Below, in pieces: positions 1-64,000 of a stretch of 64,000 nucleotides of DNA (within the stretch, counting starts at the first letter, position 1; every line of letters begins with the position of its first letter). The stretch comes from a virus, in the IMG/VR virus record IMGVR_UViG_3300005323_000046, positions 1-64,000 of that record; one strand, given 5' to 3'. The notes beneath the pieces were generated by a model, which saw only the letters and a list, made by a program, of their open reading frames with translations, had not been told where the DNA came from and did not search any database. Made by a program: the position numbers and the translations under genes.

Positions 1-54
1 ATAAGCAGGGAAATTAACAACGATGCCGAAGCCACAGGGATTAATACCGAAACC

Positions 55-486
55 GTGAAGTACATCAACGAAAGGGCACAGAATCTTGTCAAATACAGCG
101 ACAAGCTTTCAACGGCTCTCAAGGCCATTGATAAGTATTTTGAGATCGTAGGTCCCAAAGCTGGGATTAGATTTACTGATCCAGAAGTATTTTATACTGA
201 TAATCATGAATATCTTGGAAAAGTAAATTATTATCTATCCGTGAGAAAGGATTGGGGTCTTTATTCTATTCCTGATGTGATGGAAATCCCCAATTCTATT
301 ATTACAGATTGCTCTCGGACCTTAAAGAAGGCTGCCGTTAAAAGGCTTCCTGAGTTCTTGAGACTTTACGCCGCAGAACTAGAAAAGCATGAGAAGGAGT
401 ATAAAGAGATCTCTGAGAAGGCTGAAAAGATAGCCGAGATTTTGAATGGGGAGGAATCTCAATTACCAGCAAAAGAGGTAGTCTAA
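55..486 (+). CDS. hypothetical protein (GTG start)
   Basis: 143-aa ORF; co-oriented with and abutting the next ORF. Confidence 0.45.
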   Translation: MKYINERAQNLVKYSDKLSTALKAIDKYFEIVGPKAGIRFTDPEVFYTDNHEYLGKVNYYLSVRKDWGLYSIPDVMEIPNSIITDCSRTLKKAAVKRLPEFLRLYAAELEKHEKEYKEISEKAEKIAEILNGEESQLPAKEVV

Positions 487-488
487 TC

Positions 489-845
489 ATGACGAGATAT
501 CGAATTAAAGACGCCGGAAACTCAGAAGAGTTTAATTCTTGGGATGAAGTCCTCCAAGAATTCAAGCAGAATTATGAGATGTGGGGTCTCAAAAGAGCGC
601 CTACCGAAGAAGAGATCGAGAACATGATGGATAGTATAGGAGATATCCAAATTACTAGATTGCTTATTTATACTATTAAGACCGATGCCGAGATGTACGA
701 TATCGAAGCCAAGGACGACGAGGAGGCAATCAAAATTGCAAGAGATGAAGTACAACTCTCCTCTGAGTTGATTGCCAATGGCGCTTGGCTCAGGGTCTTT
801 TTAGGAGATTATCCGATTTATTATGAGGGCAATGAGGTGACATGA
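489..845 (+). CDS. hypothetical acidic protein
   Basis: 118-aa ORF starting 3 nt after the upstream stop. Confidence 0.45.
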   Translation: MTRYRIKDAGNSEEFNSWDEVLQEFKQNYEMWGLKRAPTEEEIENMMDSIGDIQITRLLIYTIKTDAEMYDIEAKDDEEAIKIARDEVQLSSELIANGAWLRVFLGDYPIYYEGNEVT

Positions 846-1019
846 TATAGTCCACGCACATCTGTTACATGGATATTACCCCAATCGACCAGATCCTGGG
901 GTAGGATATCAGTTTTCACCAGTGTTTGAAATCAATGGTAAAATCGTTGAGCATGGCATAGAAGCCGATGGTAAAGTATTTCCGTGGGTAAATATTGTGT
1001 ATTACGAGACGGACTTGCC

Positions 1020-1340
1020 TCACTGATAAAACAACACCTCTTCCATTATTTTCTTGTTGACATTTAGGTCATCTAATTCCATAGTTATTACTGAGATTCC
1101 ATTTTGTTCTCCTATCATTTCATATTCTACTATTTCATCGTCTGTCATACACTGCCAGAACGCAGTGATAAATTCTTCCATCCCTTCTGACAATCCAGAA
1201 CAAGATACTCCGTTTAGAATCATCTGTTGTCCATCAATTTCTATAATACTTGGACTGATCCAAATTAAATTATCGGTTTCTAGGCATTGTGTAGTACTAA
1301 TTAATATTAATACTATTACTAAAAATTTAATATTATTCAT
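1020..1340 (-). CDS. small secreted protein
   Basis: N-terminal hydrophobic signal-like segment MNNIKFLVIVLILISTTQC; start overlaps the stop of the upstream minus-strand gene. Confidence 0.45.
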   Translation of the reverse strand: MNNIKFLVIVLILISTTQCLETDNLIWISPSIIEIDGQQMILNGVSCSGLSEGMEEFITAFWQCMTDDEIVEYEMIGEQNGISVITMELDDLNVNKKIMEEVLFYQ

Positions 1341-2083
1341 TTTCTTATCGTCCTTTCGTAATCCTCAAACCTTATCTTTGCAATTTTAGATCTATCAAAC
1401 ATCTTAATCACAAGCCCTTCCGGTCTTCCCAAGGCTCCATTATCTAAACTACATTGAGTTGTTTGTATTTTAGTTTTTAGCCAATCATAGACTTCTTGGA
1501 CGTTTCCATTTGGAACTATATCTTCACCTATTCTTGGGGTTAGCGGGATTCCGGATGAAATCAATTCAATTTCCTTGTAAAAATTTTGTCCTCCGTTATC
1601 TCTCCACGACGCAATCCGTTCTATTGGCATCTGCATAATTTTTTCTTGCTCAGGAATAAACGCAATATCAAATAGGCGACAGCTTAATTGTCCATTTCCT
1701 GTATATTGTTTACTGCTCTTTGTCGTCTTTCCGCCGTAAACTTCCGAATAGTATACGGTAAGTTCTCTTTGGGGAATAAGGTCTTCCGCTAAAGGTTTCA
1801 ACGTATCTACAATACCCAACTGTGGATTCCCAATAAGGTCTCCTTTGGCATACAATAATTCATCCCGAGAACCAATAATGTAGAATCCGTCTGGAAATAG
1901 AATTATTCTGCCATTTACACCATTTACTTTTTCAGTCAGAATAACTTTTTGACCCTCAAAATTTACCTGAATTTCATCCAGTAGCCGCCCGCGATTTTCT
2001 ATCTTATCTATCTTATGATAGGTTAATATGCTCGGATACTTTGTCATTGAATTAAGTCTTTCCAAATCTATTTCTTTTCCCAT
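1337..2083 (-). CDS. Rnl-like covalent nucleotidyltransferase (putative ATP-dependent RNA ligase)
   Basis: Motif I EKVNGVNGRI (KxNG), motif IV EGLVIKM, motif V AKIRFED in the expected order. Confidence 0.55.
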   Translation of the reverse strand: MGKEIDLERLNSMTKYPSILTYHKIDKIENRGRLLDEIQVNFEGQKVILTEKVNGVNGRIILFPDGFYIIGSRDELLYAKGDLIGNPQLGIVDTLKPLAEDLIPQRELTVYYSEVYGGKTTKSSKQYTGNGQLSCRLFDIAFIPEQEKIMQMPIERIASWRDNGGQNFYKEIELISSGIPLTPRIGEDIVPNGNVQEVYDWLKTKIQTTQCSLDNGALGRPEGLVIKMFDRSKIAKIRFEDYERTIRK

Positions 2084-2265
2084 AGTATATACCTCCTTGT
2101 TTTTCCTGCCTTTCCTTTTCTCCTGACTAATCCTCTTTCCGTAAGTGACCGTAAAATAAAAGCGACTTTTACGTTTCCTCTATTGCTTTTTATCTCACGA
2201 GTCATAAATGGTTTATCGGGAAGAAGTTTTAAAATTTCCTCTTCCTCTAGACTTAATTGTTTCAA
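2068..2265 (-). CDS. small basic protein, possible wHTH DNA binder
   Basis: 65 aa; basic C-terminus LVRRKGKAGKTRRYILWEKK. Confidence 0.35.
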   Translation of the reverse strand: MKQLSLEEEEILKLLPDKPFMTREIKSNRGNVKVAFILRSLTERGLVRRKGKAGKTRRYILWEKK

Positions 2266-2270
2266 TTACA

Positions 2271-2822
2271 TTACTCCCATATGATTTTATAAACATAGGT
2301 TATCTGATCTTCAAATTCTCCTTCCGGCTCGTCTCTGACCTCTTCCAATCTATTTACTGCTGCTTGTTCCTTGAACATATCAATTGCGGCCTCTTCCCAT
2401 TCCTCCATAATTTCCTGGACGGCTTCGTAATATCTCCAATCTTGATCCGGAAAATTTTCTTCTACATCCTCAAAGTCGAAGTCGTTTTCTTCTGCCCATT
2501 CTCTTCTTGCATCAGCGCGGACTTCTGAAAGGGTTTCACTCATAGCTCCTGAATCGTATAATTTATCCTCATTGAAGAATTCCATCAATCCAAATTGGGA
2601 TACATGACTCGTTCCTGGAGGATAATAATTTCCGTTTTGATGCCAGGTTACTTTAGTTGCCCAAGGATAATCAACATTTCCACTTTCAAAAACCTCCAAA
2701 ACCGCAGGCTGAATATGAATCCCGAAATAACCATTTTGATCGCCTACTTCATCAAACACTTCATTTGCAAGAGTCTCTATTACTTTGTTTTGATTCAAAA
2801 CTATATAGTAAATCTTTTCCAT
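2271..2822 (-). CDS. hypothetical acidic protein
   Basis: 183-aa ORF heading the minus-strand block; divergent AT-rich promoter region upstream. Confidence 0.45.
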   Translation of the reverse strand: MEKIYYIVLNQNKVIETLANEVFDEVGDQNGYFGIHIQPAVLEVFESGNVDYPWATKVTWHQNGNYYPPGTSHVSQFGLMEFFNEDKLYDSGAMSETLSEVRADARREWAEENDFDFEDVEENFPDQDWRYYEAVQEIMEEWEEAAIDMFKEQAAVNRLEEVRDEPEGEFEDQITYVYKIIWE

Positions 2823-2983
2823 GAATTTATCATCTCCTTTACAATATACTATACATTGATAGAATAAATAGTTTACGCTCTAGCCGACTTTGATCTTCCC
2901 GAAGGAGGGTTTGAAGAGGCGGACGAATCTTAAATACTAACATTTTTTTAAATTTACTTTTTTTATTATAAAACTTCCGTTAA

Positions 2984-2998
2984 CTATAAATACTATAG
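2984..2998 (+). promoter_or_regulatory. promoter-like motif CTATAAATACTATAG
   Basis: TATAAATA-type copy of the recurrent intergenic motif; 30 nt upstream of the 3028 start. Confidence 0.35.
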
Positions 2999-3027
2999 AC
3001 TATACTATACATATTGGAGATAAGAAT

Positions 3028-3288
3028 ATGATGAGAATTTTTGAAGTAAAGAATCGGGAAGGATGTTCAGAACTTAAATTTAAGGGAACGTGGGTAGAAT
3101 GTGTTAAAGCGATCCAATATTGGTATGACGATTTAGAGGATTATGATGAAAACGAAAAGAGGATAGAATATAAAGCAACCATTGATCCTTATGATGTCAC
3201 GGGAAATTATATGAAAATAGGAGAATCCATAAGAGGGGCGTATGAAGGGGCAGATTCATACGAATGGGAATTACATAGAGTAGCTTAA
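3028..3288 (+). CDS. hypothetical protein
   Basis: 86-aa ORF; GGAG 8 nt upstream. Confidence 0.4.
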   Translation: MMRIFEVKNREGCSELKFKGTWVECVKAIQYWYDDLEDYDENEKRIEYKATIDPYDVTGNYMKIGESIRGAYEGADSYEWELHRVA

Positions 3289-3594
3289 TTGGAGAAGAGA
3301 AGTAGTTTTCGTCTATGGGTGGGATTTTCTTGTAGTGATGAATCTCAAATTATTGAAGAGTGTGAAGAATTTAAAAAATTTCATCCAGAACTAGACTGTG
3401 GTTATATTATTGATTAGGGGTTAATATGGTAAAATTTTTACTGGATGGCATTATTCTTGTTGAGAAGTATGATGATCTTGGAAAAGTAGAAGGATGTAGT
3501 GAGGAAGATGGAAGAGTCGAGAGAAGCGATTAGGATGCTAAAAGAAATAACATTAGCTCCTAAAGTAAATAAAACGATGGCGGAGGAATAATTT

Positions 3595-3915
3595 ATGGTT
3601 TTAGAAATGATAAAGGACGCGATATTTGATGCCAAGAAAGAATACGACAACAATATTTATTCTTGGGAGAAAGAGGTACAGAATGTTTTAATGCAGTATG
3701 TTAACTTTTGTATTAATAGAGCAGATTATTGTCTTGAAGTTTCTGAAGTGCTTAAAGATCCAGTATATAAGACGTATGCGCTTGCGGATTTTAATATGGC
3801 ATTAAGTGTTAATAGATTTTTGTGTGACACTTTTAATGTTGCAAATAAAAGGGAGATAGAAGCGATTGAAAAAAGGATAAAGAATAAGGGGTGGAGGGTT
3901 GACGTTCTCCATTAG
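3595..3915 (+). CDS. hypothetical protein
   Basis: 106-aa ORF; GGAGG upstream. Confidence 0.4.
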   Translation: MVLEMIKDAIFDAKKEYDNNIYSWEKEVQNVLMQYVNFCINRADYCLEVSEVLKDPVYKTYALADFNMALSVNRFLCDTFNVANKREIEAIEKRIKNKGWRVDVLH

Positions 3916-4198
3916 AGACTTTTTCGTATTAGATCCAGTAGGCGAACTACTTTATTTTGAAGAAGAATTAAAAGCTACGAATAAAAACATAGAGGATAAA
4001 ATATCTTTAATATCTCAATATGATGGTTCGTTCTCCGATCTATCTGAAGTGATCAATAATTTACCAAGTCCTTATTTAGTTCCTCTCTTAAATGGATTGG
4101 AAGCTAGTATAAAAGAGGATATTGCAAAACGAAAGAAGGAATATTCCTTGGAAATAAAAAGAAGACGGAATAAAAGCTTGGAGGCTTACAAGAAATGA
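3899..4198 (+). CDS. hypothetical protein
   Basis: 99-aa ORF; its TTG start overlaps the stop of the upstream ORF (3595..3915). Confidence 0.35.
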   Translation: MTFSIRDFFVLDPVGELLYFEEELKATNKNIEDKISLISQYDGSFSDLSEVINNLPSPYLVPLLNGLEASIKEDIAKRKKEYSLEIKRRRNKSLEAYKK

Positions 4199-4415
4199 AT
4201 TTTGAAGAGCTGAAAGAGTGGAACGACAAATTGACAAGGATGTTGAATACTCCAGAACCAGGACTTATAAGTTATTCTATAATGGTAGGAGACCATATAG
4301 AAAAGTTAGTAAATGATTGGAATCGTGCAGAAAAGTAGTTATAGTAAAATTTTACTTTTTTAAAAATATTAATAAAACAACTCTAATACGAGCCCAAAAA
4401 AATCCGCAGGAAATT

Positions 4416-4886
4416 CTACTCTGGAGGATTTTCTTCTTCGTCAATTTGATTTAATTTAAATCTAATTAATATTTCCTCCGCTTTCTTTTTTCCATTAAGT
4501 ATATCTATTTTTTCTGGATGATTTTCAATCCAATCGAATGCTTGAGTTCTGTTTATGTAACATATCCTTGTGTGAGCCTGTGTTAAGCATTGTGCCAAGG
4601 CTCTTATTGACTTTTTTAAGGATTTATTTACTTCTTTTTCCTTATATATTTTTTCTTCAAGATCTGAAATTTGTTTATTTAAGTGAAAGGTATTAAGATC
4701 GTCTGGAGTCGCCTTTTGAGAGATCCAACTATGTTTTGTGAAAGCTTGACCCTTTCTTTTGGGTCTAATAACTCCATAAGTTTGTTTAATTTGTTTTTCA
4801 ATTTCTTTTAGTGTAGTTCCCTCTTCAACGGCGAACGAAGGCTCTCCCTCTGCTGAGGTAACAGTAATTTTCAGTTTTTTTGCCAA
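4416..4886 (-). CDS. hypothetical protein
   Basis: 156-aa ORF. Confidence 0.45.
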   Translation of the reverse strand: MAKKLKITVTSAEGEPSFAVEEGTTLKEIEKQIKQTYGVIRPKRKGQAFTKHSWISQKATPDDLNTFHLNKQISDLEEKIYKEKEVNKSLKKSIRALAQCLTQAHTRICYINRTQAFDWIENHPEKIDILNGKKKAEEILIRFKLNQIDEEENPPE

Positions 4887-5150
4887 CTAAATCTCTCCCG
4901 TATAAGTAAGATACGATATTGGAATTATCATGCAACAGATATATAATAGAAAAGAAAATTGAACCTCTCCATTGTATATCTCTTCCGTCCGAGTTCTTTA
5001 ATCTTTTAACTTAAATTTGAGTTATTATCGACTCCACTCCCACAGTCCATATCTTCCGGATATACTGAAATTTTCCATTTCTTGCACCACATCTTTAAAT
5101 TATGAAGGCCTCTATCCTCGGAGCACTTACAAGATCCACAGTATATCATT

Positions 5151-5795
5151 TTACTTTCTCCAGTATATAAACCCGGAAATCTCTTTTTCAAATTTCTTGT
5201 TTGATTTACTTGTAGTTGTTATTTTGATAGTTGCCGCTCGTCTATAGATCTTCTTTTGTTTAACCATGTCAGATAATGCAGATGAAATTGCATGTTTAGT
5301 CCCCATACATCCAGCTGAAATTACCCGATTCACGATTCCTTGTGATGTATATCCTGAATCAGAATCAATTACGTCATCTATTTCTGGCGGAATTTTAAAT
5401 ATTTCCGATAATATATAATCTCCTATTGTTTTACGAGGGATTACATTCTGGGTCTCTTGAATTTTTCCTGAGAGACAAATATGTTCCGAATCTCTAAATG
5501 TCACCGCTCCACAATCTGGACATTGGCATATGTTTGTAATTTTCTTATTACATTCTTCAATTTTTTTGTCGTACTCTTCTTGAAGCTCACAAATTGCTGC
5601 TTCGATTTGTTCTTTAACGTACTGCTTATTCAATTTTGGCTCCTCCTGTATATCTCTCTTCACTTTTTTGGCAAATTCACTTGTCGAATGGCATTGAATA
5701 CAACGACTATGTCCGATGGATCTATCTAACTGCCAAGACGTTACATCTTTACATTTAGTACACCATCTCCGAGTTGTCTTTGGTCGATAGCACAC
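5151..5795 (-). CDS. zinc-finger protein
   Basis: 214 aa with several CxxC pairs (CTKCKD, CIQCH, CQCPDCG). Confidence 0.45.
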   Translation of the reverse strand: MCYRPKTTRRWCTKCKDVTSWQLDRSIGHSRCIQCHSTSEFAKKVKRDIQEEPKLNKQYVKEQIEAAICELQEEYDKKIEECNKKITNICQCPDCGAVTFRDSEHICLSGKIQETQNVIPRKTIGDYILSEIFKIPPEIDDVIDSDSGYTSQGIVNRVISAGCMGTKHAISSALSDMVKQKKIYRRAATIKITTTSKSNKKFEKEISGFIYWRK

Positions 5796-5910
5796 GAAAA
5801 CCTCTAAATTATTTAATAACCATCACCACAACAAGACCGAGGAAGTGAAACACAATCACCACATTTCGGAGATTGTATATATCAACAAGCATGAATCAGA
5901 GCGGATCATT

Positions 5911-6711
5911 TCAGACCGCCCCAAGTTCCTCATCGTCGGTGGCAAGTCGCCCATTGACCAATGGACACGCCTCGTGTATCAGATTAGCATGACATAGCCG
6001 GCTGCCTATCCCGCAGAACATGCACTTAGCACGTGGATCGAATTGCGCGTTCGGGCACGTTATCCTGGTCGGCATGTTCAACGACTTGTAAAACGCATTC
6101 GACACCTTAACACAATCTGCGATCTCTGGCGCTTCGTTTTTCTGGCAGGCATTAAGTTTCTTCTCGATGTCGTATAGCCGATCTCGGATGGGATTTTTTA
6201 CATACGATATTCCACAAACGTATTCAGGTTCCGGCCCGTTAGTAAATCCGTTCATAGACATCTCCAAATCGTGGATACGTCGCCGCAATTCTTGAATTTC
6301 ATCAAGTTTGGCTGGCATCTGGTTTGATTGATGTTGCGGGATTTCTTCCGGGGTGAGCTTTCGCAGGGAGATGGCCGGATAGAATCCTATGCCCCATATC
6401 TGGAAATGTCCAGAATCCGTTTTCGTAAAGATCTTGTATACCTTTTCAGGATCACGCGATCTCAAGATACCGAAGCAATCCGAGCCAACGATCTTCACCC
6501 AATCACCTGCCTTCATCTCTTCCGATACTGATTGTAACGAGCTAGCTGGATAATAACATTCTCGACCGTTGTTCGTGTAAAGTTCTATATCCTGATAATT
6601 TGTAAACATTTGATAGATTGTAAATACGTGTCCCATACTACCTATTTTTCCATCTATACTCGGGCCAATGACTTTTACTTTATTTCCTATTCCTAATTCT
6701 TTTTCACTCAT
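5911..6711 (-). CDS. hypothetical protein with a GC-rich 3' half
   Basis: 266-aa ORF; the 5900-6330 part is markedly more GC-rich than its flanks. Confidence 0.45.
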   Translation of the reverse strand: MSEKELGIGNKVKVIGPSIDGKIGSMGHVFTIYQMFTNYQDIELYTNNGRECYYPASSLQSVSEEMKAGDWVKIVGSDCFGILRSRDPEKVYKIFTKTDSGHFQIWGIGFYPAISLRKLTPEEIPQHQSNQMPAKLDEIQELRRRIHDLEMSMNGFTNGPEPEYVCGISYVKNPIRDRLYDIEKKLNACQKNEAPEIADCVKVSNAFYKSLNMPTRITCPNAQFDPRAKCMFCGIGSRLCHANLIHEACPLVNGRLATDDEELGAV

Positions 6712-6840
6712 GTTCTGTCTCCTCTAATACTTCTTTGTTCTTACTAGACAAAAATCATAATGATCTGGATAAACTTGTTCGCAGAGTTTGCAATTCATAC
6801 AAGTATCTACTACTTAATCTTATTTAAAGGTTGCGAGCCT

Positions 6841-9243
6841 TCACCACGCCTCTCCCTCGGATTCTATTGTCATCTGTTCTCCGTTGGTTACAGATTCTCC
6901 TTCTTCATCGTAATTAAGCATTTGTTTGTTGTCACAATATATTCTCAGCCATTTTTTTCCTCTGTGAACCCCTTTAGGTTCTACTACGATTGAATAGATT
7001 CTTTTTAAATCGGGCTCAATTCTCTTTAATCTAGTAAGTAATTTAGATGCAGTTGTTGGTAATTTTTTATCTATATTGTTAGAATCAATTACCCATTGAC
7101 TGAAGTATTTACCAAATAAGTGGTCTGTAGAAATTCCCCAACCTACATTATTATTGAAATCTATATCCCCGTATTTTCTTACGAAATCGATAAAGAATTC
7201 GGCAACCGGTTCTGCTTCTAGAGAGGTTTGACACATTCCGGTTTGATTTAATCTGTAAGCGACTTCAAAATCTGGTATCATATTTAGAACCCGAGAGATA
7301 TATTTCCCTACAGATGCAAATGTGGTGAGCCGGAACTCAGACATTTCTCCTTTTCTAGGAATTCCGTCTTTCAAATATCCCTGGACTAGAGCAAGAATGG
7401 CACCGAATATCTCAGCCCTATAAGTTTCAAATTCCTCATTCAGAAATTCTTCTGATAAATAGCTTCCCTCTGGTCTGGAAATTTCAATGCTAACCGTTCT
7501 TTCTGCGAGATCTCCAGCTCCAGAATCGAATATTTGGGAGTTAATAGCTGTAATAATAAGTTTTGATCTTATATCAATAAGAACTTGATCATTGGTAGTA
7601 TATAGTTCTCTGGTAGGAATTACGCCGCCAGTAACCACATTACACAGAACATCTCCGGTTGCCCTGTCGATTCTGCTTATATTGTCAAGTACAGCAACCG
7701 CATTATGAGACAGTAACCCTATTAAATAATTTAAATCTTGGGGTTTATTAACTAGTAATTCTGAAGAATTACCTTCTACTGGGTCTAAAGTTCTTTTAAT
7801 TATGCGGCCCATAAAAGATTTGCCTGATCCACGAGACCCACAAAGAAGGAGTATTGGACTTTGAGCCCAGGGGAGTAGCGAATTTACTATCCATGTAATT
7901 AATAGAACTTTTTGGGAACTGTCTTTTACGTTTATAATATTAAATAATTTAAAAATGTTGTTTATATCTTTTTTACTTGGTACGTTTTGGACTCCCTGAT
8001 TAGTTTCTCGTATAAAAGTCATATCTGAGTATGGGTAAACTCCTAATCCACTAGGAGTAATTTTTACAAAATTATTATTTCCGAGATCATACCAAATAGC
8101 TTCTTTATCTCCTCCGACTCGTCTAAAAATCTTTGCTTTTTCTCCATATGCCATACATTTTCCGTCAAAATATCGGGCAACATAGGTTAATACACTATCT
8201 GATGGGAGTTTGTCTATGACTTTTTCTGCGGTAGTAGCCATCCAATATCTTGTGATTTTAGAGTTTATAGGGAGAAGGTTGATCCCAATATCTGAATAAT
8301 CTCTTAATTTAAAATAACTGTTATTGTTATGATCCCTTACAAGAGAAATATTATTTTCTACGATTTCTATTACGTTGTCAGTAATAGTTTTCTTTTGTTT
8401 CTTTATCCCTGGAAAATCCGCAAAAATCTCATCGTCAGTTTTATTGGTATAAGTTTTAATTAATGAGAACAAACCACCAGATGCATTACAGGAATGACAA
8501 AAATATCCATCTGCATATATACTCATTGATGGTTTTGTATCCTCGTGGAATGGACATAACACTTGAAGATATCTTCCACCGTCAAAAGCGATCTGAAGAT
8601 TATGATCTCTTGCCCATTGAAGAGCTGTTGGTATACCTTTTGCGGGTTTTATATCCGGCTTGATAATGGGCAATATAGATTCTAAATGTCTAAGAATATC
8701 GTCAATTTCTTCTGGCTCTTCCGAATTGATCCAATGGCGTATGAAATTTCTTTTTGTCCCCGCTCTTTCCTCGTCTTCTTCTTGGTTAATTTCTTCTTGA
8801 CTTAGATCGCGAGAAGGTAGAATAGCATATCCGTCTATTCCTTTTATATCTACTGCAACACCATTTATTCTTGTATGTGATTTTGGAATTACAGTACTTT
8901 TTATAAGGAAAGATATCCCGCCACTGGGGGTTCTCATTAAACATTTTTTAAAATCGGAAAGATACAAATCATATAAATTTGGGTCATCAATATCTACCAA
9001 GACTAAATTATCATATCCTGTGAGAACCGCCCAGTCAGCACGATCAAATTGAGCCAACCAGTGTAAAATTTGGTCTTCAGAAGGTTTATTTTCTTCGCTG
9101 CTTTTATATTCAGCCCATTTCACAAAAGGTCTTTTTTCATCTAGCTCGCCTGTTTTTTCGTTTACATGTCCTTGCGGGCGTATGGGGATAATACCCCAAC
9201 CTTTGTCAATATATTGTTGAATGAGAGAGACCATTGGAATCAA
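6841..9243 (-). CDS. primase-helicase (prim-pol N-domain, DnaG-type CHC2 zinc finger, SF3/D5-like helicase)
   Basis: CHC2 finger CPFHEDTKPSMSIYADGYFCHSCNASGG; Walker A LLLCGSRGSGKSF; probable true ATG at 9234 (MVSLIQQY). Confidence 0.8.
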   Translation of the reverse strand: MIPMVSLIQQYIDKGWGIIPIRPQGHVNEKTGELDEKRPFVKWAEYKSSEENKPSEDQILHWLAQFDRADWAVLTGYDNLVLVDIDDPNLYDLYLSDFKKCLMRTPSGGISFLIKSTVIPKSHTRINGVAVDIKGIDGYAILPSRDLSQEEINQEEDEERAGTKRNFIRHWINSEEPEEIDDILRHLESILPIIKPDIKPAKGIPTALQWARDHNLQIAFDGGRYLQVLCPFHEDTKPSMSIYADGYFCHSCNASGGLFSLIKTYTNKTDDEIFADFPGIKKQKKTITDNVIEIVENNISLVRDHNNNSYFKLRDYSDIGINLLPINSKITRYWMATTAEKVIDKLPSDSVLTYVARYFDGKCMAYGEKAKIFRRVGGDKEAIWYDLGNNNFVKITPSGLGVYPYSDMTFIRETNQGVQNVPSKKDINNIFKLFNIINVKDSSQKVLLITWIVNSLLPWAQSPILLLCGSRGSGKSFMGRIIKRTLDPVEGNSSELLVNKPQDLNYLIGLLSHNAVAVLDNISRIDRATGDVLCNVVTGGVIPTRELYTTNDQVLIDIRSKLIITAINSQIFDSGAGDLAERTVSIEISRPEGSYLSEEFLNEEFETYRAEIFGAILALVQGYLKDGIPRKGEMSEFRLTTFASVGKYISRVLNMIPDFEVAYRLNQTGMCQTSLEAEPVAEFFIDFVRKYGDIDFNNNVGWGISTDHLFGKYFSQWVIDSNNIDKKLPTTASKLLTRLKRIEPDLKRIYSIVVEPKGVHRGKKWLRIYCDNKQMLNYDEEGESVTNGEQMTIESEGEAW

Positions 9244-10379
9244 GACCTAACCTTTAAAGAGGTCAACTGTCCACTAATAAATTCGTGGGCTTGCGGCTCC
9301 GCAAAAAATCGGGCCACGATGGGCATATTGACTGATACCCGTGCGGCTATATTTCGAGCTGCGACTATATCTGCTTGGCCAGAGAAGCCACAACAGACAC
9401 AGCGAAATTCATCTCTAGTGGGGCGGTTAGATTGAGAGATGTGATGGCAGATTGGACACTCTTGCGAGGTGTAGGCGGGATTAATATAAACAACTGGTAC
9501 ACCAACAATAGCCGCCTTATAGTTAATGAACTGTTGAATCTGATTAAAACTCCAAGAATTATGTCTATGTCTCTGAGCCTTGGTTTTAACCGTTGTCCCC
9601 TCTCGGATACCTTTGAGATTTTCAAGGGCGATCAAAGAAGAGGTGTCTTTGGCTTTCATGACGAGTTTCTTAGAGATGCAATGATCGGTATCTTTTTTAA
9701 ACCTAGCCTCGCGACCAGAAAGCTTTTTGAGATGTTTTTTGGCACTATCGGTGCCACAACGCTGAAGATTGGATTTAAGTATATCGAGTTTAGATCTGTT
9801 TTTATCGATTTTTTCACTGGAGAATATTTCTCCCACAGAGTCTACGGCGATATTTTTAATTCCGAGATCGACTCCAAGGACATTTTTCGGAGTAATAAGA
9901 ATGGGATTGGGGGATTCAGTCACAATGCAGAGGTAGAATTTTTTGTTCTTAAAGATCAGGTCGATTTGACCTCTAATCTGGTTTATTTTGGACATATGAT
10001 AATTACAAATTTTAACGGGGATTTTAATCCTTCCATAAACGGTCAACAATGAAACTATATTGGGCTCCTTCCAAGATAAAATTCTCTGGTCATATACAAT
10101 TGCCCCATTAGAGTTGAAGATCGGTTTGATAGACTTATTTTGTTTATAGGTTTCGCATACTTTGGAAATGACTCTAATAGCCATTTGAGAGGATATATTA
10201 AACTTTTCTCTAATATCTCGGTAAACGAGGGGTTGTAGTGTAAATTTGTTGGATATATATGTATTAAAGGCAACTTCTGCCACGTAATTACAAGCGGCAT
10301 TGAATTGATACATAGTTTTATGGAGCGCTTTAGCTTGTTCCGAATCGGTAATAATTTTAATTTTAAGAGTTTGTATCAT
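9240..10379 (-). CDS. tnpB: IS200/IS605-family TnpB (OrfB) RNA-guided nuclease
   Basis: RuvC-I VDLGIKNIAV, RuvC-II LIALENLKG, zinc finger CPICHH..CVCCGF, RuvC-III ADIVAARNIA; all catalytic residues present. Confidence 0.85.
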   Translation of the reverse strand: MIQTLKIKIITDSEQAKALHKTMYQFNAACNYVAEVAFNTYISNKFTLQPLVYRDIREKFNISSQMAIRVISKVCETYKQNKSIKPIFNSNGAIVYDQRILSWKEPNIVSLLTVYGRIKIPVKICNYHMSKINQIRGQIDLIFKNKKFYLCIVTESPNPILITPKNVLGVDLGIKNIAVDSVGEIFSSEKIDKNRSKLDILKSNLQRCGTDSAKKHLKKLSGREARFKKDTDHCISKKLVMKAKDTSSLIALENLKGIREGTTVKTKAQRHRHNSWSFNQIQQFINYKAAIVGVPVVYINPAYTSQECPICHHISQSNRPTRDEFRCVCCGFSGQADIVAARNIAARVSVNMPIVARFFAEPQAHEFISGQLTSLKVRS

Positions 10380-10442
10380 AGTAGTGTAGGTCCTTTGAGT
10401 GGGTGAGCCTTAAGTTTTGTCTTAATCCTTTAAATAGGTTTT

Positions 10443-10483
10443 GCTTGGAGTTTATAATCTTCTAAATTATAAATAATCCAAGC
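10443..10483. repeat. nested perfect palindrome GCTTGGA..TTTATAAT..ATTATAAA..TCCAAGC
   Basis: 7-bp outer and 8-bp inner inverted repeats, read directly; lies in the strand-switch intergenic region. Confidence 0.7.
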
Positions 10484-10485
10484 GC

Positions 10486-10504
10486 AAGATTAAAATAGTA
10501 TTAG
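10486..10504 (+). promoter_or_regulatory. promoter-like motif AAGATTAAAATAGTATTAG
   Basis: Copy of the recurrent motif; 16 nt upstream of the 10521 ATG. Confidence 0.45.
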
Positions 10505-10520
10505 TTCAATTATTAAAATT

Positions 10521-11072
10521 ATGTCTAAAAGCAAGAAATTTACAGATATGGAATCCAAGAGAATTCTGGGTTATACGAGCGATTCCCAAGAAGATGATCT
10601 TCTAGGGGAACAGCAGGAAGTTAAGAAAGAATTCTCTCCCGCGACTCTTCTCGTCCAAGATATAATAAATAGTATTATAGAAATTGGAAGACCTCCTTAT
10701 TCTGATACTCTATTTGTAGATTCAGGTTTTTCTTTCCAAGAACCAAAAAAGAAGGAAAGGACATTTGGACCTAGCGGGTTGATGTTCCCCAAAAATTGTT
10801 ATGTAGGTGTTTTCCCTTCCAAATATCAATTTTGTTCTCGTGACGCGCTTCTTGCTTACTTAAGTGGCTTGGAAACAACAGATCCTTATGAAGTTCGCGA
10901 GGCAGTAAAAGAAAAATTCTTGGGATGTCCTATTGGGATTGCCGGAGGATATAAAGAGGGGGAGCCTGGAGCTACATATAATGTAGTTTGGATGGATGAA
11001 AAAACGAGAATTTATTATAGTCCGTCTAGAAAAGAGATTATAGATATTGTACCGTTGGTGATCATAATTTGA
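10521..11072 (+). CDS. hypothetical protein
   Basis: 183-aa ORF. Confidence 0.45.
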   Translation: MSKSKKFTDMESKRILGYTSDSQEDDLLGEQQEVKKEFSPATLLVQDIINSIIEIGRPPYSDTLFVDSGFSFQEPKKKERTFGPSGLMFPKNCYVGVFPSKYQFCSRDALLAYLSGLETTDPYEVREAVKEKFLGCPIGIAGGYKEGEPGATYNVVWMDEKTRIYYSPSRKEIIDIVPLVIII

Positions 11073-11611
11073 AATTAATTCTTATGTTTGCTCTAATTGC
11101 CCTTATTTCTTTATCTTCAGGACTTGAAGTGTCGCAAAGTTTTGTTGGTGAAGGGCAATGGTCTACGAGTGCAAAAATGGGGACTATAGCCACTGAAATG
11201 AGCGGACAAGGAGATATGTCTTATGCTGCTCAGGGAGATGTAACAGATAGTGGAGCAATTCTTAAGTCTGGATTGGAATTTGATGGGTCAAAAGGTCGAG
11301 TTAAAATTCAATCTGATTTAGGAAATGATGTTTTTTTTAACACATTCGCTAGAAACGCCAGTCATATAAGCTTGAGAACAAAAATCGATACTGCTAGTTC
11401 TGAAGATACCCAGGACTCAACAATTGGATCTCTTTCTCTTCATAGTGCCAGTATAAATGGTCAAATAAATGGCACATTTAAAGAAGAAATTTCTGACGGA
11501 TTCCATATTGGAAGACCCGTTGAAATGTCGGGCTTGGTAGGTGTAGGTAACTTTACAATTAACAGTAGTATTAATTTGAAAGAATATTGGGGCGGTGTAA
11601 CAAATGAGTAA
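11069..11611 (+). CDS. secreted protein
   Basis: Signal peptide MKLILMFALIALISLSSG; start overlaps the upstream stop. Confidence 0.45.
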   Translation: MKLILMFALIALISLSSGLEVSQSFVGEGQWSTSAKMGTIATEMSGQGDMSYAAQGDVTDSGAILKSGLEFDGSKGRVKIQSDLGNDVFFNTFARNASHISLRTKIDTASSEDTQDSTIGSLSLHSASINGQINGTFKEEISDGFHIGRPVEMSGLVGVGNFTINSSINLKEYWGGVTNE

Positions 11612-12026
11612 GAATCCTATAAATCTCGACCTTGAAGAGGAATATGGAGGTGGAGTCGATAGTCAGGATGTTTATGTGGATACTACTAATTATAGCGAGT
11701 GTGTTCCTTGGGAAAGTCCAGAAAAATTTCTTGTATTAGGTGGAACTATTGCAGGTGCTCCATTTCAGTGGTTAGATTTCGCTAAAATAGATACTGTTGT
11801 TAAAGCTCCTTATAGTGGACTCGTAATTGATGTTGAAGTTGACGAAGATTTTTACCAGAAATTCATTAAAAATTATGGATCTAAAGCCATGCTTTTTTCT
11901 AGGGCGGGAGGTCAGGGAAGTATTACAAGAAGGGGTTGGAAGGAAATGATGGGGACAGACGGACTTAAGGGAATGATCCTTAAGACTCTTAATCGTAAAA
12001 TAACAGGTGGTGGGATACATTTCTGA
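11604..12026 (+). CDS. hypothetical protein
   Basis: 140-aa ORF overlapping the upstream stop. Confidence 0.45.
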   Translation: MSKNPINLDLEEEYGGGVDSQDVYVDTTNYSECVPWESPEKFLVLGGTIAGAPFQWLDFAKIDTVVKAPYSGLVIDVEVDEDFYQKFIKNYGSKAMLFSRAGGQGSITRRGWKEMMGTDGLKGMILKTLNRKITGGGIHF

Positions 12027-12233
12027 TAATATAGAGCCAATATGTTCTTTAGGATTTGTAAACCCTAAAGATTTTATGGATCATCCTATTATAGATTATT
12101 TTGAAGGAGATCCTATTGTTTGAGATCGAAAAAGAGAAATTTCGGGTAATGTGGAAAGACAAATTTCCGCCAGAGCCGATATTGGTGAGATTTACGGATG
12201 ACCAATAATATTTTTAATTATAATCAACAATAG

Positions 12234-12662
12234 GTGTTAAACATGGTAGAAGTCGTAAAAGATAATACAGATGTTAACAAGCTCAGAAGAAAGCTTGTTG
12301 ACATTAAGCTTGCTTTTAAGGAAAGCATGGATCGAGAAGTTTCTAGAGTTTTCGAGGAAATTGAAGACTTGGATACTGAAATAAAGGAAGGTATGTCTAA
12401 TAGGGTAGGCTCAGGTTTCATGGCAAACGAAGCCAAGAAGTATGCATACAGACTCATTAAACCCATCATGAGAGATACGCTCCAAGATCTTGACGGGATT
12501 AAAGTAGATCTAGCGACCGACATTAGCGGACTTGTCGGGGAAGATTTCGTTAGAAATCCTGAAAACAGTAAGTTGGGTGGACTTATAGGGAATGCCTCCC
12601 AGAAGAATTTTGAGCAGTCTGAGCTGGCAATACAGGTATTAACTCCTCCGTCTGAGGGTTAA
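12234..12662 (+). CDS. hypothetical protein
   Basis: 142-aa ORF. Confidence 0.45.
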   Translation: MLNMVEVVKDNTDVNKLRRKLVDIKLAFKESMDREVSRVFEEIEDLDTEIKEGMSNRVGSGFMANEAKKYAYRLIKPIMRDTLQDLDGIKVDLATDISGLVGEDFVRNPENSKLGGLIGNASQKNFEQSELAIQVLTPPSEG

Positions 12663-12867
12663 TATTTAATTCATTTTTTTAAATTTTCTCTTTTTAAATC
12701 CCAACGATTTAAAAGTCTATGCAAGCTTTTCTTCACTGCAATGGACATTTAAAACCTTGTAATGAATTAATATGTTCTCTTTGTAGAAACAAAGAGAAAA
12801 ATTTTAGATCTTGGATAACTAGAGAAGAGTGTTATGAAATTAATAATCCCCGAAAGGTTTAAATATA

Positions 12868-13197
12868 ATGTATAGAAAACTACATAATAGTGAGGTATTA
12901 ATGAGAAAAATTTTTGCGCTATTGATGGTAATTGTTATGGCAATTATCGGTATTACTTTTGCTGAGGATTACATTAAGGTAACTGATGTTCCTATTAAGG
13001 ATCTTGGGGACCTTTCGCTAGATGAAATTGATGCTATTTTCAGTGGTGGAGATTCTTGGTTTATGAATGTGGGACCGTCTCAGTATACTCCGAGTCAGAT
13101 GGGATTTTTGAAGGACAATGAGAAGGATGGAAGGCCTTTGGGAAATGTTAGTCCTAAACATGCATATGTTGGGAGTGTGAACAGACTAACTCCTTAA
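12868..13197 (+). CDS. membrane-anchored protein
   Basis: N-terminal transmembrane segment IFALLMVIVMAIIGITFA. Confidence 0.4.
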   Translation: MYRKLHNSEVLMRKIFALLMVIVMAIIGITFAEDYIKVTDVPIKDLGDLSLDEIDAIFSGGDSWFMNVGPSQYTPSQMGFLKDNEKDGRPLGNVSPKHAYVGSVNRLTP

Positions 13198-13673
13198 AAT
13201 ATTTCTTCATCAACTACATATAAATTCTTTTTTCTTTTTAATTTTGGATAACTAATTATATCTTTCATCTTCAACGATTTTTCTCCAGAGGTCCAAATAT
13301 TATAAACTTCGTTCATATCTATAAAATAACACTCTTTTGGTTTTCCTGGCCCAAGTCTACATTCTACTATTAAATACCCCCTTCTTCCTGTTTGTTCTAT
13401 AAAAAAATGCTCTTTATCTAACTGATGAATTCCGTCTGACTCTGAAAATCTTGATTTAAAGTTTAAAGATTTGTATTTTGAAGCATTTATGGATTTACAT
13501 TCTGCCGCAAAATAATATTTTTTATCTAATGAATCTGACAAAAAATCACAGAATTGCCCACGCGAGAAGCGGCTCTGGAACAGACGATGAGCTAACGCTT
13601 TAATACCTTCGGTTTTATAATATATATTCAATGCTTTTACAATTTCGTTTTCCATTTGTGTCATGATGCACAA
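13194..13673 (-). CDS. PD-(D/E)xK nuclease, Hjc-like resolvase candidate
   Basis: D..E-x-K arrangement (DFLSD ... FAAECKS) in a 159-aa basic protein; convergent with the upstream gene. Confidence 0.4.
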   Translation of the reverse strand: MCIMTQMENEIVKALNIYYKTEGIKALAHRLFQSRFSRGQFCDFLSDSLDKKYYFAAECKSINASKYKSLNFKSRFSESDGIHQLDKEHFFIEQTGRRGYLIVECRLGPGKPKECYFIDMNEVYNIWTSGEKSLKMKDIISYPKLKRKKNLYVVDEEIF

Positions 13674-13777
13674 TGAATAGATTTATTTATATTTAAATTT
13701 AGCGGCCAACAACTATTTATTCCATAGAGTCTTAAAGTAAAGATCATGAAACTAGAACATCTTTTGGAGGATAAAAA

Positions 13778-13957
13778 GTGAGCTACTGTCCCTCTTGCGG
13801 GCGTTTTTATGCTTCATCTAGGGGAGAATGTCCTAAATGTAAGGTCTCTTTAGAGAAGAATAAAGCGGACAAGAAGGTTGTAGACTCATATCCAATTCCT
13901 CAGATTTTTGCAGGGAGAATATTCTTTAGAAATGGTGGTTTGGTGTTTAAAATATGA
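13778..13957 (+). CDS. small zinc-ribbon protein (59 aa, GTG start; not in the ORF track)
   Basis: CPSCG..CPKC; GGAGG 8 nt upstream of the GTG; stop overlaps the next ATG (ATGA). Confidence 0.45.
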   Translation: MSYCPSCGRFYASSRGECPKCKVSLEKNKADKKVVDSYPIPQIFAGRIFFRNGGLVFKI

Positions 13958-14163
13958 ACGATTTTATGGTTAAATTTACACTAAAAGAAGATTTTGGATT
14001 AGAAATAGATGTTATTGACAATGAGATTCTTGAATTAAGTGTTGTATTTAAGGGTGATATAAGTGGAAAACCTATAAGATTTAGAGCCAAAATTTATGAA
14101 AAACCTTGGGAATCTTATTTAACATCTGAAGAATTAAAAGAGTTCATGGAGATGAATCTGTGA
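13954..14163 (+). CDS. hypothetical protein
   Basis: 69-aa ORF, translationally coupled to its neighbours. Confidence 0.4.
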   Translation: MNDFMVKFTLKEDFGLEIDVIDNEILELSVVFKGDISGKPIRFRAKIYEKPWESYLTSEELKEFMEMNL

Positions 14164-14435
14164 GATATTATTTTGCTTATATTCTAGAAAGTTATCGGGA
14201 AGATTATCCTAAAAACTCGGTAATTGTATACAAGAGACATAATTCATTGTATGCCAGTAAAGGATTAAAATTGGATATGTCGGTTTTAGATACATCTATT
14301 GAAGGAGCTAAACCCGAGAAAGTAGCTAAAACTATTGGATTGGGATATGCAGATTTTAAAGATGAAGTGGACTATAGAGATAGATCTGGAGAAGTAATAA
14401 AAAAGAAAAATGAAAGAGGTGGGAATAGATGGTAG
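14160..14435 (+). CDS. hypothetical protein
   Basis: 91-aa ORF overlapping the upstream stop. Confidence 0.4.
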   Translation: MRYYFAYILESYREDYPKNSVIVYKRHNSLYASKGLKLDMSVLDTSIEGAKPEKVAKTIGLGYADFKDEVDYRDRSGEVIKKKNERGGNRW

Positions 14436-14601
14436 TAGTTAAACATTCAAGGGACACTTGGAATGTGTCAATATTGGTTGCAAATGTTCGTTGTCCGTTT
14501 ATTTATTATCCTGCGAGCTATATTGGTTGCTTAGTTCGCAAAGAGAATTATTTAGATAATGATGAGTGTCAGAAGGAAAATTGTCCGTTTAGGGTGAACC
14601 G

Positions 14602-14862
14602 ATGACCGTCCTCCAGACTTTTTATAACCTCGTCTTGGATTCTTCTCTTCAAGAAGAACTTAGCTCCCTAGGAATTTCTAAGGAATCTACAGATAGATTT
14701 AGTTTTTTGTGGGCATCCTATTTAAAATCTACTCTGCCAGAGAAAGATTATGTGCAAAAATTTGTTCAATTGAATGATTTTGATGACCGAGAAAAGATGA
14801 TGATTGGGATGTTTTTACTTCATAATAAAGTATCTGGCAAAATTGCAATGTTTAAGGAGTGA
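14602..14862 (+). CDS. hypothetical protein
   Basis: 86-aa ORF. Confidence 0.4.
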   Translation: MTVLQTFYNLVLDSSLQEELSSLGISKESTDRFSFLWASYLKSTLPEKDYVQKFVQLNDFDDREKMMIGMFLLHNKVSGKIAMFKE

Positions 14863-14868
14863 AAATTC

Positions 14869-15057
14869 TTGATCTTCGAAAAAATGTTTCCTACTGCAAA
14901 ACATATGGAAGAGGTACGTGAGGGTTTAATTTGGAGTAAAGCGATTGGTCCATGTTTTGTTTGTGGTTTCCCCACTCATTTTATAGAGATTAATTACCAA
15001 GATTATTTTTGTTCCTCAGAATGTTTAAATAAAATGGATCGGGAGGCGTATAAATGA
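14869..15057 (+). CDS. small zinc-binding protein
   Basis: CFVCGF..CSSEC. Confidence 0.35.
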   Translation: MIFEKMFPTAKHMEEVREGLIWSKAIGPCFVCGFPTHFIEINYQDYFCSSECLNKMDREAYK

Positions 15058-15632
15058 CATGTATTGTAGGCTTAATAGAAAATGGTATTGTTTATATGGG
15101 CGGAGATAGTGCAGCATGTGATGATTCTTCTCTTAATATTATTAAAGGTCTTAAAGTATTCAAGAAAGACGAATTTTTATTTGGAATAAGTGGAAATCCG
15201 CGGATGAGTGATATCTTAAGATATAATTTCGAAATTCCTGTGATAATGGATAAAGACCAAGATATTTTAGAATATATGCATCAATATTTTATTCCCGAGT
15301 TGAAAGAATGTCTATCGGGAAACGGAGTTCTTATAAAACAAAACGAAGTAGTATCTAGTGATTCTTGGGTTATGATTGGTTATCAAGGGAGGTTATTTGT
15401 TTTGCAATCGCATTTTCATCTTTCAGAAAGTTTATTGAATTATGATGCCTTAGGAAGCGGAATGGACGCCGCTCTTGGATGTTTATACGGATTAGAAGAT
15501 TTAATGAATAGTGAATGGATCGTAAAGATGGGTCCCGAAGAAAAATTGATACTTGCTTTACAGGCATCAGAAAGATTTAATTGTAATGTTAGAAGACCTT
15601 TTACTATATTATCTGCGGCCCAACAAGATTAA
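15054..15632 (+). CDS. HslV/proteasome beta-like Ntn-hydrolase peptidase
   Basis: N-terminal M-T-CIVGL..GIVYMGGDS (Thr1 nucleophile after Met removal) and GSG motif DALGSGMDAAL, as in HslV TTIVSV..GDGQ / IAIGSGG. Confidence 0.7.
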   Translation: MTCIVGLIENGIVYMGGDSAACDDSSLNIIKGLKVFKKDEFLFGISGNPRMSDILRYNFEIPVIMDKDQDILEYMHQYFIPELKECLSGNGVLIKQNEVVSSDSWVMIGYQGRLFVLQSHFHLSESLLNYDALGSGMDAALGCLYGLEDLMNSEWIVKMGPEEKLILALQASERFNCNVRRPFTILSAAQQD

Positions 15633-15644
15633 ATAGTATTAAGG
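15631..15644 (+). promoter_or_regulatory. promoter-like motif (C)AAGATTAAATAGTATTAAGG
   Basis: Recurrent motif lying between the hslV-like stop and the next start. Confidence 0.45.
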
Positions 15645-15648
15645 CTAG

Positions 15649-16305
15649 GTGGAATGTATGGATGAATATCTTATAGAGGGGACGGAAAACCAATTAAACC
15701 TTCTGCTGGAGGCTTATGATTTTGTTTTCCGAATTGGAAATGGAGAATTAGAACTAATTACAGAGATAATTCGACCTTTTAACGACCCCGATGGTTCCAA
15801 GTTAAGGGACTTAAAAGAGGAAATTTCTCGTTTAAAAATAAAATATATCTATCCTCTGCCTATAGAAGGGAACAGAGAAATATTTAATATAGTAAATAAT
15901 ATGATAACCTGTAGTGAATCCCAACTAAGACTTCTCTCATGGGCGTGTGATTTTGTCTCTAGAATTCAGATCTGCCAATTTGATAGAATAGCGGATATAA
16001 TAGAACCATCGGGACTTGATCCAAATTTTAAAAAACTTTGGAATTTTAGGGATGATTTAGATAGATTGAAATCATACTGGGACCTCCCTAAAAATGCGAG
16101 CTATGGAATATTTTCTGAAGAAGTTCCTAATACCGCAAGAACTCTATGGGACATACATCAAGTAATAAGAAATAGATTAGCCTATGACTCGAATCCGGGA
16201 GTTACTCCAGAAAATAGGTGGAAGAAAGGAAAATTTACAGTAGATTTTGACGAGCCGTTTCATGCAAACAAAGATATTCCGTTAATAAAGGTGAGAAAAG
16301 TATGA
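15649..16305 (+). CDS. hypothetical protein (GTG at 15649; ATG at 15658 is more likely)
   Basis: 218-aa ORF; AGGTGG sits 10 nt before the ATG at 15658. Confidence 0.45.
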   Translation: MECMDEYLIEGTENQLNLLLEAYDFVFRIGNGELELITEIIRPFNDPDGSKLRDLKEEISRLKIKYIYPLPIEGNREIFNIVNNMITCSESQLRLLSWACDFVSRIQICQFDRIADIIEPSGLDPNFKKLWNFRDDLDRLKSYWDLPKNASYGIFSEEVPNTARTLWDIHQVIRNRLAYDSNPGVTPENRWKKGKFTVDFDEPFHANKDIPLIKVRKV

Positions 16306-16568
16306 ATCTGATTGATAAGGTAACTGAGATGAAGGCGAACGCTACCAAAAAACACGGCGTTGGGGCGGCATGTGACAATGTAGGCACCACGAACATTGCC
16401 CTGCAAAATGTCGCGCCTGTAGTGCTGGATATCCTTGGTGAGATCCGGCACGGGGACGCTGATTTGATAGAAGAGATCTTGTATTGTGGTATTCTGTGGA
16501 ACGAATATCAATCTGAGGTCTTGCGCCGATATCAAGCGATGGCGGCCAAAATGGAGGAAAACAAATGA
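16302..16568 (+). CDS. hypothetical protein in a GC-rich island
   Basis: 88-aa ORF; locally ~50% GC. Confidence 0.4.
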   Translation: MNLIDKVTEMKANATKKHGVGAACDNVGTTNIALQNVAPVVLDILGEIRHGDADLIEEILYCGILWNEYQSEVLRRYQAMAAKMEENK

Positions 16569-16864
16569 GATGCCCCACCTGTGATACACTCCTATATCTC
16601 CGAGATTGTCCTATGGACGTGGACAAAATATTGTACTGTGAAAAATGCTTCGCATATTGGCCGAAAGTGCAATCGGCAACGGAAATTGAGAAGCTGCATA
16701 AGCAGATTGCCGCCCTGAAAGCAATCGTCATCAATGAACGATTGCAGTATAATGAACTTATCCGAGAACAATGTGATGGATACGGACCAGAATATGATAC
16801 AGAAGAGTTTGCTAGGAAGGAGCTGGCCCGCGAGCTACCCGAGATTGATTGGGGTGAGTTATGA
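16565..16864 (+). CDS. zinc-ribbon protein in a GC-rich island
   Basis: CPTCD..CEKC. Confidence 0.4.
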   Translation: MRCPTCDTLLYLRDCPMDVDKILYCEKCFAYWPKVQSATEIEKLHKQIAALKAIVINERLQYNELIREQCDGYGPEYDTEEFARKELARELPEIDWGEL

Positions 16865-16960
16865 TGAAAGAAGATTGTTTTATTACAGCATTTGCAGTGT
16901 CGCATGAAATTATTTATTGCAAATCTGATATATTGTACTATCAACTGATCAAGTATCGAG

Positions 16961-17449
16961 ATGATGCTAATGAGTGACGACCTCATAGAGAGAGCTGAAA
17001 ACGCACTGGCAGACGGGAATGGCAACTCGTATCTGTATGCCGGATTGCTCAGAGAAGCGATAAACGAGGTCAAGCGACAAGATGAGGGTATCGCAGGACT
17101 GATGAAAGAGATCACAAAATGGCGGGCGATCGCGATAGAAGCCACCGCCAGACATCTGTATCCGTTCAAATTGCCGTCGTGGGATCGCCTGCCCGAAGAG
17201 GATGTTATTGAGCACGGATCTCATTTAGTTCAGCGCGGCAAGGTATATTGGCGATCGGTTGCCGCAAAAGAGCTGGATTTGCATATCAACCAGGAAAAGA
17301 GCTATCTGAAACGACTTGAGGAAGCTTATCTGATCGCAGAAAAACGGCTAATCGCATTTCATTACAGATGTAAAAAAGGCGAGAATATGCAGGATGCAGT
17401 AAACCAAGCGGCACAAGCTGCATTGGTCAAAATTCGCGATGAGAGGTGA
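16961..17449 (+). CDS. hypothetical protein in a GC-rich island
   Basis: 162-aa ORF. Confidence 0.4.
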   Translation: MMLMSDDLIERAENALADGNGNSYLYAGLLREAINEVKRQDEGIAGLMKEITKWRAIAIEATARHLYPFKLPSWDRLPEEDVIEHGSHLVQRGKVYWRSVAAKELDLHINQEKSYLKRLEEAYLIAEKRLIAFHYRCKKGENMQDAVNQAAQAALVKIRDER

Positions 17450-17530
17450 ACATGTCAAAAGAAAAACGCAATTGATCTGATCAAGCAAATGCAAGCCGCT
17501 ATTATGGAAGGCGGTCCATATTGTGGATAA

Positions 17531-17547
17531 GTATAAATAGTAGTAAG
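17531..17547 (+). promoter_or_regulatory. promoter-like motif GTATAAATAGTAGTAAG
   Basis: The 20-mer including the preceding TAA is identical to the copy at 22926..22945. Confidence 0.5.
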
Positions 17548-17577
17548 TTTATCTATATGTTGCAGGAGACTAACTTC

Positions 17578-18051
17578 ATGAGTAGGAGACCAAATTATAC
17601 CCCAAAAGAGGCTATCAAGGAAGAGAATCTTGTAAAAATCGCTCTCTGGAATGGTAAAGTTTTTCATGCAGGGGTTGTTGATGTTTTTGATAATGGAGGT
17701 AAACTTCATATTGTAAGACTGAATAAGGGAAGAGTCGTGCGGAGAGAAGTTTTAGCAATTGATTATGGTCCCGGAAATATAAGAGAGATATGTCCTCTAG
17801 ATGGACATATTCTAAAGGGAATATCTGGGGACCACGTTCTTTCGGTGAGTGGGGAGAATCTTTTTAAAAAGTATAAAAAGATGGAAAATATTAAAAATAC
17901 TCAAGGAATTAGTAAAAACATTCCATCTGGCGAATTTCTAAATTTTGTAAAAGAACAGGAAAGATTTTTCGCCAGAAGAGAGTTAGATTCTAAAATAATG
18001 AATCAAAAGATTCAATGCGCAGAAAAGAGATCAGGGTGTGATGTCCGATAG
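17578..18051 (+). CDS. hypothetical protein (start moved to the ATG at 17578)
   Basis: AGGAG 8 nt upstream of the ATG at 17578; the track ORF (17521) would begin inside the promoter motif. Confidence 0.45.
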   Translation: MSRRPNYTPKEAIKEENLVKIALWNGKVFHAGVVDVFDNGGKLHIVRLNKGRVVRREVLAIDYGPGNIREICPLDGHILKGISGDHVLSVSGENLFKKYKKMENIKNTQGISKNIPSGEFLNFVKEQERFFARRELDSKIMNQKIQCAEKRSGCDVR

Positions 18052-18445
18052 TTTTAGCGCTTTTTCTTTTAAAAATATCTGGAAAGCAATTAAAACTTGC
18101 GATCTTGGATATTTAAGATTTTTGTTGGAAGAATGGTATCTTGATAACATAGAATGGAGAATAAGACACCATCTTCTGAACCAAAGATGTGAAAATTGTA
18201 GAAATTGGTATTTTGAAGGTAGACTTGCAGGGAGAGGCTGCGGAAAATGTGACCTCGAACATCATTGTTATGATTATCATGATTGGTGTCCCATTTGGAA
18301 CATAGATTTTGATATAGATGAGCGAGGATATACTTTATGTGAAGATGGGTGGGAGCGAGTAGCCACAACACCCGCGGGGAAGGAAATTACTCAGGTATCG
18401 AAAAGTGGAATTTGGATGTATAAGCACGATGGAGAGATGAAGTAA
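18038..18445 (+). CDS. Cys/His-rich protein
   Basis: CENCRNW..CGKCD..HHCYDYHDWC. Confidence 0.4.
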   Translation: MMSDSFSAFSFKNIWKAIKTCDLGYLRFLLEEWYLDNIEWRIRHHLLNQRCENCRNWYFEGRLAGRGCGKCDLEHHCYDYHDWCPIWNIDFDIDERGYTLCEDGWERVATTPAGKEITQVSKSGIWMYKHDGEMK

Positions 18446-19332
18446 TGTCAATTAAAGTATTTTATCATAGCAAAGATCTTGATGGCTGGGCCAGTGGAGC
18501 AATTGTAAAGCATAAGTATCCTGAAGCGGAGATGTTTCCAATAAATTATGGGGACAAATTCCCTTGGAGTGAAATAAAACCCGATGATGTTGTTTATATG
18601 GTGGATTTTAGTTTATCTATAGAAGACATGGATAGGTTAAACAATCATTTGCAACAGAATTTAGCTTGGATTGACCATCACATAGGGATTATTAGAGAAT
18701 ATGAAGATACTCCTATGAGATATCTTCCTATTTTGGGAAAAAGGGACACTTCTGTTGCTGCGTGTGAACTAACATGGGAATTTTTATTTGGTGGACGAAT
18801 TCCAGTATTTATCAGATTGTTGAGTTTGTACGACACTTGGAGTCATAATGATAGAGAATTCGACTGGAATTTTATAGAAGACTTTCAGTACGGATTTAAG
18901 GCGGGTTCAAAAGATCCTAAAGACGATATGAGTTTTTGGGATATGTGGTTTAGATTTAAAGATCGAGAAGATTTGGCCCATGAGGTTATGCTTGATGGAA
19001 AATTGATTCGGTCCTACATTGAAGATCGGTTTGAAACTACTCTTAGAGATAGGTCTTATAAAATTGATTGGGAAGGGTATAGGTGTCTCGTAGTCAATGG
19101 CGATCCTTATATTGCTAATTTCATGACCCGAAGCAAGGAATTTGAAGGATGCTTCGTTGCAATCAGTTATGTAAACAGAAAAGGAGAATCTTGGGAAGTG
19201 TCTCTACGAACTCTTAGAAATGATATAGATTTGTCCGTTTTAGCAAAGAAATATGGAGGTGGAGGTCACCGCGCGGCTGCGGGGTTTGGTTGGGAATCTA
19301 TCGTGTTACCGTGGGATCTGGAGATCGGTTAA
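18445..19332 (+). CDS. DHH-family phosphoesterase (NrnA-like nanoRNase / pAp phosphatase)
   Basis: DHH motifs HSKDLDGWASGAI, WIDHH and DHHA1 GGGH. Confidence 0.7.
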   Translation: MSIKVFYHSKDLDGWASGAIVKHKYPEAEMFPINYGDKFPWSEIKPDDVVYMVDFSLSIEDMDRLNNHLQQNLAWIDHHIGIIREYEDTPMRYLPILGKRDTSVAACELTWEFLFGGRIPVFIRLLSLYDTWSHNDREFDWNFIEDFQYGFKAGSKDPKDDMSFWDMWFRFKDREDLAHEVMLDGKLIRSYIEDRFETTLRDRSYKIDWEGYRCLVVNGDPYIANFMTRSKEFEGCFVAISYVNRKGESWEVSLRTLRNDIDLSVLAKKYGGGGHRAAAGFGWESIVLPWDLEIG

Positions 19333-19778
19333 AAATGGGTACCAATTTTTATACCTTGGAGGGTAAACATCTTGGAAAAAGGTCGGCAGCGGGACTCTTT
19401 TGTTGGACCTGTAAGAAGTCCCTAAGAATTGGAGGAGAATCCTTGGTACATACTTCCAGAGCCGATCTATTTGATGTCGAAGCCCATAAAAGGGAGTGGT
19501 ATAACAAATGCTCCATCTGCGGTGATGTCCCACAAAATGAAGGCTGGGATAATAGTTCTGTTGGAAGGGAGTTAGGATTCAATAAGGAACCTTACGGGGA
19601 AAAGACCGGAGTTTCTTCTTGTTCTTCTTTTACGTGGGCGGTTCGAGAATCAAGTTTAAATAGATTGAAGTATGTAAAAGATGAGTATGGGAGAAAATTT
19701 ACTATTGCGGAATTTAGGAAAATCCTTGAAGAGTGTCCTATACAATTTTTTGACTTAATAGGTACAGATTTTTGTTAG
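19290..19778 (+). CDS. Cys-rich hypothetical protein
   Basis: 162-aa ORF. Confidence 0.4.
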   Translation: MGIYRVTVGSGDRLKMGTNFYTLEGKHLGKRSAAGLFCWTCKKSLRIGGESLVHTSRADLFDVEAHKREWYNKCSICGDVPQNEGWDNSSVGRELGFNKEPYGEKTGVSSCSSFTWAVRESSLNRLKYVKDEYGRKFTIAEFRKILEECPIQFFDLIGTDFC

Positions 19779-19787
19779 AGGTGTTTC

Positions 19788-19967
19788 ATGAAGAAATTTG
19801 TAGTAGCCGAATCCACAGATGATATGTGTGGGGTAGAATTGGTTGAGGAAGATGGATTTGTGGTTTTGAAGGATGTCGATACTGAATATCCCAGGGAAAA
19901 TTACCTTATTCATATAGAAGATATTTCCAAGTTGATTGAAGGGCTGAAGTATTTCATGGAGGATTGA
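19788..19967 (+). CDS. small protein, paralogue of the N-terminal domain of the next gene (59 aa; not in the ORF track)
   Basis: MKKFVVAESTDDMCGVELVEEDGFVVLKD..ISKLIEGLKYF versus MKRFVVAEETKDEIGMEIVDDGDAILLRD..IPKLIEGLKLF. Confidence 0.45.
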   Translation: MKKFVVAESTDDMCGVELVEEDGFVVLKDVDTEYPRENYLIHIEDISKLIEGLKYFMED

Positions 19968-19969
19968 TT

Positions 19970-20512
19970 ATGAAGAGATTTGTGGTAGCCGAAGAAACTA
20001 AAGATGAGATAGGAATGGAAATTGTTGATGATGGAGACGCTATACTCCTGCGGGATATTGATGAAATAGATGGAATAAGTGAGGATGAGTATATTGTTCC
20101 AAAATTAGATATTCCTAAGTTGATCGAGGGATTAAAACTATTTACAGAAAATGGAACAACTCGCGAGGAGTTTATTGCCGCCGTCAGACACATTGGATGG
20201 GTTTACTATCAAATAGCGGCAAACCAACCATATAATGAGATCATCAATAAGGATCAGATGGAAAGCCTATTAAATGGTATCAAATACGCAGATGAACATC
20301 CCGATATAACTCCAGAGGAAAATCACAATAATTGGATGAAAGAAAAAACAAGACAGGGATGGGTATATGGTCCAGTTAAAGATTTCGAGAAGAAAATTCA
20401 TCCCGATCTAGTGCCATTTGATCAACTTCCGGATATTGAGAAACGAAAAGATATCGCTGATTATGTGGGGCATAGAATGGCCGTAGATCTTTGGAAACGA
20501 ATGGAGATTTAA
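19970..20512 (+). CDS. RyR-domain protein (start at the ATG at 19970)
   Basis: C-terminal WMKEKTRQGWVYGP..DLVPFDQLPDIEKRKDIADYV resembles the phage/bacterial RyR domain; GGAGGA 6 nt upstream of the ATG. Confidence 0.45.
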   Translation: MKRFVVAEETKDEIGMEIVDDGDAILLRDIDEIDGISEDEYIVPKLDIPKLIEGLKLFTENGTTREEFIAAVRHIGWVYYQIAANQPYNEIINKDQMESLLNGIKYADEHPDITPEENHNNWMKEKTRQGWVYGPVKDFEKKIHPDLVPFDQLPDIEKRKDIADYVGHRMAVDLWKRMEI

Positions 20513-20823
20513 GCATGATTCTAAGCAAGTCCAGTGAGATGGAACTGTTTAATTTTTTAGAACGCTGCAACTCTGATTCTATTTTAGTTATATCCGGACC
20601 AGTAGCAACAGGTAAAACTCTTCTCAAAATTTTAATAACAACATACTTGCCCGTTCCTATGGGTGTTAAATATGTTGAAATAGTTTCAAGCGGAAGAGTT
20701 TTCTCGGACGGTCAAAATGTATTTGTAATTAATTTGATGAAACCTATAACAGAAATGATTCCATTTTTTAATATAAAAGATGGTTTTTTGAAGCATATGA
20801 GGTCAATAGGTGTAAATGTATGA
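20491..20823 (+). CDS. small P-loop protein
   Basis: Walker-A-like SGPVATGKTLL. Confidence 0.35.
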   Translation: METNGDLSMILSKSSEMELFNFLERCNSDSILVISGPVATGKTLLKILITTYLPVPMGVKYVEIVSSGRVFSDGQNVFVINLMKPITEMIPFFNIKDGFLKHMRSIGVNV

Positions 20824-21401
20824 TTCTAAGTGGTCAGGATATTAAAAAGTATGGTCTTCTTCTTAATGCTGAAGATTCTAACATGCAGGCGCAGGGATGG
20901 GACGTAAGACTTGATAAGGTTTACAGATGTGTAAATAAACATTGGGGCTTAAAGATTAAAGAAGAAGATTATGTGGAGCCGATTATGGCTCACGAGAGAT
21001 TCTTTAAACAAAATTGTATAGCTCAAGTCTGGGATGACAACGAAAATCTTCTTTATTATTGGATTCCACCTGAGTCTTCAGTTCTTTTTAAGTTGATGGA
21101 GACGGTGGATCTGAGACCAAGAGAAGAGTATTGCCAAGGTTATTTAGAGCAAGTTCATTATTTCAACGCCCTTGTTCTCCCCAAATCTTCCCTCTCGCGC
21201 AGAGGTATCAGTGTTCATTCTGCATGGTGGGACGCAGGGTATAAGGGATCTGGGGTTGTACTCGTAAGGACTTCTGGAGTCCCTCTACAAATTAAACCTG
21301 GAGATTCTTTTGGACAAATGATCTTTTTCGAAGGAACTCCTACAGATAGTGTCTATAATGGACAATATCAGGGAGAAGGATTAAATAGTATTAAGGTGTA
21401 G
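20820..21401 (+). CDS. dCTP deaminase/dUTPase superfamily protein
   Basis: WWDAGYKGSGVVLV and PGDSFGQMIFF resemble the dUTPase-fold motif; N-terminus MILSGQDIKKY. Confidence 0.55.
   Translation: MILSGQDIKKYGLLLNAEDSNMQAQGWDVRLDKVYRCVNKHWGLKIKEEDYVEPIMAHERFFKQNCIAQVWDDNENLLYYWIPPESSVLFKLMETVDLRPREEYCQGYLEQVHYFNALVLPKSSLSRRGISVHSAWWDAGYKGSGVVLVRTSGVPLQIKPGDSFGQMIFFEGTPTDSVYNGQYQGEGLNSIKV
21383..21396 (+). promoter_or_regulatory. promoter-like motif AAATAGTATTAAGG
   Basis: Recurrent motif 30 nt upstream of the 21427 ATG. Confidence 0.45.
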
Positions 21402-21426
21402 TTGAGCTTGTAAAGAGGAGATTAAT

Positions 21427-22320
21427 ATGGAAATATTTGAAGTATTGGTTTGGATAATTGCCATTATATTCCTCGTAGGAGGATTTATGGCTCTTATGGC
21501 ATCTAGCGTAAAGTTCGTAAGACCAACTCATAGGGCTCTTATCGAGAGGTTCGGAAAGTTTAGTAGATATGCTGAATCCGGACTGGTTATTTGCGTACCA
21601 ATTATCGAGAGAATTCGACTTGTTAATGTAACCGAGAAGATGGTTACTTGTCAGCGACAGGAAGTAATTACGGGAGACAATCTTAATGCTGGTGTATCTG
21701 CTCAGGTTTATTACAAAATTAAGGGAGACGAAAAGAGCGTTAAGAATTCTCAATATAATGTAGATGATATTCAAGTACAGATAGTTTCTCTTGCTCAGAC
21801 AACTCTCAGGAATGTAGTAGGAAGCCTAACCTTGAGAGAGGCTAATAGTAAAAGAGCGGAGCTTAATACGAAGTTGCGGGATACTATAACAAGTGAAACT
21901 GAAGGTTGGGGTATAGAAGTGGTAAGAACTGAGATTGCCGAAATTGATGCCCCTAAAGATGTTCAGGCGGCTATGAATGAGATCGTCAAGGCCGAGTCTG
22001 AAAAGAGAGCCGCAATTGATTTTGCAACAGCAGTTGAGACTCAAGCTGATGGAGAAAAGAGGGCAGAAGTTAAGAAGGCTGAAGGTCGCGCACAAGCAGT
22101 AACAATTGAGGCTAATGCAAAGGCTGATGCTATTACAAAGGTTAACACCGCAGTGAATGAAACATTTAAGGGTCCTGCGGTAACATTTAAGCAACTTGAG
22201 GTTGGTCAAGAGATTTTTAGAAATAACTCTAAGATCATAGTTCCTCAAGGAACTAACGTGACCACTCTTGTATCGGATCTGACGGGTTCAGAGAAAATTG
22301 TGCCATTGGGTGGGAAGTAA
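21427..22320 (+). CDS. SPFH/Band-7 (stomatin/prohibitin-like) membrane protein
   Basis: N-terminal transmembrane segment followed by an SPFH core (..VTCQRQEVITGDNLNAGVSAQVYYKI..) and a charged coiled-coil tail. Confidence 0.75.
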   Translation: MEIFEVLVWIIAIIFLVGGFMALMASSVKFVRPTHRALIERFGKFSRYAESGLVICVPIIERIRLVNVTEKMVTCQRQEVITGDNLNAGVSAQVYYKIKGDEKSVKNSQYNVDDIQVQIVSLAQTTLRNVVGSLTLREANSKRAELNTKLRDTITSETEGWGIEVVRTEIAEIDAPKDVQAAMNEIVKAESEKRAAIDFATAVETQADGEKRAEVKKAEGRAQAVTIEANAKADAITKVNTAVNETFKGPAVTFKQLEVGQEIFRNNSKIIVPQGTNVTTLVSDLTGSEKIVPLGGK

Positions 22321-22567
22321 TCCTCCCCATTTGACTTTTATGCCCACTCTTGAAGATGGTGTTACTATAATTCCAACAGGCCGTCCTTGTTGGGGTTGTA
22401 TAGATCTTTTAACAGAAAGAATCCCGATGGTGGGAGAAGATTTTTATTGTATCGCCGACTGGCGCGAGCTATGTCCTCCCGTTCTCATTGGAAGAATAAG
22501 AAAAATAATGGATGGATGTATAGTCCCAAGAGAGCTTAAAAAGGGGTGCTGCCGTGGAAAACAATGA
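22298..22567 (+). CDS. hypothetical protein
   Basis: 89-aa ORF overlapping the upstream gene. Confidence 0.3.
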   Translation: MCHWVGSNPPHLTFMPTLEDGVTIIPTGRPCWGCIDLLTERIPMVGEDFYCIADWRELCPPVLIGRIRKIMDGCIVPRELKKGCCRGKQ

Positions 22568-22928
22568 ACCTTACTTTATTTATACTCATGATGAAGATAG
22601 ACTAGAAAGAGAATTTGAGATTACAGATATAGATAATTTTTTAGAAAATCAGGAGAATCTTCCTGGATTGGTCCTTGAATTGCAAGAAAAGGTTGCTTTT
22701 CAGAAAGATCTTAAAACTGGAATTGAACTTGGTGTAATTAAGTGTATAAACAAGAATACAGAGCAGAATATTACCAAAGATGAAATAGCATATCTTGACA
22801 CGGCAATTTTCAACAATTTAAGGACAATTAGAATGATCAGAAAACGTCTAGGGTGGAGTCCCGAGCCAGAGATAAAGACAACAATTTTGAAAACGGATAT
22901 TTTGAAGAGCAAAAGGGGAATGAATTAA
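22554..22928 (+). CDS. hypothetical protein
   Basis: 124-aa ORF. Confidence 0.4.
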   Translation: MENNEPYFIYTHDEDRLEREFEITDIDNFLENQENLPGLVLELQEKVAFQKDLKTGIELGVIKCINKNTEQNITKDEIAYLDTAIFNNLRTIRMIRKRLGWSPEPEIKTTILKTDILKSKRGMN

Positions 22929-22945
22929 GTATAAATAGTAGTAAG
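22929..22945 (+). promoter_or_regulatory. promoter-like motif GTATAAATAGTAGTAAG
   Basis: Identical to the copy at 17531; GGAGGAG and the ligase ATG follow. Confidence 0.5.
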
Positions 22946-22978
22946 ACAGAGATGAAAGTGGAGGAGACTTAGAAATTT

Positions 22979-23938
22979 ATGGAAATTTTACAAATCGAAC
23001 CCGGAAAGGCGCGTGGTGCGTTTAAAGAGAGAATGTGGACTTCAGACCAATTCGTTGCTCAAAAAAAGTACGACGGAACAAGAGCATTAATGCATTGCGG
23101 TCTTGATGGTAACAGATTTACGAGTCGTCATATATCTAAGAAGGATGGGAACTACGTAGAAAAAACTGATAATTTTCCGCATTTAAAAAATATTTTTATC
23201 CAAAATGGGCTGGAAATTGAATGTGAGGGATGTATTTTTGACGGGGAGCTGATTACTGGGAAAAATGTCATGGATGTAACCCGCATTACGGGTTCACTTC
23301 CAGAACGTGCCATTCAGATTCAAAACGAGTGTGGTTGGCTCTCCTACGTAGTTTTCGATGTCCTTTTTGATAAGGGTGTAGATATCAGAGAAAAACCCTA
23401 TTCTTATCGACGGGATGTTTTGAAAGGATATTTGGCAGATTTAAATTTGGAACACCTTATCGTAGCTGAAGATGTCGAATCTAGGAAGAAGGAATTCTTT
23501 GAGGAAATTCTTGATTCTGGGGGAGAGGGAATCATTTTAAAAGACAAAATGGCGATTTACGGTAAAAATTGGGCTAAAGTCAAGCGAAAGGCCACATTTG
23601 ATGTAATTATCACGGGTTACGAAGACCCAACCAGGATTACAAGGAAATCTTCAGGAGAAGAGTCTACCTCTCGGCTCTATGAAAATGGCTGGATCGGAGC
23701 TATTGTATTTGGTCAATATTTCCAGGGAAAACTTGTTAATTTTGGTTCCTGCTCTGGTATGGATGACGCTCTTAGAGAGGAAATTAGCCTTAATAAGGAG
23801 AAATATATTGGAAAAGTTATAGAAGTTGAGTGTCAAGAAAGAATACCCAAAACGGGCCGTCTAAGACATCCCCGATTCTTGAGATTTAGACCGGATAAAA
23901 ATCCTGAAGATTGCGTATACCGAGTTAACGAGACGTAG
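22979..23938 (+). CDS. ATP-dependent DNA ligase
   Basis: Motif I KKYDGTR, motif III FDGELI, motif IV EGIILKD, motif V WAKVKRK. Confidence 0.85.
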   Translation: MEILQIEPGKARGAFKERMWTSDQFVAQKKYDGTRALMHCGLDGNRFTSRHISKKDGNYVEKTDNFPHLKNIFIQNGLEIECEGCIFDGELITGKNVMDVTRITGSLPERAIQIQNECGWLSYVVFDVLFDKGVDIREKPYSYRRDVLKGYLADLNLEHLIVAEDVESRKKEFFEEILDSGGEGIILKDKMAIYGKNWAKVKRKATFDVIITGYEDPTRITRKSSGEESTSRLYENGWIGAIVFGQYFQGKLVNFGSCSGMDDALREEISLNKEKYIGKVIEVECQERIPKTGRLRHPRFLRFRPDKNPEDCVYRVNET

Positions 23939-23984
23939 CATGAACAAAGTGAATGCGAGTAGGTCCAACGAGAGTTGATTCTAA

Positions 23985-24317
23985 ATGAAATTAATTTTAT
24001 CTATTTTTATAATTTCTATAATGGTACTACAGGTGACTTCTGCACTTCCAACAGACGAGGGTCCCATAGAAATTACAGTGAAAGATAAGTGGACAAAAGT
24101 AATTTCTGATGGAAAATCTATAACCGGGTTATACCTTTTCTCGGATGTAAATAACAAAGTATATTTTATTCAAGATACCTGGTGGCATATGGATTTTAGC
24201 GCCGCGAATAGGTATGCCCAGATTGAAGTGGGCAAGACTTATAAAATGTGGTTTTTTGGACTAAGAATTCCATTTTTCAGTATGTATCAAAACGCATACA
24301 GAATTGAGGAATCTTAA
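23985..24317 (+). CDS. secreted protein
   Basis: Signal peptide MKLILSIFIISIMVLQVTSA. Confidence 0.4.
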   Translation: MKLILSIFIISIMVLQVTSALPTDEGPIEITVKDKWTKVISDGKSITGLYLFSDVNNKVYFIQDTWWHMDFSAANRYAQIEVGKTYKMWFFGLRIPFFSMYQNAYRIEES

Positions 24318-24362
24318 AATGCACGAAACGTGTATCATTAGTTTATCGGGAGAGGTTTTAAA

Positions 24363-24689
24363 ATGAACGGGAACTCGGTGTCGGTGGTCCTACTATTTAT
24401 TTTTGGATTGTTGTTAGGAGCTATGATTGGTTACGAACTTTCCTTTCAAGAAAATTACAATGAGAGCTACGAAATTGGTTATCAAGAAGGAATTACTTAT
24501 CAAGCTCAGGTAGATGTGTCTAATATTGTTCTAGGTTTAGTTTATATTCCAAATTCTGGATATTACATTGTTAACCAGAATTATGGGAATTTTAAAGTAA
24601 ATACAACTAGTCAAGTAGAAGCGATAGGTTATTTATCGAATGAAATTTCACCGTGCGAAGAAATACAGATTAATAGTTCTATGATGTGA
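24363..24689 (+). CDS. membrane-anchored protein
   Basis: N-terminal transmembrane segment VSVVLLFIFGLLLGAMIG. Confidence 0.4.
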   Translation: MNGNSVSVVLLFIFGLLLGAMIGYELSFQENYNESYEIGYQEGITYQAQVDVSNIVLGLVYIPNSGYYIVNQNYGNFKVNTTSQVEAIGYLSNEISPCEEIQINSSMM

Positions 24690-24698
24690 GGTGTTATT

Positions 24699-25055
24699 AT
24701 GCCAACTAACCAAGAAATAGAAGAAATTTATGGGAAGAAAGGCGCTCTTAGAGAAAAGTTGTTCACTGCTAACGAAAAAGTCCTAGAAACTAGTTCGTTA
24801 CTTAAAACTAGAAAGGCTTATATCATAAGCACAACAGATAAGAAAACTTTGGGAACAAACGACAAAGAAAGAGAAGCGTATATTTTGGAGCATACCAGAG
24901 ATATTTTTGATGAACTTGAGGAATTAGAATCAGAGAAAAGATCTCTTGATTTGGAATATTCATTAATTTGTGATAAGATAGAATGTTTCCAGTGGCAGAT
25001 TAGGAATGAGCAGGCCGCGGCAGATTGTGAAGCACAAAGATTGGGTGTGATTTAA
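24699..25055 (+). CDS. hypothetical protein
   Basis: 118-aa ORF. Confidence 0.4.
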   Translation: MPTNQEIEEIYGKKGALREKLFTANEKVLETSSLLKTRKAYIISTTDKKTLGTNDKEREAYILEHTRDIFDELEELESEKRSLDLEYSLICDKIECFQWQIRNEQAAADCEAQRLGVI

Positions 25056-25259
25056 ATGATAGATGAATCTACTAAAAACAGGATCAATGATATGAATTAT
25101 GAGCAAATGCTAAGGAAATGGAGATTTGCTCCCATAGGAGACCCTCTTTTCCAGGGAGAGGCGGGAGATTATTTTGCAGAGAGGATGAAATTTAAAAAAT
25201 TGCAATTGACAGATGGGGAACAGGTCCAGATCAGCAAAGAGATTGGATGGACGCGGTAA
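25056..25259 (+). CDS. hypothetical protein
   Basis: 67-aa ORF starting right after the upstream stop. Confidence 0.35.
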   Translation: MIDESTKNRINDMNYEQMLRKWRFAPIGDPLFQGEAGDYFAERMKFKKLQLTDGEQVQISKEIGWTR

Positions 25260-25523
25260 TGTGGCTCCTTTTGCCGCGATTGCTCCATTTCTATTTTTGG
25301 AAAGGATTTCAGGCATAATAGTATTGGAAGATTTAGTTTGGAACTTTGTGAAGGATGTGGAGAAACGATATGGGCTGATTGGGCAGGTAGGAGATGGGAC
25401 AAGAATTATCGAGATTGGATTAAGGAGATAACGCTGTAGAATTCTAAACTCTGAGCGACAAGTATTTAACACTGTAAAACCATCTTGAAGGCTGCCCGAA
25501 AAATTAGGTAAAGGACTATTTCA

Positions 25524-25946
25524 ATGAAATTTAAATGCGCAGGAATTACGGATTCTGTGAATGATGCTCCGGGGAAGATCGGTTTGGATGTGTTTTTTCA
25601 AGGATGTTCCCTTGAGTGCAAAGGGTGTCAGAATCCAGAGTTGCAGGACCCTAATGGGGGATTTGATCTAGATACGGATGAAATAATAGATCATCTGGAG
25701 CAACACAAGGATTTTTACCAAGCCCTTGTTTTCCTCGGAGGCGAACCGTTAGAACAGATTGATGCGCTGTTTGGCCTCGCGTCTAGATCTGGTTTGTATA
25801 ACGTCCTTTATACGGGCTGGCTACATGAGGAAATCCCACTAGATATTAGGAAAGTTATGAATATGATCATAGACGGACCTTATATTGAAGAATTAAAAAC
25901 GGGCAGATTTCCAGCAAGTGAGAATCAGAGAATTTATTTAAAGTAG
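25524..25946 (+). CDS. nrdG: anaerobic ribonucleotide reductase activating protein (radical SAM), copy 1
   Basis: FFQGCSLECKGCQNPEL (CxxxCxxC-N) and GGEPL; located immediately upstream of nrdD. Confidence 0.7.
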   Translation: MKFKCAGITDSVNDAPGKIGLDVFFQGCSLECKGCQNPELQDPNGGFDLDTDEIIDHLEQHKDFYQALVFLGGEPLEQIDALFGLASRSGLYNVLYTGWLHEEIPLDIRKVMNMIIDGPYIEELKTGRFPASENQRIYLK

Positions 25947-25957
25947 GTGTATAAATA

Positions 25958-27838
25958 ATGTTTATTGAAAACATATTTAGTGACGAATTTGACGACTGGT
26001 ATAATAAATTTAATCAGACAAAAAAAGGAAAAGAACTTTTAGATGTTGAGGGAATTTCCAGAAGGTGCCTTGATGTCGGTTCAATGTCACATTCATACTT
26101 TACAAAAAAGTTTATAGATGAAACGATAGATAGTAATGCAAATGCAGGAGAAAATCTTAGTCCAAATGCATATACGAGCGAGATTGTAAAAGGGGTTCAA
26201 AAATTAGAGGGATTTTATTTATTACACAGATATGCTTCTAGAAGATTTGGATTAGATAGGGCAAACCATCTTTTAAATTCTATTCTTAAGGGAAATATAT
26301 ATTTTCATGACTCTAGTGGTGGAGGAATACAAATGCCCTACTGCACGTCGATAAGTACATTTTCTCTTATGGTGGAGGGTAGACCTTATGGATCTCTTCA
26401 TAGTCTCCCAGCTAAACGGGCTGATAGTTTCATGGCGCAGGCTACGGAAATGGTCATGGATTTATCGCAATGCTTCGCGGGAGCGGTAGCTCTTGGGGAC
26501 GTTTTTATAAACTACGCCTGGTTTGCAAAAAAAGAAAATCTCCCTGACAAACAAATATTAAATGATTGGCAAAAAATAGTTCACGTAGTAAACAATTCTT
26601 TTCGAGTTGGTGGCCAGAGCCCGTTTACGAATTTTAGTTTATTTGATCGACCCAATCTAGAAAAGATTTTTGAGCATTATAGATATCCAGACGGATCTTC
26701 TGTCGATATTGAATATGTAATGCACATTCAAAAATTGTTTGCGAGTTGGTTTTCTAAGGGAGACCCCGCTAGTGGTTTTGTCTACAGATTTCCAATTGTA
26801 ACAGTGAATTTTTATCGATCAGAAGACAACGAGATCGTTGATAAAGATTTTTTAAATTTTATTTCTGACGCTAATTTAAAAAAAGGCTGTTTCAATATTT
26901 ATATAAATTCTGGAAATAAAATAGCCAGTTGTTGTCGCTTGGTCAATGACGAAGAGAGAATGCAAGTAAAGGTGGATACTTTTGGGAATGGGTCAATGAA
27001 TATGGGCTCCCATCGCGTGGTTACCCTTAATTTACCAAGACTCGCTCTTGAATCAAACGGAAATGAGGAAAGGTTATTTATCCTGCTTCAAAATAGATTG
27101 GAAGATATAAGGGATCTTCTTCAGGTTCATCGAGAAGATATAATTAAACGAAGAATTAATGCAGGATTTTTACAGTTTTTTAAACCCCTTGGATGGTTAA
27201 ATCTTAATAGGTATTTTTCAACCATAGGAATAATTGGTGTGTATGAGTTAAACAAATTAATGGGGCTCGATATAAAGTCTAATGAGGGAGTAAAGTTTAC
27301 TACAAAAGTTCTTAATTATATTGAAGAGTTCGCTCTAAAAACAAGTAAAGATCAAAAATGCAGCATGAATGTAGAGGAAATCCCCGGAGAATCGGTATCG
27401 GGGAAGCTATGTCAAAAAGATAAAATTCTTTTTGGGGAAGAAAATGTTCCGTTTGAGATGTACTCTAACCAATATGTTCCTTTAATTGAAAAGGTATCTT
27501 TGCCTGAAAGAATCATTACTACCGGGAAATTTATGGAAATTTTAAGCGGCGGCGGGATCTTGCACCTTAATATGGCAGAAGAAATTAAAGATCCCGCGGT
27601 CATGAGAGATCTTATTCTTTATGCAGTGAAAAATGGAGTCGGACATCTTTGTATAAATTATGGTTTCGGAACTTGTAAAAACGGCCATACGACTATATGT
27701 GGAAATACCGTAAAATGCTCGGTATGCGGAGAAAATATCGACGACTATGTTACTCGTGTGGTCGGCTACTTTGCCCACGTATCTAACTGGCAGCGGACCC
27801 GTCGTGAGTATGAGTTTCCGAGGAGGGTTTTTATTTAA
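25958..27838 (+). CDS. nrdD: anaerobic ribonucleoside-triphosphate reductase (class III)
   Basis: 626 aa; C-terminal zinc ribbon CGNTVKCSVCGEN followed by the glycyl-radical motif RVVGYF. Confidence 0.85.
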   Translation: MFIENIFSDEFDDWYNKFNQTKKGKELLDVEGISRRCLDVGSMSHSYFTKKFIDETIDSNANAGENLSPNAYTSEIVKGVQKLEGFYLLHRYASRRFGLDRANHLLNSILKGNIYFHDSSGGGIQMPYCTSISTFSLMVEGRPYGSLHSLPAKRADSFMAQATEMVMDLSQCFAGAVALGDVFINYAWFAKKENLPDKQILNDWQKIVHVVNNSFRVGGQSPFTNFSLFDRPNLEKIFEHYRYPDGSSVDIEYVMHIQKLFASWFSKGDPASGFVYRFPIVTVNFYRSEDNEIVDKDFLNFISDANLKKGCFNIYINSGNKIASCCRLVNDEERMQVKVDTFGNGSMNMGSHRVVTLNLPRLALESNGNEERLFILLQNRLEDIRDLLQVHREDIIKRRINAGFLQFFKPLGWLNLNRYFSTIGIIGVYELNKLMGLDIKSNEGVKFTTKVLNYIEEFALKTSKDQKCSMNVEEIPGESVSGKLCQKDKILFGEENVPFEMYSNQYVPLIEKVSLPERIITTGKFMEILSGGGILHLNMAEEIKDPAVMRDLILYAVKNGVGHLCINYGFGTCKNGHTTICGNTVKCSVCGENIDDYVTRVVGYFAHVSNWQRTRREYEFPRRVFI

Positions 27839-27900
27839 TTCATTATTTTAAATTGTGGTACTAAACAGATGTAAGGATTTCAAGTCTTACAGGTGGTTAT

Positions 27901-28890
27901 ATGTACAAGACTTGGACTCCCGAAGAAGAAAGTTTGATGTTTGATTTATATGAAGAATTGGGCGCAATCAAAATGGTTGATTTGCTTCCTTTTCATAGTT
28001 ATGCCGCAATTCGAGGAAAGGCCCGATCATTAAATCTAGTTCAGCACTTTCCCGGACCTTGGACCCAAGAGGAGAAAGAAATTTTGCTAGAAAATTATCG
28101 AGATATGGGACCCAGAGAAATTCAGAAACTTTTACCCAGAAGGAGTTATGGGTCAATTGCGAATTTCGCTGGAGATCTCGGACTACAAGATCCGGCGAGA
28201 AAGTATTTTCCTCGTGAGGATGCTTTTGATGAAATAAATGAATATAGTGCGTATTGGATGGGATTTTTAGCTGCGGACGGGTATATAACTCCCGACGGAA
28301 GATCAATTAGTTTAGGGTTGGCAATTTGTGATATCAAACATGTTGAAAAATTCAGAGACTGGATTTCTCCCGAATCTCCAGTACAAACCTATTCTGAAAC
28401 CGCATCTGTTAGAATAAATAGTGTTAAATTGGTCGAGAAATTGATTTCTTATGGAATTAAAAACAGAAAAAGTTGGGATCTAGATTATCCGAAAAATTTT
28501 CCGAGAGAATACAATAGGCATTTCTTGAGAGGATTTACAGACGGGGACGGATCGCTATATATATTTAAAACTCAAAAGAAAAACGGGACAAATTATTACG
28601 AGACTATCGCCTGGAACGTGTCCGGAACATACGAAATGATTTCTTCTATAATAAATATCCTGAAGGAAGATTTGGGTATTGATACAAACATAAGTGAGAT
28701 TAAGAAGACAAACCTTGAAACAAAAAAATACTTTGTATTATCTAGATCTCGATTGGTTGGAGAGAAAGCAGATAAACTTTTAGGATGGATGTATGACGAC
28801 GCTAACATATTTTTGGACAGAAAAAAAATATTGTATGAAAACTGGAAAAAAACAGCGACATGTAAATGGAGAAGCGGACAATTATGTTAG
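27901..28890 (+). CDS. free-standing LAGLIDADG homing endonuclease
   Basis: Two LAGLIDADG motifs (GFLAADGYI, GFTDGDGSL); N-terminal duplicated helix-turn-helix-like repeat WTxEE..L..Y...G...LLP.RSY..I...A..LGL. Confidence 0.7.
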   Translation: MYKTWTPEEESLMFDLYEELGAIKMVDLLPFHSYAAIRGKARSLNLVQHFPGPWTQEEKEILLENYRDMGPREIQKLLPRRSYGSIANFAGDLGLQDPARKYFPREDAFDEINEYSAYWMGFLAADGYITPDGRSISLGLAICDIKHVEKFRDWISPESPVQTYSETASVRINSVKLVEKLISYGIKNRKSWDLDYPKNFPREYNRHFLRGFTDGDGSLYIFKTQKKNGTNYYETIAWNVSGTYEMISSIINILKEDLGIDTNISEIKKTNLETKKYFVLSRSRLVGEKADKLLGWMYDDANIFLDRKKILYENWKKTATCKWRSGQLC

Positions 28891-29471
28891 TTAATTTTGG
28901 AGGTTCTCAACTATCTTGTTCGGACTCTTCTCACTCCTCCTTGGTTTTATTTTTTAGAGGATGTCCTTATAATTGTTTTTTTTGTCAGAACAAAGAACTT
29001 CAATCTGGGGAGAATTTTGTAGACTCAAGAGAAATAACGAAACAAATATTAGATAATTATTTGATTTCTGAGGTAATTTTCTCTGGAGGAGAAGCCATGC
29101 TCCAGCCGAAAGCTGTGGAAGAAATTGCTAAGTTCTGTCACTTGATTGGGTTAAAAGTGGGATTGGAGACATCAGGATATAACTCCAAAAAATTAGATCT
29201 ACTAATGAGAGAGGACTTGATTGATGAAGTTTTTTTAGATATAAAAACTTATGGAGAAGAAAACTATCTTAAGCTTACAGGGAATAGAGATTCTTGGAAA
29301 AATGTGAAAAATGTTATCCGATTGTGTGCTTGGTATGACATCCCCATACTAGTTCGGACAACTATATTCCCCGATTACCCAGATAAAGAGAGTCTAGAAA
29401 AGATAGAAACCCTAGTAAAGAGAGATGGCCTAAATTGGAAGAAACAGGAGGGAAGGGATAATGGTAGTTAG
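28866..29471 (+). CDS. second NrdG-like radical SAM activase
   Basis: FFRGCPYNCFFCQNKEL and GGEAML; lies downstream of nrdD and the homing endonuclease. Confidence 0.6.
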   Translation: MEKRTIMLVNFGGSQLSCSDSSHSSLVLFFRGCPYNCFFCQNKELQSGENFVDSREITKQILDNYLISEVIFSGGEAMLQPKAVEEIAKFCHLIGLKVGLETSGYNSKKLDLLMREDLIDEVFLDIKTYGEENYLKLTGNRDSWKNVKNVIRLCAWYDIPILVRTTIFPDYPDKESLEKIETLVKRDGLNWKKQEGRDNGS

Positions 29472-29802
29472 TTCTTATTCCCAAAAACTTTATCTTCGCA
29501 TTCAAGAGAAAAACAAAAAAGGCGTAGTAACTGCTGATTCTTTGTTTGAGAATAAAACTTGGAAAGCAACAGAAAAGATTGCAATCGCACTTAAAGAACT
29601 TCAGGCGGAACATTTAATTAGTATTAAATCCGTATTAGATCACGGAAAGTTTGCGTCTGAATTAGTCACAGCAGAAAATTATGTGGAACATAGCGGGATA
29701 AAAGGAACACTGAGAAAAGAAGAGGACTTCGAGGGAGATTCTGAGGCGCCAAAGATCCCTCGTAAATATAAAAAGAGAACCGTGAGAAGAAGTGTAGTAT
29801 AG
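29461..29802 (+). CDS. hypothetical basic protein
   Basis: 113-aa ORF. Confidence 0.35.
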   Translation: MVVSSYSQKLYLRIQEKNKKGVVTADSLFENKTWKATEKIAIALKELQAEHLISIKSVLDHGKFASELVTAENYVEHSGIKGTLRKEEDFEGDSEAPKIPRKYKKRTVRRSVV

Positions 29803-29936
29803 AAAAAAAAATGTGATCTAATGACCGACTGGAAATGGTGTCAAAATTGTTATTTTCATGGGGACTTCGAGATGATCGAGGGCCACGAAATGGTTTATTG
29901 CAGTGACAAGAAGAAATATGTTTATAGGAGAAGCGA

Positions 29937-30659
29937 ATGCGAAAATTATCACCAAGAAAAATACAGTTACTCGCGTGGTCGGCTTTAAGGGGAGATAAAA
30001 TGGGAGAAGTATCTTGGATAGGATTTGAGGGGCAATCATATATCTTAGTTGAACTAAAATCTATTTTTGACCAGTTTTCAAAAAAGTTCCCTAGGGCTGC
30101 AAGTCATTTAAAAACTGTAACATCAGAGAAACATAACGGGAGAAACACTGGTTATATTAATGATGATGGAACACAGATTAGTCTAGTAACTTTTATAGAG
30201 AAGAAGGGGGATACTGGAACTTACCAATCTCGTCGAACTTTTGTCCATGAGTTGGGGCATTTACTTCATATGTATTTTGAAAATTCAAATTTTAGTAACA
30301 TTATATATAAATTCACTAGAAAACATAGACCAAAAAATAGATCTGAGTTCTCTAATAGTTATGCATTAACAAATAGATTTGAAGCATTTGCTTGTGGTTT
30401 TACTGAGTGGTGGTTTGAGAGTGAAGAAAAATGGTCTAAGTGGACAAAGAAAATAGATAAAATTATTGGTATATTAAATAGCAAAATTAATATCAAGTTA
30501 AATAAGATATGGTCTTGGGTTGAGGATAGATATTTTGATTATACGGGAATTACTAGTTATATTGATTATAATAATTTTACTGGAACGTTTGCAACAACAG
30601 CGAGTGATACTTATATTGTAATACCAATGTCATATGCTAGTACGAGTAGTTTTATATGA
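29937..30659 (+). CDS. HExxH protein, possible zinc metallopeptidase
   Basis: FVHELGHLLHM; the true start may be the ATG near 30000. Confidence 0.35.
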   Translation: MRKLSPRKIQLLAWSALRGDKMGEVSWIGFEGQSYILVELKSIFDQFSKKFPRAASHLKTVTSEKHNGRNTGYINDDGTQISLVTFIEKKGDTGTYQSRRTFVHELGHLLHMYFENSNFSNIIYKFTRKHRPKNRSEFSNSYALTNRFEAFACGFTEWWFESEEKWSKWTKKIDKIIGILNSKINIKLNKIWSWVEDRYFDYTGITSYIDYNNFTGTFATTASDTYIVIPMSYASTSSFI

Positions 30660-30682
30660 AATCATAGAGGAGTTGTTGAACA

Positions 30683-31123
30683 ATGGCTGGTATGGAATTT
30701 AAATGGGACCTTCCAAGGGATGTCCCCGCAGTAATTGAAAGTGAACATGGGAATTATAAGCCTTTTGTAGAGAACTACAGAGTTCTTATAGGAGCGGAAG
30801 GAGTACTTCCAAAGAATTATCTTCCCGAAGAGTATCTTCAGGGCTATCCCCGAGTTTATAAATCTGGAGAAGTAATTCTTTTTATGGATAAGCAAACTTA
30901 TAATTGTGACTTATTTGAGGAGTCTAATTTTATTACTTATAAAATTAAAGTATGTAAATCTGAGATTCCAGCTTTCGAAGAAGCAATATCTATTTCTGAT
31001 ATGGAACGAATGATGAACATTGCACATCGCGCCGGGAAAAAACTTTCGGAAATTAATAGAAGTTTCCGAGAAAAGGAAGCAATGTTTAAGAGAGAATCTG
31101 AGATTACAACATATAGGATTTGA
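30683..31123 (+). CDS. hypothetical protein
   Basis: 146-aa ORF. Confidence 0.4.
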   Translation: MAGMEFKWDLPRDVPAVIESEHGNYKPFVENYRVLIGAEGVLPKNYLPEEYLQGYPRVYKSGEVILFMDKQTYNCDLFEESNFITYKIKVCKSEIPAFEEAISISDMERMMNIAHRAGKKLSEINRSFREKEAMFKRESEITTYRI

Positions 31124-31289
31124 TTCATGAGACTCTGTTCTAAACTGGATTGCGATGAAAGACAGGGAAAGGGATTTAAATGTTCCATCTCTGTTTTTGA
31201 TTGTCCCGGAGAGCGCACGGAAGAAATGCTTAAATCCGCGGGCGTTGGAGCGAAAGATATAGAAAGGATGAGAGAAGAGGGGTTATTGA

Positions 31290-31610
31290 ATGTTCTTTGA
31301 TGTAACTTGTCCTCAATGCGGAGTGAAACATCGCATTAAGGATTATGATTATTACGAAGATGAAGAATCCGATAACTATAGGCCTGACCCTAACATTTGC
31401 TGGCCATGTTATTTACAGATGGAAGATAAGAGAGTGATAGATATGGTGTCTAATTTCCTGGATTTTTTAAGTGAGGAACAAAGAGATATGGCGGCGGATT
31501 TGTTTGAGAAGCTGTGCGAATCTTCAGAAAAAGAAAGGTCACTCTTTGGAAAAATAATTAGAAAACATTTTTACGGAAAAGAAGGCATTAAAACTTGGGG
31601 ATTATGGTAA
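31290..31610 (+). CDS. hypothetical protein with an N-terminal zinc ribbon
   Basis: CPQCG..CWPC. Confidence 0.4.
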   Translation: MFFDVTCPQCGVKHRIKDYDYYEDEESDNYRPDPNICWPCYLQMEDKRVIDMVSNFLDFLSEEQRDMAADLFEKLCESSEKERSLFGKIIRKHFYGKEGIKTWGLW

Positions 31611-31885
31611 TGTCTCTTTCATCAGAAGTTAAAGGTCTAGAAGATATTTGTACTGCATATGGTAAGCTATTTTCTATTATCAGAAAGGAATTAGAAAGTA
31701 GGGATTTTGAGGGGTTTGATGAGAAAGTTTTTCTACCAAAGATAAAAGCATTTCAAGCTCTTAAAATTAATAAAGCTTTTTCTTATTGCCCGTTCCCATT
31801 TGATTGTAATCGTTACGAATATTGTACCGAGAAAAATTGCAATGCAGATATATGCGACAATGGATACGTAAGAAAGGGGTATTAG
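31595..31885 (+). CDS. hypothetical Cys-rich protein
   Basis: 96-aa ORF. Confidence 0.35.
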   Translation: MGIMVMSLSSEVKGLEDICTAYGKLFSIIRKELESRDFEGFDEKVFLPKIKAFQALKINKAFSYCPFPFDCNRYEYCTEKNCNADICDNGYVRKGY

Positions 31886-32044
31886 ATGGAAATTTCGGAT
31901 GAGGAATTAGAAGCAATAAAAATGAGAAGTTATAATCTTGGTATGATTAGCGCTACATTAGATGAGATTTTGATTCTTATTAGGGCGTTGAACGGTTCTT
32001 TTGATGAATCATTTAAAAAAATCCGATAAAAATAGGGGATACTC

Positions 32045-32296
32045 ATGTGGAAGAAGTTGATCCATGAAATTAAAACTAAACCTTGGTATGCTCTAGCAAT
32101 GGTTTTAAGTATGAGCGGAGCTTACCTTGCTTCTGATCCTACCGCATTTTTAAGGTGTTTGGGATTTACAGTGTGGTTAATATCAAATTTTATAATTGCT
32201 ATTGGATTTTATTGTAACAAAAATTGGTTTATGGTTGCGACATATGTATTTTTTGAGATAATGAATATTAGAGGGGTGTGGAACAACTGGATATAG
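32045..32296 (+). CDS. small membrane protein
   Basis: 2-3 predicted transmembrane segments. Confidence 0.4.
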   Translation: MWKKLIHEIKTKPWYALAMVLSMSGAYLASDPTAFLRCLGFTVWLISNFIIAIGFYCNKNWFMVATYVFFEIMNIRGVWNNWI

Positions 32297-32520
32297 GAAT
32301 AACTAAAGATGCCGTTATAGCGATCATCTCCTTGTCTCTTATGATCGGATCTAATTTTGTTCCAAATAGTGGGGTGAAATTAGATGACATGTTTTCGGGC
32401 AAATATGTATATGGCTCTCCCGAATTTCATTACGCATCTAGAAACTGGTGGATTTCATATTTAATGGCGATTCTTGGAGTAGTGATTTTCGTAGGAGGTA
32501 TTTTATACTATGGGGAATGA
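32278..32520 (+). CDS. small membrane protein
   Basis: 2 predicted transmembrane segments. Confidence 0.35.
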   Translation: MEQLDIGITKDAVIAIISLSLMIGSNFVPNSGVKLDDMFSGKYVYGSPEFHYASRNWWISYLMAILGVVIFVGGILYYGE

Positions 32521-32914
32521 ATGGTACATCTGTCCATTTTGTGGAGAAATAACAACGAAAGAGGGAATACTAGAGGACATTGAAATAGGAGGAATGGGTC
32601 TCTGTGGTTGCGAGTACATCAAAATGATTTGGAATTCTGAATTTAAAGACTTCGACCTGATTATTATAAGTGCTATCCGATATGGGTAGAAATTTCAGAA
32701 TTGATAGCGAATAAATTACAAAATGTTTCTAATCATGTAACGAGACTGGAAATGTTCAGAACTATTCCCGAGAAGGATCTTTTATGTTCGTAGGTATGGC
32801 AAACGACAGTCCGTTTTGTACTGCGGATACGTATGAGAATGCCTATAGAGGGGCGTTCGATATTGCATATAAATTAGGATGGTTGGGACCCACAATTAAG
32901 GTCGCAGCGAGAAT

Positions 32915-33136
32915 ATGGGTAGAAGAGGTGCCGTATATTTCGCGGGAGTTGCTCGATTGAAGAGGTTCCGTATATCGGAGATGATAAAAATGATCGGAAT
33001 AACGTTTGATGACGAAGATGCAAGATTTTTAAGAGAATTACTGCATTGGTATTCCGTGAGCACATTTGGACCTAATTCTGAGATTGCGTATGATTTATAT
33101 GCTGAAATAGATCAAGCTATCAAACGGGATGAGTAG
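32915..33136 (+). CDS. hypothetical protein
   Basis: 73-aa ORF. Confidence 0.3.
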   Translation: MGRRGAVYFAGVARLKRFRISEMIKMIGITFDDEDARFLRELLHWYSVSTFGPNSEIAYDLYAEIDQAIKRDE

Positions 33137-33242
33137 GGGATTTAAAAAATGTTATCTGAAATAGAAAGGTTAAGGGCGGCGTTTACAGAGGAAATTTTAA
33201 AGAGTCTAGGGGGCCAATTAACTATAATAGAGGCGGATCTCA

Positions 33243-33506
33243 ATGAATAAAGGAAGAATATATGCTCTAATTTTCGAACTCATGGAGAAACCAGATAATC
33301 CAAAAGGGAAGAAACACAAAGAGGAGTTAAAGGGAGCCCTTCAAGATGAGTTAGAACAACCTGAAAATAAAGGAAGAACCTATCCAATGGTCCTTAATGA
33401 GTTTGCCTACAGAGAGTTTTTAAGTCCCGGAGCGAGAAAAGCAGGATATGGACTGGAGCATGTAGTAGATTTTCTAAATTGGCTAGAAAAGGAGATGGAG
33501 ATGTGA
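33243..33506 (+). CDS. hypothetical protein
   Basis: 87-aa ORF. Confidence 0.35.
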   Translation: MNKGRIYALIFELMEKPDNPKGKKHKEELKGALQDELEQPENKGRTYPMVLNEFAYREFLSPGARKAGYGLEHVVDFLNWLEKEMEM

Positions 33507-33661
33507 TAGTGGCTTTTAGGGCGAAGCCCGTTGAGGAAATTTGCGGAGACTGCGAATTATGGGTGGACAAGTTTGATTTCGATCATTATGGAGATTGTAA
33601 AATTCATAGGTATTTAACTCACTATAGTCATAGATGTGATGCAAAGGAGTCAAAGAGATGA
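33479..33661 (+). CDS. small Cys/His protein
   Basis: 60-aa ORF overlapping its neighbours. Confidence 0.3.
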   Translation: MARKGDGDVIVAFRAKPVEEICGDCELWVDKFDFDHYGDCKIHRYLTHYSHRCDAKESKR

Positions 33662-34173
33662 AATATTTTTTAGATACCGAATTTATAGAAGCTGGTCCTG
33701 ATTATCCAATTCAGCTTTTAAGTATTGGAATCGTTGCAGAAGATGGGAGAGAATATTATGCCGTAGTTGACCCTATCGAACTCGAATTGTATCTTGCGGA
33801 TGATTGGGTTCGTGAAAATGTAATAAAATATCTAGATTTTAGCATGGGGAAGAGAAGAAAAACTATTGCTAAAGAGATTATAGAATTTGCTGGAGAACAA
33901 CCTAGCTGGATCGGGTATTACAACGATTATGATTGGGTTGTCCTATGCCAGCTTTTCGGACGCATGACAGATCTTCCAAAAGGGTGGCCCATGTATTGTT
34001 TAGATCTAAAACAAATGGCTACAGAATGTGTAGATCCAAGAATGCCTGATTTGCCAGACAAAATTGAACATCACGCTCTCTGGGATGCTCGCGAAATTAA
34101 ATATAGATATGATTGGTTGATGAAACGATATACTATTTCTTATATCCAAGAAAATGGGAGAGAGGGTTCCTGA
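33658..34173 (+). CDS. DEDDh 3'-5' exonuclease (DnaQ/oligoribonuclease-like)
   Basis: Exo I FLDTEF, Exo II YNDYDWVVL, Exo III HHALWDAREI. Confidence 0.65.
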   Translation: MKYFLDTEFIEAGPDYPIQLLSIGIVAEDGREYYAVVDPIELELYLADDWVRENVIKYLDFSMGKRRKTIAKEIIEFAGEQPSWIGYYNDYDWVVLCQLFGRMTDLPKGWPMYCLDLKQMATECVDPRMPDLPDKIEHHALWDAREIKYRYDWLMKRYTISYIQENGREGS

Positions 34174-34298
34174 TGTGTTTAATTAATTTTCCAGCTAAAT
34201 GCCCCAAATGTGGGCATAGTAATATTAAATTGGGGATCGAAGTAGATTATTCACGAGCGACATGGATTTGTAAAAAATGTCATCATGAGTTTGACTGA
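34113..34298 (+). CDS. small zinc-ribbon protein in an overlapping frame
   Basis: CPKCGH..CKKCHH; overlaps the 3' end of the exonuclease and the 5' end of the helicase. Confidence 0.3.
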   Translation: MVDETIYYFLYPRKWERGFLMCLINFPAKCPKCGHSNIKLGIEVDYSRATWICKKCHHEFD

Positions 34299-36024
34299 GG
34301 AGAAAATCTTGATCGAAATGAAATTTGGTGTGCCACAGGGGTTTCGAGAGAGAGTACTAGCTGTCCTTACAGACAGTTCTACAACTCTTAGAAATAAATT
34401 ATCCGTTCTTGGATTCAATTATAATTCGATGGGCCGTTTTTGGGCTCGTGGAGGCGATTTTCAACCTCATGTGGTTAAGACCCTTCAATCTCTTGGGATA
34501 CAACCTTCAAAGGCTGTATTAGATGAATACAACTCTAAAACAGGGTTTAGACCTATAAGAATTTTTGAGGACAATTTTAAATATGAAATGTTGCTTGATT
34601 ATCAGAAAGAGGCTTTGGAATTCTGTAAGAAATCTGGTTCAGGAATAGTGGCGCTTGATATCGGTTTAGGAAAAACGATATGCGCCGTCGCATATGCTGA
34701 GTTTCTAGGACAAAAAAATTTGGTTGTCTGTCCCGCTTCACTTAGAGGTCAGTGGTCTAGCGAGTTAATCAAATTTAATAATAAAGAGCCGAAGAGCATA
34801 ATAATAGATGGTTCTAGGGAGAAACGTAAAAAACAGTGGGATTTAGCGCAGAATTGTCAATATTGCATGGTATCATATGATCTTTTAAGGCAACCAGATG
34901 ATCTTTTAAGGGCAAAATCATATTTAAATGGCGGGCTTCTCATTTGTGACGAAATAATGAGGACGAAAAATTCCAGCTCTCAGCGGACTAAAGCAATAAA
35001 AGAGTTGAGAAAGTCGGCTTCATATGCAATCGGTCTCAGTGGAACGCCCGTCGAAAATTCATTAAGTGAGTTTTATACTATTCTAAATATAGTAAGTCCA
35101 AATTTTATCCCTTCCTATGAGAAATTTGCGGAATTATTCCTGATCCGAGAGCTAAAACAGGGGCATAACGGGAAATCGTACTGGCTTTTTAGAGGAGAGA
35201 AAAATGTAGACGAGTTTCGCGACCTAATAAAGCCTCTCGTCATCCGCAGAGAGAAAAGAGAATGTTTGAATTTACCCCCAGCGTCCACAGTTGTAAGAAC
35301 AGTAGAAATGTCCAAGGAACAAAAAAGAATAGAGAAAAAACTCTTGGAACTCGCGAAGGACGATCCGGACAATATTTTGAAATATTTTACCTATGCGAGA
35401 GAAAACATAATAAGTCCCAGTTTGCTCCCTTTTTCCCGCGACTCTAATAAAAAACAAACAGGCTTAGATCTCTGGGCTAAGATATTAGGATCTGAGTTCG
35501 GGGATGAGGGGTTGGAATTTGTGCCTTCTCAGGCACAAGAATTGATAGAGGGGAAAATCAAACCAGAAGAGGTAGAGCTAACGCCGAGACTTCTCGAAAT
35601 AAAGGATTTAATTGAGGAAACTAAAGGTGAAAAAATTATAATTTATTCAACATTTGTAAAAGCACTAGAATTGGTAAAAAGGTGTATAATAAACGAGCCC
35701 TGCGCGATGATAGCGGGGGATTGCGATGTGGAAAAGGAAAAGGATAAATTTTTTGGAAGTACAAGAATTCTGTTGGGGAGTCCAAAAATAGAAGAAGGGC
35801 TAAATCTGCAAGATTCGTGTCACATACTTATAATTTTAAACACAAATTTTAATCCGATGAAGGTAGAGCAGCTTCGCGGACGCATAGAAAGATCTGGACA
35901 AAAACACCCAATGATTTTTTACGAACTAAAATGTTCAAGCGTAATCGAGTCAAGAATAGACCAAATTTTAAAAAAGAAAGAGAAATTATCCGAAAGGGTT
36001 CTAGCGAGGGAAGTAATGAAATAG
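34285..36024 (+). CDS. SNF2-family helicase/ATPase
   Basis: Motif I LDIGLGKT, motif II CDEIMR, motif III LSGTPVEN, motif VI QLRGRIERSGQ. Confidence 0.85.
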   Translation: MSLTEEKILIEMKFGVPQGFRERVLAVLTDSSTTLRNKLSVLGFNYNSMGRFWARGGDFQPHVVKTLQSLGIQPSKAVLDEYNSKTGFRPIRIFEDNFKYEMLLDYQKEALEFCKKSGSGIVALDIGLGKTICAVAYAEFLGQKNLVVCPASLRGQWSSELIKFNNKEPKSIIIDGSREKRKKQWDLAQNCQYCMVSYDLLRQPDDLLRAKSYLNGGLLICDEIMRTKNSSSQRTKAIKELRKSASYAIGLSGTPVENSLSEFYTILNIVSPNFIPSYEKFAELFLIRELKQGHNGKSYWLFRGEKNVDEFRDLIKPLVIRREKRECLNLPPASTVVRTVEMSKEQKRIEKKLLELAKDDPDNILKYFTYARENIISPSLLPFSRDSNKKQTGLDLWAKILGSEFGDEGLEFVPSQAQELIEGKIKPEEVELTPRLLEIKDLIEETKGEKIIIYSTFVKALELVKRCIINEPCAMIAGDCDVEKEKDKFFGSTRILLGSPKIEEGLNLQDSCHILIILNTNFNPMKVEQLRGRIERSGQKHPMIFYELKCSSVIESRIDQILKKKEKLSERVLAREVMK

Positions 36025-36032
36025 AAAGATTT

Positions 36033-36047
36033 ATATAGTATTAAGGT
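36033..36047 (+). promoter_or_regulatory. promoter-like motif TATATAGTATTAAGG
   Basis: Recurrent motif 37 nt upstream of the 36085 ATG. Confidence 0.45.
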
Positions 36048-36084
36048 CCATCTCAACATAAACTTTTATATTGGTGAATAAAAT

Positions 36085-37152
36085 ATGGAATCTAAAGTTA
36101 GAAGGCAAGATGGAATATCAACCTATCGAAAACAAGGCGATGGACTGTTTATTGGGGATGAATTGCTCTGTACGGTTAATGAATTATATGACGACTATTG
36201 TAATAATAATTTACTTCAAAAAGAAATCGCCGAGAAATACGATATTAGTGAATTTGGGTTACGAAAATTGTTAAAGTTTGCGGGTATTTCAAGGAGGAGC
36301 AAATCCGAGGTAGTATCTAAACAATGGAAGGTTAAGCAAAGCGGTATTGACCCCGACGGGATTTATCATAAAGGCAAAATGCTTTGTACAAAACAAGAGT
36401 TATATGATTTATATTGGAAAGACGAAATGCGAGTAGAGGACTTAGGAGAAAAATTTGGTATTTCGAGACACATGATAAGTCATATTTTAAAAAGATATAA
36501 TATCCCTATAAGAACGGCTGGGGAAATTAGGAAGTTAACGCATAAGAAAATAAAAAAGCTTTTAAATCCAAATTATTTATATAAACTAAATAAATATCCC
36601 ATTTGTTCTAAAGAAGATTTTCAGAGGTTATATTATGATGAAAAAGAAACTCTTGAAAATCTTGCTCATAAATTTAATACTACTACAATTACATTAAAAA
36701 GGCAAGCAAAAAGTGCGGGTTTCGTTCTTAGAACTGCTAGGGAGCAGATGATTTTGACTTTTGAAAATCGAGATTATACCGGAGAAAAACATCCTTGTTG
36801 GAAAGGAGGGATAAGAGAGTGTGAAGGGTATGTCTACATTTGGCATCCAACACACCATTTAGCAGATAGACATGGTTACGTTAGAGAACACGCTTTGGTT
36901 ATGGAAAAGAAGTTGGGGAGGAGCGTAGAAAAGGGCGAAGTTATTCATCATATAAATTTCATTAAAAACGATAATTCTATGAAAAATTTATATGTATATC
37001 CAAATAACGGAAGTCACAGAACAGTTCATATGAATCTTAGTGGAATAATGCACGATCTTTTTGACGAAAAAATCATTCTTTTTGAGGACGGGAAGTATAT
37101 AGTAAACAAGAATCTAATATCAAAATTGTCAGACGAGAATAAGGAGGCATAG
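36085..37152 (+). CDS. HNH homing endonuclease with N-terminal DNA-binding repeats
   Basis: C-terminal HNH-like motif GYVREHALVMEKKLGRSVEKGEVIHHINFIKNDN; repeated helix-turn-helix-like segments at the N-terminus. Confidence 0.6.
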   Translation: MESKVRRQDGISTYRKQGDGLFIGDELLCTVNELYDDYCNNNLLQKEIAEKYDISEFGLRKLLKFAGISRRSKSEVVSKQWKVKQSGIDPDGIYHKGKMLCTKQELYDLYWKDEMRVEDLGEKFGISRHMISHILKRYNIPIRTAGEIRKLTHKKIKKLLNPNYLYKLNKYPICSKEDFQRLYYDEKETLENLAHKFNTTTITLKRQAKSAGFVLRTAREQMILTFENRDYTGEKHPCWKGGIRECEGYVYIWHPTHHLADRHGYVREHALVMEKKLGRSVEKGEVIHHINFIKNDNSMKNLYVYPNNGSHRTVHMNLSGIMHDLFDEKIILFEDGKYIVNKNLISKLSDENKEA

Positions 37153-37153
37153 A

Positions 37154-37372
37154 ATGATCATCACCCAAGATCGAATCATGTTTAACGGGAAATATCATGT
37201 TGCTGGAGCAAAACTTACTTATCTTTGGGACATCACAGGAGAATCTCCAAGAGAAATATTTGATTATGAAACCAATAAGAAATCTATTGTATTCGATCGT
37301 GACATTAGACTCGCAACAAAAGAAGAGAAATTCGAAAACGAAGAGTATAAATTTGGAAGGAATAAAATATGA
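37154..37372 (+). CDS. hypothetical protein
   Basis: 72-aa ORF. Confidence 0.35.
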   Translation: MIITQDRIMFNGKYHVAGAKLTYLWDITGESPREIFDYETNKKSIVFDRDIRLATKEEKFENEEYKFGRNKI

Positions 37373-37611
37373 ATGAATTTATTCAATTTTGGACTTATAG
37401 TAATGCCCCGCAGGGATTAAAAGAACTAATTTCAGAAGGAGATTATATTTCATATATTCCTCGGGATTATATAAAGGATATGAGGTTGGATCTTCATGAT
37501 TATGTGAATATTTTGATTAAATCAGATTTGAAGAGGTATAATGGAGTTCTAGTTATCACTAGAACCGAACCAAAATTTCAACTACACGATGTGGTGTTTA
37601 ATGACCCTTAG
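37369..37611 (+). CDS. hypothetical protein
   Basis: 80-aa ORF. Confidence 0.35.
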   Translation: MNEFIQFWTYSNAPQGLKELISEGDYISYIPRDYIKDMRLDLHDYVNILIKSDLKRYNGVLVITRTEPKFQLHDVVFNDP

Positions 37612-37801
37612 ATGCTATTTTATTAGACCTGATCCAGATGAATGTGAAGGATATTCTATAGTCGCTAAAACCGCGAGAGAAGCAAAGAAATTAGTTTGGA
37701 AGTCGGGTTTAGATCTCTATGACTGGATCGATATAAGAGTTTTATGGCAGAGAGGCGTAGATGTTTCAGGGCTAAGGAAGGTCATATTATGGAACCTTTA
37801 G
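37589..37801 (+). CDS. hypothetical protein
   Basis: 70-aa ORF. Confidence 0.35.
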   Translation: MWCLMTLRCYFIRPDPDECEGYSIVAKTAREAKKLVWKSGLDLYDWIDIRVLWQRGVDVSGLRKVILWNL

Positions 37802-37917
37802 AGGGTTTAAAACTTGGCTGTTATTCATGGGTTGAGGAAGAGTGCCCTATATGTGGAAAGACAGCCATGTTAACTCTCGATGGAGACGTTATTAGTTGTT
37901 ATGACTGCCTTCCGTAA
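37789..37917 (+). CDS. zinc-ribbon mini-protein (42 aa; not in the ORF track)
   Basis: CPICGK..CYDC; AAGGAAG 8 nt upstream of the ATG. Confidence 0.35.
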   Translation: MEPLEGLKLGCYSWVEEECPICGKTAMLTLDGDVISCYDCLP

Positions 37918-37950
37918 ACTATTAATACTTACCACGTCTAAGGAAGACTT

Positions 37951-38097
37951 ATGTTAGATATTTGGAATTATACCGAGAATTTATCTAAATTTACGTGTCC
38001 CGTATGTGGACATGTAATGAATAGAGAGACAGGAGAATTATTTTCTGTATTTCTTGCTAGGTGTCGAGGTCACATAAAACAATTTTGTAGTAATTGA
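37951..38097 (+). CDS. zinc-ribbon mini-protein (48 aa; not in the ORF track)
   Basis: CPVCGH..CRGH..C; AGGAAG 5 nt upstream of the ATG. Confidence 0.35.
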   Translation: MLDIWNYTENLSKFTCPVCGHVMNRETGELFSVFLARCRGHIKQFCSN

Positions 38098-38105
38098 GGA
38101 GGGTT

Positions 38106-38297
38106 ATGTTCCCAAAATTAGGAATTAAACCTGATGGTTCAAAATATAATGTCACGGGTTCTATAGGAGACTTTGCTTTTGAAATTACTGGAAATCCTGG
38201 ATTAAAATTTAGAGTTATAGATAATGTAATTACAGATTTTATTTGGGTTTATCCCGCTATTATGGGGTCAAAAGAAGTAAAAATTTGGATTAGGTGA
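38106..38297 (+). CDS. hypothetical protein (start moved to the ATG at 38106)
   Basis: GAGGAGGG immediately upstream of the ATG; the track's TTG start at 38094 would overlap this RBS. Confidence 0.4.
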   Translation: MFPKLGIKPDGSKYNVTGSIGDFAFEITGNPGLKFRVIDNVITDFIWVYPAIMGSKEVKIWIR

Positions 38298-38301
38298 TCA
38301 C

Positions 38302-38514
38302 ATGGATAAAAAGAAATTAGATACAGCGGTCAATGAAGCTAAAAAGTTCTTGGATCGAGTAAAAGAGCTTCAAACCGAACAGAAAAAGACGATGACTTAT
38401 GAGGTTTTTGGAGAGCAACACACTTATATCCCATCCTGTCCCAAAGAATCGGGAGCGGTTCGTCGGGCTTCTATGGATCTTACTCGTGCATTAGCAGATT
38501 TAAGGAAGTATTGA
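38302..38514 (+). CDS. hypothetical protein
   Basis: 70-aa ORF. Confidence 0.35.
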   Translation: MDKKKLDTAVNEAKKFLDRVKELQTEQKKTMTYEVFGEQHTYIPSCPKESGAVRRASMDLTRALADLRKY

Positions 38515-38515
38515 T

Positions 38516-38803
38516 ATGTCATTATCTTGGTTAGGAAAATTAATGCCATATTTTATTGCTGTAAAGTCAATAAAAAGATATAACTCTGAAAATACGGCTA
38601 CACTACAATTCAAATGGCAAGGAAAAGTACAGGAGGAAATAAACGGCAAAGTGAGACTTTTTGATAACGGAGAATATTTGTTTGTATCAGATGTATCAGA
38701 ACTTCTTCAAGAGAAGATGAAGATGAAGAGTAAATTGAGAGTAATTGAAGATCGACTCGAAAAATACGAAAAGCCCGTAAAAAAGCTTGGATGGAACGAT
38801 TAA
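38516..38803 (+). CDS. hypothetical protein
   Basis: 95-aa ORF. Confidence 0.35.
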   Translation: MSLSWLGKLMPYFIAVKSIKRYNSENTATLQFKWQGKVQEEINGKVRLFDNGEYLFVSDVSELLQEKMKMKSKLRVIEDRLEKYEKPVKKLGWND

Positions 38804-39011
38804 TTTGTTTTCCCAATTAACTCTTTTGGTTCTACTTTTATCCTCCGTAGAAGATCCGGTTGCTGGCGTAGAAGATGTTTCTTTCGTAACTATGACTCAT
38901 GGATTTGACACAACGCGAGACGGAATAGTTACACTAGATGATGGAAGTAGATACCAAATTGTTCCAAATGGATATGAAAAAGGTTTAGCAAGATTGGAGG
39001 TTTTAATTTAA
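38787..39011 (+). CDS. hypothetical protein
   Basis: 74-aa ORF. Confidence 0.3.
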   Translation: MDGTINLFSQLTLLVLLLSSVEDPVAGVEDVSFVTMTHGFDTTRDGIVTLDDGSRYQIVPNGYEKGLARLEVLI

Positions 39012-39205
39012 TGTTCTTTAAAACGCGGGATATTGTTGAAATTATTAAAGGAGAAGACTTTGATGGGAATAGTTTGGTTGGGAAACAAGCCAGAATTAAT
39101 AATATTTTAACTCCAGGATCGAAAGATGTGTACATTAGAGTTTTAGAAACTAATCAAGTTTTATTCTATCCTAAAGAATGGTTAAAACTTGTGGAGCGCG
39201 TATGA
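39011..39205 (+). CDS. hypothetical protein
   Basis: 64-aa ORF. Confidence 0.35.
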   Translation: MFFKTRDIVEIIKGEDFDGNSLVGKQARINNILTPGSKDVYIRVLETNQVLFYPKEWLKLVERV

Positions 39206-39423
39206 CAATCTTAGCTACATGTGACATGTTCCCTTCACATATGGTTATTTCAATTTGTGATGAGACGGGATATTTGATAGATTCAATCTATGTAAATACA
39301 CCTTGGTCTCAGAAAGATATTGACGCTGATTTAAGTAGTATATCTTTGTATTACGGAATCGATAAGTGGATTACTTCCGAAGAAAGAAAAATAATTGAAA
39401 GATCAAAGATTATTTTGAGGTGA
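39178..39423 (+). CDS. hypothetical protein
   Basis: 81-aa ORF. Confidence 0.35.
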   Translation: MVKTCGARMTILATCDMFPSHMVISICDETGYLIDSIYVNTPWSQKDIDADLSSISLYYGIDKWITSEERKIIERSKIILR

Positions 39424-39629
39424 CAATGAATATTATTTTAGTTGGTGCAATCATTGGAATTGGAGGAATATTCCAATTATTAATTGGAATTATTCTTGGA
39501 ACAATTTTTATAATTCTTCCGAAAAGAAAAGAAATCCTAGCGGTTTTAGGATCTGGGTTCATAGTTGTTGGAATCGTTCAAGTAATTTTTGGTACGTTAT
39601 TTTGGGTGGTGAACTTGTATGTCAATTGA
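39420..39629 (+). CDS. small two-transmembrane membrane protein
   Basis: Strongly hydrophobic, Gly/Ile-rich. Confidence 0.4.
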   Translation: MTMNIILVGAIIGIGGIFQLLIGIILGTIFIILPKRKEILAVLGSGFIVVGIVQVIFGTLFWVVNLYVN

Positions 39630-39837
39630 AATTTCTTGTATAAATATGATATGGGGTATAACATTTTTGGGACTTCTTGCTTTGGTTGGAGGAACTTCTG
39701 CGCCTAAAAACAGCCCAAAATATAAATCTTACACTAAACTGCTTGGTTTTTGTATTTTATCTTTGATCGCTTTAACTTTCCTTTCCGTCACATTAAATAT
39801 TTTTAATACTGTCATTTCTCTAACGGTGGTTCCATGA
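39619..39837 (+). CDS. small two-transmembrane membrane protein
   Basis: Hydrophobic; overlaps the upstream stop. Confidence 0.4.
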   Translation: MSIEISCINMIWGITFLGLLALVGGTSAPKNSPKYKSYTKLLGFCILSLIALTFLSVTLNIFNTVISLTVVP

Positions 39838-40577
39838 AACTTTCCAATCTTTATGTAATAGATTCGGGTAGTTTTAATATTGCATGGCTCATAGCAATGA
39901 ACAACGTTTTAAAGTCTGATGTAGATATCTCGTTTGGCTCCTCGAAAGAGCCTAAATGTGCTAAAGATTCCTGTCAAGTAATTTCCCTGACGGGAACCGC
40001 AATTGACCAAATATCTAATGGACTTCTTCATCCAGATTTTTCATTTAAATCTATTGATCAATATAAAAAGGAGTTTGATGTAGATTTTCTCGGAGAATAT
40101 AATACTTGGCCCGAAGAGAAGAAGTTCACTTACTTGTATATAGAGAGAATAGTCCAATATAGAAGTCAAAATGGAACTGTGGATCAATTGGAGGTCTTAA
40201 GAGACCAATTAGAGAACCAGATAAATAACAAAATCGGTTCCAATAGATCTCAGGCTATTACTTGGGAGCCAGAAGTTGACGTAGTAAATAACGCGAGTCC
40301 TTGCATGCAGCGCATATGGTCCCGTTGGATTGGAGAAGAAAATGGAGTTAATTACGTAGATTTACATCTCGATTGGCGTTCTAGAGACCTATTTAATGCG
40401 TGGCAACCGAACTTAATTGCTGTTACCTGGATGTTGAATAAATATGTATATGGCCCAAATAATTGTAGGATATATAGACTTATAGATAAGAACGATTCGC
40501 TACACATCTATAAAGGGGATATTGAGTTGGCGAAGGAAATTGTTGAAAAGAGATTGCCATTTGTGATGAAGTATTAG
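39834..40577 (+). CDS. thymidylate synthase (ThyA)-family enzyme, divergent
   Basis: Aligns to the ThyA core: ITWEPEVD~WNPxDL, ASPCMQRIW~PCHxxFQF (catalytic Cys kept, His changed to Met), LHLDWRSRDLF~QLYQRSCDVF, QPNLIAV~PFNIASY (the Asn that reads dUMP is kept). Confidence 0.55.
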   Translation: MKLSNLYVIDSGSFNIAWLIAMNNVLKSDVDISFGSSKEPKCAKDSCQVISLTGTAIDQISNGLLHPDFSFKSIDQYKKEFDVDFLGEYNTWPEEKKFTYLYIERIVQYRSQNGTVDQLEVLRDQLENQINNKIGSNRSQAITWEPEVDVVNNASPCMQRIWSRWIGEENGVNYVDLHLDWRSRDLFNAWQPNLIAVTWMLNKYVYGPNNCRIYRLIDKNDSLHIYKGDIELAKEIVEKRLPFVMKY

Positions 40578-40588
40578 CCGTTAAGATT

Positions 40589-40602
40589 AAATAGTAATAA
40601 GG
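40589..40602 (+). promoter_or_regulatory. promoter-like motif (TTAAGATT)AAATAGTAATAAGG
   Basis: Recurrent motif 16 nt upstream of the 40618 ATG. Confidence 0.45.
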
Positions 40603-40617
40603 AGTGTATCAGTATAT

Positions 40618-41079
40618 ATGCCTAGAATTGAGAAGATTTGGGAAGGAGCATCTAGGTTGGATCTCGCAATCATACTAGCTGCTTGGGCTCATAGTGGACA
40701 GCAAGATAAAGTGGGACTTCCCTACATTTTGCATCCACTATATGTAATGCTCCAGATGAAAACTGAATCCGAAAGAGTAATCGCGGTTCTTCACGATGTC
40801 CTCGAAGATTGCCCACAAGTGTCTCTTTCTGATATCACAGATAGAATTGACATGACAGAAGAGGAAATTAGAGCGCTTATAGCTCTTACTCATATCGAAA
40901 ACGAGCCTTATATAGATTACCTGAAGAGGGTCCTTGCCGCAGGTAAAATAGCGGTTAATGTAAAATGGGAGGACGTGCGGCATAATTCGAGTTTCGCGAG
41001 AATGAAAGATCTTCCTCCGGAGACTGTCGAGAGGATGGAAAAGAAATATAAGATAGCGACCGAAATGTTGCGGAGATAA
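40618..41079 (+). CDS. small alarmone hydrolase (SpoT/Mesh1-type HD-domain (p)ppGpp hydrolase)
   Basis: AAWAHSGQQDKVGLPYILHPLYVMLQM..AVLHDVLEDC matches the RelA/SpoT HD signature AHxGQxRxSGEPYIxHPL..LLHDVxED. Confidence 0.65.
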   Translation: MPRIEKIWEGASRLDLAIILAAWAHSGQQDKVGLPYILHPLYVMLQMKTESERVIAVLHDVLEDCPQVSLSDITDRIDMTEEEIRALIALTHIENEPYIDYLKRVLAAGKIAVNVKWEDVRHNSSFARMKDLPPETVERMEKKYKIATEMLRR

Positions 41080-41081
41080 AA

Positions 41082-41267
41082 ATGAACATTAAAGAAGCAT
41101 TTGCCCTAATTTTTGGAGTTATAGGATTTTTAATTTTAAGAGTAATTTATTTAGGGGAACCAATTCCATCCCCAAATGGATATTATGATTTGAGGACGCC
41201 AATTTTCGTATTTGGTGTGATTTTTATTTTCATATTCGGATTTTTCTTAGGCCAGGAGAATAGATGA
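41082..41267 (+). CDS. small two-transmembrane membrane protein
   Basis: 61 aa, hydrophobic. Confidence 0.35.
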   Translation: MNIKEAFALIFGVIGFLILRVIYLGEPIPSPNGYYDLRTPIFVFGVIFIFIFGFFLGQENR

Positions 41268-41268
41268 T

Positions 41269-41571
41269 ATGAAACAAAGATCTGGTTTCGTGTCTAATTC
41301 CTCATCTTCCTCTTTTGTTATTATAGTCAAAGGGAAGGGCATGAAAGAAATAATTGACAGATTCCGTTCTAAAATGGAAGAGTGGACCGAAAAAGTCGTT
41401 ACGAAATTTGAAAATGAAGGAGTCTTAGAGTGTGACAACAGAGGAAATATAAAAGGAATTAAAATATCAATCATGAGTGATAAACTCGAATCTAACAAAC
41501 TCGAATCTTCCTTGTCGAGAATTACAAATTTAGAGACGGGAACTTTAGAAATGAGGAATTCTTATGATTAG
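41269..41571 (+). CDS. SNSSS-motif family paralogue 1
   Basis: N-terminus MKQRSGFVSNSSSSSFVIIVKG; the N-terminal motif is shared with the next three genes. Confidence 0.55.
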   Translation: MKQRSGFVSNSSSSSFVIIVKGKGMKEIIDRFRSKMEEWTEKVVTKFENEGVLECDNRGNIKGIKISIMSDKLESNKLESSLSRITNLETGTLEMRNSYD

Positions 41572-41992
41572 TAGATCTGGATTTGTTTCTAATAGTAGTT
41601 CTACAAGTTTTATTATCGAGAATAAAACAAAAGAAAGATTACATCTTTGTGAATTTATAAAAGAAAACTCACATTTAATAAAAAAATTCGAGGAAGAGTT
41701 TAGTGTCCAGATCATTGACACTAATTTTAGACAAGATCATAGCGGGAAACTATTTAATGTTCAAAATCTAGAAGAAGCAATAAAACTTATGTGTCAAGAG
41801 GCAAAAGAATTAGAAGAATATAGGGGAATGTCTTGGTCCCCTAAAAGGACTAAAGCTCTCGCGCCAGGAGAGAATTCTATTCAATTTGGCGACGAACAGG
41901 GGACTCTATTAGGGGAGATATACGATTATATTCTTCGCGAAGGCGGAGAGTCTAAAAGATTTAAATGGAGATTTGATTTTTATAATAGGTGA
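41564..41992 (+). CDS. SNSSS-motif family paralogue 2
   Basis: N-terminus MISRSGFVSNSSSTSFIIENK. Confidence 0.55.
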   Translation: MISRSGFVSNSSSTSFIIENKTKERLHLCEFIKENSHLIKKFEEEFSVQIIDTNFRQDHSGKLFNVQNLEEAIKLMCQEAKELEEYRGMSWSPKRTKALAPGENSIQFGDEQGTLLGEIYDYILREGGESKRFKWRFDFYNR

Positions 41993-41998
41993 TCTGGC

Positions 41999-42403
41999 AT
42001 GATGAGAAGATCTGGTTTTGTGTCGAACTCAAGTTCGAGTTCGTTTGTATGCACGATATGCAGCGAGATTGAATCGGGATGGGATGCAAGCCTGTCTGAG
42101 TTTGATATGGTTAGGTGTGAAAAAGGACATGAATTTCATATAGATTGTGCCCAAAATCCTAGCAGTCTCCAAGAAATCTTAGATGAAGCGGGCGCAAAAG
42201 ACGGGACAGACGAAGATGGGTTTGATTATGAAGAATACCGCTATATTCTGCCCTCCAAATATTGTCCAGTGTGTAATTTCGTGGCAATTTCGGATAAGGA
42301 TCTTTTGAAGTATCTGATGAGGGGCCGCTCTAAAAGCGAGATTCTCGAAAATATTGTAAAAGAATATGAGACCTACGAAAGATTTAAGAGGTCATTCGCT
42401 TGA
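41999..42403 (+). CDS. SNSSS-motif family paralogue 3 (Cys4 subtype)
   Basis: N-terminus MMRRSGFVSNSSSSSFVCTICS; shares EGWD, RCEKGH and CPVC with paralogue 4. Confidence 0.55.
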   Translation: MMRRSGFVSNSSSSSFVCTICSEIESGWDASLSEFDMVRCEKGHEFHIDCAQNPSSLQEILDEAGAKDGTDEDGFDYEEYRYILPSKYCPVCNFVAISDKDLLKYLMRGRSKSEILENIVKEYETYERFKRSFA

Positions 42404-42732
42404 AACAAAGAGTGGGTTTCGTGAGCAACTCCTCTTCCTGCTCTTTTGTTTGTAACCTTTGTGGTAAAAGTGAGGAAGGGTGGGATTGGGACGAGATTCC
42501 AAATACGGGGGATTTATTAAGATGCGAAAAGGGACATCTACTTTGCAGGGAACATTTTTCATTTAAGAAAAGTGAACCAGATCCTATTAGAGTGCCCTCT
42601 AAGTTTTGTCCACTCTGCCGAGCAGATGTAAATTCTTTAAAGGAATACCTATTGAAGAAATCTGGGGAAACTGTAGATGAGATTGTAGAAGAAATATTTG
42701 AGGGAGAGGACGATATTATCATAGGAGATTAA
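42400..42732 (+). CDS. SNSSS-motif family paralogue 4 (Cys4 subtype)
   Basis: N-terminus MKQRVGFVSNSSSCSFVCNLCG; EGWDWD, RCEKGH, CPLC. Confidence 0.55.
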   Translation: MKQRVGFVSNSSSCSFVCNLCGKSEEGWDWDEIPNTGDLLRCEKGHLLCREHFSFKKSEPDPIRVPSKFCPLCRADVNSLKEYLLKKSGETVDEIVEEIFEGEDDIIIGD

Positions 42733-42734
42733 AT

Positions 42735-43754
42735 ATGTCTATTAAAAAAGTTCGCACGCCATCATACAACTACAATTTTGATGACATTACTGGAAAATTT
42801 AGTAGATGGGGAGAGACAGAAAAAGACGATTCGCAGTATTCACCAATAGGACCCGAGTTGATAGATTGTGAGATTTCAACAATTTGTCACGGAATAAATG
42901 GGGTTCCTTGTGAACATTGTTACAAATCTAATACAGGCATTGGAAAGAATATGGATCTTGAAACTTTTAAGACTATATTCAACAAATTGCCAAAATCTGT
43001 ACTCCAAATTGCTTTTGGAATTGGAAGTTTAACCTCTAATCCTGATTTATTGGAAATATTCTGGCATTGTAGAGACAATGGCGTGGTTCCTAATGTTACA
43101 ATTAATGGGTGGGGATTAACTGATGCCTGGGCTTTTAAACTGGCCGAGGTTTGTGGTGCCGTAGCAGTTTCTAGATATGACGATAAAAATGTTTGCTATA
43201 ACGCTGTTGAGAAATTGACTAAGGCGGGTCTAAAACAAGTTAACATCCATCAATTAGTTGCCGAGGAGACCTATGAAAACTGCGTTGAAACTACTCACGA
43301 TATTGAGACAGATTCTAGGCTTAAAGATTTGAATGCTGTTGTATTCCTTTCTCTTAAGAAAAAAGGACGCGGAGAAGAATATACTAAGATGAGTCAGGAA
43401 AAATTTGATTCTATTGTGAATTATTGTCTTGATAATTGGATTAAATTTGGTTTCGACTCGTGCAGCTCGGGTAAGTTTCTTGATTTCTTGGATAGACACC
43501 CAAAATACAACTTAATAAAAGAGCAAATAAAACAGAATATAGAACCTTGTGAATCTACGTTATTTAGCGCTTATATAAATGTAGATGGATATATATTCCC
43601 GTGTAGTTTTTGCGAAGATATAGTTAGTGGAGAATATCTTCTTGATCCCAATAAAAAGGATTTCTTACAGGATATTTGGTATGGCGAAGTATTTAAATGG
43701 TTTAGGGGTATGTTAATTTATAATTGTAGAAAATGCCCAATGTATGAGGTGTAA
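42735..43754 (+). CDS. SPASM-domain radical-SAM-like enzyme with a non-canonical Cys spacing
   Basis: N-terminal CHGINGVPCEHCY (Cx7Cx2C), GGEP-like FGIGSLTSNPDLL, C-terminal SPASM signature C-x12-G-x4-C (CESTLFSAYINVDGYIFPC) plus CRKC. Confidence 0.55.
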   Translation: MSIKKVRTPSYNYNFDDITGKFSRWGETEKDDSQYSPIGPELIDCEISTICHGINGVPCEHCYKSNTGIGKNMDLETFKTIFNKLPKSVLQIAFGIGSLTSNPDLLEIFWHCRDNGVVPNVTINGWGLTDAWAFKLAEVCGAVAVSRYDDKNVCYNAVEKLTKAGLKQVNIHQLVAEETYENCVETTHDIETDSRLKDLNAVVFLSLKKKGRGEEYTKMSQEKFDSIVNYCLDNWIKFGFDSCSSGKFLDFLDRHPKYNLIKEQIKQNIEPCESTLFSAYINVDGYIFPCSFCEDIVSGEYLLDPNKKDFLQDIWYGEVFKWFRGMLIYNCRKCPMYEV

Positions 43755-43885
43755 TCACGAAAAAGCGCCAGATTTATCTTCACATTTCAATAAGTCCCAT
43801 CCTTTAGGATGGGGAATGATCATTAGCTAAATATGAAAGGTGTAGATGTCATATCAGATATAAAAGAATGGGGACTTGAAAAGAA

Positions 43886-44074
43886 ATGACTGATATAAAG
43901 AAAATCGAACCTGATAGTTTTACATGGACCTCCGGAGAAGATAATCTTGGTGAGAAAGGAGAGGTATATGTGCATATGAGCATGTATATTGGGGGTTTAT
44001 CTTCCGACGAACGCGACGAGATATTTAGATGGGTACAAGATAAGTTCGACCTCCGTAAGGTGGAAATAAAATGA
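43886..44074 (+). CDS. hypothetical small protein
   Basis: 62-aa ORF. Confidence 0.35.
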   Translation: MTDIKKIEPDSFTWTSGEDNLGEKGEVYVHMSMYIGGLSSDERDEIFRWVQDKFDLRKVEIK

Positions 44075-44253
44075 CCAACAAAGGATATAGAGTTACAGAT
44101 AACGGCTTATCACTACTCGAAAGCGCTCTGGAATATCTTGACGAGCAATATCAAAGAGATGATTTAGATTCTCAAGTAAAAATCGTGATTTTAAAAGTAA
44201 GAGACAAAATAACCTGGTTTCTTGGAAATGAGATAGAAGAAATAAATGTCTAG
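44071..44253 (+). CDS. hypothetical small acidic protein
   Basis: 60-aa ORF overlapping the upstream stop. Confidence 0.35.
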   Translation: MTNKGYRVTDNGLSLLESALEYLDEQYQRDDLDSQVKIVILKVRDKITWFLGNEIEEINV

Positions 44254-44350
44254 TTTCGTAGAATACAATAGTTGTCTATCCACCTTACTAGACATATATT
44301 TAACGTACTATTTTAATAGTTTAAATAGATTTCGGACAGGGAGAGGGTTT

Positions 44351-44364
44351 AAATAGTAGTAAAG
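44351..44364 (+). promoter_or_regulatory. promoter-like motif AAATAGTAGTAAAG
   Basis: Recurrent motif; here it overlaps the 5' end of the HicB-like open frame. Confidence 0.35.
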
Positions 44365-44628
44365 ATCATTAAGCCTTGGAAGGACCCAGATAGACTTTAC
44401 TATGCCTTTGATACTGAGTCATTAGGAAACTATGGCGCAGGGAAAACTAAAGAAAAAGCGGAAGAAAATTTAATAGAGAGACAAAAACTAAAAAGTGAAA
44501 TTCTCTATGATTTTAATAAATTAGAAGTTTTTGTGCCAGAAACGAGAGATTACATGGCAGGCTTAATTTCGAGACGTTGGGTAGAAATAAAAAAGATCAG
44601 AAAGGAGATTAGAAAGCATGGGGCTTAA
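44353..44628 (+). CDS. HicB/UPF0150-like small protein without a canonical start codon
   Basis: 91-codon open frame (..KPWKDPDRLYYAFDTESLGNYGAGKTKEKAEENLIERQKL..) with no ATG/GTG/TTG until codon 61; its stop overlaps the next gene's ATG. Confidence 0.4.
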   Translation: MVVKIIKPWKDPDRLYYAFDTESLGNYGAGKTKEKAEENLIERQKLKSEILYDFNKLEVFVPETRDYMAGLISRRWVEIKKIRKEIRKHGA

Positions 44629-45685
44629 ATTGATAGATGTGATCTATGAAATTACACTAAAATGTAATAAAGGCTGTAAATACTGTGGTTCTAAAAATGT
44701 ACTTCAGAAAGAAAATCCTTCATTGGAACACATGCTTCATATTGCAAAAGAAATTGGCTCCTATGGAGTAAAAGTGATCACATTATCAGGAGGAGAACCG
44801 GGAGAAATCCCAGAAAATGATATCGTCCAGGTAATTGAAACTTTACAATCTTATGGTTGTAACGTCCGGGCTATAACAAATGGAAGACTTTTAAAAGTTG
44901 ATAGATCTAAAGCAGTAGATCTCTTGGACATGATTGGATTATCTATAAATCTTGTTAGCGATATTCCAAAAGAAATGACTGGATGGCAAAATATTGTAAT
45001 GGTTACGAATTTTGGGATTCATAATATTTGGGAATTTGAGACATTAGCTGAGACGGCTAAATTGTTTAAATCATGGCAAATTCAATTAACTACCGGTCCT
45101 GAATTTATGTTGCCACCTGAAGGAATTTCGTATCTTAGAAAGAAAATTCGCGAGCTAGAAGGAGTAAAATATATACTTGCAGATAATCTTCAAGATGAAC
45201 ATAAATGTTCTGCCGGTATTGTTTCTTGTGGAATTACAGTAAATGGAGACATAATTCCTTGTTTGAGCGAGAGGACTTCGGGATCTGTGTCGGTACAAGG
45301 AAATCTATTTGAGAGATCTTTGAAAGATATTTGGGAAAATGAGTTTAAGGATATTAGATTCGGGTCAAATACATGGTCGAAATCCTGTAGAAATTGCATT
45401 TCTTATCCTAAGATTGATAAACTTACACCGACAATTGCGCCGAGGGAAAAATTAAATAAGACTTTAAATGCCATAAGAAAGTTTAGCGAAAGCGTCAAAG
45501 AAGCTAATATACAGGGAGCTAACCTTGCGGCGGCGCAGTTTTCCGAAATTGTTGATAATGCAGTTGAACCCAAAAGGAGGCCAAGAGACTCTTATAGAGG
45601 ATGCTCTGGGAACGTAATGTCTTATGGGGTTACAGATTGGAATGTGGTGTCATTGAGTTGCTATGAAGAGGAGGTGTGGAAATGA
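44618..45685 (+). CDS. radical SAM / SPASM-domain maturase-like enzyme
   Basis: Canonical CNKGCKYCG (Cx3Cx2C), GGEPG, SPASM C-x12-G-x4-C (CSAGIVSCGITVNGDIIPC) plus CRNC. Confidence 0.75.
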   Translation: MGLKLIDVIYEITLKCNKGCKYCGSKNVLQKENPSLEHMLHIAKEIGSYGVKVITLSGGEPGEIPENDIVQVIETLQSYGCNVRAITNGRLLKVDRSKAVDLLDMIGLSINLVSDIPKEMTGWQNIVMVTNFGIHNIWEFETLAETAKLFKSWQIQLTTGPEFMLPPEGISYLRKKIRELEGVKYILADNLQDEHKCSAGIVSCGITVNGDIIPCLSERTSGSVSVQGNLFERSLKDIWENEFKDIRFGSNTWSKSCRNCISYPKIDKLTPTIAPREKLNKTLNAIRKFSESVKEANIQGANLAAAQFSEIVDNAVEPKRRPRDSYRGCSGNVMSYGVTDWNVVSLSCYEEEVWK

Positions 45686-45934
45686 TCAATAAAGATGAAA
45701 GGCTTTGTAGAGATTGTAAATACCGGGAGAATTTGCAAAGTGTTATCATCCAAAAAATACCCGTAATATCTCTGCAAAATATACAGGATTCACCGAAAGG
45801 GTTTCATTGAATATTAATTATTGTTCAACTCATCGAGAAGCTGGATGGACACATTGCCGAATGGCTGGATCGTGCGGCAAAGAAGGTCGATGGTGGGAAG
45901 AAAAATGAAATGTTTTAATTAAGAAAGATGGAAT

Positions 45935-46180
45935 ATGCTATCGAGAGATCTTAAAGTGTCTGTAGCGTGCCGTTATTGTTATCTTCCATATTTTTCTAAT
46001 TTAGTAGTCCAAACTGGATTAAGCGAGAGCGATGTCTGGCACGGTATATGTCATGGAATTGATGTTGGCGTAATAAGAGAGAATTGGGAGGCCGTAGATG
46101 GCCGATGGGTGACATGTTTCCATTATGATGACCGATACACTAACGACTTCATAGATAAATTAATTGAGGAACTCCTATGA
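45935..46180 (+). CDS. hypothetical protein
   Basis: 81-aa ORF. Confidence 0.35.
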   Translation: MLSRDLKVSVACRYCYLPYFSNLVVQTGLSESDVWHGICHGIDVGVIRENWEAVDGRWVTCFHYDDRYTNDFIDKLIEELL

Positions 46181-46389
46181 TCAAAAACGCGATGGGTGAA
46201 ATGATAGAATTTGATCTCGTGAAAGCAAACAAATTGACCGATTGTTTAAAAAGATGGATAGAAGATGGGAATCTTCTCCCTTATGAGTTATCTGCATTAG
46301 TGTTTTCTGTTTGGGGTTATGAAGCGGCACTATCCGAGATTAAATATTTAAGGAAGGAATTAGAAGAATTTGAAAATTTGCTGATCTAG
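46177..46389 (+). CDS. hypothetical protein
   Basis: 70-aa ORF overlapping the upstream stop. Confidence 0.35.
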   Translation: MIKNAMGEMIEFDLVKANKLTDCLKRWIEDGNLLPYELSALVFSVWGYEAALSEIKYLRKELEEFENLLI

Positions 46390-46444
46390 TAGATCAAGAT
46401 GAGGACCAACAACTATAAATACCGACGTGACAATATTTTTCTGT

Positions 46445-46528
46445 GCCATCTTAGCGAAGTTTGGAAAACGCGAGAGACTTAAGATCTCTTCCCGCAGGGG
46501 TTCGTCGGTTCAAATCCGGCAGGTGGCA
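46445..46528 (+). tRNA. tRNA-Leu (anticodon UAA), class II with a long variable arm
   Basis: Folded by hand: 7-bp acceptor stem GCCATCT/AGGTGGC, 3-bp D stem, anticodon stem AGAGA/TCTCT with loop CTTAAGA, variable arm CCCGCAGGGG, T arm GTCGG-TTCAAAT-CCGGC, discriminator A; no encoded CCA. Confidence 0.75.
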
Positions 46529-46608
46529 TACCCATAAATTTAAATACTATCCCCTAATATTTAATATTATCCTCATCCCTTTTGGGATGTAATATGGATG
46601 TGTTTTAA

Positions 46609-47346
46609 ATGGTAAGTCTGAATGGATTTTCAGTAAAAGTTCCTGAATGTTTAAGTGAAACTTCAGAGAACTATGTTGTAATGCGACACGGACAACAATA
46701 TTCTTTGAGACTTTCTAATCATCACAAGGAGGATGGGCATGGAAAACCTTGTGACGTGGAAGTTTATATCAACGACGAATTCTGTGGGGCCTACAGGATT
46801 CCTTCTGGAGAAAGTATAATTCTTGAAAGACCCGAATACTCTAATCAAAGATTTACTGCATATAGAATAGACTCTGAAGAAGCCAAAATCGCAAAAATAG
46901 ATCATAATGCTTCTATGGGATTGATTCGCGCAGTATTTAGACCGGGAAATAAAAAGTACGTTTCAAGAATTTCTCAGTCATCAGTGGTTGATCCTTGGTC
47001 CTATGTATCAAAAACTCCAAAAAAACCTTGGGTTCGTCCAGGTATTTATGTGTATGCTGTTTCTGATTGGGATACGATTTCCATATGGAGCGAGAATTCT
47101 TACTCAAACACTACTTTAGACGCAGTTAATCTCACCGTTTCCTCTTCATGTACTTCTCACGATCTCGTAGGTGGAGGAACCGGACTTTCAGGGCAAAGTA
47201 ATCAGAAATTTAATGAGATAGACTCTTTGGATTATGATGAACCATCAGTAAGTATATACTTAAGACTCGCCTTCGAGAAAGATGACAAATCGGAAATAAG
47301 GCCACTGAAGAGGGTTTATAGTACGGCGATTCCAAATCCTATTTAA
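46609..47346 (+). CDS. hypothetical protein
   Basis: 245-aa ORF. Confidence 0.45.
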   Translation: MVSLNGFSVKVPECLSETSENYVVMRHGQQYSLRLSNHHKEDGHGKPCDVEVYINDEFCGAYRIPSGESIILERPEYSNQRFTAYRIDSEEAKIAKIDHNASMGLIRAVFRPGNKKYVSRISQSSVVDPWSYVSKTPKKPWVRPGIYVYAVSDWDTISIWSENSYSNTTLDAVNLTVSSSCTSHDLVGGGTGLSGQSNQKFNEIDSLDYDEPSVSIYLRLAFEKDDKSEIRPLKRVYSTAIPNPI

Positions 47347-47537
47347 ATTTTGGATGTAAAATGTATATAAAGAAATAGGCTACAATTATCGGTGTTTTAA
47401 ATGAGAAAAACTCTATTTTTTGAAGAAAAGTACGGTGTGGACATTAAGGATTTTGCGTCCACCTATGATGTTGATAAATTCTTAGAAAATAAATTAAAAC
47501 GCAGATTGAGAGTTAAATACATTAGGTGTAATATTTT

Positions 47538-47843
47538 ATGAGTAAGGATTTCGAAATGGCAAAGGTCTATATACATAATTATGGACCATTCGTGGGAGAG
47601 AAAATAATTATAAATATTGGAGACGATGGAATGTCTCTAGATTTTCAAAGTTTACCACAATTAATCAAAGATTTACAAAAGATAAATGAGGAGCTAGAAT
47701 ATTATCTAGCACGCGATCAAATTAAAAATGGCATGTTAGAAGAAATGTGGGAAAAGAGAGACCGCGATCCATCTAATGAAAGAGAAATAGAAAAAGAATA
47801 CATGACCAAGGTTATGAAATTTTATGAGACGGGGAAGACTTGA
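47538..47843 (+). CDS. hypothetical protein
   Basis: 101-aa ORF. Confidence 0.4.
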   Translation: MSKDFEMAKVYIHNYGPFVGEKIIINIGDDGMSLDFQSLPQLIKDLQKINEELEYYLARDQIKNGMLEEMWEKRDRDPSNEREIEKEYMTKVMKFYETGKT

Positions 47844-48060
47844 TAGATTTGATGCCTGCTCAGATTGTTTTTACTGGAAGGTAAAACAATTTCTGAGCCG
47901 AAGAAAAGAAAACTTAAGAAGATTTAAAGAAGCAGAAATTAAATACAAGGATCAAGATTTTAATTTAATGGAAATAATTAAAGATCCAATGGGTTGGGCG
48001 GCAGAAATATGGTACGAATATGAAGAATCGTTGAGACCGGAGGATGATTATTATGAATAA
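47824..48060 (+). CDS. hypothetical protein
   Basis: 78-aa ORF. Confidence 0.35.
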   Translation: MRRGRLDRFDACSDCFYWKVKQFLSRRKENLRRFKEAEIKYKDQDFNLMEIIKDPMGWAAEIWYEYEESLRPEDDYYE

Positions 48061-48265
48061 ATATTTAAATATCATTTATCAAATTTGCGGACACGTTCTG
48101 TTTATTTTAATGGGAATTGGAGGAATTTATTTAGCCACGTTTAAATCTGATATGGTCCCTGCATGGCTTAGAATTTTAGCCATTATTGGAGGATTTGTTT
48201 TGATAATTATCATGATTCCGTCTATGTATACGGGCTTAACAAGAAACGGAGATGACGGTTATTAG
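48044..48265 (+). CDS. small two-transmembrane membrane protein
   Basis: Hydrophobic. Confidence 0.4.
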   Translation: MIIMNKYLNIIYQICGHVLFILMGIGGIYLATFKSDMVPAWLRILAIIGGFVLIIIMIPSMYTGLTRNGDDGY

Positions 48266-48896
48266 ATGTATAGTTCTGGGAGATGCCCACGGGAGCCCTC
48301 ATTTAATTAATAACGTATTATATCATTCTCAATACAATAAAGACTCTGACAGATTAATTTTTGCAGGAGATCTCGTGGATATAGGATTCGAAGCTCTACG
48401 GTGTATAAACATATTGAGAGATAATCAAGCAGAGCTTTTAATAGGAAATCATGACGCTGCTATTGTTTTAAATAAACAGATTTGGCCTCAAAATATGGTG
48501 AATTACGAGGAGCAAGAAAAAATTATTGAAATCCAATCTGAATTTAAAATGGCTGCGGTTCATGATAATGTATTGATTACTCATGCAGGATTATCCGAGG
48601 TTTATTTTAAGAATCAAAACAACGTAAATCTTATTGCAGAAACTTTAAATAAGACGAAGCTAATAAACCTCTGGTCGGGAGATAATATTTTGTGGTATCG
48701 TCTAGGAGAAGGAATAAAACCACACCCAGAAATCATACAGGTGGTGGGACATACTCCGCCAGCTTGGTGTAGACCAATAAAGGACTTCTATATGGTAGAT
48801 CCTTATTGTAAAGTGGGATTTGACTCTGAAAGATATAGGTACGCTGTAATAGAAAATGGAAATGTAGAGATCTTTGATTCGAACGAGAGGAGATAG
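48252..48896 (+). CDS. calcineurin-like metallophosphoesterase (lambda-phosphatase/Pnkp-phosphatase fold)
   Basis: GDAHG, GDLVDIG and GNHD motifs in canonical order. Confidence 0.75.
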   Translation: MTVIRCIVLGDAHGSPHLINNVLYHSQYNKDSDRLIFAGDLVDIGFEALRCINILRDNQAELLIGNHDAAIVLNKQIWPQNMVNYEEQEKIIEIQSEFKMAAVHDNVLITHAGLSEVYFKNQNNVNLIAETLNKTKLINLWSGDNILWYRLGEGIKPHPEIIQVVGHTPPAWCRPIKDFYMVDPYCKVGFDSERYRYAVIENGNVEIFDSNERR

Positions 48897-48909
48897 AAGA
48901 CCTGCTTAT

Positions 48910-48924
48910 AAAATATAGTATTTG
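48910..48924 (+). promoter_or_regulatory. promoter-like motif AAATATAGTATTTGG
   Basis: Variant of the recurrent motif, 10 nt upstream of the 48935 TTG start. Confidence 0.3.
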
Positions 48925-48934
48925 GTGATAAACT

Positions 48935-49336
48935 TTGAGTAGGACAAGGCGAATCTACAACAAAAGACCTATTGAGGGTGGGCCAGGATTTAAGGGATGG
49001 ATTACGACAGAAGTAAAACAAGAAATTTTGCAATCAGAAAAAAGATGGTATAACAAATCGATGCGTCCAGAAGATGGAGAAAATCCTTTTATTTCCATGA
49101 CCCCTTGGATAACTTACCATCCTTATCGCCAAGTTTGTTGCGGTCATTGTAAATACTGTAAAGATCGCATGAAATCTAAGCGGCGGAGATTAGCTTATAA
49201 AAAAGAACTTAGATTTGTGTCATGGATGGAATCAGATACTTATTATTTTATGTGGAACTGGGGTCTTGAAGATGTTCGAGCAGGATTATTTGGAGACTAC
49301 TTGGCAGAAAGGGTTTTACAAAATCTAGACATATGA
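48935..49336 (+). CDS. Cys-rich basic protein (TTG start)
   Basis: CCGHCKYCKD; 133 aa. Confidence 0.35.
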   Translation: MSRTRRIYNKRPIEGGPGFKGWITTEVKQEILQSEKRWYNKSMRPEDGENPFISMTPWITYHPYRQVCCGHCKYCKDRMKSKRRRLAYKKELRFVSWMESDTYYFMWNWGLEDVRAGLFGDYLAERVLQNLDI

Positions 49337-49356
49337 TCCACATTGACCGTAATCTA

Positions 49357-49370
49357 TTTATACTATTAAG
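49357..49370 (+). promoter_or_regulatory. promoter-like motif TTTATACTATTAAG
   Basis: Variant of the recurrent motif at the start of the 340-nt ORF-free leader. Confidence 0.35.
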
Positions 49371-49680
49371 TTAATAATTTAAGTTCGTCCCAAGGGAAAA
49401 CCATTCTTAGCTCCATGTCGTCTCCTTCCCAACGCCGCCCTCTTCCGGCGTGGTCCGTTATGTCTCCTCGCGGGCCTATAATCTACCCCTTGGGATTCTC
49501 TCCCTATTTTATTAATTTCTTTTAGTAGGCTTACGCCATCGACAACTATTTAAGCCCACGATCCAGTATTAATAATGTTTTAATAAAGGTGATTTTATTC
49601 CGATCAAAGCCCTTGGCAGAAAAGCCTATCACAGAATTCCTCATTTACTCGGATCTCACGCCGAAAAGGGAGACTTCTTT

Positions 49681-51390
49681 GTGAATGAAGGAATGGACAG
49701 AATATGTACCCGTAAAGCGCGAGATTCTAAAGACAAAATAGTCGTGCAGGAGAAACTAGATGGCTGTGTGCCATATCGGACAATGATTATAACGTCAGAA
49801 GGCAGAATCCCAATAGGAAAAATAGTCGGGAAAAGAATGCCGGTAGAGATCGCAAGCTATAATTTAGAAAAGGAAATCATAGAATGGAAACCTATTGAAG
49901 AATATCATAAATATGTCAATACAGATAAACCACTTATAAGAATTTTAGTTAAATCTAAAAAGCGCGGGAACCCAATATGTAAAATTGTATGTACCCCGAA
50001 TCATCAATTCTTTACTGATACGGGGTACGTAGAAGCAAAAGATTTATTACCAAACCAAATTGTATACCAATTTTCGGATAAATTAGATTATATTACTAAG
50101 CAAATAGTTCTAGGAACTCTCTTGGGAGACGGATCGATTAGTCGATCGTGTCCACAAAGTCCAAATGCCAGATGCGCTATTGTGTTTGGACACTGCGAAA
50201 AACAAAAAGAGTATTATGAGACTAAATGCGAAATTTTAGGAAATTTGATTTCTGGTAAAGACATTAGACGTGGTGGTTACGAAGGGAGTACGAATATTTA
50301 CCGTGCCCATACTCACGCAACAATGGGTCTGGATAAACTTATAAGAGAACATTGTTTAATAGATAACAAAAAAGGGGTCACTGAAAAATGGGTAAATGCA
50401 CTTGATCCGTTAGCCCTCGCTATTTGGTATCAAGACGACGGATCAAGTACATTTAGTAAAGAACAACGTCCTAGGCTCCATTTTGCGACAAATGGCTTCT
50501 CTTGGGAAATGGTCGAAAAATTAAAAGACTGTTTAAAAAATCGCTTCGGTATCGATAACGAGATCTTTGATTACAAAGGTCCCACTATTGCCGTAACCGC
50601 AGACGGAACAGAAAGGTTGTTCGGAATTATCGCCCCATATATTTCAGATTCAATGAAATATAAAATTTTTGAAAATTTCAGGAATATTCCGTGCATCTTA
50701 AACAATTTGGTACCGAATAAACCCTTGAACGGGATTATAGAAACAGAAGTAGTCAGGACCGAATCGAACGTTAAAGTATGGGAAATGCCTAAAACGCAGT
50801 ACGACCTTACCATTAAAGATAATCACAACTATTTTGCTGGAGATATTTTAGTACACAACTCGTCATGTGCAGTAGCACGAATTGATGGAATTTTAACACC
50901 AGTAACCCGTAAAGGTTGGCAGGCAAATACATCTAAATTTAAACAACATAGATTGTTTTCCGACTGGTTCTATAAACATCAGGATGAATTTGAGTTTCTA
51001 GAGGATGACCAAAGACTTTGTGGAGAATGGCTGGCCCAGGCTCATGGGACACGCTATAAATTACAGCACGAACCGTTTGTGGCATTTGATCTCCTTGGTC
51101 CCGGTGGAGCTAAAACGGTAGAAGTATTCAACTCTATTGTTCCGTCATTCTTCCCTAGACCTTATATTCTTCATGAGGGAGGCCCAATAACCACTCAAGA
51201 AGTAGATGCCTTAATTGGGAAATTTGGTCATCATGGAGCGCTAGAGCTTGCCGAAGGAGCAGTCTATAGAGTAGAAAGAGAAGGAAAACTTGATTTTATG
51301 GCTAAATATGTACGAAAAGAAAAGAAGATTGGACAATATTTAGGAGATCATGAAGAAATATGGAATGAAGGATTAGAAAAATTTCTATGA
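49681..51390 (+). CDS. Rnl/ligase-like nucleotidyltransferase interrupted by an intein
   Basis: Extein motif I EKLDG|S is split by the intein; after the intein come motif III CGEWL, motif IV EGAVYRVE and motif V AKYVRKEK; the spliced extein would be ~204 aa. Confidence 0.65.
   Translation: MNEGMDRICTRKARDSKDKIVVQEKLDGCVPYRTMIITSEGRIPIGKIVGKRMPVEIASYNLEKEIIEWKPIEEYHKYVNTDKPLIRILVKSKKRGNPICKIVCTPNHQFFTDTGYVEAKDLLPNQIVYQFSDKLDYITKQIVLGTLLGDGSISRSCPQSPNARCAIVFGHCEKQKEYYETKCEILGNLISGKDIRRGGYEGSTNIYRAHTHATMGLDKLIREHCLIDNKKGVTEKWVNALDPLALAIWYQDDGSSTFSKEQRPRLHFATNGFSWEMVEKLKDCLKNRFGIDNEIFDYKGPTIAVTADGTERLFGIIAPYISDSMKYKIFENFRNIPCILNNLVPNKPLNGIIETEVVRTESNVKVWEMPKTQYDLTIKDNHNYFAGDILVHNSSCAVARIDGILTPVTRKGWQANTSKFKQHRLFSDWFYKHQDEFEFLEDDQRLCGEWLAQAHGTRYKLQHEPFVAFDLLGPGGAKTVEVFNSIVPSFFPRPYILHEGGPITTQEVDALIGKFGHHGALELAEGAVYRVEREGKLDFMAKYVRKEKKIGQYLGDHEEIWNEGLEKFL
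49765..50859 (+). mobile_element. intein with a LAGLIDADG homing-endonuclease domain (365 aa)
   Basis: Starts with Cys (CVPYRTMIITSEG), block B TPNHQF, LAGLIDADG motifs LGTLLGDGSI and LAIWYQDDGSS, ends ..ILVHN followed by the +1 Ser. Confidence 0.75.
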
Positions 51391-51633
51391 CCGAAATCCT
51401 TAAATACTTTTAGTACCATTACATAGGTTTCAAACTAGCTTATGTGGAGGTAACTAAAATGAAATTATCTCGGGACCTTAATTCTGTTCAAAATCGAATT
51501 ATCGCCAAGACTACGAAGAACAAAGAAGATATCTGACAGATAACATTGTAACCATGCGAGCAATGTTCAAGAAGTATAAAAAGATAAACGGTAGATAACC
51601 TACCAAAAACTATTTATTCTAGCGCCGCATTAT

Positions 51634-52938
51634 TTGAGTATCAAAGAGGAGCATAAAACTATGACAGAAAATTTCGATCTAAATGCCGCGATACAGCGCG
51701 GAGTTGAAGCGACAGGACTCAACAAAGATACTTTTAAGGATAAGTACGCAGCCAAACTTAAGGTTCTTCAGGATGCAAAGACAAAGCCATTCAACCTGAA
51801 TGTCGGAGGGATAGCTAAGATCCTAACCGTGGAAGAAATGGCAGTTAATCAGGTTATCTCTTGCGAAAAGGCCGCTTCCAAGGGAGATACAGAGATATTG
51901 TTTTATCTCGAAGCTCAAGACGATGCGAAACTTACAAAAAATGGCAAGACGTTTTCCAATCTATATATTATCGTTCCCGTAGGAAATAATACTGACCTAT
52001 TCCATTCTGAGTCTAAAACCGAAGAGTGTGTAAGGATCAGAACTACACATTGGAACAACAAGTCCTTCCGACCTGGATTCTATAGGGGCAAACTCAACAA
52101 ATCAATTAGAGATGGATACACCAACTATGGAATAAATGATATCGGTACAACAGAAAGAACCTTTACAGTCCCACAAATGGCTCAAGGAGTTCCGTTTAGA
52201 ATCTTGGCGGCATACGACCCCAAGCCTGTAATGAGAAACTCAAAGGACGCAGATGGGCAGGTCGCGAAAGGAGAAGATGGGAAGTTCCTTAAGGAGCCAG
52301 TTTACAAGAAAGCTCGGGACGGACAAATTTCCGCAGAGCCTCTTATGTCTCGCTCGATGGAGATTCTTGTTCTTAACTCTAATGGAACTACCGAGGCTCG
52401 GACTGTTTCTACGGTATTCGATGAGTGGATGGCCCACAAGGTAGACTTTGGAGCGACATATAAGGGAGTTCTAAGAGAGAATGGACCTTATTGGAATCTT
52501 AATAGCAAACCAAACACATCCAGTGAGAAAATCACGATAGATGATAGTTTGGCTTGTGATGTTATTGCGGACCTTAATGGAATTCGTAATTACGCTGGTA
52601 AATTTGTGAAATTACAACCAATGTTTGGGGATGCAATTGTAGAAGTAAAGCAGAATCCAGAAAAAGGAACTAAAATAGGTTATACTACGATCTCAGATAT
52701 GAGCGCTAATTCCATTAATATCATTGGAGATGCAGCCATATTTGACTTTGTAACGGGTCCCAAAGGAAACCTCGCTGGAATCGTACAGGTGATTGGGAAG
52801 GTGTTTATTAACAAAGAGAGAGATACTCCCGGAATAAGGGCATACACAATAAAGGATATTAGCTCTGGGATGCCTTCTGAACCGATAAAGATAGATGAGG
52901 GAACGCCGAAGGATGCCGTCGCATCTGAGGCGTGGTAG
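51634..52938 (+). CDS. hypothetical 434-aa protein (possibly highly expressed or structural)
   Basis: Long ORF followed directly by a terminator-like hairpin. Confidence 0.45.
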   Translation: MSIKEEHKTMTENFDLNAAIQRGVEATGLNKDTFKDKYAAKLKVLQDAKTKPFNLNVGGIAKILTVEEMAVNQVISCEKAASKGDTEILFYLEAQDDAKLTKNGKTFSNLYIIVPVGNNTDLFHSESKTEECVRIRTTHWNNKSFRPGFYRGKLNKSIRDGYTNYGINDIGTTERTFTVPQMAQGVPFRILAAYDPKPVMRNSKDADGQVAKGEDGKFLKEPVYKKARDGQISAEPLMSRSMEILVLNSNGTTEARTVSTVFDEWMAHKVDFGATYKGVLRENGPYWNLNSKPNTSSEKITIDDSLACDVIADLNGIRNYAGKFVKLQPMFGDAIVEVKQNPEKGTKIGYTTISDMSANSINIIGDAAIFDFVTGPKGNLAGIVQVIGKVFINKERDTPGIRAYTIKDISSGMPSEPIKIDEGTPKDAVASEAW

Positions 52939-52961
52939 GCTTCGGCCTAGGCTTTATTTTT
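52936..52961 (+). terminator. candidate intrinsic terminator
   Basis: TAGGC-TTCG-GCCTA hairpin (UUCG loop) followed by GGCTTTATTTTT. Confidence 0.45.
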
Positions 52962-52977
52962 AGGAGGTTTAATTAAG

Positions 52978-53121
52978 ATGTTAGGCATATCAGAATTTGC
53001 TATTGTGTTATGTGCGTTTGCACTTGGTTTGGATGTTGCAGTTAAGTCGTACCACTGGGCTACAGTAATGTTTCTATGTATAGTGGCGAATGCATATTCC
53101 CTTGGATGGTTCACGCATTAG
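52978..53121 (+). CDS. small hydrophobic peptide (47 aa; not in the ORF track)
   Basis: TAGGAGG 9 nt upstream of the ATG; MLGISEFAIVLCAFALGLDVAV.. Confidence 0.35.
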   Translation: MLGISEFAIVLCAFALGLDVAVKSYHWATVMFLCIVANAYSLGWFTH

Positions 53122-53275
53122 GGGTTCTATGCTATCCGTTAACATCGTAGATAATATGACTGAACTTGCCGCTAAAAAATATCTCAAATTAATCATTCAG
53201 TCTTTAAACGCATTAGATACTGAAGACTTTTTTGGAACAGAAGGATGGAGAAAATATTTAGGATTTGAGGAATAA
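53090..53275 (+). CDS. hypothetical small protein
   Basis: 61-aa ORF; start uncertain. Confidence 0.3.
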   Translation: MHIPLDGSRIRGSMLSVNIVDNMTELAAKKYLKLIIQSLNALDTEDFFGTEGWRKYLGFEE

Positions 53276-53277
53276 TT

Positions 53278-53520
53278 ATGTTAGACCAACAATTTATCGA
53301 CGAAATTAAGGCGTGCGCCGAGAAACTACTTAACACCTCTCAAGCACTATATGACAAGGCACAGACTCTAACTGCTAATGAATCTGATAAAGATATTGCT
53401 CAAAAGATAGTTGCTATTGAGGGATATCTTGAACTTGTTGGCGGCGGGAAGAGGGATGTGAATAAAGCAAGAAAAGCTATAGCACAAGAGCTAAATGTTT
53501 ATGCGGGAATAGGGGAGTAG
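53278..53520 (+). CDS. hypothetical protein
   Basis: 80-aa ORF. Confidence 0.4.
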   Translation: MLDQQFIDEIKACAEKLLNTSQALYDKAQTLTANESDKDIAQKIVAIEGYLELVGGGKRDVNKARKAIAQELNVYAGIGE

Positions 53521-53523
53521 GAG

Positions 53524-53907
53524 ATGTTCCTTCCAGATAATCCTATTTTGTTCCCTAAACCAAAATTTGTTAAATGTCCCAAGTGTAATGATACTTGGTA
53601 TTGGCGAACTTGGTACAAGGGATCAAGAACTACAGCCTGTTCTAATTGTAAATTTAAAGTAGTTCCACAAGAAATTCCAGGTAATAAAGCAAGACTTATT
53701 AGATGTCCTAAATGTCATAGATTGCAATGGTATACTGGAGATAAACCTAGAACAACCTGTACCAAGAAAGATTGTAAACGGAGGAATATGATTGTTCAGG
53801 TAGCAACTAAAGATGAATTGTGTAAAATTCTTAAGTCGTTTTTAAACGGACTCAATTCGTCTGAAACGGAAAAATATTATTTAGATAGGATAAAGGAACA
53901 CTCTTAA
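53524..53907 (+). CDS. double zinc-ribbon protein
   Basis: CPKCND..CSNC and CPKCH..C. Confidence 0.4.
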   Translation: MFLPDNPILFPKPKFVKCPKCNDTWYWRTWYKGSRTTACSNCKFKVVPQEIPGNKARLIRCPKCHRLQWYTGDKPRTTCTKKDCKRRNMIVQVATKDELCKILKSFLNGLNSSETEKYYLDRIKEHS

Positions 53908-54124
53908 AGTAATATTTTTACTATAATTAAAGGAGTATGATACTTTGTTCTGCCCTAAGATAAACAACGAATGTGTTTTAGATAAATGCGTAGCTTATAT
54001 TCCAAAAGAGGAGTCTTGTGTCATGAGAAAAAATTGCGAGTCGCTAGAGAGAATTGCAATTGCTCTCGAAAGAATTTTAGCGACCAGATATGGTCGTTGA
54101 CCATTTTTTTAAGGAGAATTACTT

Positions 54125-54592
54125 ATGCCAGATCCATTTACTACTGAAGAAGACTCTATTTTAAAGGAATTTTACGGAAAAATCCCTATTAGGAGAAATA
54201 TTAAAAAAGAATCTCTACAAGATAAACTCTGGGGCCGATCAGAGAGTCAAATTATAAATAGAATAAAAGAACTAGAATTGAACGTCCCAAAATTAGAATA
54301 CCTACATCACTACAATCAAGAAGATATTGAATATTTAAAAAAGAATTATGCAACCACTTCTTGGGAAGAATTAATCTTTATGTTGGGGCGAGATAGAGAT
54401 AGTATTGCAGGTAAAGCATCTAAACTCGGCTTAAAAAGAGCAGAACGAGAGTCTACGTGGTCTTTTGGCGACAGAGAATTTTTAATTGAAAATTATTCTA
54501 CGATGACCGCAAAAGAAATTGGAAATAAATTGGGAAAATCAAGTTTTTCTGTATATCACCGAGCAGGGAAAATGGGACTGAAGAAGAGATGA
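54125..54592 (+). CDS. protein with three helix-turn-helix-like DNA-binding repeats
   Basis: Three ~45-aa repeats (..EED..L...Y...S.-..I...LGR.....-....KLGLK) related to the N-terminus of the LAGLIDADG endonuclease at 27901. Confidence 0.45.
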   Translation: MPDPFTTEEDSILKEFYGKIPIRRNIKKESLQDKLWGRSESQIINRIKELELNVPKLEYLHHYNQEDIEYLKKNYATTSWEELIFMLGRDRDSIAGKASKLGLKRAERESTWSFGDREFLIENYSTMTAKEIGNKLGKSSFSVYHRAGKMGLKKR

Positions 54593-54777
54593 AACAAATA
54601 GATGAATCTGTAAAATTTCTGATTTGTTGCCTCGGAACACCATCTCTGGTAATATTACTTTTGTTTTTCGCGTCTTATGTCGCTAATCCCGCTCAAACAA
54701 TTGATGGAAAATCTATTATTACACTATTATCTTTGGTCTTTTTCGGGGTTATGTTTATTTTTAGTCTGAGGAGATGA
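54589..54777 (+). CDS. small membrane protein
   Basis: 2 predicted transmembrane segments. Confidence 0.35.
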   Translation: MKQIDESVKFLICCLGTPSLVILLLFFASYVANPAQTIDGKSIITLLSLVFFGVMFIFSLRR

Positions 54778-54802
54778 TTTAATTGGAAATCAATAAAATT
54801 TA

Positions 54803-55006
54803 TTGCGGGAATTCTTTGGCAATGGAGAGAATATGGAAATGAAACTGTATGACATATTTGACAAAATTGGAATTTTCATCTTGATATTATCCCTTTGGTC
54901 TTTATTGTCAAGTAGAGTAATGATTTCTCTCGCTCTTATGTTTACGGGATATGCAATTCTCGGAATTAATATGATGATTAGAAATACTGTAACTGGATGG
55001 GGATAA
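54803..55006 (+). CDS. small membrane protein
   Basis: 2 predicted transmembrane segments. Confidence 0.35.
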   Translation: MREFFGNGENMEMKLYDIFDKIGIFILILSLWSLLSSRVMISLALMFTGYAILGINMMIRNTVTGWG

Positions 55007-55043
55007 AGACATTATTTTATTAATAACTTAAAGAGGGATAAAT

Positions 55044-55823
55044 TTGATATCTAGCGGAGCGGATCTAAAACCTTATAAGAATAAGGAATGGCTTAACGAG
55101 CAGATAAACATATTGGGAAAGACACAAAGGCGAGTTGCAAAGGAATGTAATTGCGCCGTTGGGACAATAAATAGATGGATAAATTACAATAAAACTATAG
55201 GAAAAGAACAAAAATACAGACTGGAGAACCATAAATCAATAATTGAGTATCAGAGAAGGTATAATGCACAATTAAAAACAAGATTGTTTGACATATTAGG
55301 CTACGAATGTGTTATGTGTGGAGAATCAAATAAAAAGTATTTAACATTTGACCATATAAATAACGACTCTAAGATCGATAAAAAGATATATGGCGAAAAC
55401 TATATCTATGGAATGATCCAACACTGGAATAAAACAGCATGGCCCAAGGATATAGAAATAAGAAAAAAAATACAAGTTTTAGATTACAATTGCAACTGTG
55501 GTGTTAAGCGACGCGAATATTTTAATCTGCCAAAATCAAAAATAACCAAATCCCAAAAACGACAAATAAATCTTTGGAGAAAAGCGTATAACTTTTTTGG
55601 ACCATGTAGAATTTGCGGTGATAAAGATTTAATTCACTTGTGTATTGGGCACGTAAACCATAACGGAGCTGAAATGAGACGAAACGGAGAAACAGATTCA
55701 ACAAAATTACTAGCTAAATGGAAAGAAGCAAAATGGCCAGAAGAACTAAAAGAAAGATATTCTCTAGAATGTTTTAACGACAACTGCAATCGATTTAGTG
55801 AAAGCGAAGGAAAAATTATTTAG
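55044..55823 (+). CDS. HNH-like endonuclease, paralogue of the gene at 62686
   Basis: YECVMCGESNKKYLTFDHINND and CRICGDKDLIHLCIGHVNHNG; also shares AKWPEELKERY and FFGPC with the 62686 protein. Confidence 0.5.
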   Translation: MISSGADLKPYKNKEWLNEQINILGKTQRRVAKECNCAVGTINRWINYNKTIGKEQKYRLENHKSIIEYQRRYNAQLKTRLFDILGYECVMCGESNKKYLTFDHINNDSKIDKKIYGENYIYGMIQHWNKTAWPKDIEIRKKIQVLDYNCNCGVKRREYFNLPKSKITKSQKRQINLWRKAYNFFGPCRICGDKDLIHLCIGHVNHNGAEMRRNGETDSTKLLAKWKEAKWPEELKERYSLECFNDNCNRFSESEGKII

Positions 55824-58800
55824 GTGATTAAATTGGATCTTAAAACTCTTTCTCAAGAAATTCGAAACTGTAAAAAATGTTCCCTTTGCAAATCTAGAAA
55901 AAATGTTGTTATCGGTCGCGGTTCACAAACTCCAGAAATACTATTTATCGGAGAAGGACCCGGAGAATCGGAGGACATCGAAGGAAAACCTTTTGTTGGT
56001 AGATCTGGAATGTTACTAGACCGAGCTATTTCCGAGACGGGAATAAAGAACTTTGCAATAATTAACATCATAAAGTGTCGTCCAGAAAATAACAGAAAAC
56101 CAACAAAAGAAGAAATTGAAGCTTGTTCTACCTGGTTGGAACAGCAACTAAATCTTCTAAATCCTAAAATAGTAATTTTACTCGGGAATACATCGTTAAA
56201 TTACTTCTTCCCAGATAAAACAATCACGCGAACAGTCGAAGAAACAACTTTATCTGGAAAAACATTCACGAAAGACGGAAGAAGATTTATCGCTATATTT
56301 CACCCGTCGTACATCTTACGTGGAAAAATGCCCGTTGCAGATTATGTTAAAATCTTCGAGCGTGTAAACTTTTTTCTTAAAGCTGGATCGTCATGTAGCC
56401 AAATTACGCCAGAGCAATCTATAACCGATCCACTTCCCAGTCCTTTAAGATCTCCTATTCCAAACGGTCCTCAACCAATTACTCCGCTTCCTACCGGATA
56501 TTCAATAAAACAAAGATATGTGCCGCTACATACTCATTCCGAACACGGAAGCGTCGGCGACGTTTTCCGGACTCAAGATGAAATGGCAGAAGATCTATTT
56601 CAAAAAGGATTTAAAGCATGTGCCATAACAGATCATGGCTCTCTTTCTGGCCTTCCTTATTTTCAGAATGCTCTTAAGAAAAAAGGAATCAAACCCATTA
56701 TTGGTTTAGAAGCTTACATAGAAGAATCCGAGAAGAAACAGAGCCACCTTGTTCTTCTTGTTAAAAATGAAATAGGATACAAAAACCTATTAAAACTTCA
56801 CACAATCGCAAAAGAACACGTCCATAAAGTATTCAATAAAGTGTTCCAGAAAATTCCTCTTGATGAGATTTGTAAACATTCAGAAGGATTAATCTGTAGC
56901 ACCGCGTGTGTTAGTGGAACAGTGGCACAAAGATGGAAAAGAGGAGATAATCCAGAACCCATTATACAAAAACTCCAAGAAGCGTTTGAAGAGGATCTTT
57001 ACGTCGAGTTAATGCCGAATAGACTAGAAGAACAAATAAGGTTTAACGAATATATAATTAATGTAGCAAGAAAATATAATATTAAACCAATAATTACTAC
57101 CGACTCTCATTACAATTCGCCAGAAGATAAGCATTATCACGATCTTGTAAAAGCAAATGAATGGAGAAAAAAGATTACAGATAAAATTGGATTCTCGGAC
57201 GATACATTTTGTAATTTAACTTGTGACCAAATAGAATCCCTATTAAAAACATGTCATCCCAAAATATATCCTATTATGGAGGAACTATTCGCGAATACCT
57301 TAGAAGTAGCAAACAAGTGTACTTTTGAATTACCGTCAAATCTAGGGGATACTTTGCCTGGGATTGAAGAGGAAGCAAGAGAAAAAATATTAAAAAGAAT
57401 AGATATTGAAGGTTATACTAAAAAAAATAACTACGATCCTTTAATTGTAAACGAAAGAATAAAAAAAGAGGTAGATCTGTTAACCTCCAGAAAATTTTTT
57501 AATTATTTTGATAAAGTCATGTATATGGTTGATTATGCAGATTCTCATGATATCCCGAGAGGACCTGGAAGAGGCTCGGTAGGCGGTTCCCTACTTGCAT
57601 ATTTGTTAGGAATTACAAAGGTAGATCCTCTAAGATTTAACACATTGTGGGAAAGATTTTTAACTCCAACTCGAACACCAGATATTGATATGGATTTTAG
57701 CGCTAAAAAGAGAGAAAGTATAATTGGAAGCTTAAGACTGGAATATGGACCCACAAACGTGTCTTATATCATGACATTTAACGAGTGGTCCGACAAATCA
57801 GCAATTAAGGATGTCGCAAGAATTTACAACGTTCCTCTATCTGAAGTGAATAAATTTAACAAAGAACTCTCTACTAAGACCGCGGAGAATCTTAAAATAG
57901 AGGATATAATTCTTACATCTGAAACTGCCGCGGAATTTGCAAAGAAATATCCTGAAGTAATAGATGCTGCTGTTAAACTAAAAGGAAAAATTAGACATAT
58001 AGGACTCCACGCAGCAGGGGTAGTAATTTGCAAGGACCTGGAAAGTACAATTCCAACAGAAATATACGATAAAGGAGACATAAAAAATTGTCTCGCTGCA
58101 AGTTTTGAAAAAGATATGTTGGAGCGTTTAGGTATTATTAAATTCGACGTCCTGGGAATCTCCGTACTAGATGTAATCGACGGAACATTAAAATCATCTG
58201 GACTTGGATGGGATATTTTACCGGAGGATTATGCTGATCCCGATGTATTTAATCTTTTAAGATCTGGAAAAACTTCAGGTGTTTTCCAATTTGGATCTCA
58301 ATTAATTACAGATTATCTAAGACATTTAAATGTCGATAGGTTTGAAGATCTTCTAGCTGCAAATTCCCTCTGCCGCCCCGGACCATTAAACGGAGGAGAA
58401 GCAGCAAGATATGTTGAAAGAAAAAATGGAGCAGAATGGGATTACGATCACCATCTGCTAGAAAAGGTAACTAACGAGACGTTAGGAGTTCTAATATACC
58501 AAGAACAAATCATGAAAATCGCCAATATAATCGGCGGATTTTCTATGATAGAAAGTGAAAAATTCTTAAAACTTGTCAGTAAAAGCAAAGGAAAAGAGGC
58601 GATTCAAGAAAAATATGACCAATTCTTGACAGGAGCAATATCAAATGGAATGCCGGAAGAAATAGCCGAACATCTATTTCAAACAATGTTGGAATTTGGA
58701 CGTTATAGTTTTAATATGATTCATTGTATAGAATATTCTATGCTCGGTTATTGGACAGCATGGTTGAAATTGTATCACCCTCTTGCGTTTTATTCGTCTC

Positions 58801-59846
58801 TTATTAATGTAGAATCAGATGAAGTTCAGTCTCTGTCCTTTGTGAAGGAAGCAATTGATTCAGGAGTGGTAATTAAACCTCCCAGTGTAGAATCTCCGTC
58901 AGAATTGACCACTTTTGATAAAAGTAAAAATATAATTTATTTAGGATTAAACAAAGTCAAGGGAATTGGCCCAGAAGAGATAAAAAAGGTTCTTGCCGCA
59001 GGAGACAACTTTGACAAGATAAAGAAAATTAAAAAGAATGTCTTCCAAACGCTCGTAGAGGTCGGTTATTTAGATTCTATAGAGAAGAATCGCAGGCAAT
59101 TATTAAGTGGCAAGGAACTCACTAAGAACACTCTGTGGGCGTGGTCCTCGGAACCGAATACAAGCGACGACTGGTCTGAGGAGGAAAAGATGTTTAGGCT
59201 CCGAAAGTCTTTGCCCTGGCCTAGATCATACGAGGAATTACCCAAAATCAAAAACGAGTCTTTTAGAAAGCCACTAAGTTATTTGAAATCTGAATCTGTA
59301 GAAAATAAAGCAATTCTTTCCGTAGGATGGGTTTATGATCATAAAGCTTTCAGCAGTAATGGAAAAACTTCGTATGTTCTAAATTACGAGGACGGAACCT
59401 CAAGAGTTACCTTGAATTTATCCGCCGTAGTTTCAAGAAGACACAAAGAAATCGTAGATAGAATTGTTAAAGGAGAACAAAAGAATCCTTTGATATTCTG
59501 TCTCCAGCCCTATTACATGAATAGAGGCCACATAGAAGTTAGAGAGGGAAAACTACAAATACTATGGATAGGTAACATAGAGGATGAAATGTCTAAGAAT
59601 GTATTAAGAGGACTGGAAGGAGATACGGAGATTCTAGGACCTAGAGAGTTCTTAGTCACAAATATCAGTTACGGAACTTCTAAAGCTGGTAATGGATTTG
59701 CTTCGATAGAATGCGTAGATAATACAGGGAACGTGACTTACGGAGCTTTTATGTTAAGGGACTCTTTGGCAGCTCCACAATTTGGAACAATTTTACACGG
59801 TAGCTGGAGCGTATCCAATAAAGGTTCTTTTTTTAGAGGTGAATAA
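55824..59846 (+). CDS. dnaE: DNA polymerase III alpha subunit fused to an N-terminal family-4 uracil-DNA glycosylase domain
   Basis: UDG family 4 motifs GEGPGESED and HPSYILRG with Fe-S cysteines; Pro-rich linker; PHP domain HTHSEHGS; Pol III alpha core GPGRGSVGGSLLAYLLGIT; 1340 aa; GTG start. Confidence 0.9.
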   Translation: MIKLDLKTLSQEIRNCKKCSLCKSRKNVVIGRGSQTPEILFIGEGPGESEDIEGKPFVGRSGMLLDRAISETGIKNFAIINIIKCRPENNRKPTKEEIEACSTWLEQQLNLLNPKIVILLGNTSLNYFFPDKTITRTVEETTLSGKTFTKDGRRFIAIFHPSYILRGKMPVADYVKIFERVNFFLKAGSSCSQITPEQSITDPLPSPLRSPIPNGPQPITPLPTGYSIKQRYVPLHTHSEHGSVGDVFRTQDEMAEDLFQKGFKACAITDHGSLSGLPYFQNALKKKGIKPIIGLEAYIEESEKKQSHLVLLVKNEIGYKNLLKLHTIAKEHVHKVFNKVFQKIPLDEICKHSEGLICSTACVSGTVAQRWKRGDNPEPIIQKLQEAFEEDLYVELMPNRLEEQIRFNEYIINVARKYNIKPIITTDSHYNSPEDKHYHDLVKANEWRKKITDKIGFSDDTFCNLTCDQIESLLKTCHPKIYPIMEELFANTLEVANKCTFELPSNLGDTLPGIEEEAREKILKRIDIEGYTKKNNYDPLIVNERIKKEVDLLTSRKFFNYFDKVMYMVDYADSHDIPRGPGRGSVGGSLLAYLLGITKVDPLRFNTLWERFLTPTRTPDIDMDFSAKKRESIIGSLRLEYGPTNVSYIMTFNEWSDKSAIKDVARIYNVPLSEVNKFNKELSTKTAENLKIEDIILTSETAAEFAKKYPEVIDAAVKLKGKIRHIGLHAAGVVICKDLESTIPTEIYDKGDIKNCLAASFEKDMLERLGIIKFDVLGISVLDVIDGTLKSSGLGWDILPEDYADPDVFNLLRSGKTSGVFQFGSQLITDYLRHLNVDRFEDLLAANSLCRPGPLNGGEAARYVERKNGAEWDYDHHLLEKVTNETLGVLIYQEQIMKIANIIGGFSMIESEKFLKLVSKSKGKEAIQEKYDQFLTGAISNGMPEEIAEHLFQTMLEFGRYSFNMIHCIEYSMLGYWTAWLKLYHPLAFYSSLINVESDEVQSLSFVKEAIDSGVVIKPPSVESPSELTTFDKSKNIIYLGLNKVKGIGPEEIKKVLAAGDNFDKIKKIKKNVFQTLVEVGYLDSIEKNRRQLLSGKELTKNTLWAWSSEPNTSDDWSEEEKMFRLRKSLPWPRSYEELPKIKNESFRKPLSYLKSESVENKAILSVGWVYDHKAFSSNGKTSYVLNYEDGTSRVTLNLSAVVSRRHKEIVDRIVKGEQKNPLIFCLQPYYMNRGHIEVREGKLQILWIGNIEDEMSKNVLRGLEGDTEILGPREFLVTNISYGTSKAGNGFASIECVDNTGNVTYGAFMLRDSLAAPQFGTILHGSWSVSNKGSFFRGE

Positions 59847-59924
59847 GGTGGTTATTAAAATTCAACTGAAACATGGATTAGCAACGGAAATAGATGAAGA
59901 AGACGCGGAACTAATAAAACATAA

Positions 59925-60365
59925 TTGGTGTGTAGATATACGAAAAAAAACTCCAACAAACTGTATTACGTTTCTACTTCTGTTCTTCTACCTAACGGAC
60001 TACGCAAAAAACTCTATTTGCATCGTGCAATTATGAAAAATTTTTTAGGTAGAGATCTTACTTATCATGAAAAAATTGATCATGTTAATCATAACGGACT
60101 TGATAATCGACGCAGTAATTTGAGGCTCGCCACAATACAAGAAAATCAGTTTAATCGACAAATTCAGAAAACTACTAAAAGCAGCCAATATAAAGGAGTT
60201 TCGTGGGAAACGAAGCAAAATAAGTGGAGACCTTCAATAAAATTTAATAACCAAAATATACATTTGGGATCTTTTACCTCCGAAGAGGACGCGGCCCGCG
60301 CGTATGACAAAGTCGCTAAAGAATTATTTGGTGAATTTTGTTGCCTCAACTTTCCGGAGGATTGA
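59925..60365 (+). CDS. HNH homing endonuclease with an AP2 DNA-binding domain
   Basis: HNH motif HVNHNGLDNRRSNLRLATIQENQ; AP2 domain YKGVSWETKQNKWRPSIKFNNQNIHLGSFTSEEDAARAYD. Confidence 0.75.
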   Translation: MVCRYTKKNSNKLYYVSTSVLLPNGLRKKLYLHRAIMKNFLGRDLTYHEKIDHVNHNGLDNRRSNLRLATIQENQFNRQIQKTTKSSQYKGVSWETKQNKWRPSIKFNNQNIHLGSFTSEEDAARAYDKVAKELFGEFCCLNFPED

Positions 60366-60532
60366 TTTCCCCTTTATAAACACAATCATTAACTAATATG
60401 TATATTTTGGTGTATAAGAGGAGGAAACCGTGACTCAAAAAAAACATAATGTATTTTTAGGCAGAATGAAGAGACTTTACCAGAAGTTTTATAACCTTGA
60501 AAATTGTATGAAAGGTATATTGTGAAAAAAAT

Positions 60533-60913
60533 ATGGAGAAAGACGAAATGACCCATAAATTTCTTTATAAGCAAGCAATTGTAGTTAGGGAAGATCTTAA
60601 AATGTCACCAGGAAAACTGGCGGTCCAAGTAGCTCATGCAAGCGTGGGGGCAATATACGGTTCAAATCTTCTTGCCCCCAATCTAGAGAACTGGTTTGCC
60701 GAAGGATTTAGAAAAATCGTCCTTAAAGTTAAATCTGAAAAAGATATTCTAAATATCAAAGAAAAGTGTAATAAAGAAGGAATACCTTATTTTCTGGTTT
60801 ACGATTTTGGACTTACAGAGCTGGAACCTAATGCTTTAACCTGTATAGGAATTGGACCAGATCTTAACGAGAACATAGATAAAATTACAGGGAGATTGGG
60901 GTTGTATAAATGA
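60533..60913 (+). CDS. pth2: peptidyl-tRNA hydrolase, PTH2 family
   Basis: Matches PTH2 across its length: VVREDLKMSPGKLAVQVAHASV .. VLKV .. FLVYDFGLTELEPNALTCIGIGP. Confidence 0.8.
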   Translation: MEKDEMTHKFLYKQAIVVREDLKMSPGKLAVQVAHASVGAIYGSNLLAPNLENWFAEGFRKIVLKVKSEKDILNIKEKCNKEGIPYFLVYDFGLTELEPNALTCIGIGPDLNENIDKITGRLGLYK

Positions 60914-61341
60914 CTAAAATCTATTTAGCCTCTTCTTGGAAAAATAAAAAAGCTGTAGACCGTGTAGCAAAAGAATTATCTAATCTTGGTTATGAAGTAG
61001 ATAATTTTACCGATCCATCTAATGGAAGATTTGTTTTCTCTTGGACGGAATTGCCACAAGAAATTCTTCAAAATTTAAATGCGAAAACATTTTTAAAAGA
61101 TTGGAGAACTCAAAAAGCTTTTAAACAAGATAAAGAGAAGATTGATTGGGCTGATGCCGTAGTAATGATAATGCCCTGCGGAAGATCTTCTCATTTAGAA
61201 CTTGGATATGCCGCGGGAAAGGGAAAGAAAACCATAATATATTATCCTAACGGATTCATTAATGGAGAGTTTGAAACTATGTATGGATTTGCAGATGTAA
61301 TAACAAGTTGCATAGAAGATGTTTGGATGGAACTAGCATGA
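60910..61341 (+). CDS. nucleoside 2-deoxyribosyltransferase-like protein
   Basis: KIYLASSW .. ADAVVMIMPCGRSSHLELGYAAGKGKKTII fits the NDT/DUF4406 Rossmann pattern. Confidence 0.5.
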   Translation: MTKIYLASSWKNKKAVDRVAKELSNLGYEVDNFTDPSNGRFVFSWTELPQEILQNLNAKTFLKDWRTQKAFKQDKEKIDWADAVVMIMPCGRSSHLELGYAAGKGKKTIIYYPNGFINGEFETMYGFADVITSCIEDVWMELA

Positions 61342-61589
61342 CTAAATATCATATTTCTTATGTAAGCTATCTTTTACGTTTAACAATTTATGACGACATT
61401 ATTGATATTCACCCCCTTATTTGGAGATCTAAAAACTTAGATGATGTTTTAATTGCTTGGAGCGAAATTCCAGAAGAAATTGAAAATCAGGTGGAAGAGA
61501 TCGAAAAAGAGAGGATACGGTTAATCAAAGAGAGAACAACCAGACAACTAGAAGATTTAAAAGAAAGATTGAAAAGGCCTAGGAGATAA
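61308..61589 (+). CDS. hypothetical protein
   Basis: 93-aa ORF overlapping the upstream gene. Confidence 0.3.
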   Translation: MHRRCLDGTSMTKYHISYVSYLLRLTIYDDIIDIHPLIWRSKNLDDVLIAWSEIPEEIENQVEEIEKERIRLIKERTTRQLEDLKERLKRPRR

Positions 61590-61592
61590 CCT

Positions 61593-61997
61593 ATGTACTA
61601 CATTAATACTACTTACGCAGCTCGTTTAAGGGCGCAAGAAGAATTCAAGTGTGAAGAATGTGGGAACTGTTGCACTCAATGTGCTCCCATAGATGTCACA
61701 ATGGAGGATCTTAAAAGAATTGCAGACTACTTTGGTAAGTCGTTAAAAGTTGCAGCAAAAAGACATTGTAGAATCAATCCCGCAAATGGTTCACTAATTA
61801 TTAAGCACGATAGACCTTGTAAGTTTTACGATCTTAAAAACAAGAAATGCAAGATTTATGAGGCCCGTCCAGAAGTTTGTAGGCTTCATCCGTTCCTCAG
61901 TTCAGAACCAATTGAGAGTAGAACGTTCACGGTTCCAATCCACTGCGAAGCCGCTTGTAAAGTACACGATAGGATGAGAGAAAGGAGAGAGATATGA
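61593..61997 (+). CDS. YkgJ-family CxxCxxCC Fe/Zn-binding protein
   Basis: CEECGNCCTQC plus CKFYD..CKIYEARPEVCRLHP. Confidence 0.5.
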   Translation: MYYINTTYAARLRAQEEFKCEECGNCCTQCAPIDVTMEDLKRIADYFGKSLKVAAKRHCRINPANGSLIIKHDRPCKFYDLKNKKCKIYEARPEVCRLHPFLSSEPIESRTFTVPIHCEAACKVHDRMRERREI

Positions 61998-62221
61998 ACC
62001 TACAATATAAAATCAGAAAATCTTTGTTAGAAAAGTCTCCTCAAACAATTCCGTCATTATGCAGAAACATCCCAGAGGCGACAAATGAGTTTGCTATAAT
62101 GCACGCCATTGCGGAATTAGAACATATGGGCGACGTGATTCTTACCGGTTTCGATCGCATTTATCGCGAAGATGGTGGAGCGATTTATTTAGCAGAATAT
62201 TCGATAAAGGAACAAACATGA
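61994..62221 (+). CDS. hypothetical protein
   Basis: 75-aa ORF. Confidence 0.35.
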   Translation: MNLQYKIRKSLLEKSPQTIPSLCRNIPEATNEFAIMHAIAELEHMGDVILTGFDRIYREDGGAIYLAEYSIKEQT

Positions 62222-62613
62222 ACAACAATTGGCTACTTAGAGATCTTCCAGATTCATTTTTCATAAATGCTGGGAGGCACACAACTGAAGAGATTGATTC
62301 TTTATTTAAGGAAATTCCAGAAGAGTATAAGCTGTTGGCTTATAGTATAATTGTATTATCAGTAGAATCCACGCCAGAAATGAAACGATGTCAAGAGTTC
62401 AGACAACTCCTGTTCCTAGCATATAAAAAGCTACTAGAAGAAAACAAAATAGATCTCATGTTGCCCCACTATTGGTATGCAGATGGAGTTATGATTGAAC
62501 CAGAGTTAATCATACGGGTTACAAATGGCATCATTAGATGGGTCTGCGACGATAGCGTAGAAAAATGTTTAATGGAAGGAGAATGTAGATATTTTAAAAG
62601 AATGGAGGATTAG
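62218..62613 (+). CDS. hypothetical protein
   Basis: 131-aa ORF. Confidence 0.4.
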   Translation: MNNNWLLRDLPDSFFINAGRHTTEEIDSLFKEIPEEYKLLAYSIIVLSVESTPEMKRCQEFRQLLFLAYKKLLEENKIDLMLPHYWYADGVMIEPELIIRVTNGIIRWVCDDSVEKCLMEGECRYFKRMED

Positions 62614-62665
62614 AGACAATCATTTTTAAACCGTCTATAAATAAAATTATAGCCTCCGAAAAGTT

Positions 62666-62680
62666 TATATAGTATTAAAC
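62666..62680 (+). promoter_or_regulatory. promoter-like motif TATATAGTATTAAAC
   Basis: Recurrent motif 5 nt upstream of the 62686 ATG. Confidence 0.4.
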
Positions 62681-62685
62681 CTTTA

Positions 62686-63849
62686 TTGAATAATATGTCT
62701 GATATCTTATCTTTAAAAGAAAAAGAAAAAGAGAAAACAAGGAGAAAAGCTTACTATGAGGAAAACAAAGAAAAAATTAATGCTCAAAAAAGAGAACGAA
62801 GGAGGAGAAATCACGAAGAGGAATTAAGGAAACAAAGAGAATATAGAGAGAAAAACCGAGAAAGGTACAATGAATTGGCTAGGAACCAATATTGGAAAAA
62901 TCCAGAAGAAAACAGAAAACGCGCACTCGATTATGTAAACAAAAATCGTGAAACAATAAATAAACGTAATAGAGAAAAATACGCAGATAATCCCGAACAA
63001 TACATAGCAAAAACAAAAGAATATTACAAAAATAATAAAGAGAAAGTCGATCAAAAGGCTAAAGAACGCTATTGGGAAAACCCACACGTTTTCAGAAAAA
63101 GATCTAAAAAATATCGCGAGGAAAATAAAGAAGAGATTATCGCAAAAGACAGGATTTACAAAAAAGAAAATAAAGAGGTCCTCAAAAGAAAACAATATGA
63201 AAAATACTGGATCACAACAAAATATGAAGGACAAAGGAAACAAGAAATTTTATTCAATAAAATTCTATCTATTTTAGGAGACTCGTGCGCAGAATGCGGA
63301 ATAAAAGACCGAGATGTTCTTACCATAGATCATATTAAAAACAACGGAAAACAAGAACGTAAAATTCTCGGAAAAGGAAGAAGTCGTTTAATGGCACGCC
63401 TCGAAAAATTAGGTTGGCCCGAAGAATACATTAAAGAAAATTATCAAATTTTATGTTATAACCACAACTGCGCCAAAGAATCAAGAAATTATTTTGACAA
63501 GCCCGAAAAAGATCTTGATCGATATCAAAGAAGATATGTTCGAATTTGGAAAGAAGCTTTTAATTTTTTTGGACCGTGTGAAAGATGTGGCGAGTCTAAC
63601 CTGAAATTTTTATGTATAGACCACAAGAATGGAGATGCTAAAAAAGACAGAAAAATCAGAACAAGAAGAAGCGGAATAAAATTGATTGATATATTTAGAA
63701 AAAATAATTGGCCAAAGTCCTTAAAGAAGGAATATAGATTTCTTTGTTGGAATTGTAATACAAAAGTCTATTTAGAAAAATTAAGAGCTGAAGAGGGGAT
63801 AAAATATTATTTTCATTGCTTATTTACCTCGCTACCACATCAGCCATAG
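62686..63849 (+). CDS. HNH-like endonuclease with an N-terminal highly charged K/E/R repeat region
   Basis: CAECGIKDRDVLTIDHIKNNG and CERCGESNLKFLCIDHKNGD; about five ~23-aa repeats (Y..N.E......R..Y..NPE) at the N-terminus. Confidence 0.5.
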   Translation: MNNMSDILSLKEKEKEKTRRKAYYEENKEKINAQKRERRRRNHEEELRKQREYREKNRERYNELARNQYWKNPEENRKRALDYVNKNRETINKRNREKYADNPEQYIAKTKEYYKNNKEKVDQKAKERYWENPHVFRKRSKKYREENKEEIIAKDRIYKKENKEVLKRKQYEKYWITTKYEGQRKQEILFNKILSILGDSCAECGIKDRDVLTIDHIKNNGKQERKILGKGRSRLMARLEKLGWPEEYIKENYQILCYNHNCAKESRNYFDKPEKDLDRYQRRYVRIWKEAFNFFGPCERCGESNLKFLCIDHKNGDAKKDRKIRTRRSGIKLIDIFRKNNWPKSLKKEYRFLCWNCNTKVYLEKLRAEEGIKYYFHCLFTSLPHQP

Positions 63850-64000
63850 CTTGGATGGGATCATCTCCATCTGCGACTTTATCTAACACTTTGGAAACCG
63901 CGGAGTCTACTTTGGGTTGGACCTTTTGTCCTAAATCCTCTTCTGACTCAAAATTTTCTTGGAGCCGGATTCCAATTACACTGCTGTTAATCCAGTTCCT
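63825..64000 (-). CDS. partial C-terminal fragment of a minus-strand gene running off the window
   Basis: Open frame ..VDSAVSKVLDKVADGDDPIQAMADVVAR* convergent with the HNH gene, overlapping it by ~25 nt. Confidence 0.3.

Follow-up and report, generated by a model that had tools for sequence, protein, structure and literature searches.

What is an intact tnpB gene, with no transposase gene beside it, doing directly in front of the primase-helicase gene of a virus? The locus lies on a 64,000-nt stretch of DNA (positions 1 to 64,000 of IMG/VR record IMGVR_UViG_3300005323_000046), here called the window. An earlier note, made from these letters alone, had offered two answers, a very recent IS insertion or a TnpB domesticated into the replication operon. 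Comparison with related elements and related viruses led us to a different one: an immobilised tnpB that now sits in the primase operon and whose product would function as a homing nuclease. We give this reading as a whole roughly an even chance (about 0.5); its anatomical and evolutionary part, taken alone, is very probably correct. The features of the locus are collected in Table 1.

Table 1. Features of the tnpB locus, with positions in the window
Feature	Position	Strand	Remarks
TATA-like box TATTTAAA within aaaCCTATTTAAAgg	10429..10436	minus	conserved position; probable primase-operon promoter
Target/transposon-adjacent motif TCAC	10406..10403	minus	directly 5' of element
Inserted element, tnpB-only, IS200/IS605-type	10402..9262	minus	1141 nt; junctions from filled vs empty sites
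Left-end remnant ccactcaaaggacctacactact	10380..10402	minus	23 nt; left-end hairpin and own TATA box missing
tnpB CDS	10379..9240	minus	379 aa including read-through tail; catalytic residues intact
Omega RNA scaffold core	9262..9341	minus	inside tnpB 3' coding region; covariance-model match
Scaffold stem A	9340-9335/9326-9321	minus	RNAalifold consensus
Scaffold stem B	9317-9310/9301-9293	minus	RNAalifold consensus
Scaffold terminal hairpin	9290-9269	minus	RNAalifold consensus
Decayed terminal (right-end) hairpin	9269..9290	minus	substitutions vs closest type (L039-L041)
Predicted guide segment CTCTTTAAAGGTTAGGTCTT	9242..9261	minus	primase 5' leader
Primase-helicase gene, downstream cistron	6841..9234	minus	Prim-Pol, CHC2 zinc finger, P-loop helicase

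The tnpB ORF matched the NCBIfam model guided_TnpB at 184 bits (cutoff 100), as well as the Pfam domains Cas12f1-like_TNB (5e-21, 75 bits) and OrfB_IS605 (32.2 bits), both above cutoff. The RuvC residues D171, E253, and D337 and the zinc-finger cysteines C308, C311, C327, and C330, which the earlier note had read as signs of an intact enzyme, all fall in invariant columns of a 29-sequence family alignment and align to the corresponding motifs of the solved Cas12f 9nzq. Across the family, 93 columns are invariant, and the window TnpB retains every one of them. The missing tnpA was confirmed as well: the element encodes tnpB alone, and Y1_Tnp was unmatched among the 46 window ORFs of 95-200 aa. 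Genes for TnpB are widespread among phages and archaeal viruses, and we found homologs in 295 GenBank phage records.

The junction with the primase is as tight as the earlier note had it, with the tnpB stop TGA at 9242..9240, the primase ATG at 9234..9232, and 5 nt between them. This ATG is common to all relatives (72-91% aa identity in the primase among the matches listed), and a TTG at 9243, chosen by the ORF-listing program, was rejected as the start. The last seven codons and the stop of the tnpB ORF (9261..9240) are viral leader and lie outside the element; in this the window ORF, which runs seven codons into the flank, differs from the IS200/IS605 models.

That tnpB is an insertion relative to related viruses, as had been supposed, is evident from at least five related virus lineages that lack the gene and carry the empty site TTCAC/CTCTTTA..., and these empty sites allow the element ends to be placed to the base. 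The comparison of relatives with and without the element, which the earlier note had proposed as a check, yielded exact ends at 10402 and 9262 and a target of TCAC, not the TTAC-like motif that had been expected. At the junction, relative L001 reads aaggtTCAC/ctctttatagg and the window aaggcTCAC-element-ctctttaaagg. All close empty sites contain TCAC (TTCAC/CTCT...), and this motif abuts the left end on its 5' side in essentially every family member with a readable left end, the exception being one TCAT. It has no duplicate at the right junction. Like the tnpB-only IS200/IS605 elements (IS1341-type; models ISDra2 and IS608), the window element was therefore inserted 3' of a specific tetranucleotide without target-site duplication, and it shares with them a right end in a related but different motif (TTGAC) and a tnpB with RuvC triad and zinc finger whose predicted 3'-encoded guide RNA would read into the flank. 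The right end at 9262, with the motif ...GTTGAC, precedes the primase ATG by 27 nt; about 65 relatives end invariantly in GTTGAC and diverge in sequence beyond it (family right end ...GGTAGTTGAC). A pattern scan of IMG/VR for the empty site returned the L001 contig and one chance match (L119) dissimilar to the window, and a metagenome scan with the primase N-terminus gave no same-strain empty allele among the matches listed.

The insertion point falls between a conserved TATA-like element and the ribosome-binding region of the primase. A TATA-like motif at equal distance from TTCAC also occurs in the tnpB-less relatives (cctatttaaa in L001/L121 and in L122, ccttaaata in L126), and the window box is the probable promoter of the primase operon, now also upstream of tnpB. 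By archaeal promoter geometry, transcription would start about 23 nt downstream of the box, at or next to TCAC. Between tnpB and the primase neither a promoter-like nor a terminator-like site was found, which makes read-through transcription from one to the other plausible, and tnpB is presumably co-transcribed with the primase. Of the earlier claim that the primase is read through from tnpB, the part concerning the uninterrupted interval thus stands, and the transcript itself is plausible only. A tnpB predicted to be under the promoter of a viral gene, rather than its own, is a departure from the IS200/IS605 models.

The closest TnpB relatives share 75-77% aa identity, none exceeding 77%, and occur in Methanothrix MAGs and IMG/VR viral contigs. 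Recovering tnpB from IMG/VR needed an alignment-based scan, a single-protein pattern scan having found nothing. The element family is abundant in Methanothrix/Methanotrichaceae genomes and is also found in several uncultured viruses. Its members are likewise tnpB-only, their left ends lying some 100 nt ahead of tnpB, so that the whole family is non-autonomous. Against GenBank phages, blastn of the locus gave no match and tblastn of the primase only a 31% helicase-domain match to a Microbacterium phage, an outcome which indicates no cultivated relative of the virus. To judge from the TnpB relatives and the TATA-like promoters, Methanotrichaceae-like archaea are candidate hosts, but the G+C content of the virus (36%, vs about 50% in Methanothrix) and its bacterial-type DnaE polymerase fit such a host poorly.

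Family members resemble other IS200/IS605 elements in carrying similar subterminal hairpins at both ends, and it is here that the window copy departs from its relatives. In a MAFFT alignment with six close relatives its left end shows a 73-column gap, which covers the hairpin ggcccacgaatttattcgtggg, aggaattgg..., and aagtatttat. A hairpin of -8 kcal/mol or lower lies within 125 nt upstream of the tnpB ATG in 52 of 57 relatives, and the window has none. These counts come from an energy-based scan, which replaced a scan for similarity to each element's own right-end hairpin; the latter found 15 of 50, an undercount, as the left and right hairpins of an element are frequently unlike each other. 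The 23 nt left of tnpB were also considered as a diverged duplicate of the target flank, an origin rejected on match counts: with a 2-nt gap allowed, 9 of 10 positions of TCAAAGGACC agree with the left-end consensus TCCAAGGAGGCC, vs 6 of 10 with the flank. The segment holds no hairpin under either origin.

The right-end hairpin, present in all relatives, is degraded. Three changes relative to L039-L041 (9275 C>A, 9270 G>A, and 9269 T>C) leave a 4-bp stem of -4.9 kcal/mol where relatives have a 9-bp stem of -14.1 kcal/mol; in the terminal helix of the RNAalifold consensus two pairs are broken, the broken cells being due to the window sequence. The relatives end tnpB with TAG or TGA within the terminal TAGTTGAC. 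In the window the terminal codon has gone from TAG to CAG (9269..9267), and translation continues to the TGA in the leader. With the left hairpin gone and the right one weak, the window copy does not have the subterminal hairpins at both ends that mark IS200/IS605 and, unlike those elements, cannot be a TnpA substrate; on its sequence it is a derivative of the family and not a functional member.

The insertion is also not fresh. The tnpB G+C content is 38.9%, between the 44-45% of relatives and the 36% of the virus, the window lineage sits on a long branch of the TnpB family, and the identical insertion (100% over 4.3 kb) was recovered in contigs from four samples. A very recent, still mobile IS, the first of the two earlier answers, would account for the exact junctions with the family target and right end and for the relatives that lack the element. 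We consider it highly improbable: the copy lacks 73 nt and the left-end hairpin, its right-end hairpin has degenerated, its stop codon has gone, the G+C content has moved 5-6 points toward the virus, the nearest known relative has only 77% protein identity, and tnpA was not found among the window ORFs of 95-200 aa.

The guide-RNA scaffold has fared better than the ends. A covariance model, R1, built from 30 relatives with the window left out, matched 9341..9262 over its full length (86.2 bits, E 1e-15) as the sole match in the window; Rfam gave nothing in the region at the gathering threshold or at E<=1. The RNAalifold consensus contains 29 pairs, with compensatory changes seen at 18, and supports three stems, of which A and B are unchanged in the window copy. 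The suggestion that an omega RNA scaffold lies within the tnpB 3' end, which was to be checked with covariance models, is thus borne out by the family-built model and the compensatory pairs. The last 60 nt are 95% identical to L039/L041, and the rest of the gene 60-90%. With the stop codon inside the terminal TAGTTGAC in relatives, the scaffold lies wholly within coding sequence; a stop in the last 8 nt of the element and an entirely coding scaffold set the whole family apart from the IS200/IS605 models.

In work by Karvelis from 2021, TnpB reportedly takes as its guide the 16-20 nt that adjoin the element's right end. By this rule the predicted guide would be 9261..9242, a segment that contains a conserved ribosome-binding-like motif, AGGTTAGGT, just upstream of the primase ATG. 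The first codons of the primase, which had been placed at the guide end, are not included, since the segment is leader and stops 8 nt before the ATG. A search of the window for TCAC followed by the guide sequence matched only the resident site, which bears TGAC instead of TCAC. The alleles of relatives at the guide site are CTCTTTATAGGTAGG, CTCTTCGAGGTTAGG, and CTCTGTAAAGAGG, and every empty-site relative, among the matches listed, departs from the guide by a mismatch or indel in the first 12 positions. If the RNA requires the terminal hairpin adjoining the guide, weakened here by two mismatches, the nuclease may be blind.

Such considerations lead to an alternative in which tnpB is an inert relic, an element that transposed in, lost its ends, and is now decaying with a functionless TnpB. 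Its ORF would be open through shortness of time, or because a premature stop would exert a polar effect on the primase, given the 5-nt stop-to-start distance. We hold this to be somewhat unlikely. The damage to both transposon ends, the lost stop codon, and the absence of a cleavable target in relatives (among the matches listed) would follow from it, as would the excess of unique and conserved-site substitutions on the window lineage: at 135 columns conserved in at least 96% of sequences the window lineage has 10 substitutions, vs 0-3 in close relatives, and its unique amino-acid changes are 3-5 times more numerous, an excess compatible with relaxed constraint. Against decay, most of the deviating substitutions at conserved columns are conservative, and the invariant columns, RuvC triad and four zinc cysteines included, are kept without exception. 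At the DNA level the gene is best conserved in RNA stems A and B and in its last 60 nt, a pattern that selection for an open frame alone would not predict. There is no stop or frameshift across 1.1 kb of AT-drifting tnpB, an unlikely outcome if the frame had been neutral over the divergence implied by the G+C shift. The dN/dS of tnpB (0.08-0.115) equals the within-family value; it mostly reflects history before the insertion, and saturated dS (1.3-1.7) prevents the time since insertion from being isolated.

We return to the immobilised homing nuclease as the preferred reading. A non-autonomous tnpB-only IS200/IS605-type element very probably entered the transcribed primase-helicase leader by canonical single-strand transposition immediately 3' of TCAC. 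It then became immobile: a 73-nt deletion took the left-end hairpin along with its own promoter, the right-end hairpin gained two pair-breaking changes, and the stop in the terminal TAGTTGAC was lost. As first cistron of the primase operon, tnpB is now probably transcribed from the primase promoter. TnpB with its primase-leader-guided RNA would cut TCAC-CTCTTTAAAGGTTAGG..., the uninterrupted allele of co-infecting tnpB-less relatives, after which repair templated by the tnpB-bearing genome would insert tnpB there; alternatively, cleavage would do no more than disable a competitor. This would be a TnpA-independent "non-restorative homing", for which the left end is unnecessary. RNA production, nuclease activity, and homing by this TnpB we infer. 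A review (PMC13565253) describes, from PMC11870625, TnpA-independent spread of IS605 insertions through TnpB cleavage in multicopy plasmids, and the same is proposed for co-infecting phages. The two settings have in common a multicopy replicon, an uninterrupted-allele target, and no need for a transposase; they differ in that there bacterial plasmids carry complete elements, whereas here activity in a virus is predicted and no cleavable allele was sampled. Homing without a transposase fits an element that kept nuclease and RNA and lost a transposon end.

There is also a likeness to free-standing phage homing endonucleases of the T4 Seg/Mob type, selfish nuclease genes between conserved replication-module genes that are expected to convert or exclude co-infecting relatives. 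Here, unlike in those systems, recognition is predicted to be by RNA guide and TAM rather than by protein, and the insertion, present or absent, would distinguish self and non-self. Among the relatives tnpB is present in some and absent from others, with all sampled empty alleles differing from the guide in its first 12 positions.

It is conceivable, but in our estimate rather unlikely, that the locus amounts to a natural RNA-guided viral gene drive, in which TnpB cuts and converts or eliminates TCAC-CTCTTTAAAGG genomes and the nuclease level is coupled to primase-helicase synthesis. The left-end-less tnpB would be kept because TnpB targets co-infecting uninterrupted genomes, and the seed-region differences in tnpB-less relatives would be escape variants. 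The coupling would arise through TnpB binding or processing, since the predicted guide doubles as the ribosome-binding region of the primase in the shared polycistronic mRNA.

Domestication, the second earlier answer, was there understood as conserved synteny with a decayed RuvC; the gene is absent from the relatives and the RuvC residues are intact, which speaks against it in that sense. TldRs are nuclease-dead TnpB-like repressors, some of them prophage-encoded; those of Wiegand et al. from 2024 are said to be without RuvC catalytic residues and to repress by acting on DNA. The window TnpB is like them in being out of transposon context and fixed beside a gene matching its guide, but it keeps the complete RuvC triad and its resident site, which reads TGAC, lacks the TAM. 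A regulatory role could take another form, in which TnpB binds or processes the scaffold in the mRNA and covers or severs the primase ribosome-binding region, DNA cleavage being irrelevant. The position of AGGTTAGGT within the predicted guide and just before the primase ATG would suit this, and the loss of mobility and of its own promoter would tie tnpB expression to the primase promoter. We judge it improbable, as relatives express the primase without tnpB, the known TnpB-derived regulators have lost the RuvC residues that are intact here, and the arrangement has been seen in a single lineage. A point in its favor is that TnpB, according to PMC10278001, processes its own mRNA into guide RNA.

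On the preferred reading of an immobilised homing nuclease, the window holds an element of an ordinary kind that has become fixed in an unusual state and may still be active. What makes it a clean natural case is that transposon function has demonstrably been lost (no left end, no transposase), while the nuclease gene and scaffold persist, probably under a viral replication promoter. With a predicted target defined to the base, the locus offers a direct test of TnpB alone as a viral homing or exclusion nuclease, a role hitherto demonstrated in plasmids alone. At about 1.2 kb, the compact TnpB family, with its scaffold within coding sequence and its stop codon in the element terminus, may also be of interest for small-editor engineering. 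As in the comparison with phage homing endonucleases, the same window also contains an intein with a LAGLIDADG endonuclease, as well as HNH endonuclease genes.

Public viral and metagenome contigs were queried with the primase-helicase, a protein with Prim-Pol, CHC2 zinc finger and P-loop domains. Among the matches listed, primase relatives shared 72-91% amino acid identity, tnpB was absent from every one, and all had a short intergenic region directly before the primase ATG. In the closer lineages (virus loci L001, L121 and L125) this empty site reads ...cctatttaaa(N24)aaggTTCAC, followed across the insertion point by CTCTTTATAGGTAGGTTAGGtttacaATG; L122 and L126 show variant forms. The filled site of the window reads ...cctatttaaa(N24)aaggCTCAC[1141 nt]CTCTTTAAAGGTTAGGtcttgattccaATG, and comparison of the two therefore placed the element ends and the target, with the right end 27 nt before the primase ATG. 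An earlier note, made from the sequence alone, had proposed a TTAC-like target; the actual target is TCAC. In the tnpB ORF as annotated, the final seven codons and the stop codon come from the viral leader. The relatives begin at the same primase ATG (9234), so the ORF lister was wrong to place the start at TTG 9243.

Features of the tnpB locus and of the virus genome
Feature	Position	Strand	Remarks
tnpB ORF	ATG 10379 to TGA 9242..9240	minus	379 aa
Inserted element	10402..9262	minus	1141 nt, from empty-site comparison
Target TCAC	10406..10403		not duplicated
Divergent gene	start 10521		
tRNA-Leu gene (anticodon TAA)	46444-46529	+	single, virus-encoded

The tnpB product matched Pfam Cas12f1-like_TNB and OrfB_IS605, both above threshold, and NCBIfam guided_TnpB with 184 bits (cutoff, 100). 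Its best solved relatives were Cas12f and TnpB chains, with which the RuvC I/II/III and zinc-finger motifs aligned residue for residue; D171, E253, D337 and C308/C311/C327/C330 were invariant in a 29-member family alignment. A TldR-type dead nuclease was rejected, as RuvC is intact. The earlier note had thus rightly described an ORF with intact RuvC and zinc-finger motifs whose stop lies 5 nt before the primase-helicase ATG, and its statement that no tnpA accompanies the gene agreed with the lack of a Y1 transposase among the small ORFs of the window.

TnpB genes are already well known from phages and archaeal viruses, with examples described from Methanoperedens elements and from Thermus phages, and a homolog was present in 295 GenBank phage records. 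We recovered 2050 homologous proteins at E<=1e-3, the closest cellular ones (~75% amino acid identity) in Methanothrix/Methanotrichaceae genomes. Relatives also occurred on 24 IMG/VR viral contigs, and the family repeatedly invades viruses. DNA was read for ~65 distinct copies (loci L008-L118), in which TCAC lies directly 5' of a left end of ~100 nt with a hairpin and a TATA-like box, and the right end reads ...CAAGCC-[hairpin]-GGTA(G/A)TTGAC before sequences diverge completely. The tnpB stop is a TAG/TGA within the terminal TAGTTGAC or within the hairpin that immediately precedes it; non-coding sequence is absent from the 3' end of the elements, and the hairpin sequence dictates the C-terminal tail of TnpB. 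The TCAC flank, two-ended hairpin anatomy and 3' guide-RNA scaffold are features of IS200/IS605-type tnpB-only elements, of which the window copy is a member, its own peculiarity being an immobilized state and fusion to a replication operon. At L013 (2001-3141, ENA ERZ27313159 contig), and also at L014, a full-length relative (72% amino acid identity, left end complete) occupies a site in another uncultured virus with the portal gene on one side and the major-capsid gene on the other.

Because the stop lies inside the element terminus, the guide-RNA scaffold of the family is wholly within coding sequence, with three stems and compensatory changes at 18 of 29 pairs (RNAalifold, 24 copies). A covariance model built from 30 relatives, with the window left out, matched the window once and at full length (9341..9262, 86.2 bits), bearing out the expectation of an omega-RNA scaffold inside the tnpB 3' end; nearest relatives scored 96-98 bits and many bona fide copies 60-90 bits. 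L018 (4590-4710, 45.9 bits) and L100 (3899-3977, 63 bits) each had a second match, downstream of the main tnpB or separate from it, which may represent an additional copy or a solitary right-end/guide-RNA remnant.

The copy in the window is a crippled derivative. Its left end is reduced to 23 nt before the tnpB ATG, and alignment with six close relatives revealed a 73-column gap that takes in both the hairpin and the TATA box of the element itself; a strong upstream hairpin was found in 52 of 57 relatives and none in the window. With the left-end hairpin missing, no TnpA can excise or copy the element, which does not show the two hairpins of a functional IS. The right-end hairpin is of the type of the closest relatives (CCCACGAATTTATTCGTGGG) with three substitutions (9275, 9270 and 9269), two of which break stem pairs and weaken the fold from -14.1 to -4.9 kcal/mol, whereas stems A and B are unchanged. 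The third turns TAG into CAG, so that tnpB translation runs on into the leader; this tail is probably unimportant in itself, since L050, one relative, also reads through and C-terminal tails vary across the family. The G+C content of tnpB is 38.9%, compared with 44-45% in relatives and 36% in the virus, and at the protein level identity to known relatives reaches 77% at most. Across four samples, contigs bore this insertion with 100% identity along 4.3 kb. A very recent mobile insertion, one of two options in the earlier note, is contradicted by the cut left end, weakened hairpin, lost stop, shifted G+C and distant relatives, and is highly improbable.

Several signs suggest that tnpB is still being maintained: the frame stays open across 1.1 kb despite A+T drift, every invariant family residue is retained, and identity to L039/L041 (loci with the closest TnpB relatives) is 95% over the final 60 nt, compared with 60-90% for the rest of the gene. 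Pairwise dN/dS against relatives was 0.08-0.115, as between relatives, with dS saturated and the period since insertion therefore inseparable from earlier history. Counting against retention, unique amino acid changes are three to five times more numerous in the window lineage than in its neighbors, and this lineage deviates at 10 of 135 highly conserved columns (close relatives, 0-3), most of these changes being conservative and none catalytic. An inert relic is a possible but less favored explanation.

TnpB guides are the 16-20 nt following the right end. By this rule the predicted guide is CTCTTTAAAGGTTAGGTCTT (9261..9242), a stretch of primase leader that takes in the conserved AGGTTAGGT motif and ends 8 nt before the ATG, so that primase codons, which the earlier note placed next to the guide-proximal end, fall outside it. 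The target with its TAM would be TCAC-CTCTTTAAAGG..., that is, the uninterrupted allele. Its only counterpart in the window is the resident site, predicted to be protected because TGAC stands where TCAC would be. As its most likely role, this TnpB would home independently of TnpA or exclude competitors during co-infection. "Non-restorative homing" has been shown for plasmids and proposed for phages (2026 review, PMC13565253); it requires the nuclease and RNA, not the left end, and the proposed role fits since the former are kept and the latter is lost. One weak point of this reading is the weakened guide-proximal hairpin. Another is that every sampled empty allele, among the matches listed, differed from the guide within the first 12 positions, which could reflect escape or simple divergence. 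The value of the locus is that it allows transposase-independent homing by TnpB in a virus to be tested with base precision.

Expression is probably shared with the primase. Relatives without tnpB conserve the TATTTAAA box (10436..10429) at constant spacing from TTCAC, and archaeal promoter geometry would put the start of transcription on TCAC or directly beside it; the element would then head the primase transcript, deprived of a promoter of its own. The minus-strand interval between tnpB and primase showed neither a sigma-70-like promoter nor an intrinsic-terminator-like site, which upholds part of the earlier note's claim and makes the read-through itself plausible. Regulation of primase synthesis by tnpB through such a shared mRNA is an unlikely alternative to homing or exclusion. 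Oligo-T tracts terminate archaeal transcription, so a T6 run (GATTTTTTGCG; 9302-9307, minus strand) in the stem B loop, conserved in much of the family, could attenuate guide-RNA completion and read-through into primase.

The virus carries a second selfish nuclease element, an intein with a LAGLIDADG homing endonuclease that breaks an RNA-ligase-like gene (49681-51390, plus strand; Pfam LAGLIDADG_2 1.7e-24, Intein_splicing and RNA_ligase). Two HNH_3 endonuclease genes were also found, one at 36085-37152 (plus strand), whose 355-aa product has a sigma-70 region-4-like helix-turn-helix, and the other an ORF of 95-200 aa; free-standing nucleases of the homing type appear abundant in the replication module. 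Virus G+C is 36% (GC3, 26-31% in large genes), compared with 50-55% in the Methanothrix contigs with the closest TnpB relatives (L039-L045 flanks), making TnpB-based host assignment uncertain. An unusual 1340-aa fusion (55824-59846, plus strand) has at its N terminus a family-4 (archaeal-type) uracil-DNA glycosylase, joined to DNA polymerase III alpha (DnaE) of bacterial type; a polymerase of this kind sits oddly with the archaeal host suggested by the TnpB relatives.

What the first reader, a model, noticed from the sequence alone, without database searches (positions are those of the whole stretch)
15622..15646. Recurrent AT-rich intergenic motif (AAGATTAAATAGTATTAAGG / TAAGTATAAATAGTAGTAAG) is a candidate phage promoter
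At least twelve copies occur, all in intergenic gaps upstream of plus-strand genes and 5-40 nt before the start. They lie at 2984, 10486, 15631, 17531, 21383, 22929, 36033, 40589, 44351, 48910, 49357 and 62666. Two are an identical 20-mer (17528 and 22926), and three share the extension AAGATTAAATAGTA. The TATAAATA core resembles T4-type late promoters. Variable spacing to the start codon argues for a promoter rather than an RBS.
Basis: partly seen in the sequence, partly recalled or inferred. Interest (0 to 1): 0.6.

Follow-up and report, generated by a model that had tools for sequence, protein, structure and literature searches.

The report
Archaeal-type viral promoter repeat, not T4-late
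The recurring AT-rich motif is real and is almost certainly a promoter, but it looks like an archaeal BRE/TATA-box promoter with a virus-specific extension, in a large uncultivated tailed virus that probably infects a methanogen-like archaeon, not like a T4-type late promoter.

Summary
The motif is real. Ten strong copies lie in the window, all on the + strand (about 0.3 expected by chance). Eight sit at gene junctions in a genome that is 93% coding. Orthologous copies in related contigs are 85% identical, against 28% and 43% for the flanks.

The anatomy is C-R-n-a-A-R-G, then an 8-bp box WWTAAATA, then GTAKTAAR. The upstream half matches the archaeal BRE (A at -34, C/G at -38/-37). The box matches the methanogen TATA box. 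A T-purine step lies 22-23 nt after the box. At that same point either a Shine-Dalgarno sequence begins or an ATG sits (leaderless geometry). A tRNA gene starts there behind a second promoter class.

The virus carries an archaeal Pth2, a methanogen-type thymidylate synthase, and a UDG-DnaE fusion shared with Methanobacterium virus PhiF1. No RNA polymerase or sigma gene was found in the window.

The sites precede DNA-metabolism genes. None lies in 16 kb of packaging/structural genes. The T4-late reading is therefore not supported.

The extension right after the box is conserved across orthologues but limited to a narrow clade. This resembles the SIRV GTC element and the halovirus HF2 intergenic repeats. 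I read it as a class determinant. No transcription start data exist and the host is inferred.

The parts
15621..15643 (+). Class-1 promoter. BRE-like CAACAAG, box ATTAAATA (15628-15635), extension GTATTAAG. The ATG of gene 15658 lies 30 nt after the box start (leaderless geometry).
   Evidence: Orthologues in L041, L044 and L046 keep a box-to-ATG distance of 29-30 nt despite unrelated spacers and compensating indels.
17525..17547 (+). Class-1 promoter. Box TATAAATA (17532-17539) plus GTAGTAAG. T-G at box+29/30, SD AGGAGA from box+32, ATG at 17578.
   Evidence: Conserved in L041, L045 and L046 while the upstream flank cannot be aligned.
19648..19670 (+). Class-1-like match inside ORF 19335-19778 (box TTTAAATA, extension GATTGAAG). 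It lacks the T-purine step at +29/30. Function doubtful.
21373..21395 (+). Class-1 promoter within the last 28 nt of the dCTP-deaminase-like gene. Box ATTAAATA (21380-21387) plus GTATTAAG. It drives the SPFH gene at 21427.
   Evidence: Orthologues in L041 and L042.
22923..22945 (+). Class-1 promoter. Box TATAAATA (22930-22937) plus GTAGTAAG. T-G at +29/30 followed at once by GGAGGAGA. It drives the ATP-dependent DNA ligase gene at 22979.
   Evidence: Orthologues in L041 and L042 keep the SD start at box+31 while the SD-to-ATG distance varies.
29606..29628 (+). Class-1-like match inside ORF 29461-29802 (TTTAATTA+GTATTAAA). No T-purine step at +29/30. Degraded in the L042 orthologue. Probably a coding coincidence or a weak internal promoter.
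36023..36045 (+). Class-1 promoter. Box TTTATATA (36030-36037) plus GTATTAAG. It drives the HNH endonuclease gene at 36085.
40579..40601 (+). Class-1 promoter. Box ATTAAATA (40586-40593) plus GTAATAAG. The ATG at 40618 (HD-domain protein) lies 32 nt after the box start.
   Evidence: The orthologue in L020 has the ATG at 30 nt and a conserved N-terminus.
44341..44363 (+). Class-1 promoter. Box TTTAAATA (44348-44355) plus GTAGTAAA. It is followed by about 270 nt without an ORF of 25 aa or more, before the radical-SAM gene at 44618.
62657..62679 (+). Class-1 promoter. Box TTTATATA (62664-62671) plus GTATTAAA. The ATG at 62695 lies 31 nt after the box start, with no SD.
   Evidence: In L116 (70% DnaE identity) the BRE, the box and the 30-nt spacing are kept but the extension is lost.
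10483..10504 (+). Class-1 variant with a 1-nt insertion (GCAAGATTAAAATAGTATTAG). The ATG at 10521 lies 31 nt after TTAAAATA, with no SD.
46406..46423 (+). Class-2 promoter (CCAACAAC-TATAAATA-CC), 30 nt upstream of the 5' end of tRNA-Leu (46444).
51603..51620 (+). Class-2 promoter (CCAAAAAC-TATTTATT-CT) upstream of gene 51661. The SD starts at box+35.
13706..13723 (+). Class-2 promoter (CCAACAAC-TATTTATT-CC) upstream of gene 13778.
2977..2994 (+). Class-2-like promoter (CCGTTAAC-TATAAATA-CT). T-G at +30/31, then GGAGA, then ATG at 3031.
2862..2878 (-). Class-2 promoter on the minus strand (GCGTAAAC-TATTTATT-C) upstream of minus-strand gene 2271-2822. The SD starts at box+31.
49347..49370 (+). 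Hybrid box (TATTTATA+CTATTAAG). No ORF follows. A GC-rich foldable segment starts about 30 nt downstream.

Best explanation
The motif is a class of core promoters read by an archaeal host RNA polymerase.

Proposed mechanism (inferred from established archaeal transcription):
- Host TBP binds the 8-bp box (A/T)(T/A)TA(A/T)ATA.
- Host TFB binds the purine-rich element just upstream (C-R-n-a-A-R-G). This sets the direction of transcription.
- Transcription starts 22-23 nt after the 3' edge of the box, at a T|purine step.
- The transcripts either start at or within 2 nt of the ATG (genes 15658, 40618, 62695, 10521), or carry a 14-19 nt leader that begins with the Shine-Dalgarno sequence (genes 17578, 21427, 22979).

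The seven conserved bases right after the box (GTA-K-TAA) mark this class. They set it apart from a second, more widely conserved class (CCRnCAAC-TATTTATW-C) that drives the tRNA gene and other genes.

The extension most likely tunes or times expression of the DNA-metabolism block. It could do so by strengthening the TFB contact downstream of the TATA box, or by binding a virus-encoded regulator.

Shown: the motif, its strand and position bias, its conservation, and the spacing regularities. Inferred: the transcription start sites, the archaeal host, and the role of the extension.
For: Motif and conservation:
- 8 hits against 0.29 expected, all on the + strand. There are 10 strong sites, 8 of them at gene junctions, in a window that is 7% non-coding.
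- Minus-strand copies in L042, L046, L051 and L052 precede minus-strand genes.
- Across orthologous sites the motif is 85% identical, against 28% for the upstream flank and 43% for the spacer (alignments).

Match to the archaeal promoter:
- A logo of 28 distinct sites shows C at -7 (15/28), purine at -6 (28/28) and A at -3 (25/28) relative to the box.
- With the box at -31 to -24, these are positions -38, -37 and -34. Those are the BRE positions reported for M. jannaschii, which also has the TATA pattern TWTATATA, described as confined to methanogens (PMC2699501).
- The same paper gives 23 +/- 2 nt from the TATA 3' edge to the start site, with T at -1 and A/G at +1.
- Here T at box+29 (20/28) and purine at box+30 (22/28) form the only signal downstream of the motif. 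All 8 junction sites in the window have it. The 2 intragenic sites do not.

Spacing regularities:
- ATGs without a usable SD lie at box+29 to +33. SD starts lie at box+30 to +35.
- The box-to-ATG distance of the 15658 orthologues stays at 29-30 nt through unrelated spacers.
- tRNA genes start 30 nt after class-2 boxes, both in the window and in L049.

Host domain:
- Pth2 passes the NCBIfam archaeal cut-offs.
- The methanogen-type thymidylate synthase matches only Methanobacteriales viruses among 50,697 phage records.
- The UDG-DnaE fusion is best matched by Methanobacterium virus PhiF1, which also shares NrdD, an HslV-like gene and ThyA.
- The closest cellular Pth2 proteins are archaeal.
- There is no excess of sigma-70 promoters or hairpin terminators.
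- No RNAP or sigma gene is in the window.
- Archaeal viruses are reported to lack their own RNAP and to use BRE/TATA promoters (PMC5569661).
Against: - There are no transcription start data. All start sites are inferred from sequence regularities.
- The host is not identified. Two scans of GTDB genomes found no relative. One relative sits in a bin labelled Proteobacteria.
- Several genes are of bacterial type: DnaE, a DnaG-type zinc finger on the primase, and a RelA/SpoT-like HD domain.
- Some 'leaderless' starts have SD-like purines upstream (AGGTGG before 15658, AAGGAG before 40618). These would fit a start site inside the motif.
- Only about 90 kb of a genome of at least 145 kb was inspected, so a virus-encoded RNAP or TFB is not excluded.
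- Oligo-T terminators are only about 2-fold enriched after genes.
- The sites from relatives are not independent of each other.
Confidence: 0.68

Rival explanations
1. It is a T4-type late promoter in a bacteriophage. The TATAAATA-like box would sit at -10, read by the host core RNAP with a gp55-like phage sigma, and start about 6-7 nt downstream.
For: - The box resembles TATAAATA. Two sites are exact (17532, 22930).
- No -35 element is present.
- SD-like purines sit inside or just after the motif at 15647 and 40600. They would lie in a short leader if transcription started near TAAG.
Against: - 8 of 10 boxes differ from TATAAATA (ATTAAATA, TTTATATA, TTTAAATA).
- Both flanks are strongly conserved, which T4 late promoters do not show.
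- The sites precede DNA-metabolism genes, not structural genes. None lies in 16 kb of the packaging/structural region.
- No sigma or gp55-like gene and no T4-like genes are in the window.
- This reading does not explain the T-purine step at box+29/30, the pile-up of ATG and SD starts at box+29 to +35, or the BRE-like positions.
Confidence: 0.04
2. It is a promoter for a virus-encoded RNA polymerase, single-subunit T7/N4-like or a divergent multisubunit enzyme. The contiguous 23-bp motif would be recognised as a whole and transcription would start near its 3' end (TAA|GG).
For: - The conserved block is long and contiguous (-7 to +15). This is the size of phage RNAP promoters.
- It is confined to a narrow clade, as expected if it co-evolves with a dedicated polymerase or factor.
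- Less than two thirds of the genome was seen.
Against: - No RNAP gene lies in the 64-kb window or in about 26 kb of adjoining sequence.
- The upstream half matches the archaeal BRE/TATA position by position.
- The box+30 regularities are shared with the class-2 promoters and the tRNA genes, which lack the extension.
- Archaeal viruses are reported to lack RNAPs.
Confidence: 0.08
3. The BRE and box are an ordinary host-type promoter. GTAKTAAR is the operator of a virus or host repressor or activator that overlaps the TATA box (the AATA-G-TATT half is a 9-bp palindrome). The motif would then be mainly a regulatory switch, not a stronger core promoter.
For: - In the T variant, positions box+4 to +12 (AATAGTATT) are palindromic around the invariant G. 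This can be read directly from the sequence.
- Archaeal repressors commonly bind at or just downstream of the TATA box. Virus regulators with RHH or Zn-finger folds are known.
- HF2 class-specific promoter repeats were read in the same way.
Against: - The G variant (GTAGTAA) breaks the palindrome, yet it is just as conserved.
- No candidate regulator was identified. Only a weak, sub-threshold TFIIB-type zinc-ribbon hit was found for a 41-aa ORF.
- This is a refinement of the best explanation rather than an exclusive alternative.
Confidence: 0.15
4. The repeat is mainly a recombination or mobile-element boundary, or an RNA-level signal such as a processing site or translational operator, and not a promoter.
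For: - The genome is rich in homing endonucleases, inteins and TnpB.
- In L042 a NUMOD3 endonuclease gene is inserted just upstream of the ligase copy of the motif.
- The motif would be present in read-through transcripts.
Against: - There are no flanking target duplications or inverted repeats.
- Gene order around the sites is the same in the window, L041 and L042.
- The distance to the start codon varies from 30 to 55 nt and more, so it is not an RBS or operator.
- The motif has no stem-loop.
- The BRE/TATA/Inr layout and the co-orientation with genes fit a promoter.
Confidence: 0.03

Closest known systems
Methanogen core promoters (BRE + TATA box TWTATATA + Inr), as mapped in Methanocaldococcus jannaschii (PMC2699501)
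   Same: - 8-bp AT box of the TTTAWATA type.
- A at -34, and C/G at -38/-37 in the BRE.
- T(-1)/purine(+1) about 23 nt after the 3' edge of the box.
- tRNA genes are driven by the strongest BRE/TATA versions.
   Different: [quoted passage not shown] Here seven positions are nearly invariant.
- The leaders are shorter (0-19 nt) than is typical for M. jannaschii.
- G at -32 replaces the usual T or A.
SIRV1/SIRV2 promoters with a GTC motif downstream of the TATA box (Kessler et al. 2004, as summarised in PMC5569661)
   Same: - A virus-specific conserved element right after the TATA box in most promoters of an archaeal virus that uses host TBP/TFB/RNAP.
- It also begins with G-T.
   Different: - Three bases against seven or eight.
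- A crenarchaeal rod-shaped virus against a tailed virus with methanogen-type promoter features.
- No sequence relationship.
Halovirus HF2 intergenic repeats, class I and class II (PMC8707807)
   Same: - Recurrent intergenic repeats in an archaeal tailed virus that were shown to be BRE/TATA promoters.
- Two sequence classes exist. One of them lies in the early-middle DNA-replication region.
- Position and orientation are conserved among related viruses.
- Class-specific extra motifs are thought to bind virus factors.
   Different: - The HF2 repeats are 58 and 29 bp, GC-containing and of the haloarchaeal type.
- Their extra motifs lie around the start site and upstream, not abutting the TATA box.
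- Their activity was shown experimentally. Here it was not.
Phage T4 late promoters (TATAAATA at -10, gp55/gp33/gp45)
   Same: AT-rich 8-mer resembling TATAAATA, with no -35 element.
   Different: - The flanks are conserved.
- Most boxes are not TATAAATA.
- The genes served are not late genes.
- No gp55 was found.
- The spacing regularities point to a start about 30 nt from the box start, not about 14.
[quoted passage not shown]
   Same: The position is the same. The first five bases G-T-A-K-T fit R-T-D-K-K, including the T/G alternation.
   Different: - The last two positions are A-A, not K-K.
- No sequence-specific BREd has been described for archaeal TFB, to my knowledge.
- The resemblance is a lead only.

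Membership tests
T4-type late promoter | Near-invariant TATAAATA octamer at -10, with no other conserved sequence | tested here: not met
   Only 2 of 10 boxes are TATAAATA. Positions -7 to -1 and +8 to +15 around the box are strongly conserved.
T4-type late promoter | Precedes late (virion structure/assembly) genes | tested here: not met
   The sites precede DNA ligase, SPFH, HNH, HD-domain and unknown genes in the replication block. No strong site lies in 16 kb around the large terminase of the same virus.
T4-type late promoter | gp55-like late sigma (with gp33 and a sliding clamp) encoded by the phage | tested here: inconclusive
   No sigma-like gene appeared in Pfam scans of all window ORFs. 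The only Sigma70_r4 hits are HTH repeats of homing endonucleases. The rest of the genome (at least 145 kb) was not seen.
Archaeal BRE/TATA core promoter (methanogen type) | 8-bp TATA box of the TWTATATA/TTTAWATA type | tested here: met
   The box is (A/T)(T/A)TA(A/T)ATA in 28 of 28 distinct sites. T at +2 and +6, and A at +3 and +7, are invariant.
Archaeal BRE/TATA core promoter (methanogen type) | BRE directly upstream, with conserved A at -34 and C/G preference at -38/-37 | tested here: met
   A at box-3 in 25/28 sites, purine at box-6 in 28/28, and C at box-7 in 15/28 with no T. Class 2 shows CC(A/G)nCAAC.
Archaeal BRE/TATA core promoter (methanogen type) | Start site 23 +/- 2 nt after the 3' edge of the box, at T(-1)/purine(+1) | tested here: inconclusive
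   There are no 5'-end data. The sequence proxies agree:
- T at box+29 in 20/28 sites and purine at box+30 in 22/28.
- All 8 junction sites in the window have it.
- ATGs lie at box+29 to +33 and SD starts at +30 to +35.
- tRNA 5' ends lie at +30.
Archaeal BRE/TATA core promoter (methanogen type) | Host is an archaeon whose TBP/TFB/RNAP read the promoter | not testable with these tools
   Only indirect evidence is available:
- Archaeal Pth2 above the NCBIfam cut-offs.
- A methanogen-type ThyA shared only with Methanobacteriales viruses.
- A UDG-DnaE fusion and three more genes shared with Methanobacterium virus PhiF1.
The scans of GTDB genomes gave no host.
Virus-specific extended archaeal promoter class (SIRV GTC, HF2 intergenic repeats) | An extra conserved element next to the canonical BRE/TATA, recurring in many promoters of one virus | tested here: met
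   GTAKTAA follows the box in all 8 junction sites and in the 10486 variant. G at +8 is invariant in 28/28 sites.
Virus-specific extended archaeal promoter class (SIRV GTC, HF2 intergenic repeats) | Conserved in position and orientation in related viruses | tested here: met
   Five orthologous sites are kept in L041, L042, L044, L046 and L020, with 85% motif identity against 28-43% for the flanks. The extension is lost at 70% DnaE identity or below.
Virus-specific extended archaeal promoter class (SIRV GTC, HF2 intergenic repeats) | Demonstrated promoter activity and a mapped start site | not testable with these tools
   This needs a reporter assay, in vitro transcription or 5'-end mapping.
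Single-subunit phage RNAP promoter (T7/N4-like) | A cognate RNA polymerase gene in the same genome | tested here: inconclusive
   None was found in the window or in about 26 kb of adjoining sequence. More than 50 kb of the genome was not inspected.

The most novel reading that the evidence does not exclude
GTAKTAA may be a true downstream TFB-recognition element (an archaeal BREd). It would be read either by the host TFB or by a virus-encoded TFB-like or zinc-ribbon factor.

It would let the virus build promoters that outcompete host promoters, or that are switched as a temporal class.

This would be the first sequence-specific BREd in Archaea, found in a new lineage of large (at least 145 kb) tailed viruses of methanogen-like hosts.
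Probability: 0.12. Interest if true: 0.7.

Novelty: new member of a known kind. Interest (0 to 1): 0.42.

Why it matters
Very little is known about how viruses of methanogens and other non-extremophilic archaea control their genes.

- **Transcription map from sequence alone.** The motif gives two promoter classes, predicted start sites, and a split into leaderless and SD-led genes for an uncultivated virus of at least 145 kb. Its large terminase has only about 20 relatives in 5.8 billion proteins.
- **Evidence on the host.** The promoter anatomy is itself evidence that the host is an archaeon. Protein homology alone did not settle this.
- **A testable element.** The conserved block abutting the TATA box can be tested for class-specific or temporal control. 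It sits where TFB touches DNA.
- **Practical use.** These 23-bp elements are candidate strong, compact promoters for methanogen genetics.

Tried and rejected
- **Close relatives in GenBank phages.** Megablast of 10 kb found nothing. tblastn of 2,162 aa of concatenated unknown proteins matched only the DnaQ-like exonuclease. TerL had no tblastn match.
- **Exact 16-mer in IMG/VR.** It gave 33 single hits. Only L020 is a relative. Five hits are a coding coincidence inside unrelated DnaE genes.
- **GTDB genomes.** The DnaE protein query found nothing. The 18-mer AAGTATAAATAGTAGTAA gave 53 loci, none of them related. No host or provirus emerged.
- **Taxon labels of bins.** Searches with Pth2, DnaE and TerL returned only one label for a relative, 'Proteobacteria bacterium', which is probably mis-binned.
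- **Upstream of the window start (L050, L051).** Only unknown ORFs and an HTH-repeat protein were found.
- **Sigma-70 promoters and hairpin terminators.** Counts were at shuffle level.
- **Oligo-T terminators.** Only about 2-fold enriched. Not used as evidence.
- **Rfam.** Only the tRNA matched.
- **The 41-aa zinc-ribbon ORF as a TFB mimic.** The Pfam hit is below the cut-off and the PDB hits are generic.
- **HslV-like gene as a host marker.** Rejected, because it is widespread in bacterial phages.
- **Reverse-strand reading of class 1 as a class-2 promoter.** Rejected, because the reverse strand lacks the A at -34 and the genes run the other way.
Full report
**The window**

The window has 36% G+C and is 93% coding (my own gene model). 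From 10.4 kb onward nearly all genes are on the + strand. It is the DNA-metabolism block of an uncultivated tailed virus. It encodes:
- a DnaE-type polymerase with an N-terminal family-4 UDG
- NrdD and its activase
- a prim-pol/DnaG-finger primase
- an SNF2 helicase
- an ATP-dependent DNA ligase
- a dCTP-deaminase-like protein
- two RNA ligases, one of them carrying an intein
- Pth2
- radical-SAM proteins
- several homing endonucleases
- TnpB
- one tRNA-Leu

No RNA polymerase or sigma gene is present, including among the 63 ORFs shorter than 90 aa. The large terminase lies about 7 kb past the 3' end of the window. Relatives sit on contigs of 129 and 145 kb.

**Check of the observation**

The motif at 15622-15646 is as described. 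TAWATAGTAKTAAG with up to 1 mismatch occurs 8 times, always on the + strand, against 0.29 expected.

A PWM scan separates ten sites (score at least 21.9) from everything else (below 12). None is on the minus strand.

Eight of the ten lie at gene junctions, although only 7% of the window is non-coding.

- Eight are members.
- 10486 is a variant with one extra base.
- 2984 belongs to another promoter class.
- 48910 is a weak partial match.
- 49357 is a hybrid.

The identical 20-mer at 17528 and 22926 is confirmed. AAGATTAAATAGTA is exact only twice.

**Conservation**

Relatives at 72-84% protein identity keep the motif at the orthologous junctions (L041/L047, L042, L044, L045, L046, L020). Around it the intergenic DNA has diverged.

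Over five orthologous sites, pairwise identity is:
- 85% in the motif (-7 to +14 relative to the box)
- 28% in the 13 nt upstream
- 43% in the 14-nt spacer downstream (alignments)

Copies on the minus strand of relatives precede minus-strand genes. The element is therefore selected, directional, and tied to the gene downstream.

**Anatomy**

I aligned 28 distinct sites from the window and its relatives. The consensus is C(-7) R(-6) n a A(-3) R G(-1), then the 8-bp box (A/T)(T/A)TA(A/T)ATA, then G T A K T A A R.

The only further signal downstream is T at box+29 (20/28) followed by a purine at box+30 (22/28).

In the window, all eight junction sites have this T-purine step at +29/30 (one at +30/31). 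The two intragenic sites do not.

**Spacing to the gene**

- Where no usable Shine-Dalgarno sequence precedes the gene, the ATG lies 29-33 nt after the box start. The values are 30 for 15658, 32 for 40618, 31 for 62695, 31 for 10521, 33 for 13194 on the minus strand, and 32 for a gene in L047.
- Where a strong SD is present, it begins 30-35 nt after the box start (genes 3031, 12901, 17578, 21427, 22979, 2271 on the minus strand, and 51661).
- The four orthologues of gene 15658 keep 29-30 nt between box and ATG through four unrelated spacer sequences. One pair does so through a compensating 4-nt insertion and deletion.
- In the ligase promoter the SD start stays at box+31 while the SD-to-ATG distance varies.

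**A second promoter class**

A second class, CC(A/G)nCAAC-TATTTAT(T/A)-C (or TATAAATA), has the same geometry.
- It lies 30 nt upstream of the tRNA-Leu 5' end (box at 46414).
- It also lies 30 nt upstream of a tRNA in the distant relative L049.
- It precedes genes 13778, 51661, 3031 and 2271 on the minus strand.

It is kept in relatives down to 43% DnaE identity (L048, L049, L050, L051). Those relatives lack class 1 at PWM 12 or above in the stretches examined.

**Comparison with known promoter architecture**

The reference is the mapped promoters of M. jannaschii (PMC2699501):
- The TATA box is TWTATATA, a pattern said to be confined to methanogens.
- The BRE covers the nine positions upstream. 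Position -34 is highly conserved, and A, C, C, G are preferred at -40 to -37.
- T is preferred at -1 and A/G at +1.
- The start lies 23 +/- 2 nt after the 3' edge of the box in 94% of promoters.

Placing the box here at -31 to -24 makes box-3 equal to -34 (A), box-7 and box-6 equal to -38 and -37 (C, purine), and box+30 or +31 equal to +1.

Every regularity found here falls on the corresponding position. Class 2, with CC(A/G) at -39 to -37, is even closer to the optimum and serves the tRNA genes, as in M. jannaschii. I did not fit this correspondence in advance. The logo and the spacings were computed before I read the paper.

**Host domain**

Evidence for an archaeal host:
- Pth2 passes both NCBIfam archaeal equivalog cut-offs. 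Its closest cellular relatives (about 53% identity) are archaeal.
- Gene 39834 is a divergent methanogen-type thymidylate synthase. Its only matches among 50,697 phage records are viruses of Methanobacteriales.
- The best match of the UDG-DnaE fusion is Methanobacterium virus PhiF1. PhiF1 has the same fusion and also shares NrdD, an HslV-like gene and the thymidylate synthase.
- Sigma-70-like promoters and hairpin terminators are at chance level.

Evidence against, or missing:
- The host itself is not identified.
- Several genes are bacterial in type.
- One relative is binned as 'Proteobacteria'.

I rate an archaeal host as likely, not proven. The promoter anatomy is the strongest single argument.

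**Mechanism**

The best-supported reading is as follows.
- Host TBP binds the box, and host TFB on the BRE fixes the direction.
- RNAP starts at the T|purine step 22-23 nt past the box.
- This gives either leaderless mRNAs or mRNAs whose short leader begins with the SD.
- SD-like purines upstream of some 'leaderless' ATGs would serve translation from read-through transcripts. Most class-1 sites are not preceded by a terminator.

The steps from binding to the start site are inferred from established archaeal transcription (PMC5569661). They are not shown for this virus.

**The extension GTAKTAA**

This is what makes the class special. M. jannaschii promoters show no base preference right after the box, although TFB touches DNA there.

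In this virus the positions are conserved across orthologues. GTAKTA is kept in all five groups. The extension is lost at 70% DnaE identity, although the BRE, the box and the 30-nt spacing remain (L116).

Class 1 serves the replication and accessory block. It is absent from 16 kb around the terminase of the same virus (L117).

Two precedents exist:
- The GTC motif downstream of the TATA box in SIRV1/2.
- The class-specific intergenic promoter repeats of halovirus HF2.

I therefore read the extension as a class determinant. It is either a better TFB contact or the site of a regulator. Its first five bases fit the eukaryotic BREd consensus RTDKKKK. This is a lead, not a test.

**Rivals**

- **T4-type late promoter.** It fails on box sequence, flank conservation, the genes served and gene content.
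- **Promoter for a virus-encoded RNAP.** It fits the length of the motif and its narrow distribution. It does not explain the BRE match or the box+30 regularities shared with class 2 and the tRNA genes. No polymerase gene was seen, but the genome is incomplete.
- **Recombination boundary or RNA-level signal.** It does not fit the variable distance to the start codon, the absence of repeats or stems, or the conserved gene order.

**Verdict**

'Promoter' is right. 'T4-type late' is wrong.

It is a new member of a known kind, the virus-specific archaeal core promoter classes, in a lineage of large tailed viruses not described before. Interest is moderate. It would rise if the extension proved to be a true downstream TFB-recognition element.

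Noticed in passing
window 13706-13723, 46406-46423, 49539-49556, 51603-51620, 2977-2994 (+), 2862-2878 (-); also L048 986 and 3494; L049 2838, 7937 and 2808(-); L050 4972(-); L051 3671(-): A second recurrent promoter class, CC(A/G)nCAAC-TATTTAT(T/A)-C, has a near-optimal archaeal BRE. It drives tRNA genes and several protein genes. It is conserved in much more distant relatives than the reported motif.
   Followed up: partly
window 49385-49500 (+), in the gene-free gap 49337-49680: A GC-rich island folds with a long closing helix (MFE -40.2 kcal/mol, z = -3.8 against shuffles). It starts about 30 nt after the hybrid box at 49355 and is followed by T-runs. It has no Rfam match even at E<=1. It is a candidate virus-encoded structured RNA.
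   Followed up: partly
window 44364-44617: The class-1 promoter at 44348 is followed by about 254 nt with no ORF of 25 aa or more, before the radical-SAM/SPASM gene at 44618. This is either a long 5' leader or an unannotated small RNA. A second TATA-like box (GTTTAAATAGAT) lies 30 nt upstream of the promoter.
   Followed up: partly
window 34173-34298 (+): A 41-aa CxxC...CxxC ORF gives a sub-threshold hit to the TFIIB/TFB zinc ribbon (PF08271, 27.4 bits against a cut-off of 29). PDB matches are generic zinc fingers. It might modulate transcription, but the evidence is weak.
   Followed up: partly
window 55824-59846 (+); L043 25648-30442: The replicative polymerase is a DnaE-type Pol III alpha fused to a family-4 uracil-DNA glycosylase. 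Methanobacterium virus PhiF1 has the same architecture. In some relatives the gene carries an intein with a LAGLIDADG domain (1,768-1,778 aa forms).
   Followed up: partly
window 60548-60913 and 39834-40577: The virus encodes an archaeal-type peptidyl-tRNA hydrolase Pth2 that scores above the NCBIfam equivalog cut-offs. It also encodes a divergent methanogen-type thymidylate synthase. Among GenBank phage records, that synthase matches only Methanobacteriales viruses.
   Followed up: yes
L003 6419-8122; L047 18183-19856(-); L048 14823-16589(-); L117: The large terminase lies about 7 kb beyond the 3' end of the window. It has no tblastn match in 50,697 phage records and only 20 homologues (E<=1e-5) among 5.8 billion proteins. 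The neighbouring large ORFs have no family hits. This is a very isolated lineage.
   Followed up: partly
window 12663-12700; L117 about 4590, 14050 and 15875; L048 about 13720-13790: A third recurrent intergenic element, TTTTTATTTAATTCAT(A/T)TTTTTTAAAAT(A), combines T-runs with TATA-like boxes. It often lies between divergent or convergent genes. It may be a terminator plus promoter. I did not analyse it further.
   Followed up: no
window 665-680 and 49355-49370: The 16-mer TATTTATACTATTAAG occurs twice. One copy is inside ORF 489-845 (coding LIYTIK). The other is the hybrid promoter-like box. This is probably coincidence.
   Followed up: no
L016, L021, L023, L025, L035 (IMG/VR contigs): The exact 16-mer TTAAATAGTATTAAGG occurs inside the DnaE genes of five contigs that are otherwise unrelated to the window (about 25% protein identity). 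It is a coding coincidence in another virus group, not a promoter.
   Followed up: partly
window 9240-10379 (-); L003 4421-5548; L117 8066-9193 and 14314-15489(-): The same virus carries several TnpB (IS200/IS605 OrfB, Cas12f-like) copies. It also has many HNH, LAGLIDADG and AP2 homing endonucleases and inteins. The load of mobile elements is unusually heavy.
   Followed up: no

Follow-up and report, generated by a model that had tools for sequence, protein, structure and literature searches.

Known associations of uracil-DNA glycosylases with viral replicases

[quoted passage not shown] More precisely, its polymerase carries an N-terminal family-4 UDG followed by a PHP domain and a DNA polymerase III alpha core, and a methanogen-type thymidylate synthase (TS) gene lies nearby. 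A parallel arrangement is found on family A polymerases: UDG-PolA fusions have been described in phages SPO1, SP-10 and SP-15, and in CP-51-like and N4-like phages (PMC10201439). In these proteins, of which one has been solved (PDB 9qhs), a family-4 UDG is likewise placed N-terminally on a viral replicative polymerase; some members retain all the catalytic residues while others have lost them, and a dCMP deaminase gene often adjoins.

Poxviruses reach a comparable association without a fusion. Vaccinia D4 acts as a processivity factor as well as a UDG: in the D4-A20-E9 complex it is a stoichiometric part of the viral replicase, aids processivity and is still an active repair enzyme (PMC10253040; PMC4889955). 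D4 is, however, a family-1 UDG, has no Fe-S cluster, and is bound non-covalently, via A20, to a family B polymerase. Standalone family-4 UDGs are free proteins of ~190-205 aa, and those of archaea join the replisome non-covalently via PCNA.

A single gene for glycosylase and polymerase

The window, i.e. the whole 64-kb stretch of viral DNA analysed here, contains a UDG-DnaE fusion polymerase gene at positions 55824..59846 (+), with a GTG start that adjoins the stop codon of the upstream ORF. The frame encodes 1340 aa and has no internal stop. The sequence-only reading had proposed an in-frame fusion of a UDG to Pol III alpha, and this was borne out: both parts of the ORF are matched by Pfam and NCBIfam models, the UDG match (PF03167, residues 31-175) preceding the Pol III alpha domains in the same frame. 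Moreover, a protein 100% identical to it (P0001, which begins at an alternative TTG, codon 4 of the fusion gene) is encoded on a separate ENA contig of 20.4 kb, in which the genes follow the same order. The fusion is thus confirmed as real and, with domain E-values as low as those reported below, it is far beyond chance.

In comparison with PhiF1, the relationship is distant: the two proteins match at 31-35% identity, in two tblastn pieces covering residues 6-1094 of the query, and ~1.27 kb of extra sequence separates the matching parts in PhiF1. Furthermore, the annotation divides the PhiF1 polymerase between two CDS that overlap in different frames, whereas the window gene is one clean frame. 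The architecture is already known and the window gene is a further member; considering the PhiF1 annotation and the published UDG-PolA parallel, its novelty is below what had first been implied.

The glycosylase domain

The family-4 (Fe-S) UDG domain spans residues 4-186 (55833..56381, +), as assigned from Pfam, NCBIfam, motifs, AF2 and Foldseek. The Pfam match has an E-value of 3.2e-30 (score 105.5 vs cutoff 24.3) and the NCBIfam model TIGR00758 (UDG_fam4) is passed with 146.8 bits vs a cutoff of 125.3, while the narrower archaeal equivalog NF040953 stays below its cutoff (159 vs 250). The AF2 model of the domain (pLDDT ~90) has the alpha/beta/alpha UDG fold, with Foldseek TM values of 0.83-0.86 and rmsd of 2.0-3.5 Å against the standalone enzymes TM0511 (1L9G), Thermus thermophilus UDGA (1UI0) and S. 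tokodaii UDG (4ZBX). These share 32-39% identity with it (Foldseek) and have identical motifs and Fe-S cysteines; the window domain differs from them in being fused to a polymerase. TM0511 is the closest solved match (1.5e-40), with all motifs and cysteines aligned. We also considered UdgX, and this identity was rejected (TIGR03914, 110 vs cutoff 190; PDB UdgX entries ~74 bits vs ~142 bits for UDGa entries).

The motifs and the four Fe-S cysteines that had been described as intact hold up against the solved family-4 UDGs, including Thermus UDG-A (1UI0). Motif A (GEGPG, residues 43-47) aligns with GEGPGE of 1L9G and 1UI0, motif B is HPSYILRG at residues 160-167, and F57 and N81 match conserved family-4 positions. 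C16, C19, C85 and C101, the candidate Fe-S ligands, fall on the cluster cysteines in alignments with TM0511 and TthUDGA. E44, P46 and G47 are invariant in alignment A2, and across 20 fusion proteins (35-100% identity) the invariant positions are C16, C19, E44, P46, G47, F57, N81, C101, H160 and P161. From these alignments we infer that the N-terminal UDG is catalytically competent.

The linker and the polymerase domains

Residues 187-228 (56382..56507, +) form a disordered Pro/Ser/Thr-rich linker; the Pro-rich character previously noted was confirmed by a count made by eye (10/42 Pro, 24%). Considering its low pLDDT (24-40, with an overall pTM of 0.53) and its variable length and composition among relatives, the linker is modelled more plausibly as a flexible tether than as a rigid dock. 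In UDG-PolA models, by contrast, the UDG is fixed in place, sandwiched by the exonuclease and polymerase domains.

After the linker come, as expected from the sequence-only reading, the PHP domain and the Pol III alpha core. The PHP domain (residues ~229-510; 56508..57353, +; delimited by Pfam and alignment with Taq) has its Pfam match at residues 235-397 (1.1e-32). Nine candidate metal ligands, aligned with those of the Taq PHP domain, are invariant in A2 (H236, H238, D246, H271, E296, H308, C362, D427 and H429), so the domain is likely a 3'-5' proofreading exonuclease; in UDG-PolA the proofreading domain is instead DnaQ-like. The palm/thumb core (DNA_pol3_alpha, residues 524-778; 57393..58157, +; 1.9e-61) contains the acidic residues D620 and D622 (PDIDMDF; PDIDTDF in Taq) and D775 (IKFDVLG), and the columns of this triad are nearly invariant in alignments A1 and A2. 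Conservation of the triad and of the nine PHP ligand positions relative to Taq Pol III alpha suggests a competent polymerase. The fingers domain (residues 790-942; 58191..58649, +; Pfam 3.7e-40) and a duplex-binding helix-hairpin-helix (HhH) domain (residues 1014-1093; 58863..59102, +; Pfam HHH_6, 1.2e-8) follow.

Residues ~1112-1142 (59157..59249, +) form a conserved, predicted-disordered motif (alignment A1, pLDDT 45-58) reading DWSEEEK..R.RK.L.WPRS..ELP, in which W23, E27, L36, P39, E44 and P46 (A1 numbering) are nearly invariant. It occupies the position of the internal clamp-binding motif of bacterial DnaE and, by eye, does not match the clamp motif QL[SD]LF; it may be a putative partner-binding site. 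The C-terminus (59301..59843, +) consists of two tandem OB folds, residues ~1160-1255 and 1270-1340 (AF2 pLDDT 84.5), with no Pfam match and with Foldseek matches to HIN-200, D. radiodurans SSB, Teb1, RPA, LEF-3 and the PolC OB. No tau-binding-like fold was recognised there by AF2 and Foldseek.

The domain order PHP, palm/thumb, fingers, HhH and OB is of the DnaE type, and TIGR00594 is matched with 654 bits vs a cutoff of 434 (NCBIfam). The cellular DnaE equivalog models all fall below their cutoffs (e.g., NF004226, 635.6 vs 1002), while phrog_405, a viral DnaE subfamily, is matched at 9.9e-232. A family A core, as in UDG-PolA, was rejected: the core is family C, and phrog_17 covers the UDG part alone (E 1e-3). 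The order of PHP, palm, fingers and HhH and the catalytic aspartates are shared with the bacterial DnaE of Taq (2HPI), M. tuberculosis (DnaE1, 5LEW/7PU7) and E. coli (2HNH), and, like PHP-proofreading enzymes, the window protein retains intact PHP ligands. Unlike bacterial DnaE, which has a single OB and a tau-binding domain, the window protein has an N-terminal UDG and two OB folds.

Recurrence of the fusion

A total of 97 protein clusters were classed as UDG-DnaE fusions, 64 with the UDG at the N-terminus and 33 at the C-terminus; no fused gene was present among the best 80 matches of a species-representative genome scan. The catalytic E/F/N/H set is complete in 37/45 N-terminal, 15/19 N+X and 23/33 C-terminal fusion clusters, i.e. 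in ~77% of fusion clusters vs 96% of standalone UDGs. Coupled uracil removal, uracil sensing and a DNA-clamp role, the functions suggested by the sequence-only reading, all retain some probability, and such conservation favours a catalytic role. Conversely, 22 of the 97 clusters (~23%) retain the domain after losing at least one catalytic residue (e.g., E44 to L/Q/N, F57 to L), which indicates that catalysis is not the sole selected property of the fused UDG. All four Fe-S cysteines are kept in every one of the 33 C-terminal clusters.

The mean identity between N- and C-terminal UDG domains is 0.28, and that to standalone UDGs is 0.38 and 0.29, respectively; nearest neighbours never fall across the two fusion sets. 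As the two sets are no closer to each other than to standalone UDGs, they appear to be independent captures, at least two in number. Capture at least twice, at either end of the polymerase, argues strongly that viruses gain from having a glycosylase at the fork. Replicase-coupled uracil surveillance arose repeatedly, as archaeal Pol B read-ahead, PCNA-bound UDGs, poxvirus D4 and UDG-PolA, and the UDG-DnaE family represents the same solution on a third major replicase family, family C.

Genome context and probable host

Among the genes for nucleotide metabolism, the window encodes a Dcd/dUTPase-like protein (20820-21401) and a TS-like protein (39834-40577). The latter is very divergent and lies below the family cutoff; it matches TIGR03283, the model for methanogen-type thymidylate synthase, with 66 bits, and its sole relative in the phage database is a TS annotated in a Methanobacteriales virus. 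The window also encodes NrdD, an ATP-dependent ligase, two radical-SAM/SPASM proteins and a nucleoside deoxyribosyltransferase-like protein. Neither an AP endonuclease nor a sliding clamp was found within the 64 kb, which are only a part of the genome; the complete virus genome is probably ~130-145 kb.

In relatives of the fusion, ThyX, dCMP deaminase and NT5C genes adjoin the polymerase, and two UDG-DnaE contigs (L006 and L007) carry a canonical ThyX beside it. This context is non-discriminating, since close DnaE relatives without the UDG have an identical ThyX and deaminase neighbourhood. On a further contig (L005), a DnaE with a C-terminal UDG lies directly downstream of a radical-SAM/SPASM gene and a PF20691 TAGT gene, TAGT being the TET/JBP-associated glycosyltransferase family; a RecA of bacterial type and a 5'-3' exonuclease are also encoded on this contig.

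TnpB relatives, the methanogen-type TS and a TATA-like promoter motif are archaeal-virus signals, and on their basis the host is probably a methanogenic archaeon. A family C polymerase is unusual in a methanogen virus; a 2016 survey found the C-family class confined to bacteriophages (PMC4889955).

Proposed function and alternative explanations

We give a probability of about one half to the following reading: the gene encodes the replicative family C polymerase of a probable methanogen virus, with its PHP domain and a tethered, competent UDG that excises uracil at the fork. The DnaE-type enzyme would replicate a large viral genome with its own PHP proofreading exonuclease, and the ~42-residue tether would provide each polymerase with one glycosylase at the fork. 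Uracil could derive from dUTP misincorporation or from cytosine deamination in the viral DNA, in an AT-rich genome for which dTMP is apparently made via dCTP/dCMP to dUMP. The UDG would excise it during or just after synthesis, and host or viral AP-processing enzymes, the fusion polymerase and the ATP-dependent ligase of the virus would complete the repair. The UDG is also likely to contribute non-catalytically, by providing an extra DNA contact for processivity or retention; the loss of catalytic residues in some fusion clusters also points to such a role. Excision at the fork is open to an objection: if uracil were removed from single-stranded template that the polymerase has yet to copy, a blocking abasic site would result, so that a fork-tethered UDG, if unregulated, could be harmful. 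The missing AP endonuclease in the 64-kb window also counts against this reading. Whether the UDG excises misincorporated dU, stalls on template dU or adds DNA affinity is directly testable, given the cultivable PhiF1 and the many conserved sequences.

The alternatives differ in what they make of the junction and of the UDG chemistry. That sequencing or assembly errors joined separate udg and dnaE genes is hardly credible. Errors or recoding do occur in the family, as the split PhiF1 polymerase suggests, but that break falls after the N-terminal part of PHP and not at the UDG/PHP junction. The window junction is identical on the separate contig, a relative (P0005) is intact in both Logan and JGI assemblies, and all 36 UDG-bearing proteins among the best 120 relatives, down to ~30% identity, have a continuous frame. 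The possibility of a stop codon or frameshift at the junction, which would make the domains separate genes, is in this way answered indirectly, and an artefact is effectively refuted. Less easily set aside, but still unlikely, is that the UDG is chiefly a module for DNA binding or processivity, useful for retaining the polymerase on DNA or for organising the replisome, with its glycosylase chemistry dispensable or vestigial. The catalytic losses with retained Fe-S cysteines would fit this role, as would the polymerase without a recognisable tau-binding domain and the missing clamp in the window, even if a clamp may be encoded elsewhere in the genome. There are precedents in vaccinia D4 and in the N4-like UDG-PolAs, whose inactivated UDG was suggested by the authors to act in processivity (PMC10201439). 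Yet the long disordered tether is unlike the fixed position predicted for the UDG of UDG-PolA, and in the query clade the catalytic residues are all invariant down to 35% identity, more than a purely structural role would demand.

It is quite improbable that the UDG polices the pyrimidines of a hypermodified viral DNA, for example by removing plain U not open to modification or by telling 5-hmU from T, as proposed for SPO1-type UDG-PolA. The occurrence of UDG-PolA in the hmU phages SPO1, SP-10 and SP-15 (PMC10201439) is in line with this idea, together with the TAGT and radical-SAM/SPASM genes of L005, and the two radical-SAM/SPASM genes and the deoxyribosyltransferase-like gene of the window. 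The divergent TS-like protein could in principle be a hydroxymethylase, but it fits the methanogen-type TS and its phage relative is annotated as TS. Against modification there are also the canonical ThyX of L006 and L007 and an HD protein that is SpoT-like and not a dNTPase, and neither a 5-hmdU kinase nor a pyrophosphorylase-type gene was found. Still lower we place a template-uracil checkpoint, in which the tethered UDG would bind uracil, or excise it, in single-stranded template ahead of the active site and so stall the replicase before a deaminated cytosine is copied. Family-4 UDGs do act on single-stranded DNA, the genome shows archaeal-virus signals, and the template appears to be within reach of the tether. 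The uracil-binding domain of the window protein is N-terminal, as is the domain with the pocket by which archaeal Pol B recognises uracil in the template, stalling 4 nt short of it (PMC3627576). However, a UDG at the template entry is hypothetical and the host assignment is indirect, and the C-terminal UDG in L005, on a contig with a bacterial-type RecA, argues that such fusions are not confined to viruses of archaea.

A related and similarly improbable proposal is that a methanogen virus uses this C-family polymerase with its tethered UDG as a read-ahead checkpoint resembling those of Pol B and Pol D and that, together with PHP, it may be a single-polypeptide repair and replication enzyme. 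In B. subtilis PolX, AP-endonuclease activity resides in the PHP domain. Should the host indeed be a methanogen, the virus would join a very small number of archaeal viruses with a C-family polymerase.

A UDG and DnaE in one reading frame

The sequence-only reading described a family-4 UDG domain fused in frame, through a linker, to DNA polymerase III alpha (DnaE), a finding that is real and was well described. The claimed open reading frame was recovered at 55824..59846 (+), with a GTG start, 1340 aa and no internal stop codon, and the HMM boundaries from Pfam and NCBIfam agree in placing UDG, PHP, and Pol III alpha in this single frame. On this plus-strand gene, Pfam assigned a UDG-superfamily domain (PF03167, 3.2e-30) to residues 31-175, PHP to 235-397, the Pol III alpha core to 524-778, the fingers to 790-942, and an HhH domain to 1014-1093. 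Among the NCBIfam models, the product passed those for family-4 UDG (TIGR00758, 146.8 vs a threshold of 125.3) and for Pol III alpha (TIGR00594, 654 vs 434), and scored below threshold for UdgX and for all the cellular DnaE equivalogs. In PHROGs, the polymerase part matched the viral DNA polymerase family phrog_405 (9.9e-232).

The UDG motifs noticed at that stage, GEGPG (residues 43-47) and HPSYILRG (160-167), are present, as are the four Fe-S cysteines (Cys 16, 19, 85, and 101). Motifs and cysteines match residue for residue those of T. thermophilus UDGA (1UI0), the comparison that had been proposed, and also align in the same way with T. maritima TM0511 (1L9G, 1.5e-40) and S. tokodaii UDG (4ZBX).

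Predicted structure and polymerase competence

An AlphaFold2 model was obtained for residues 1-480, with 20 homologues as input; the remaining polymerase is absent from it. The UDG domain (residues 4-186) was confidently predicted, with pLDDT about 90, and so was the PHP domain, while the linker (residues 187-228) had pLDDT values of 24-40 and the overall pTM was just 0.53. Given these linker and pTM values, UDG and PHP look flexibly tethered rather than docked in a model that does not contain the rest of the polymerase. In Foldseek, the UDG part superposed on 1L9G, 4ZBX, and 1UI0 (TM 0.83-0.86) and the PHP part on the Pol III alpha of Taq, M. tuberculosis, and E. coli; no solved chain among the matches spans both parts.

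Judging from its residues, the polymerase looks fully competent. The PDIDMDF (D620, D622) and IKFDVLG (D775) motifs align with the Taq catalytic aspartates, and nine PHP metal-ligand positions (H236, H238, D246, H271, E296, H308, C362, D427, and H429) are invariant across the family, a conservation pattern also shown by DnaE enzymes that proofread with PHP. For the C-terminal 246 residues, Pfam gave no match and the fold was predicted with confidence (pLDDT 84.5); it matched tandem OB-fold DNA binders (HIN-200, the D. radiodurans two-OB SSB, Teb1, RPA, LEF-3, and PolC OB). On the basis of these matches, the polymerase is predicted to end in two OB folds, which would replace the one OB fold and tau-binding domain of the bacterial enzyme. 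A conserved motif that is predicted to be disordered, DWSEEEK..R.RK.L.WPRS..ELP (residues about 1112-1142; 59157-59249, +), follows the HhH domain and precedes the first OB fold, at the position of the internal clamp-binding motif of bacterial DnaE, and may be a docking site for some partner.

Recurrence and apparent independent captures of the UDG

That the fusion is an artefact of assembly is barely conceivable: a 100% identical protein (P0001) is encoded, among the same neighbours, on another ENA contig of 20.4 kb, and a 70%-identical homologue is unbroken in independent Logan and JGI assemblies. In a collection of 5.8 billion proteins, PF03167 and Pol III alpha domains occur together in 36 of the 120 best relatives, at 30 to 100% identity, and many further relatives came from an exhaustive HMMER search in which the N-terminal 420 residues were run against 1.84 billion cluster representatives.

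All 263 retrieved proteins were sorted with our own UDG, PHP, and "X-domain" profiles. Among them, the UDG is followed by PHP in 45 clusters (N-terminal class), by an unknown X domain and then PHP in 19 (N+X class), and lies at the C-terminus of DnaE in 33 (C-terminal class). The mean identity between N-terminal and C-terminal UDG domains was 0.28, and their identities to free-standing UDGs were 0.38 and 0.29, respectively. The two sets are thus no closer to each other than to free-standing UDGs, which, together with nearest neighbours that never cross between the two classes, points to at least two captures of a UDG by viral DnaE genes.

When 185,579 species-representative genomes were scanned with the same 420 residues, no fused gene was found among the best 80 matches; on this ground, the architecture looks virus-specific. 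Those 80 matches were standalone UDGs or plain DnaE, and no host assignment came from them. The closest UDG matches were to human-gut "Bacteriophage sp." contigs, which are short and carry the UDG alone. Within the phage collection, nearly all UDG domains reside inside PolA genes, the sole DnaE-type case being Methanobacterium virus PhiF1. The query is one member of a large and conserved family, apparently specific to viruses, that had previously been spotted at annotation level.

Unlike the query, PhiF1 has its UDG-DnaE gene annotated as two CDS that are in different frames and overlap by 80 nt (PhiF1 locus, 4001-8138). It matches the query in two pieces (query residues 6-503 and 569-1094), separated by about 1.27 kb of additional sequence; this arrangement might stem from an insertion, from a frameshift or from recoding. 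Inteins within UDG-DnaE itself were seen in three relatives (P0004, P0009, and P0017).

No paper on a UDG-DnaE fusion was found in the literature searched, where subscription journals are largely missing; the matches were UDG-PolA fusions (PMC10201439) and poxvirus and archaeal analogies. The family closely parallels the published UDG-PolA fusions, in which family-4 UDGs are joined to the family A polymerases of SPO1, SP-10, SP-15, and N4-like phages and are predicted to occupy a fixed place, flanked by the exonuclease and polymerase domains; in the N4-like fusions, the UDG domains are catalytically dead (PMC10201439). A solved UDG-PolA example of 1142 aa is available in the PDB (9qhs). The concept of a replicase-coupled UDG would itself be no surprise for replication and repair specialists; the added value lies in two independent fusion orientations and in the probable methanogen-virus setting.

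Active-site conservation and function of the fused UDG

Within the clade of the query, no catalytic or cluster residue varies, even in proteins of 35% identity. The full E44/F57/N81/H160 set was found in 37/45 clusters of the N-terminal class, 15/19 of the N+X class, and 23/33 of the C-terminal class, compared with 70 of 73 standalone UDGs; a minority of fusion clusters lost E44 or F57 and kept the cysteines. We read most lineages, the query's included, as probably under selection for glycosylase chemistry, with an additional benefit of the domain that would not depend on catalysis. In one subclade (P0029, P0030, P0032, P0039, and P0051; e.g. 10001-10560 of locus L007), the four Fe-S cysteines are replaced by A/K/I/F and GEAPG, Phe, Asn, and HPA are retained; these UDGs would be cluster-less and family-4-like.

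The best-supported reading is that an active family-4 UDG, tethered to the replisome, would remove uracil from viral DNA co-replicatively and would additionally supply a DNA contact. We infer the glycosylase activity, its site at the fork, and the agent that would process the abasic site; searching the window with Pfam and PHROGs revealed no AP endonuclease, no sliding clamp, and no clamp loader. We consider it unlikely that the UDG is mainly structural, after the manner of poxvirus D4, a UDG doubling as processivity factor (PMC10253040; PMC4889955). There is only a slim chance that it acts as a template checkpoint resembling read-ahead; in archaeal Pol B, template uracil is sensed via an N-terminal pocket (PMC3627576).

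A function connected with modified pyrimidines, which has been proposed for SPO1-type UDG-PolA fusions, appears quite improbable for the query, whose window carries a thymidylate-synthase (TS)-like gene of the methanogen type and an HD protein that is SpoT-like. Base modification in some lineages would fit locus L005, where a TAGT gene (PF20691; the TET/JBP-associated glycosyltransferase family) and a gene for a radical-SAM/SPASM protein, at positions 7216-9825 of the locus, precede a DnaE with a C-terminal UDG (P0049); DNA base hypermodification is hinted at in this phage. A restriction of the fusion to hmU or hypermodified-thymidine phages is weakened by the window's TS-like and HD genes and by ThyX genes adjoining UDG-DnaE in two other loci (L006 and L007). 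The function of replicase-fused UDGs is a directly testable question.

Gene content around the polymerase

The window, a block of genes for replication and nucleotide metabolism from a large virus, probably covers less than half of the viral genome, given that related contigs are up to 145 kb long. The replication and repair genes comprise a prim-pol/helicase (for which the phage collection offered no informative relatives), an ATP-dependent DNA ligase, an SNF2 helicase, and a DEDD exonuclease. Nucleotide metabolism is represented by NrdD with its activase and by Dcd/dUTPase-like, divergent thymidylate-synthase-like, and nucleoside deoxyribosyltransferase-like genes; PTH2, two radical-SAM/SPASM proteins, homing endonucleases, an intein, and a TnpB are also encoded. 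The ORFs at 51634-52938 and 62686-63849 had no Pfam match.

The stop codon of a conserved 259-aa Cys-rich HTH protein (55044-55823, +) abuts the polymerase start, and the same protein lies directly upstream of the polymerase in locus L002 and in the contig of P0015. Downstream are an HNH-AP2-type endonuclease (59925-60365, +) and the PTH2-type peptidyl-tRNA hydrolase and nucleoside 2-deoxyribosyltransferase-like genes (60533-61341, +); PTH2 is near the polymerase also in L002 and L092. Elsewhere on the plus strand, an RNA-ligase gene is split by an intein with a LAGLIDADG endonuclease (49681-51390), and NrdD and its activase are separated by a Myb+LAGLIDADG homing-endonuclease-like ORF (27901-28890). 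Of the radical-SAM/SPASM proteins, that at 42735-43754 (+) matched phrog_7293 (2e-85), and that at 44618-45685 (+) had weak viperin-like and PqqE-like matches.

In the relatives, ThyX, dCMP deaminase, NT5C or dUTPase adjoins the polymerase, with or without a UDG. Thus, these viruses appear to run a dC -> dU -> dT pathway beside the replicase, making dUTP misincorporation a plausible pressure. This nucleotide-gene context does not separate UDG-bearing from UDG-less polymerases.

Likely host

An archaeal host is somewhat favoured, with several independent hints of methanogenic archaea. This matters because the viral C-family polymerases in a 2016 survey were confined to bacteriophages (PMC4889955). 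For the TnpB/IS605 OrfB gene (9240-10379, -), which adjoins the prim-pol/helicase gene, the relatives with a named organism (53-65% identity) all come from Ca. Methanocrinis, Methanothrix or ANME-2. The very divergent TS-like gene (39834-40577, +; PF00303, 27 bits) scored 66 bits against the methanogen-type model TIGR03283 (cutoff 174), and its sole relative among 50,697 phage records is from a Methanobacteriales virus (vir249); its protein, which had no match in a PDB sequence search, might make either dTMP or a hydroxymethyl pyrimidine. The dUTPase-like gene matched NF002598, the archaeal-type dUTPase model. Among deposited phage records, PhiF1 is the best polymerase match and the sole cultured virus with UDG-DnaE.

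The motif TTWAWATAGTAWTAA occurs 24 times in the window (e.g. 10490-10504, 15628-15642, 21380-21394, 22930-22944, 36030-36044, 40586-40600, and 62664-62678 on the plus strand and 13683-13697 on the minus strand), against 6.5 +/- 2.6 expected. The best copies are found 20-55 nt ahead of a start codon, and the motif looks like an archaeal TATA-box-type promoter. A scan of 44001-64000 showed no enrichment of sigma-70 promoters and intrinsic terminators compared with shuffles. The fusion as such is not limited to archaeal viruses, as L005 carries bacterial-type RecA and 5'-3' exonuclease.

N-terminal modules in the relatives

The X domain measures about 160-275 aa, has no Pfam match and is marked by the motif E[MI]..LAGLH.F.K....F.D[IV]NQKD; in a whole phage DnaE clade it directly precedes PHP, whether or not a UDG stands in front. 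Its carriers are P0020, P0022-24, P0026-36, P0038-45, P0051, and P0058, and it is encoded just upstream of the PHP-coding region in loci L004, L006, L007, and L008. In two X-domain DnaE proteins, P0034 (residues 1-197) and P0038 (residues 1-193), a different N-terminal segment of ~190 aa, with no Pfam match and, by eye, a PD-(D/E)xK-like signature (E..D..E[IL]K), takes the UDG's place. This replacement suggests that DNA-processing modules are swapped at the N-terminal end of the polymerase.
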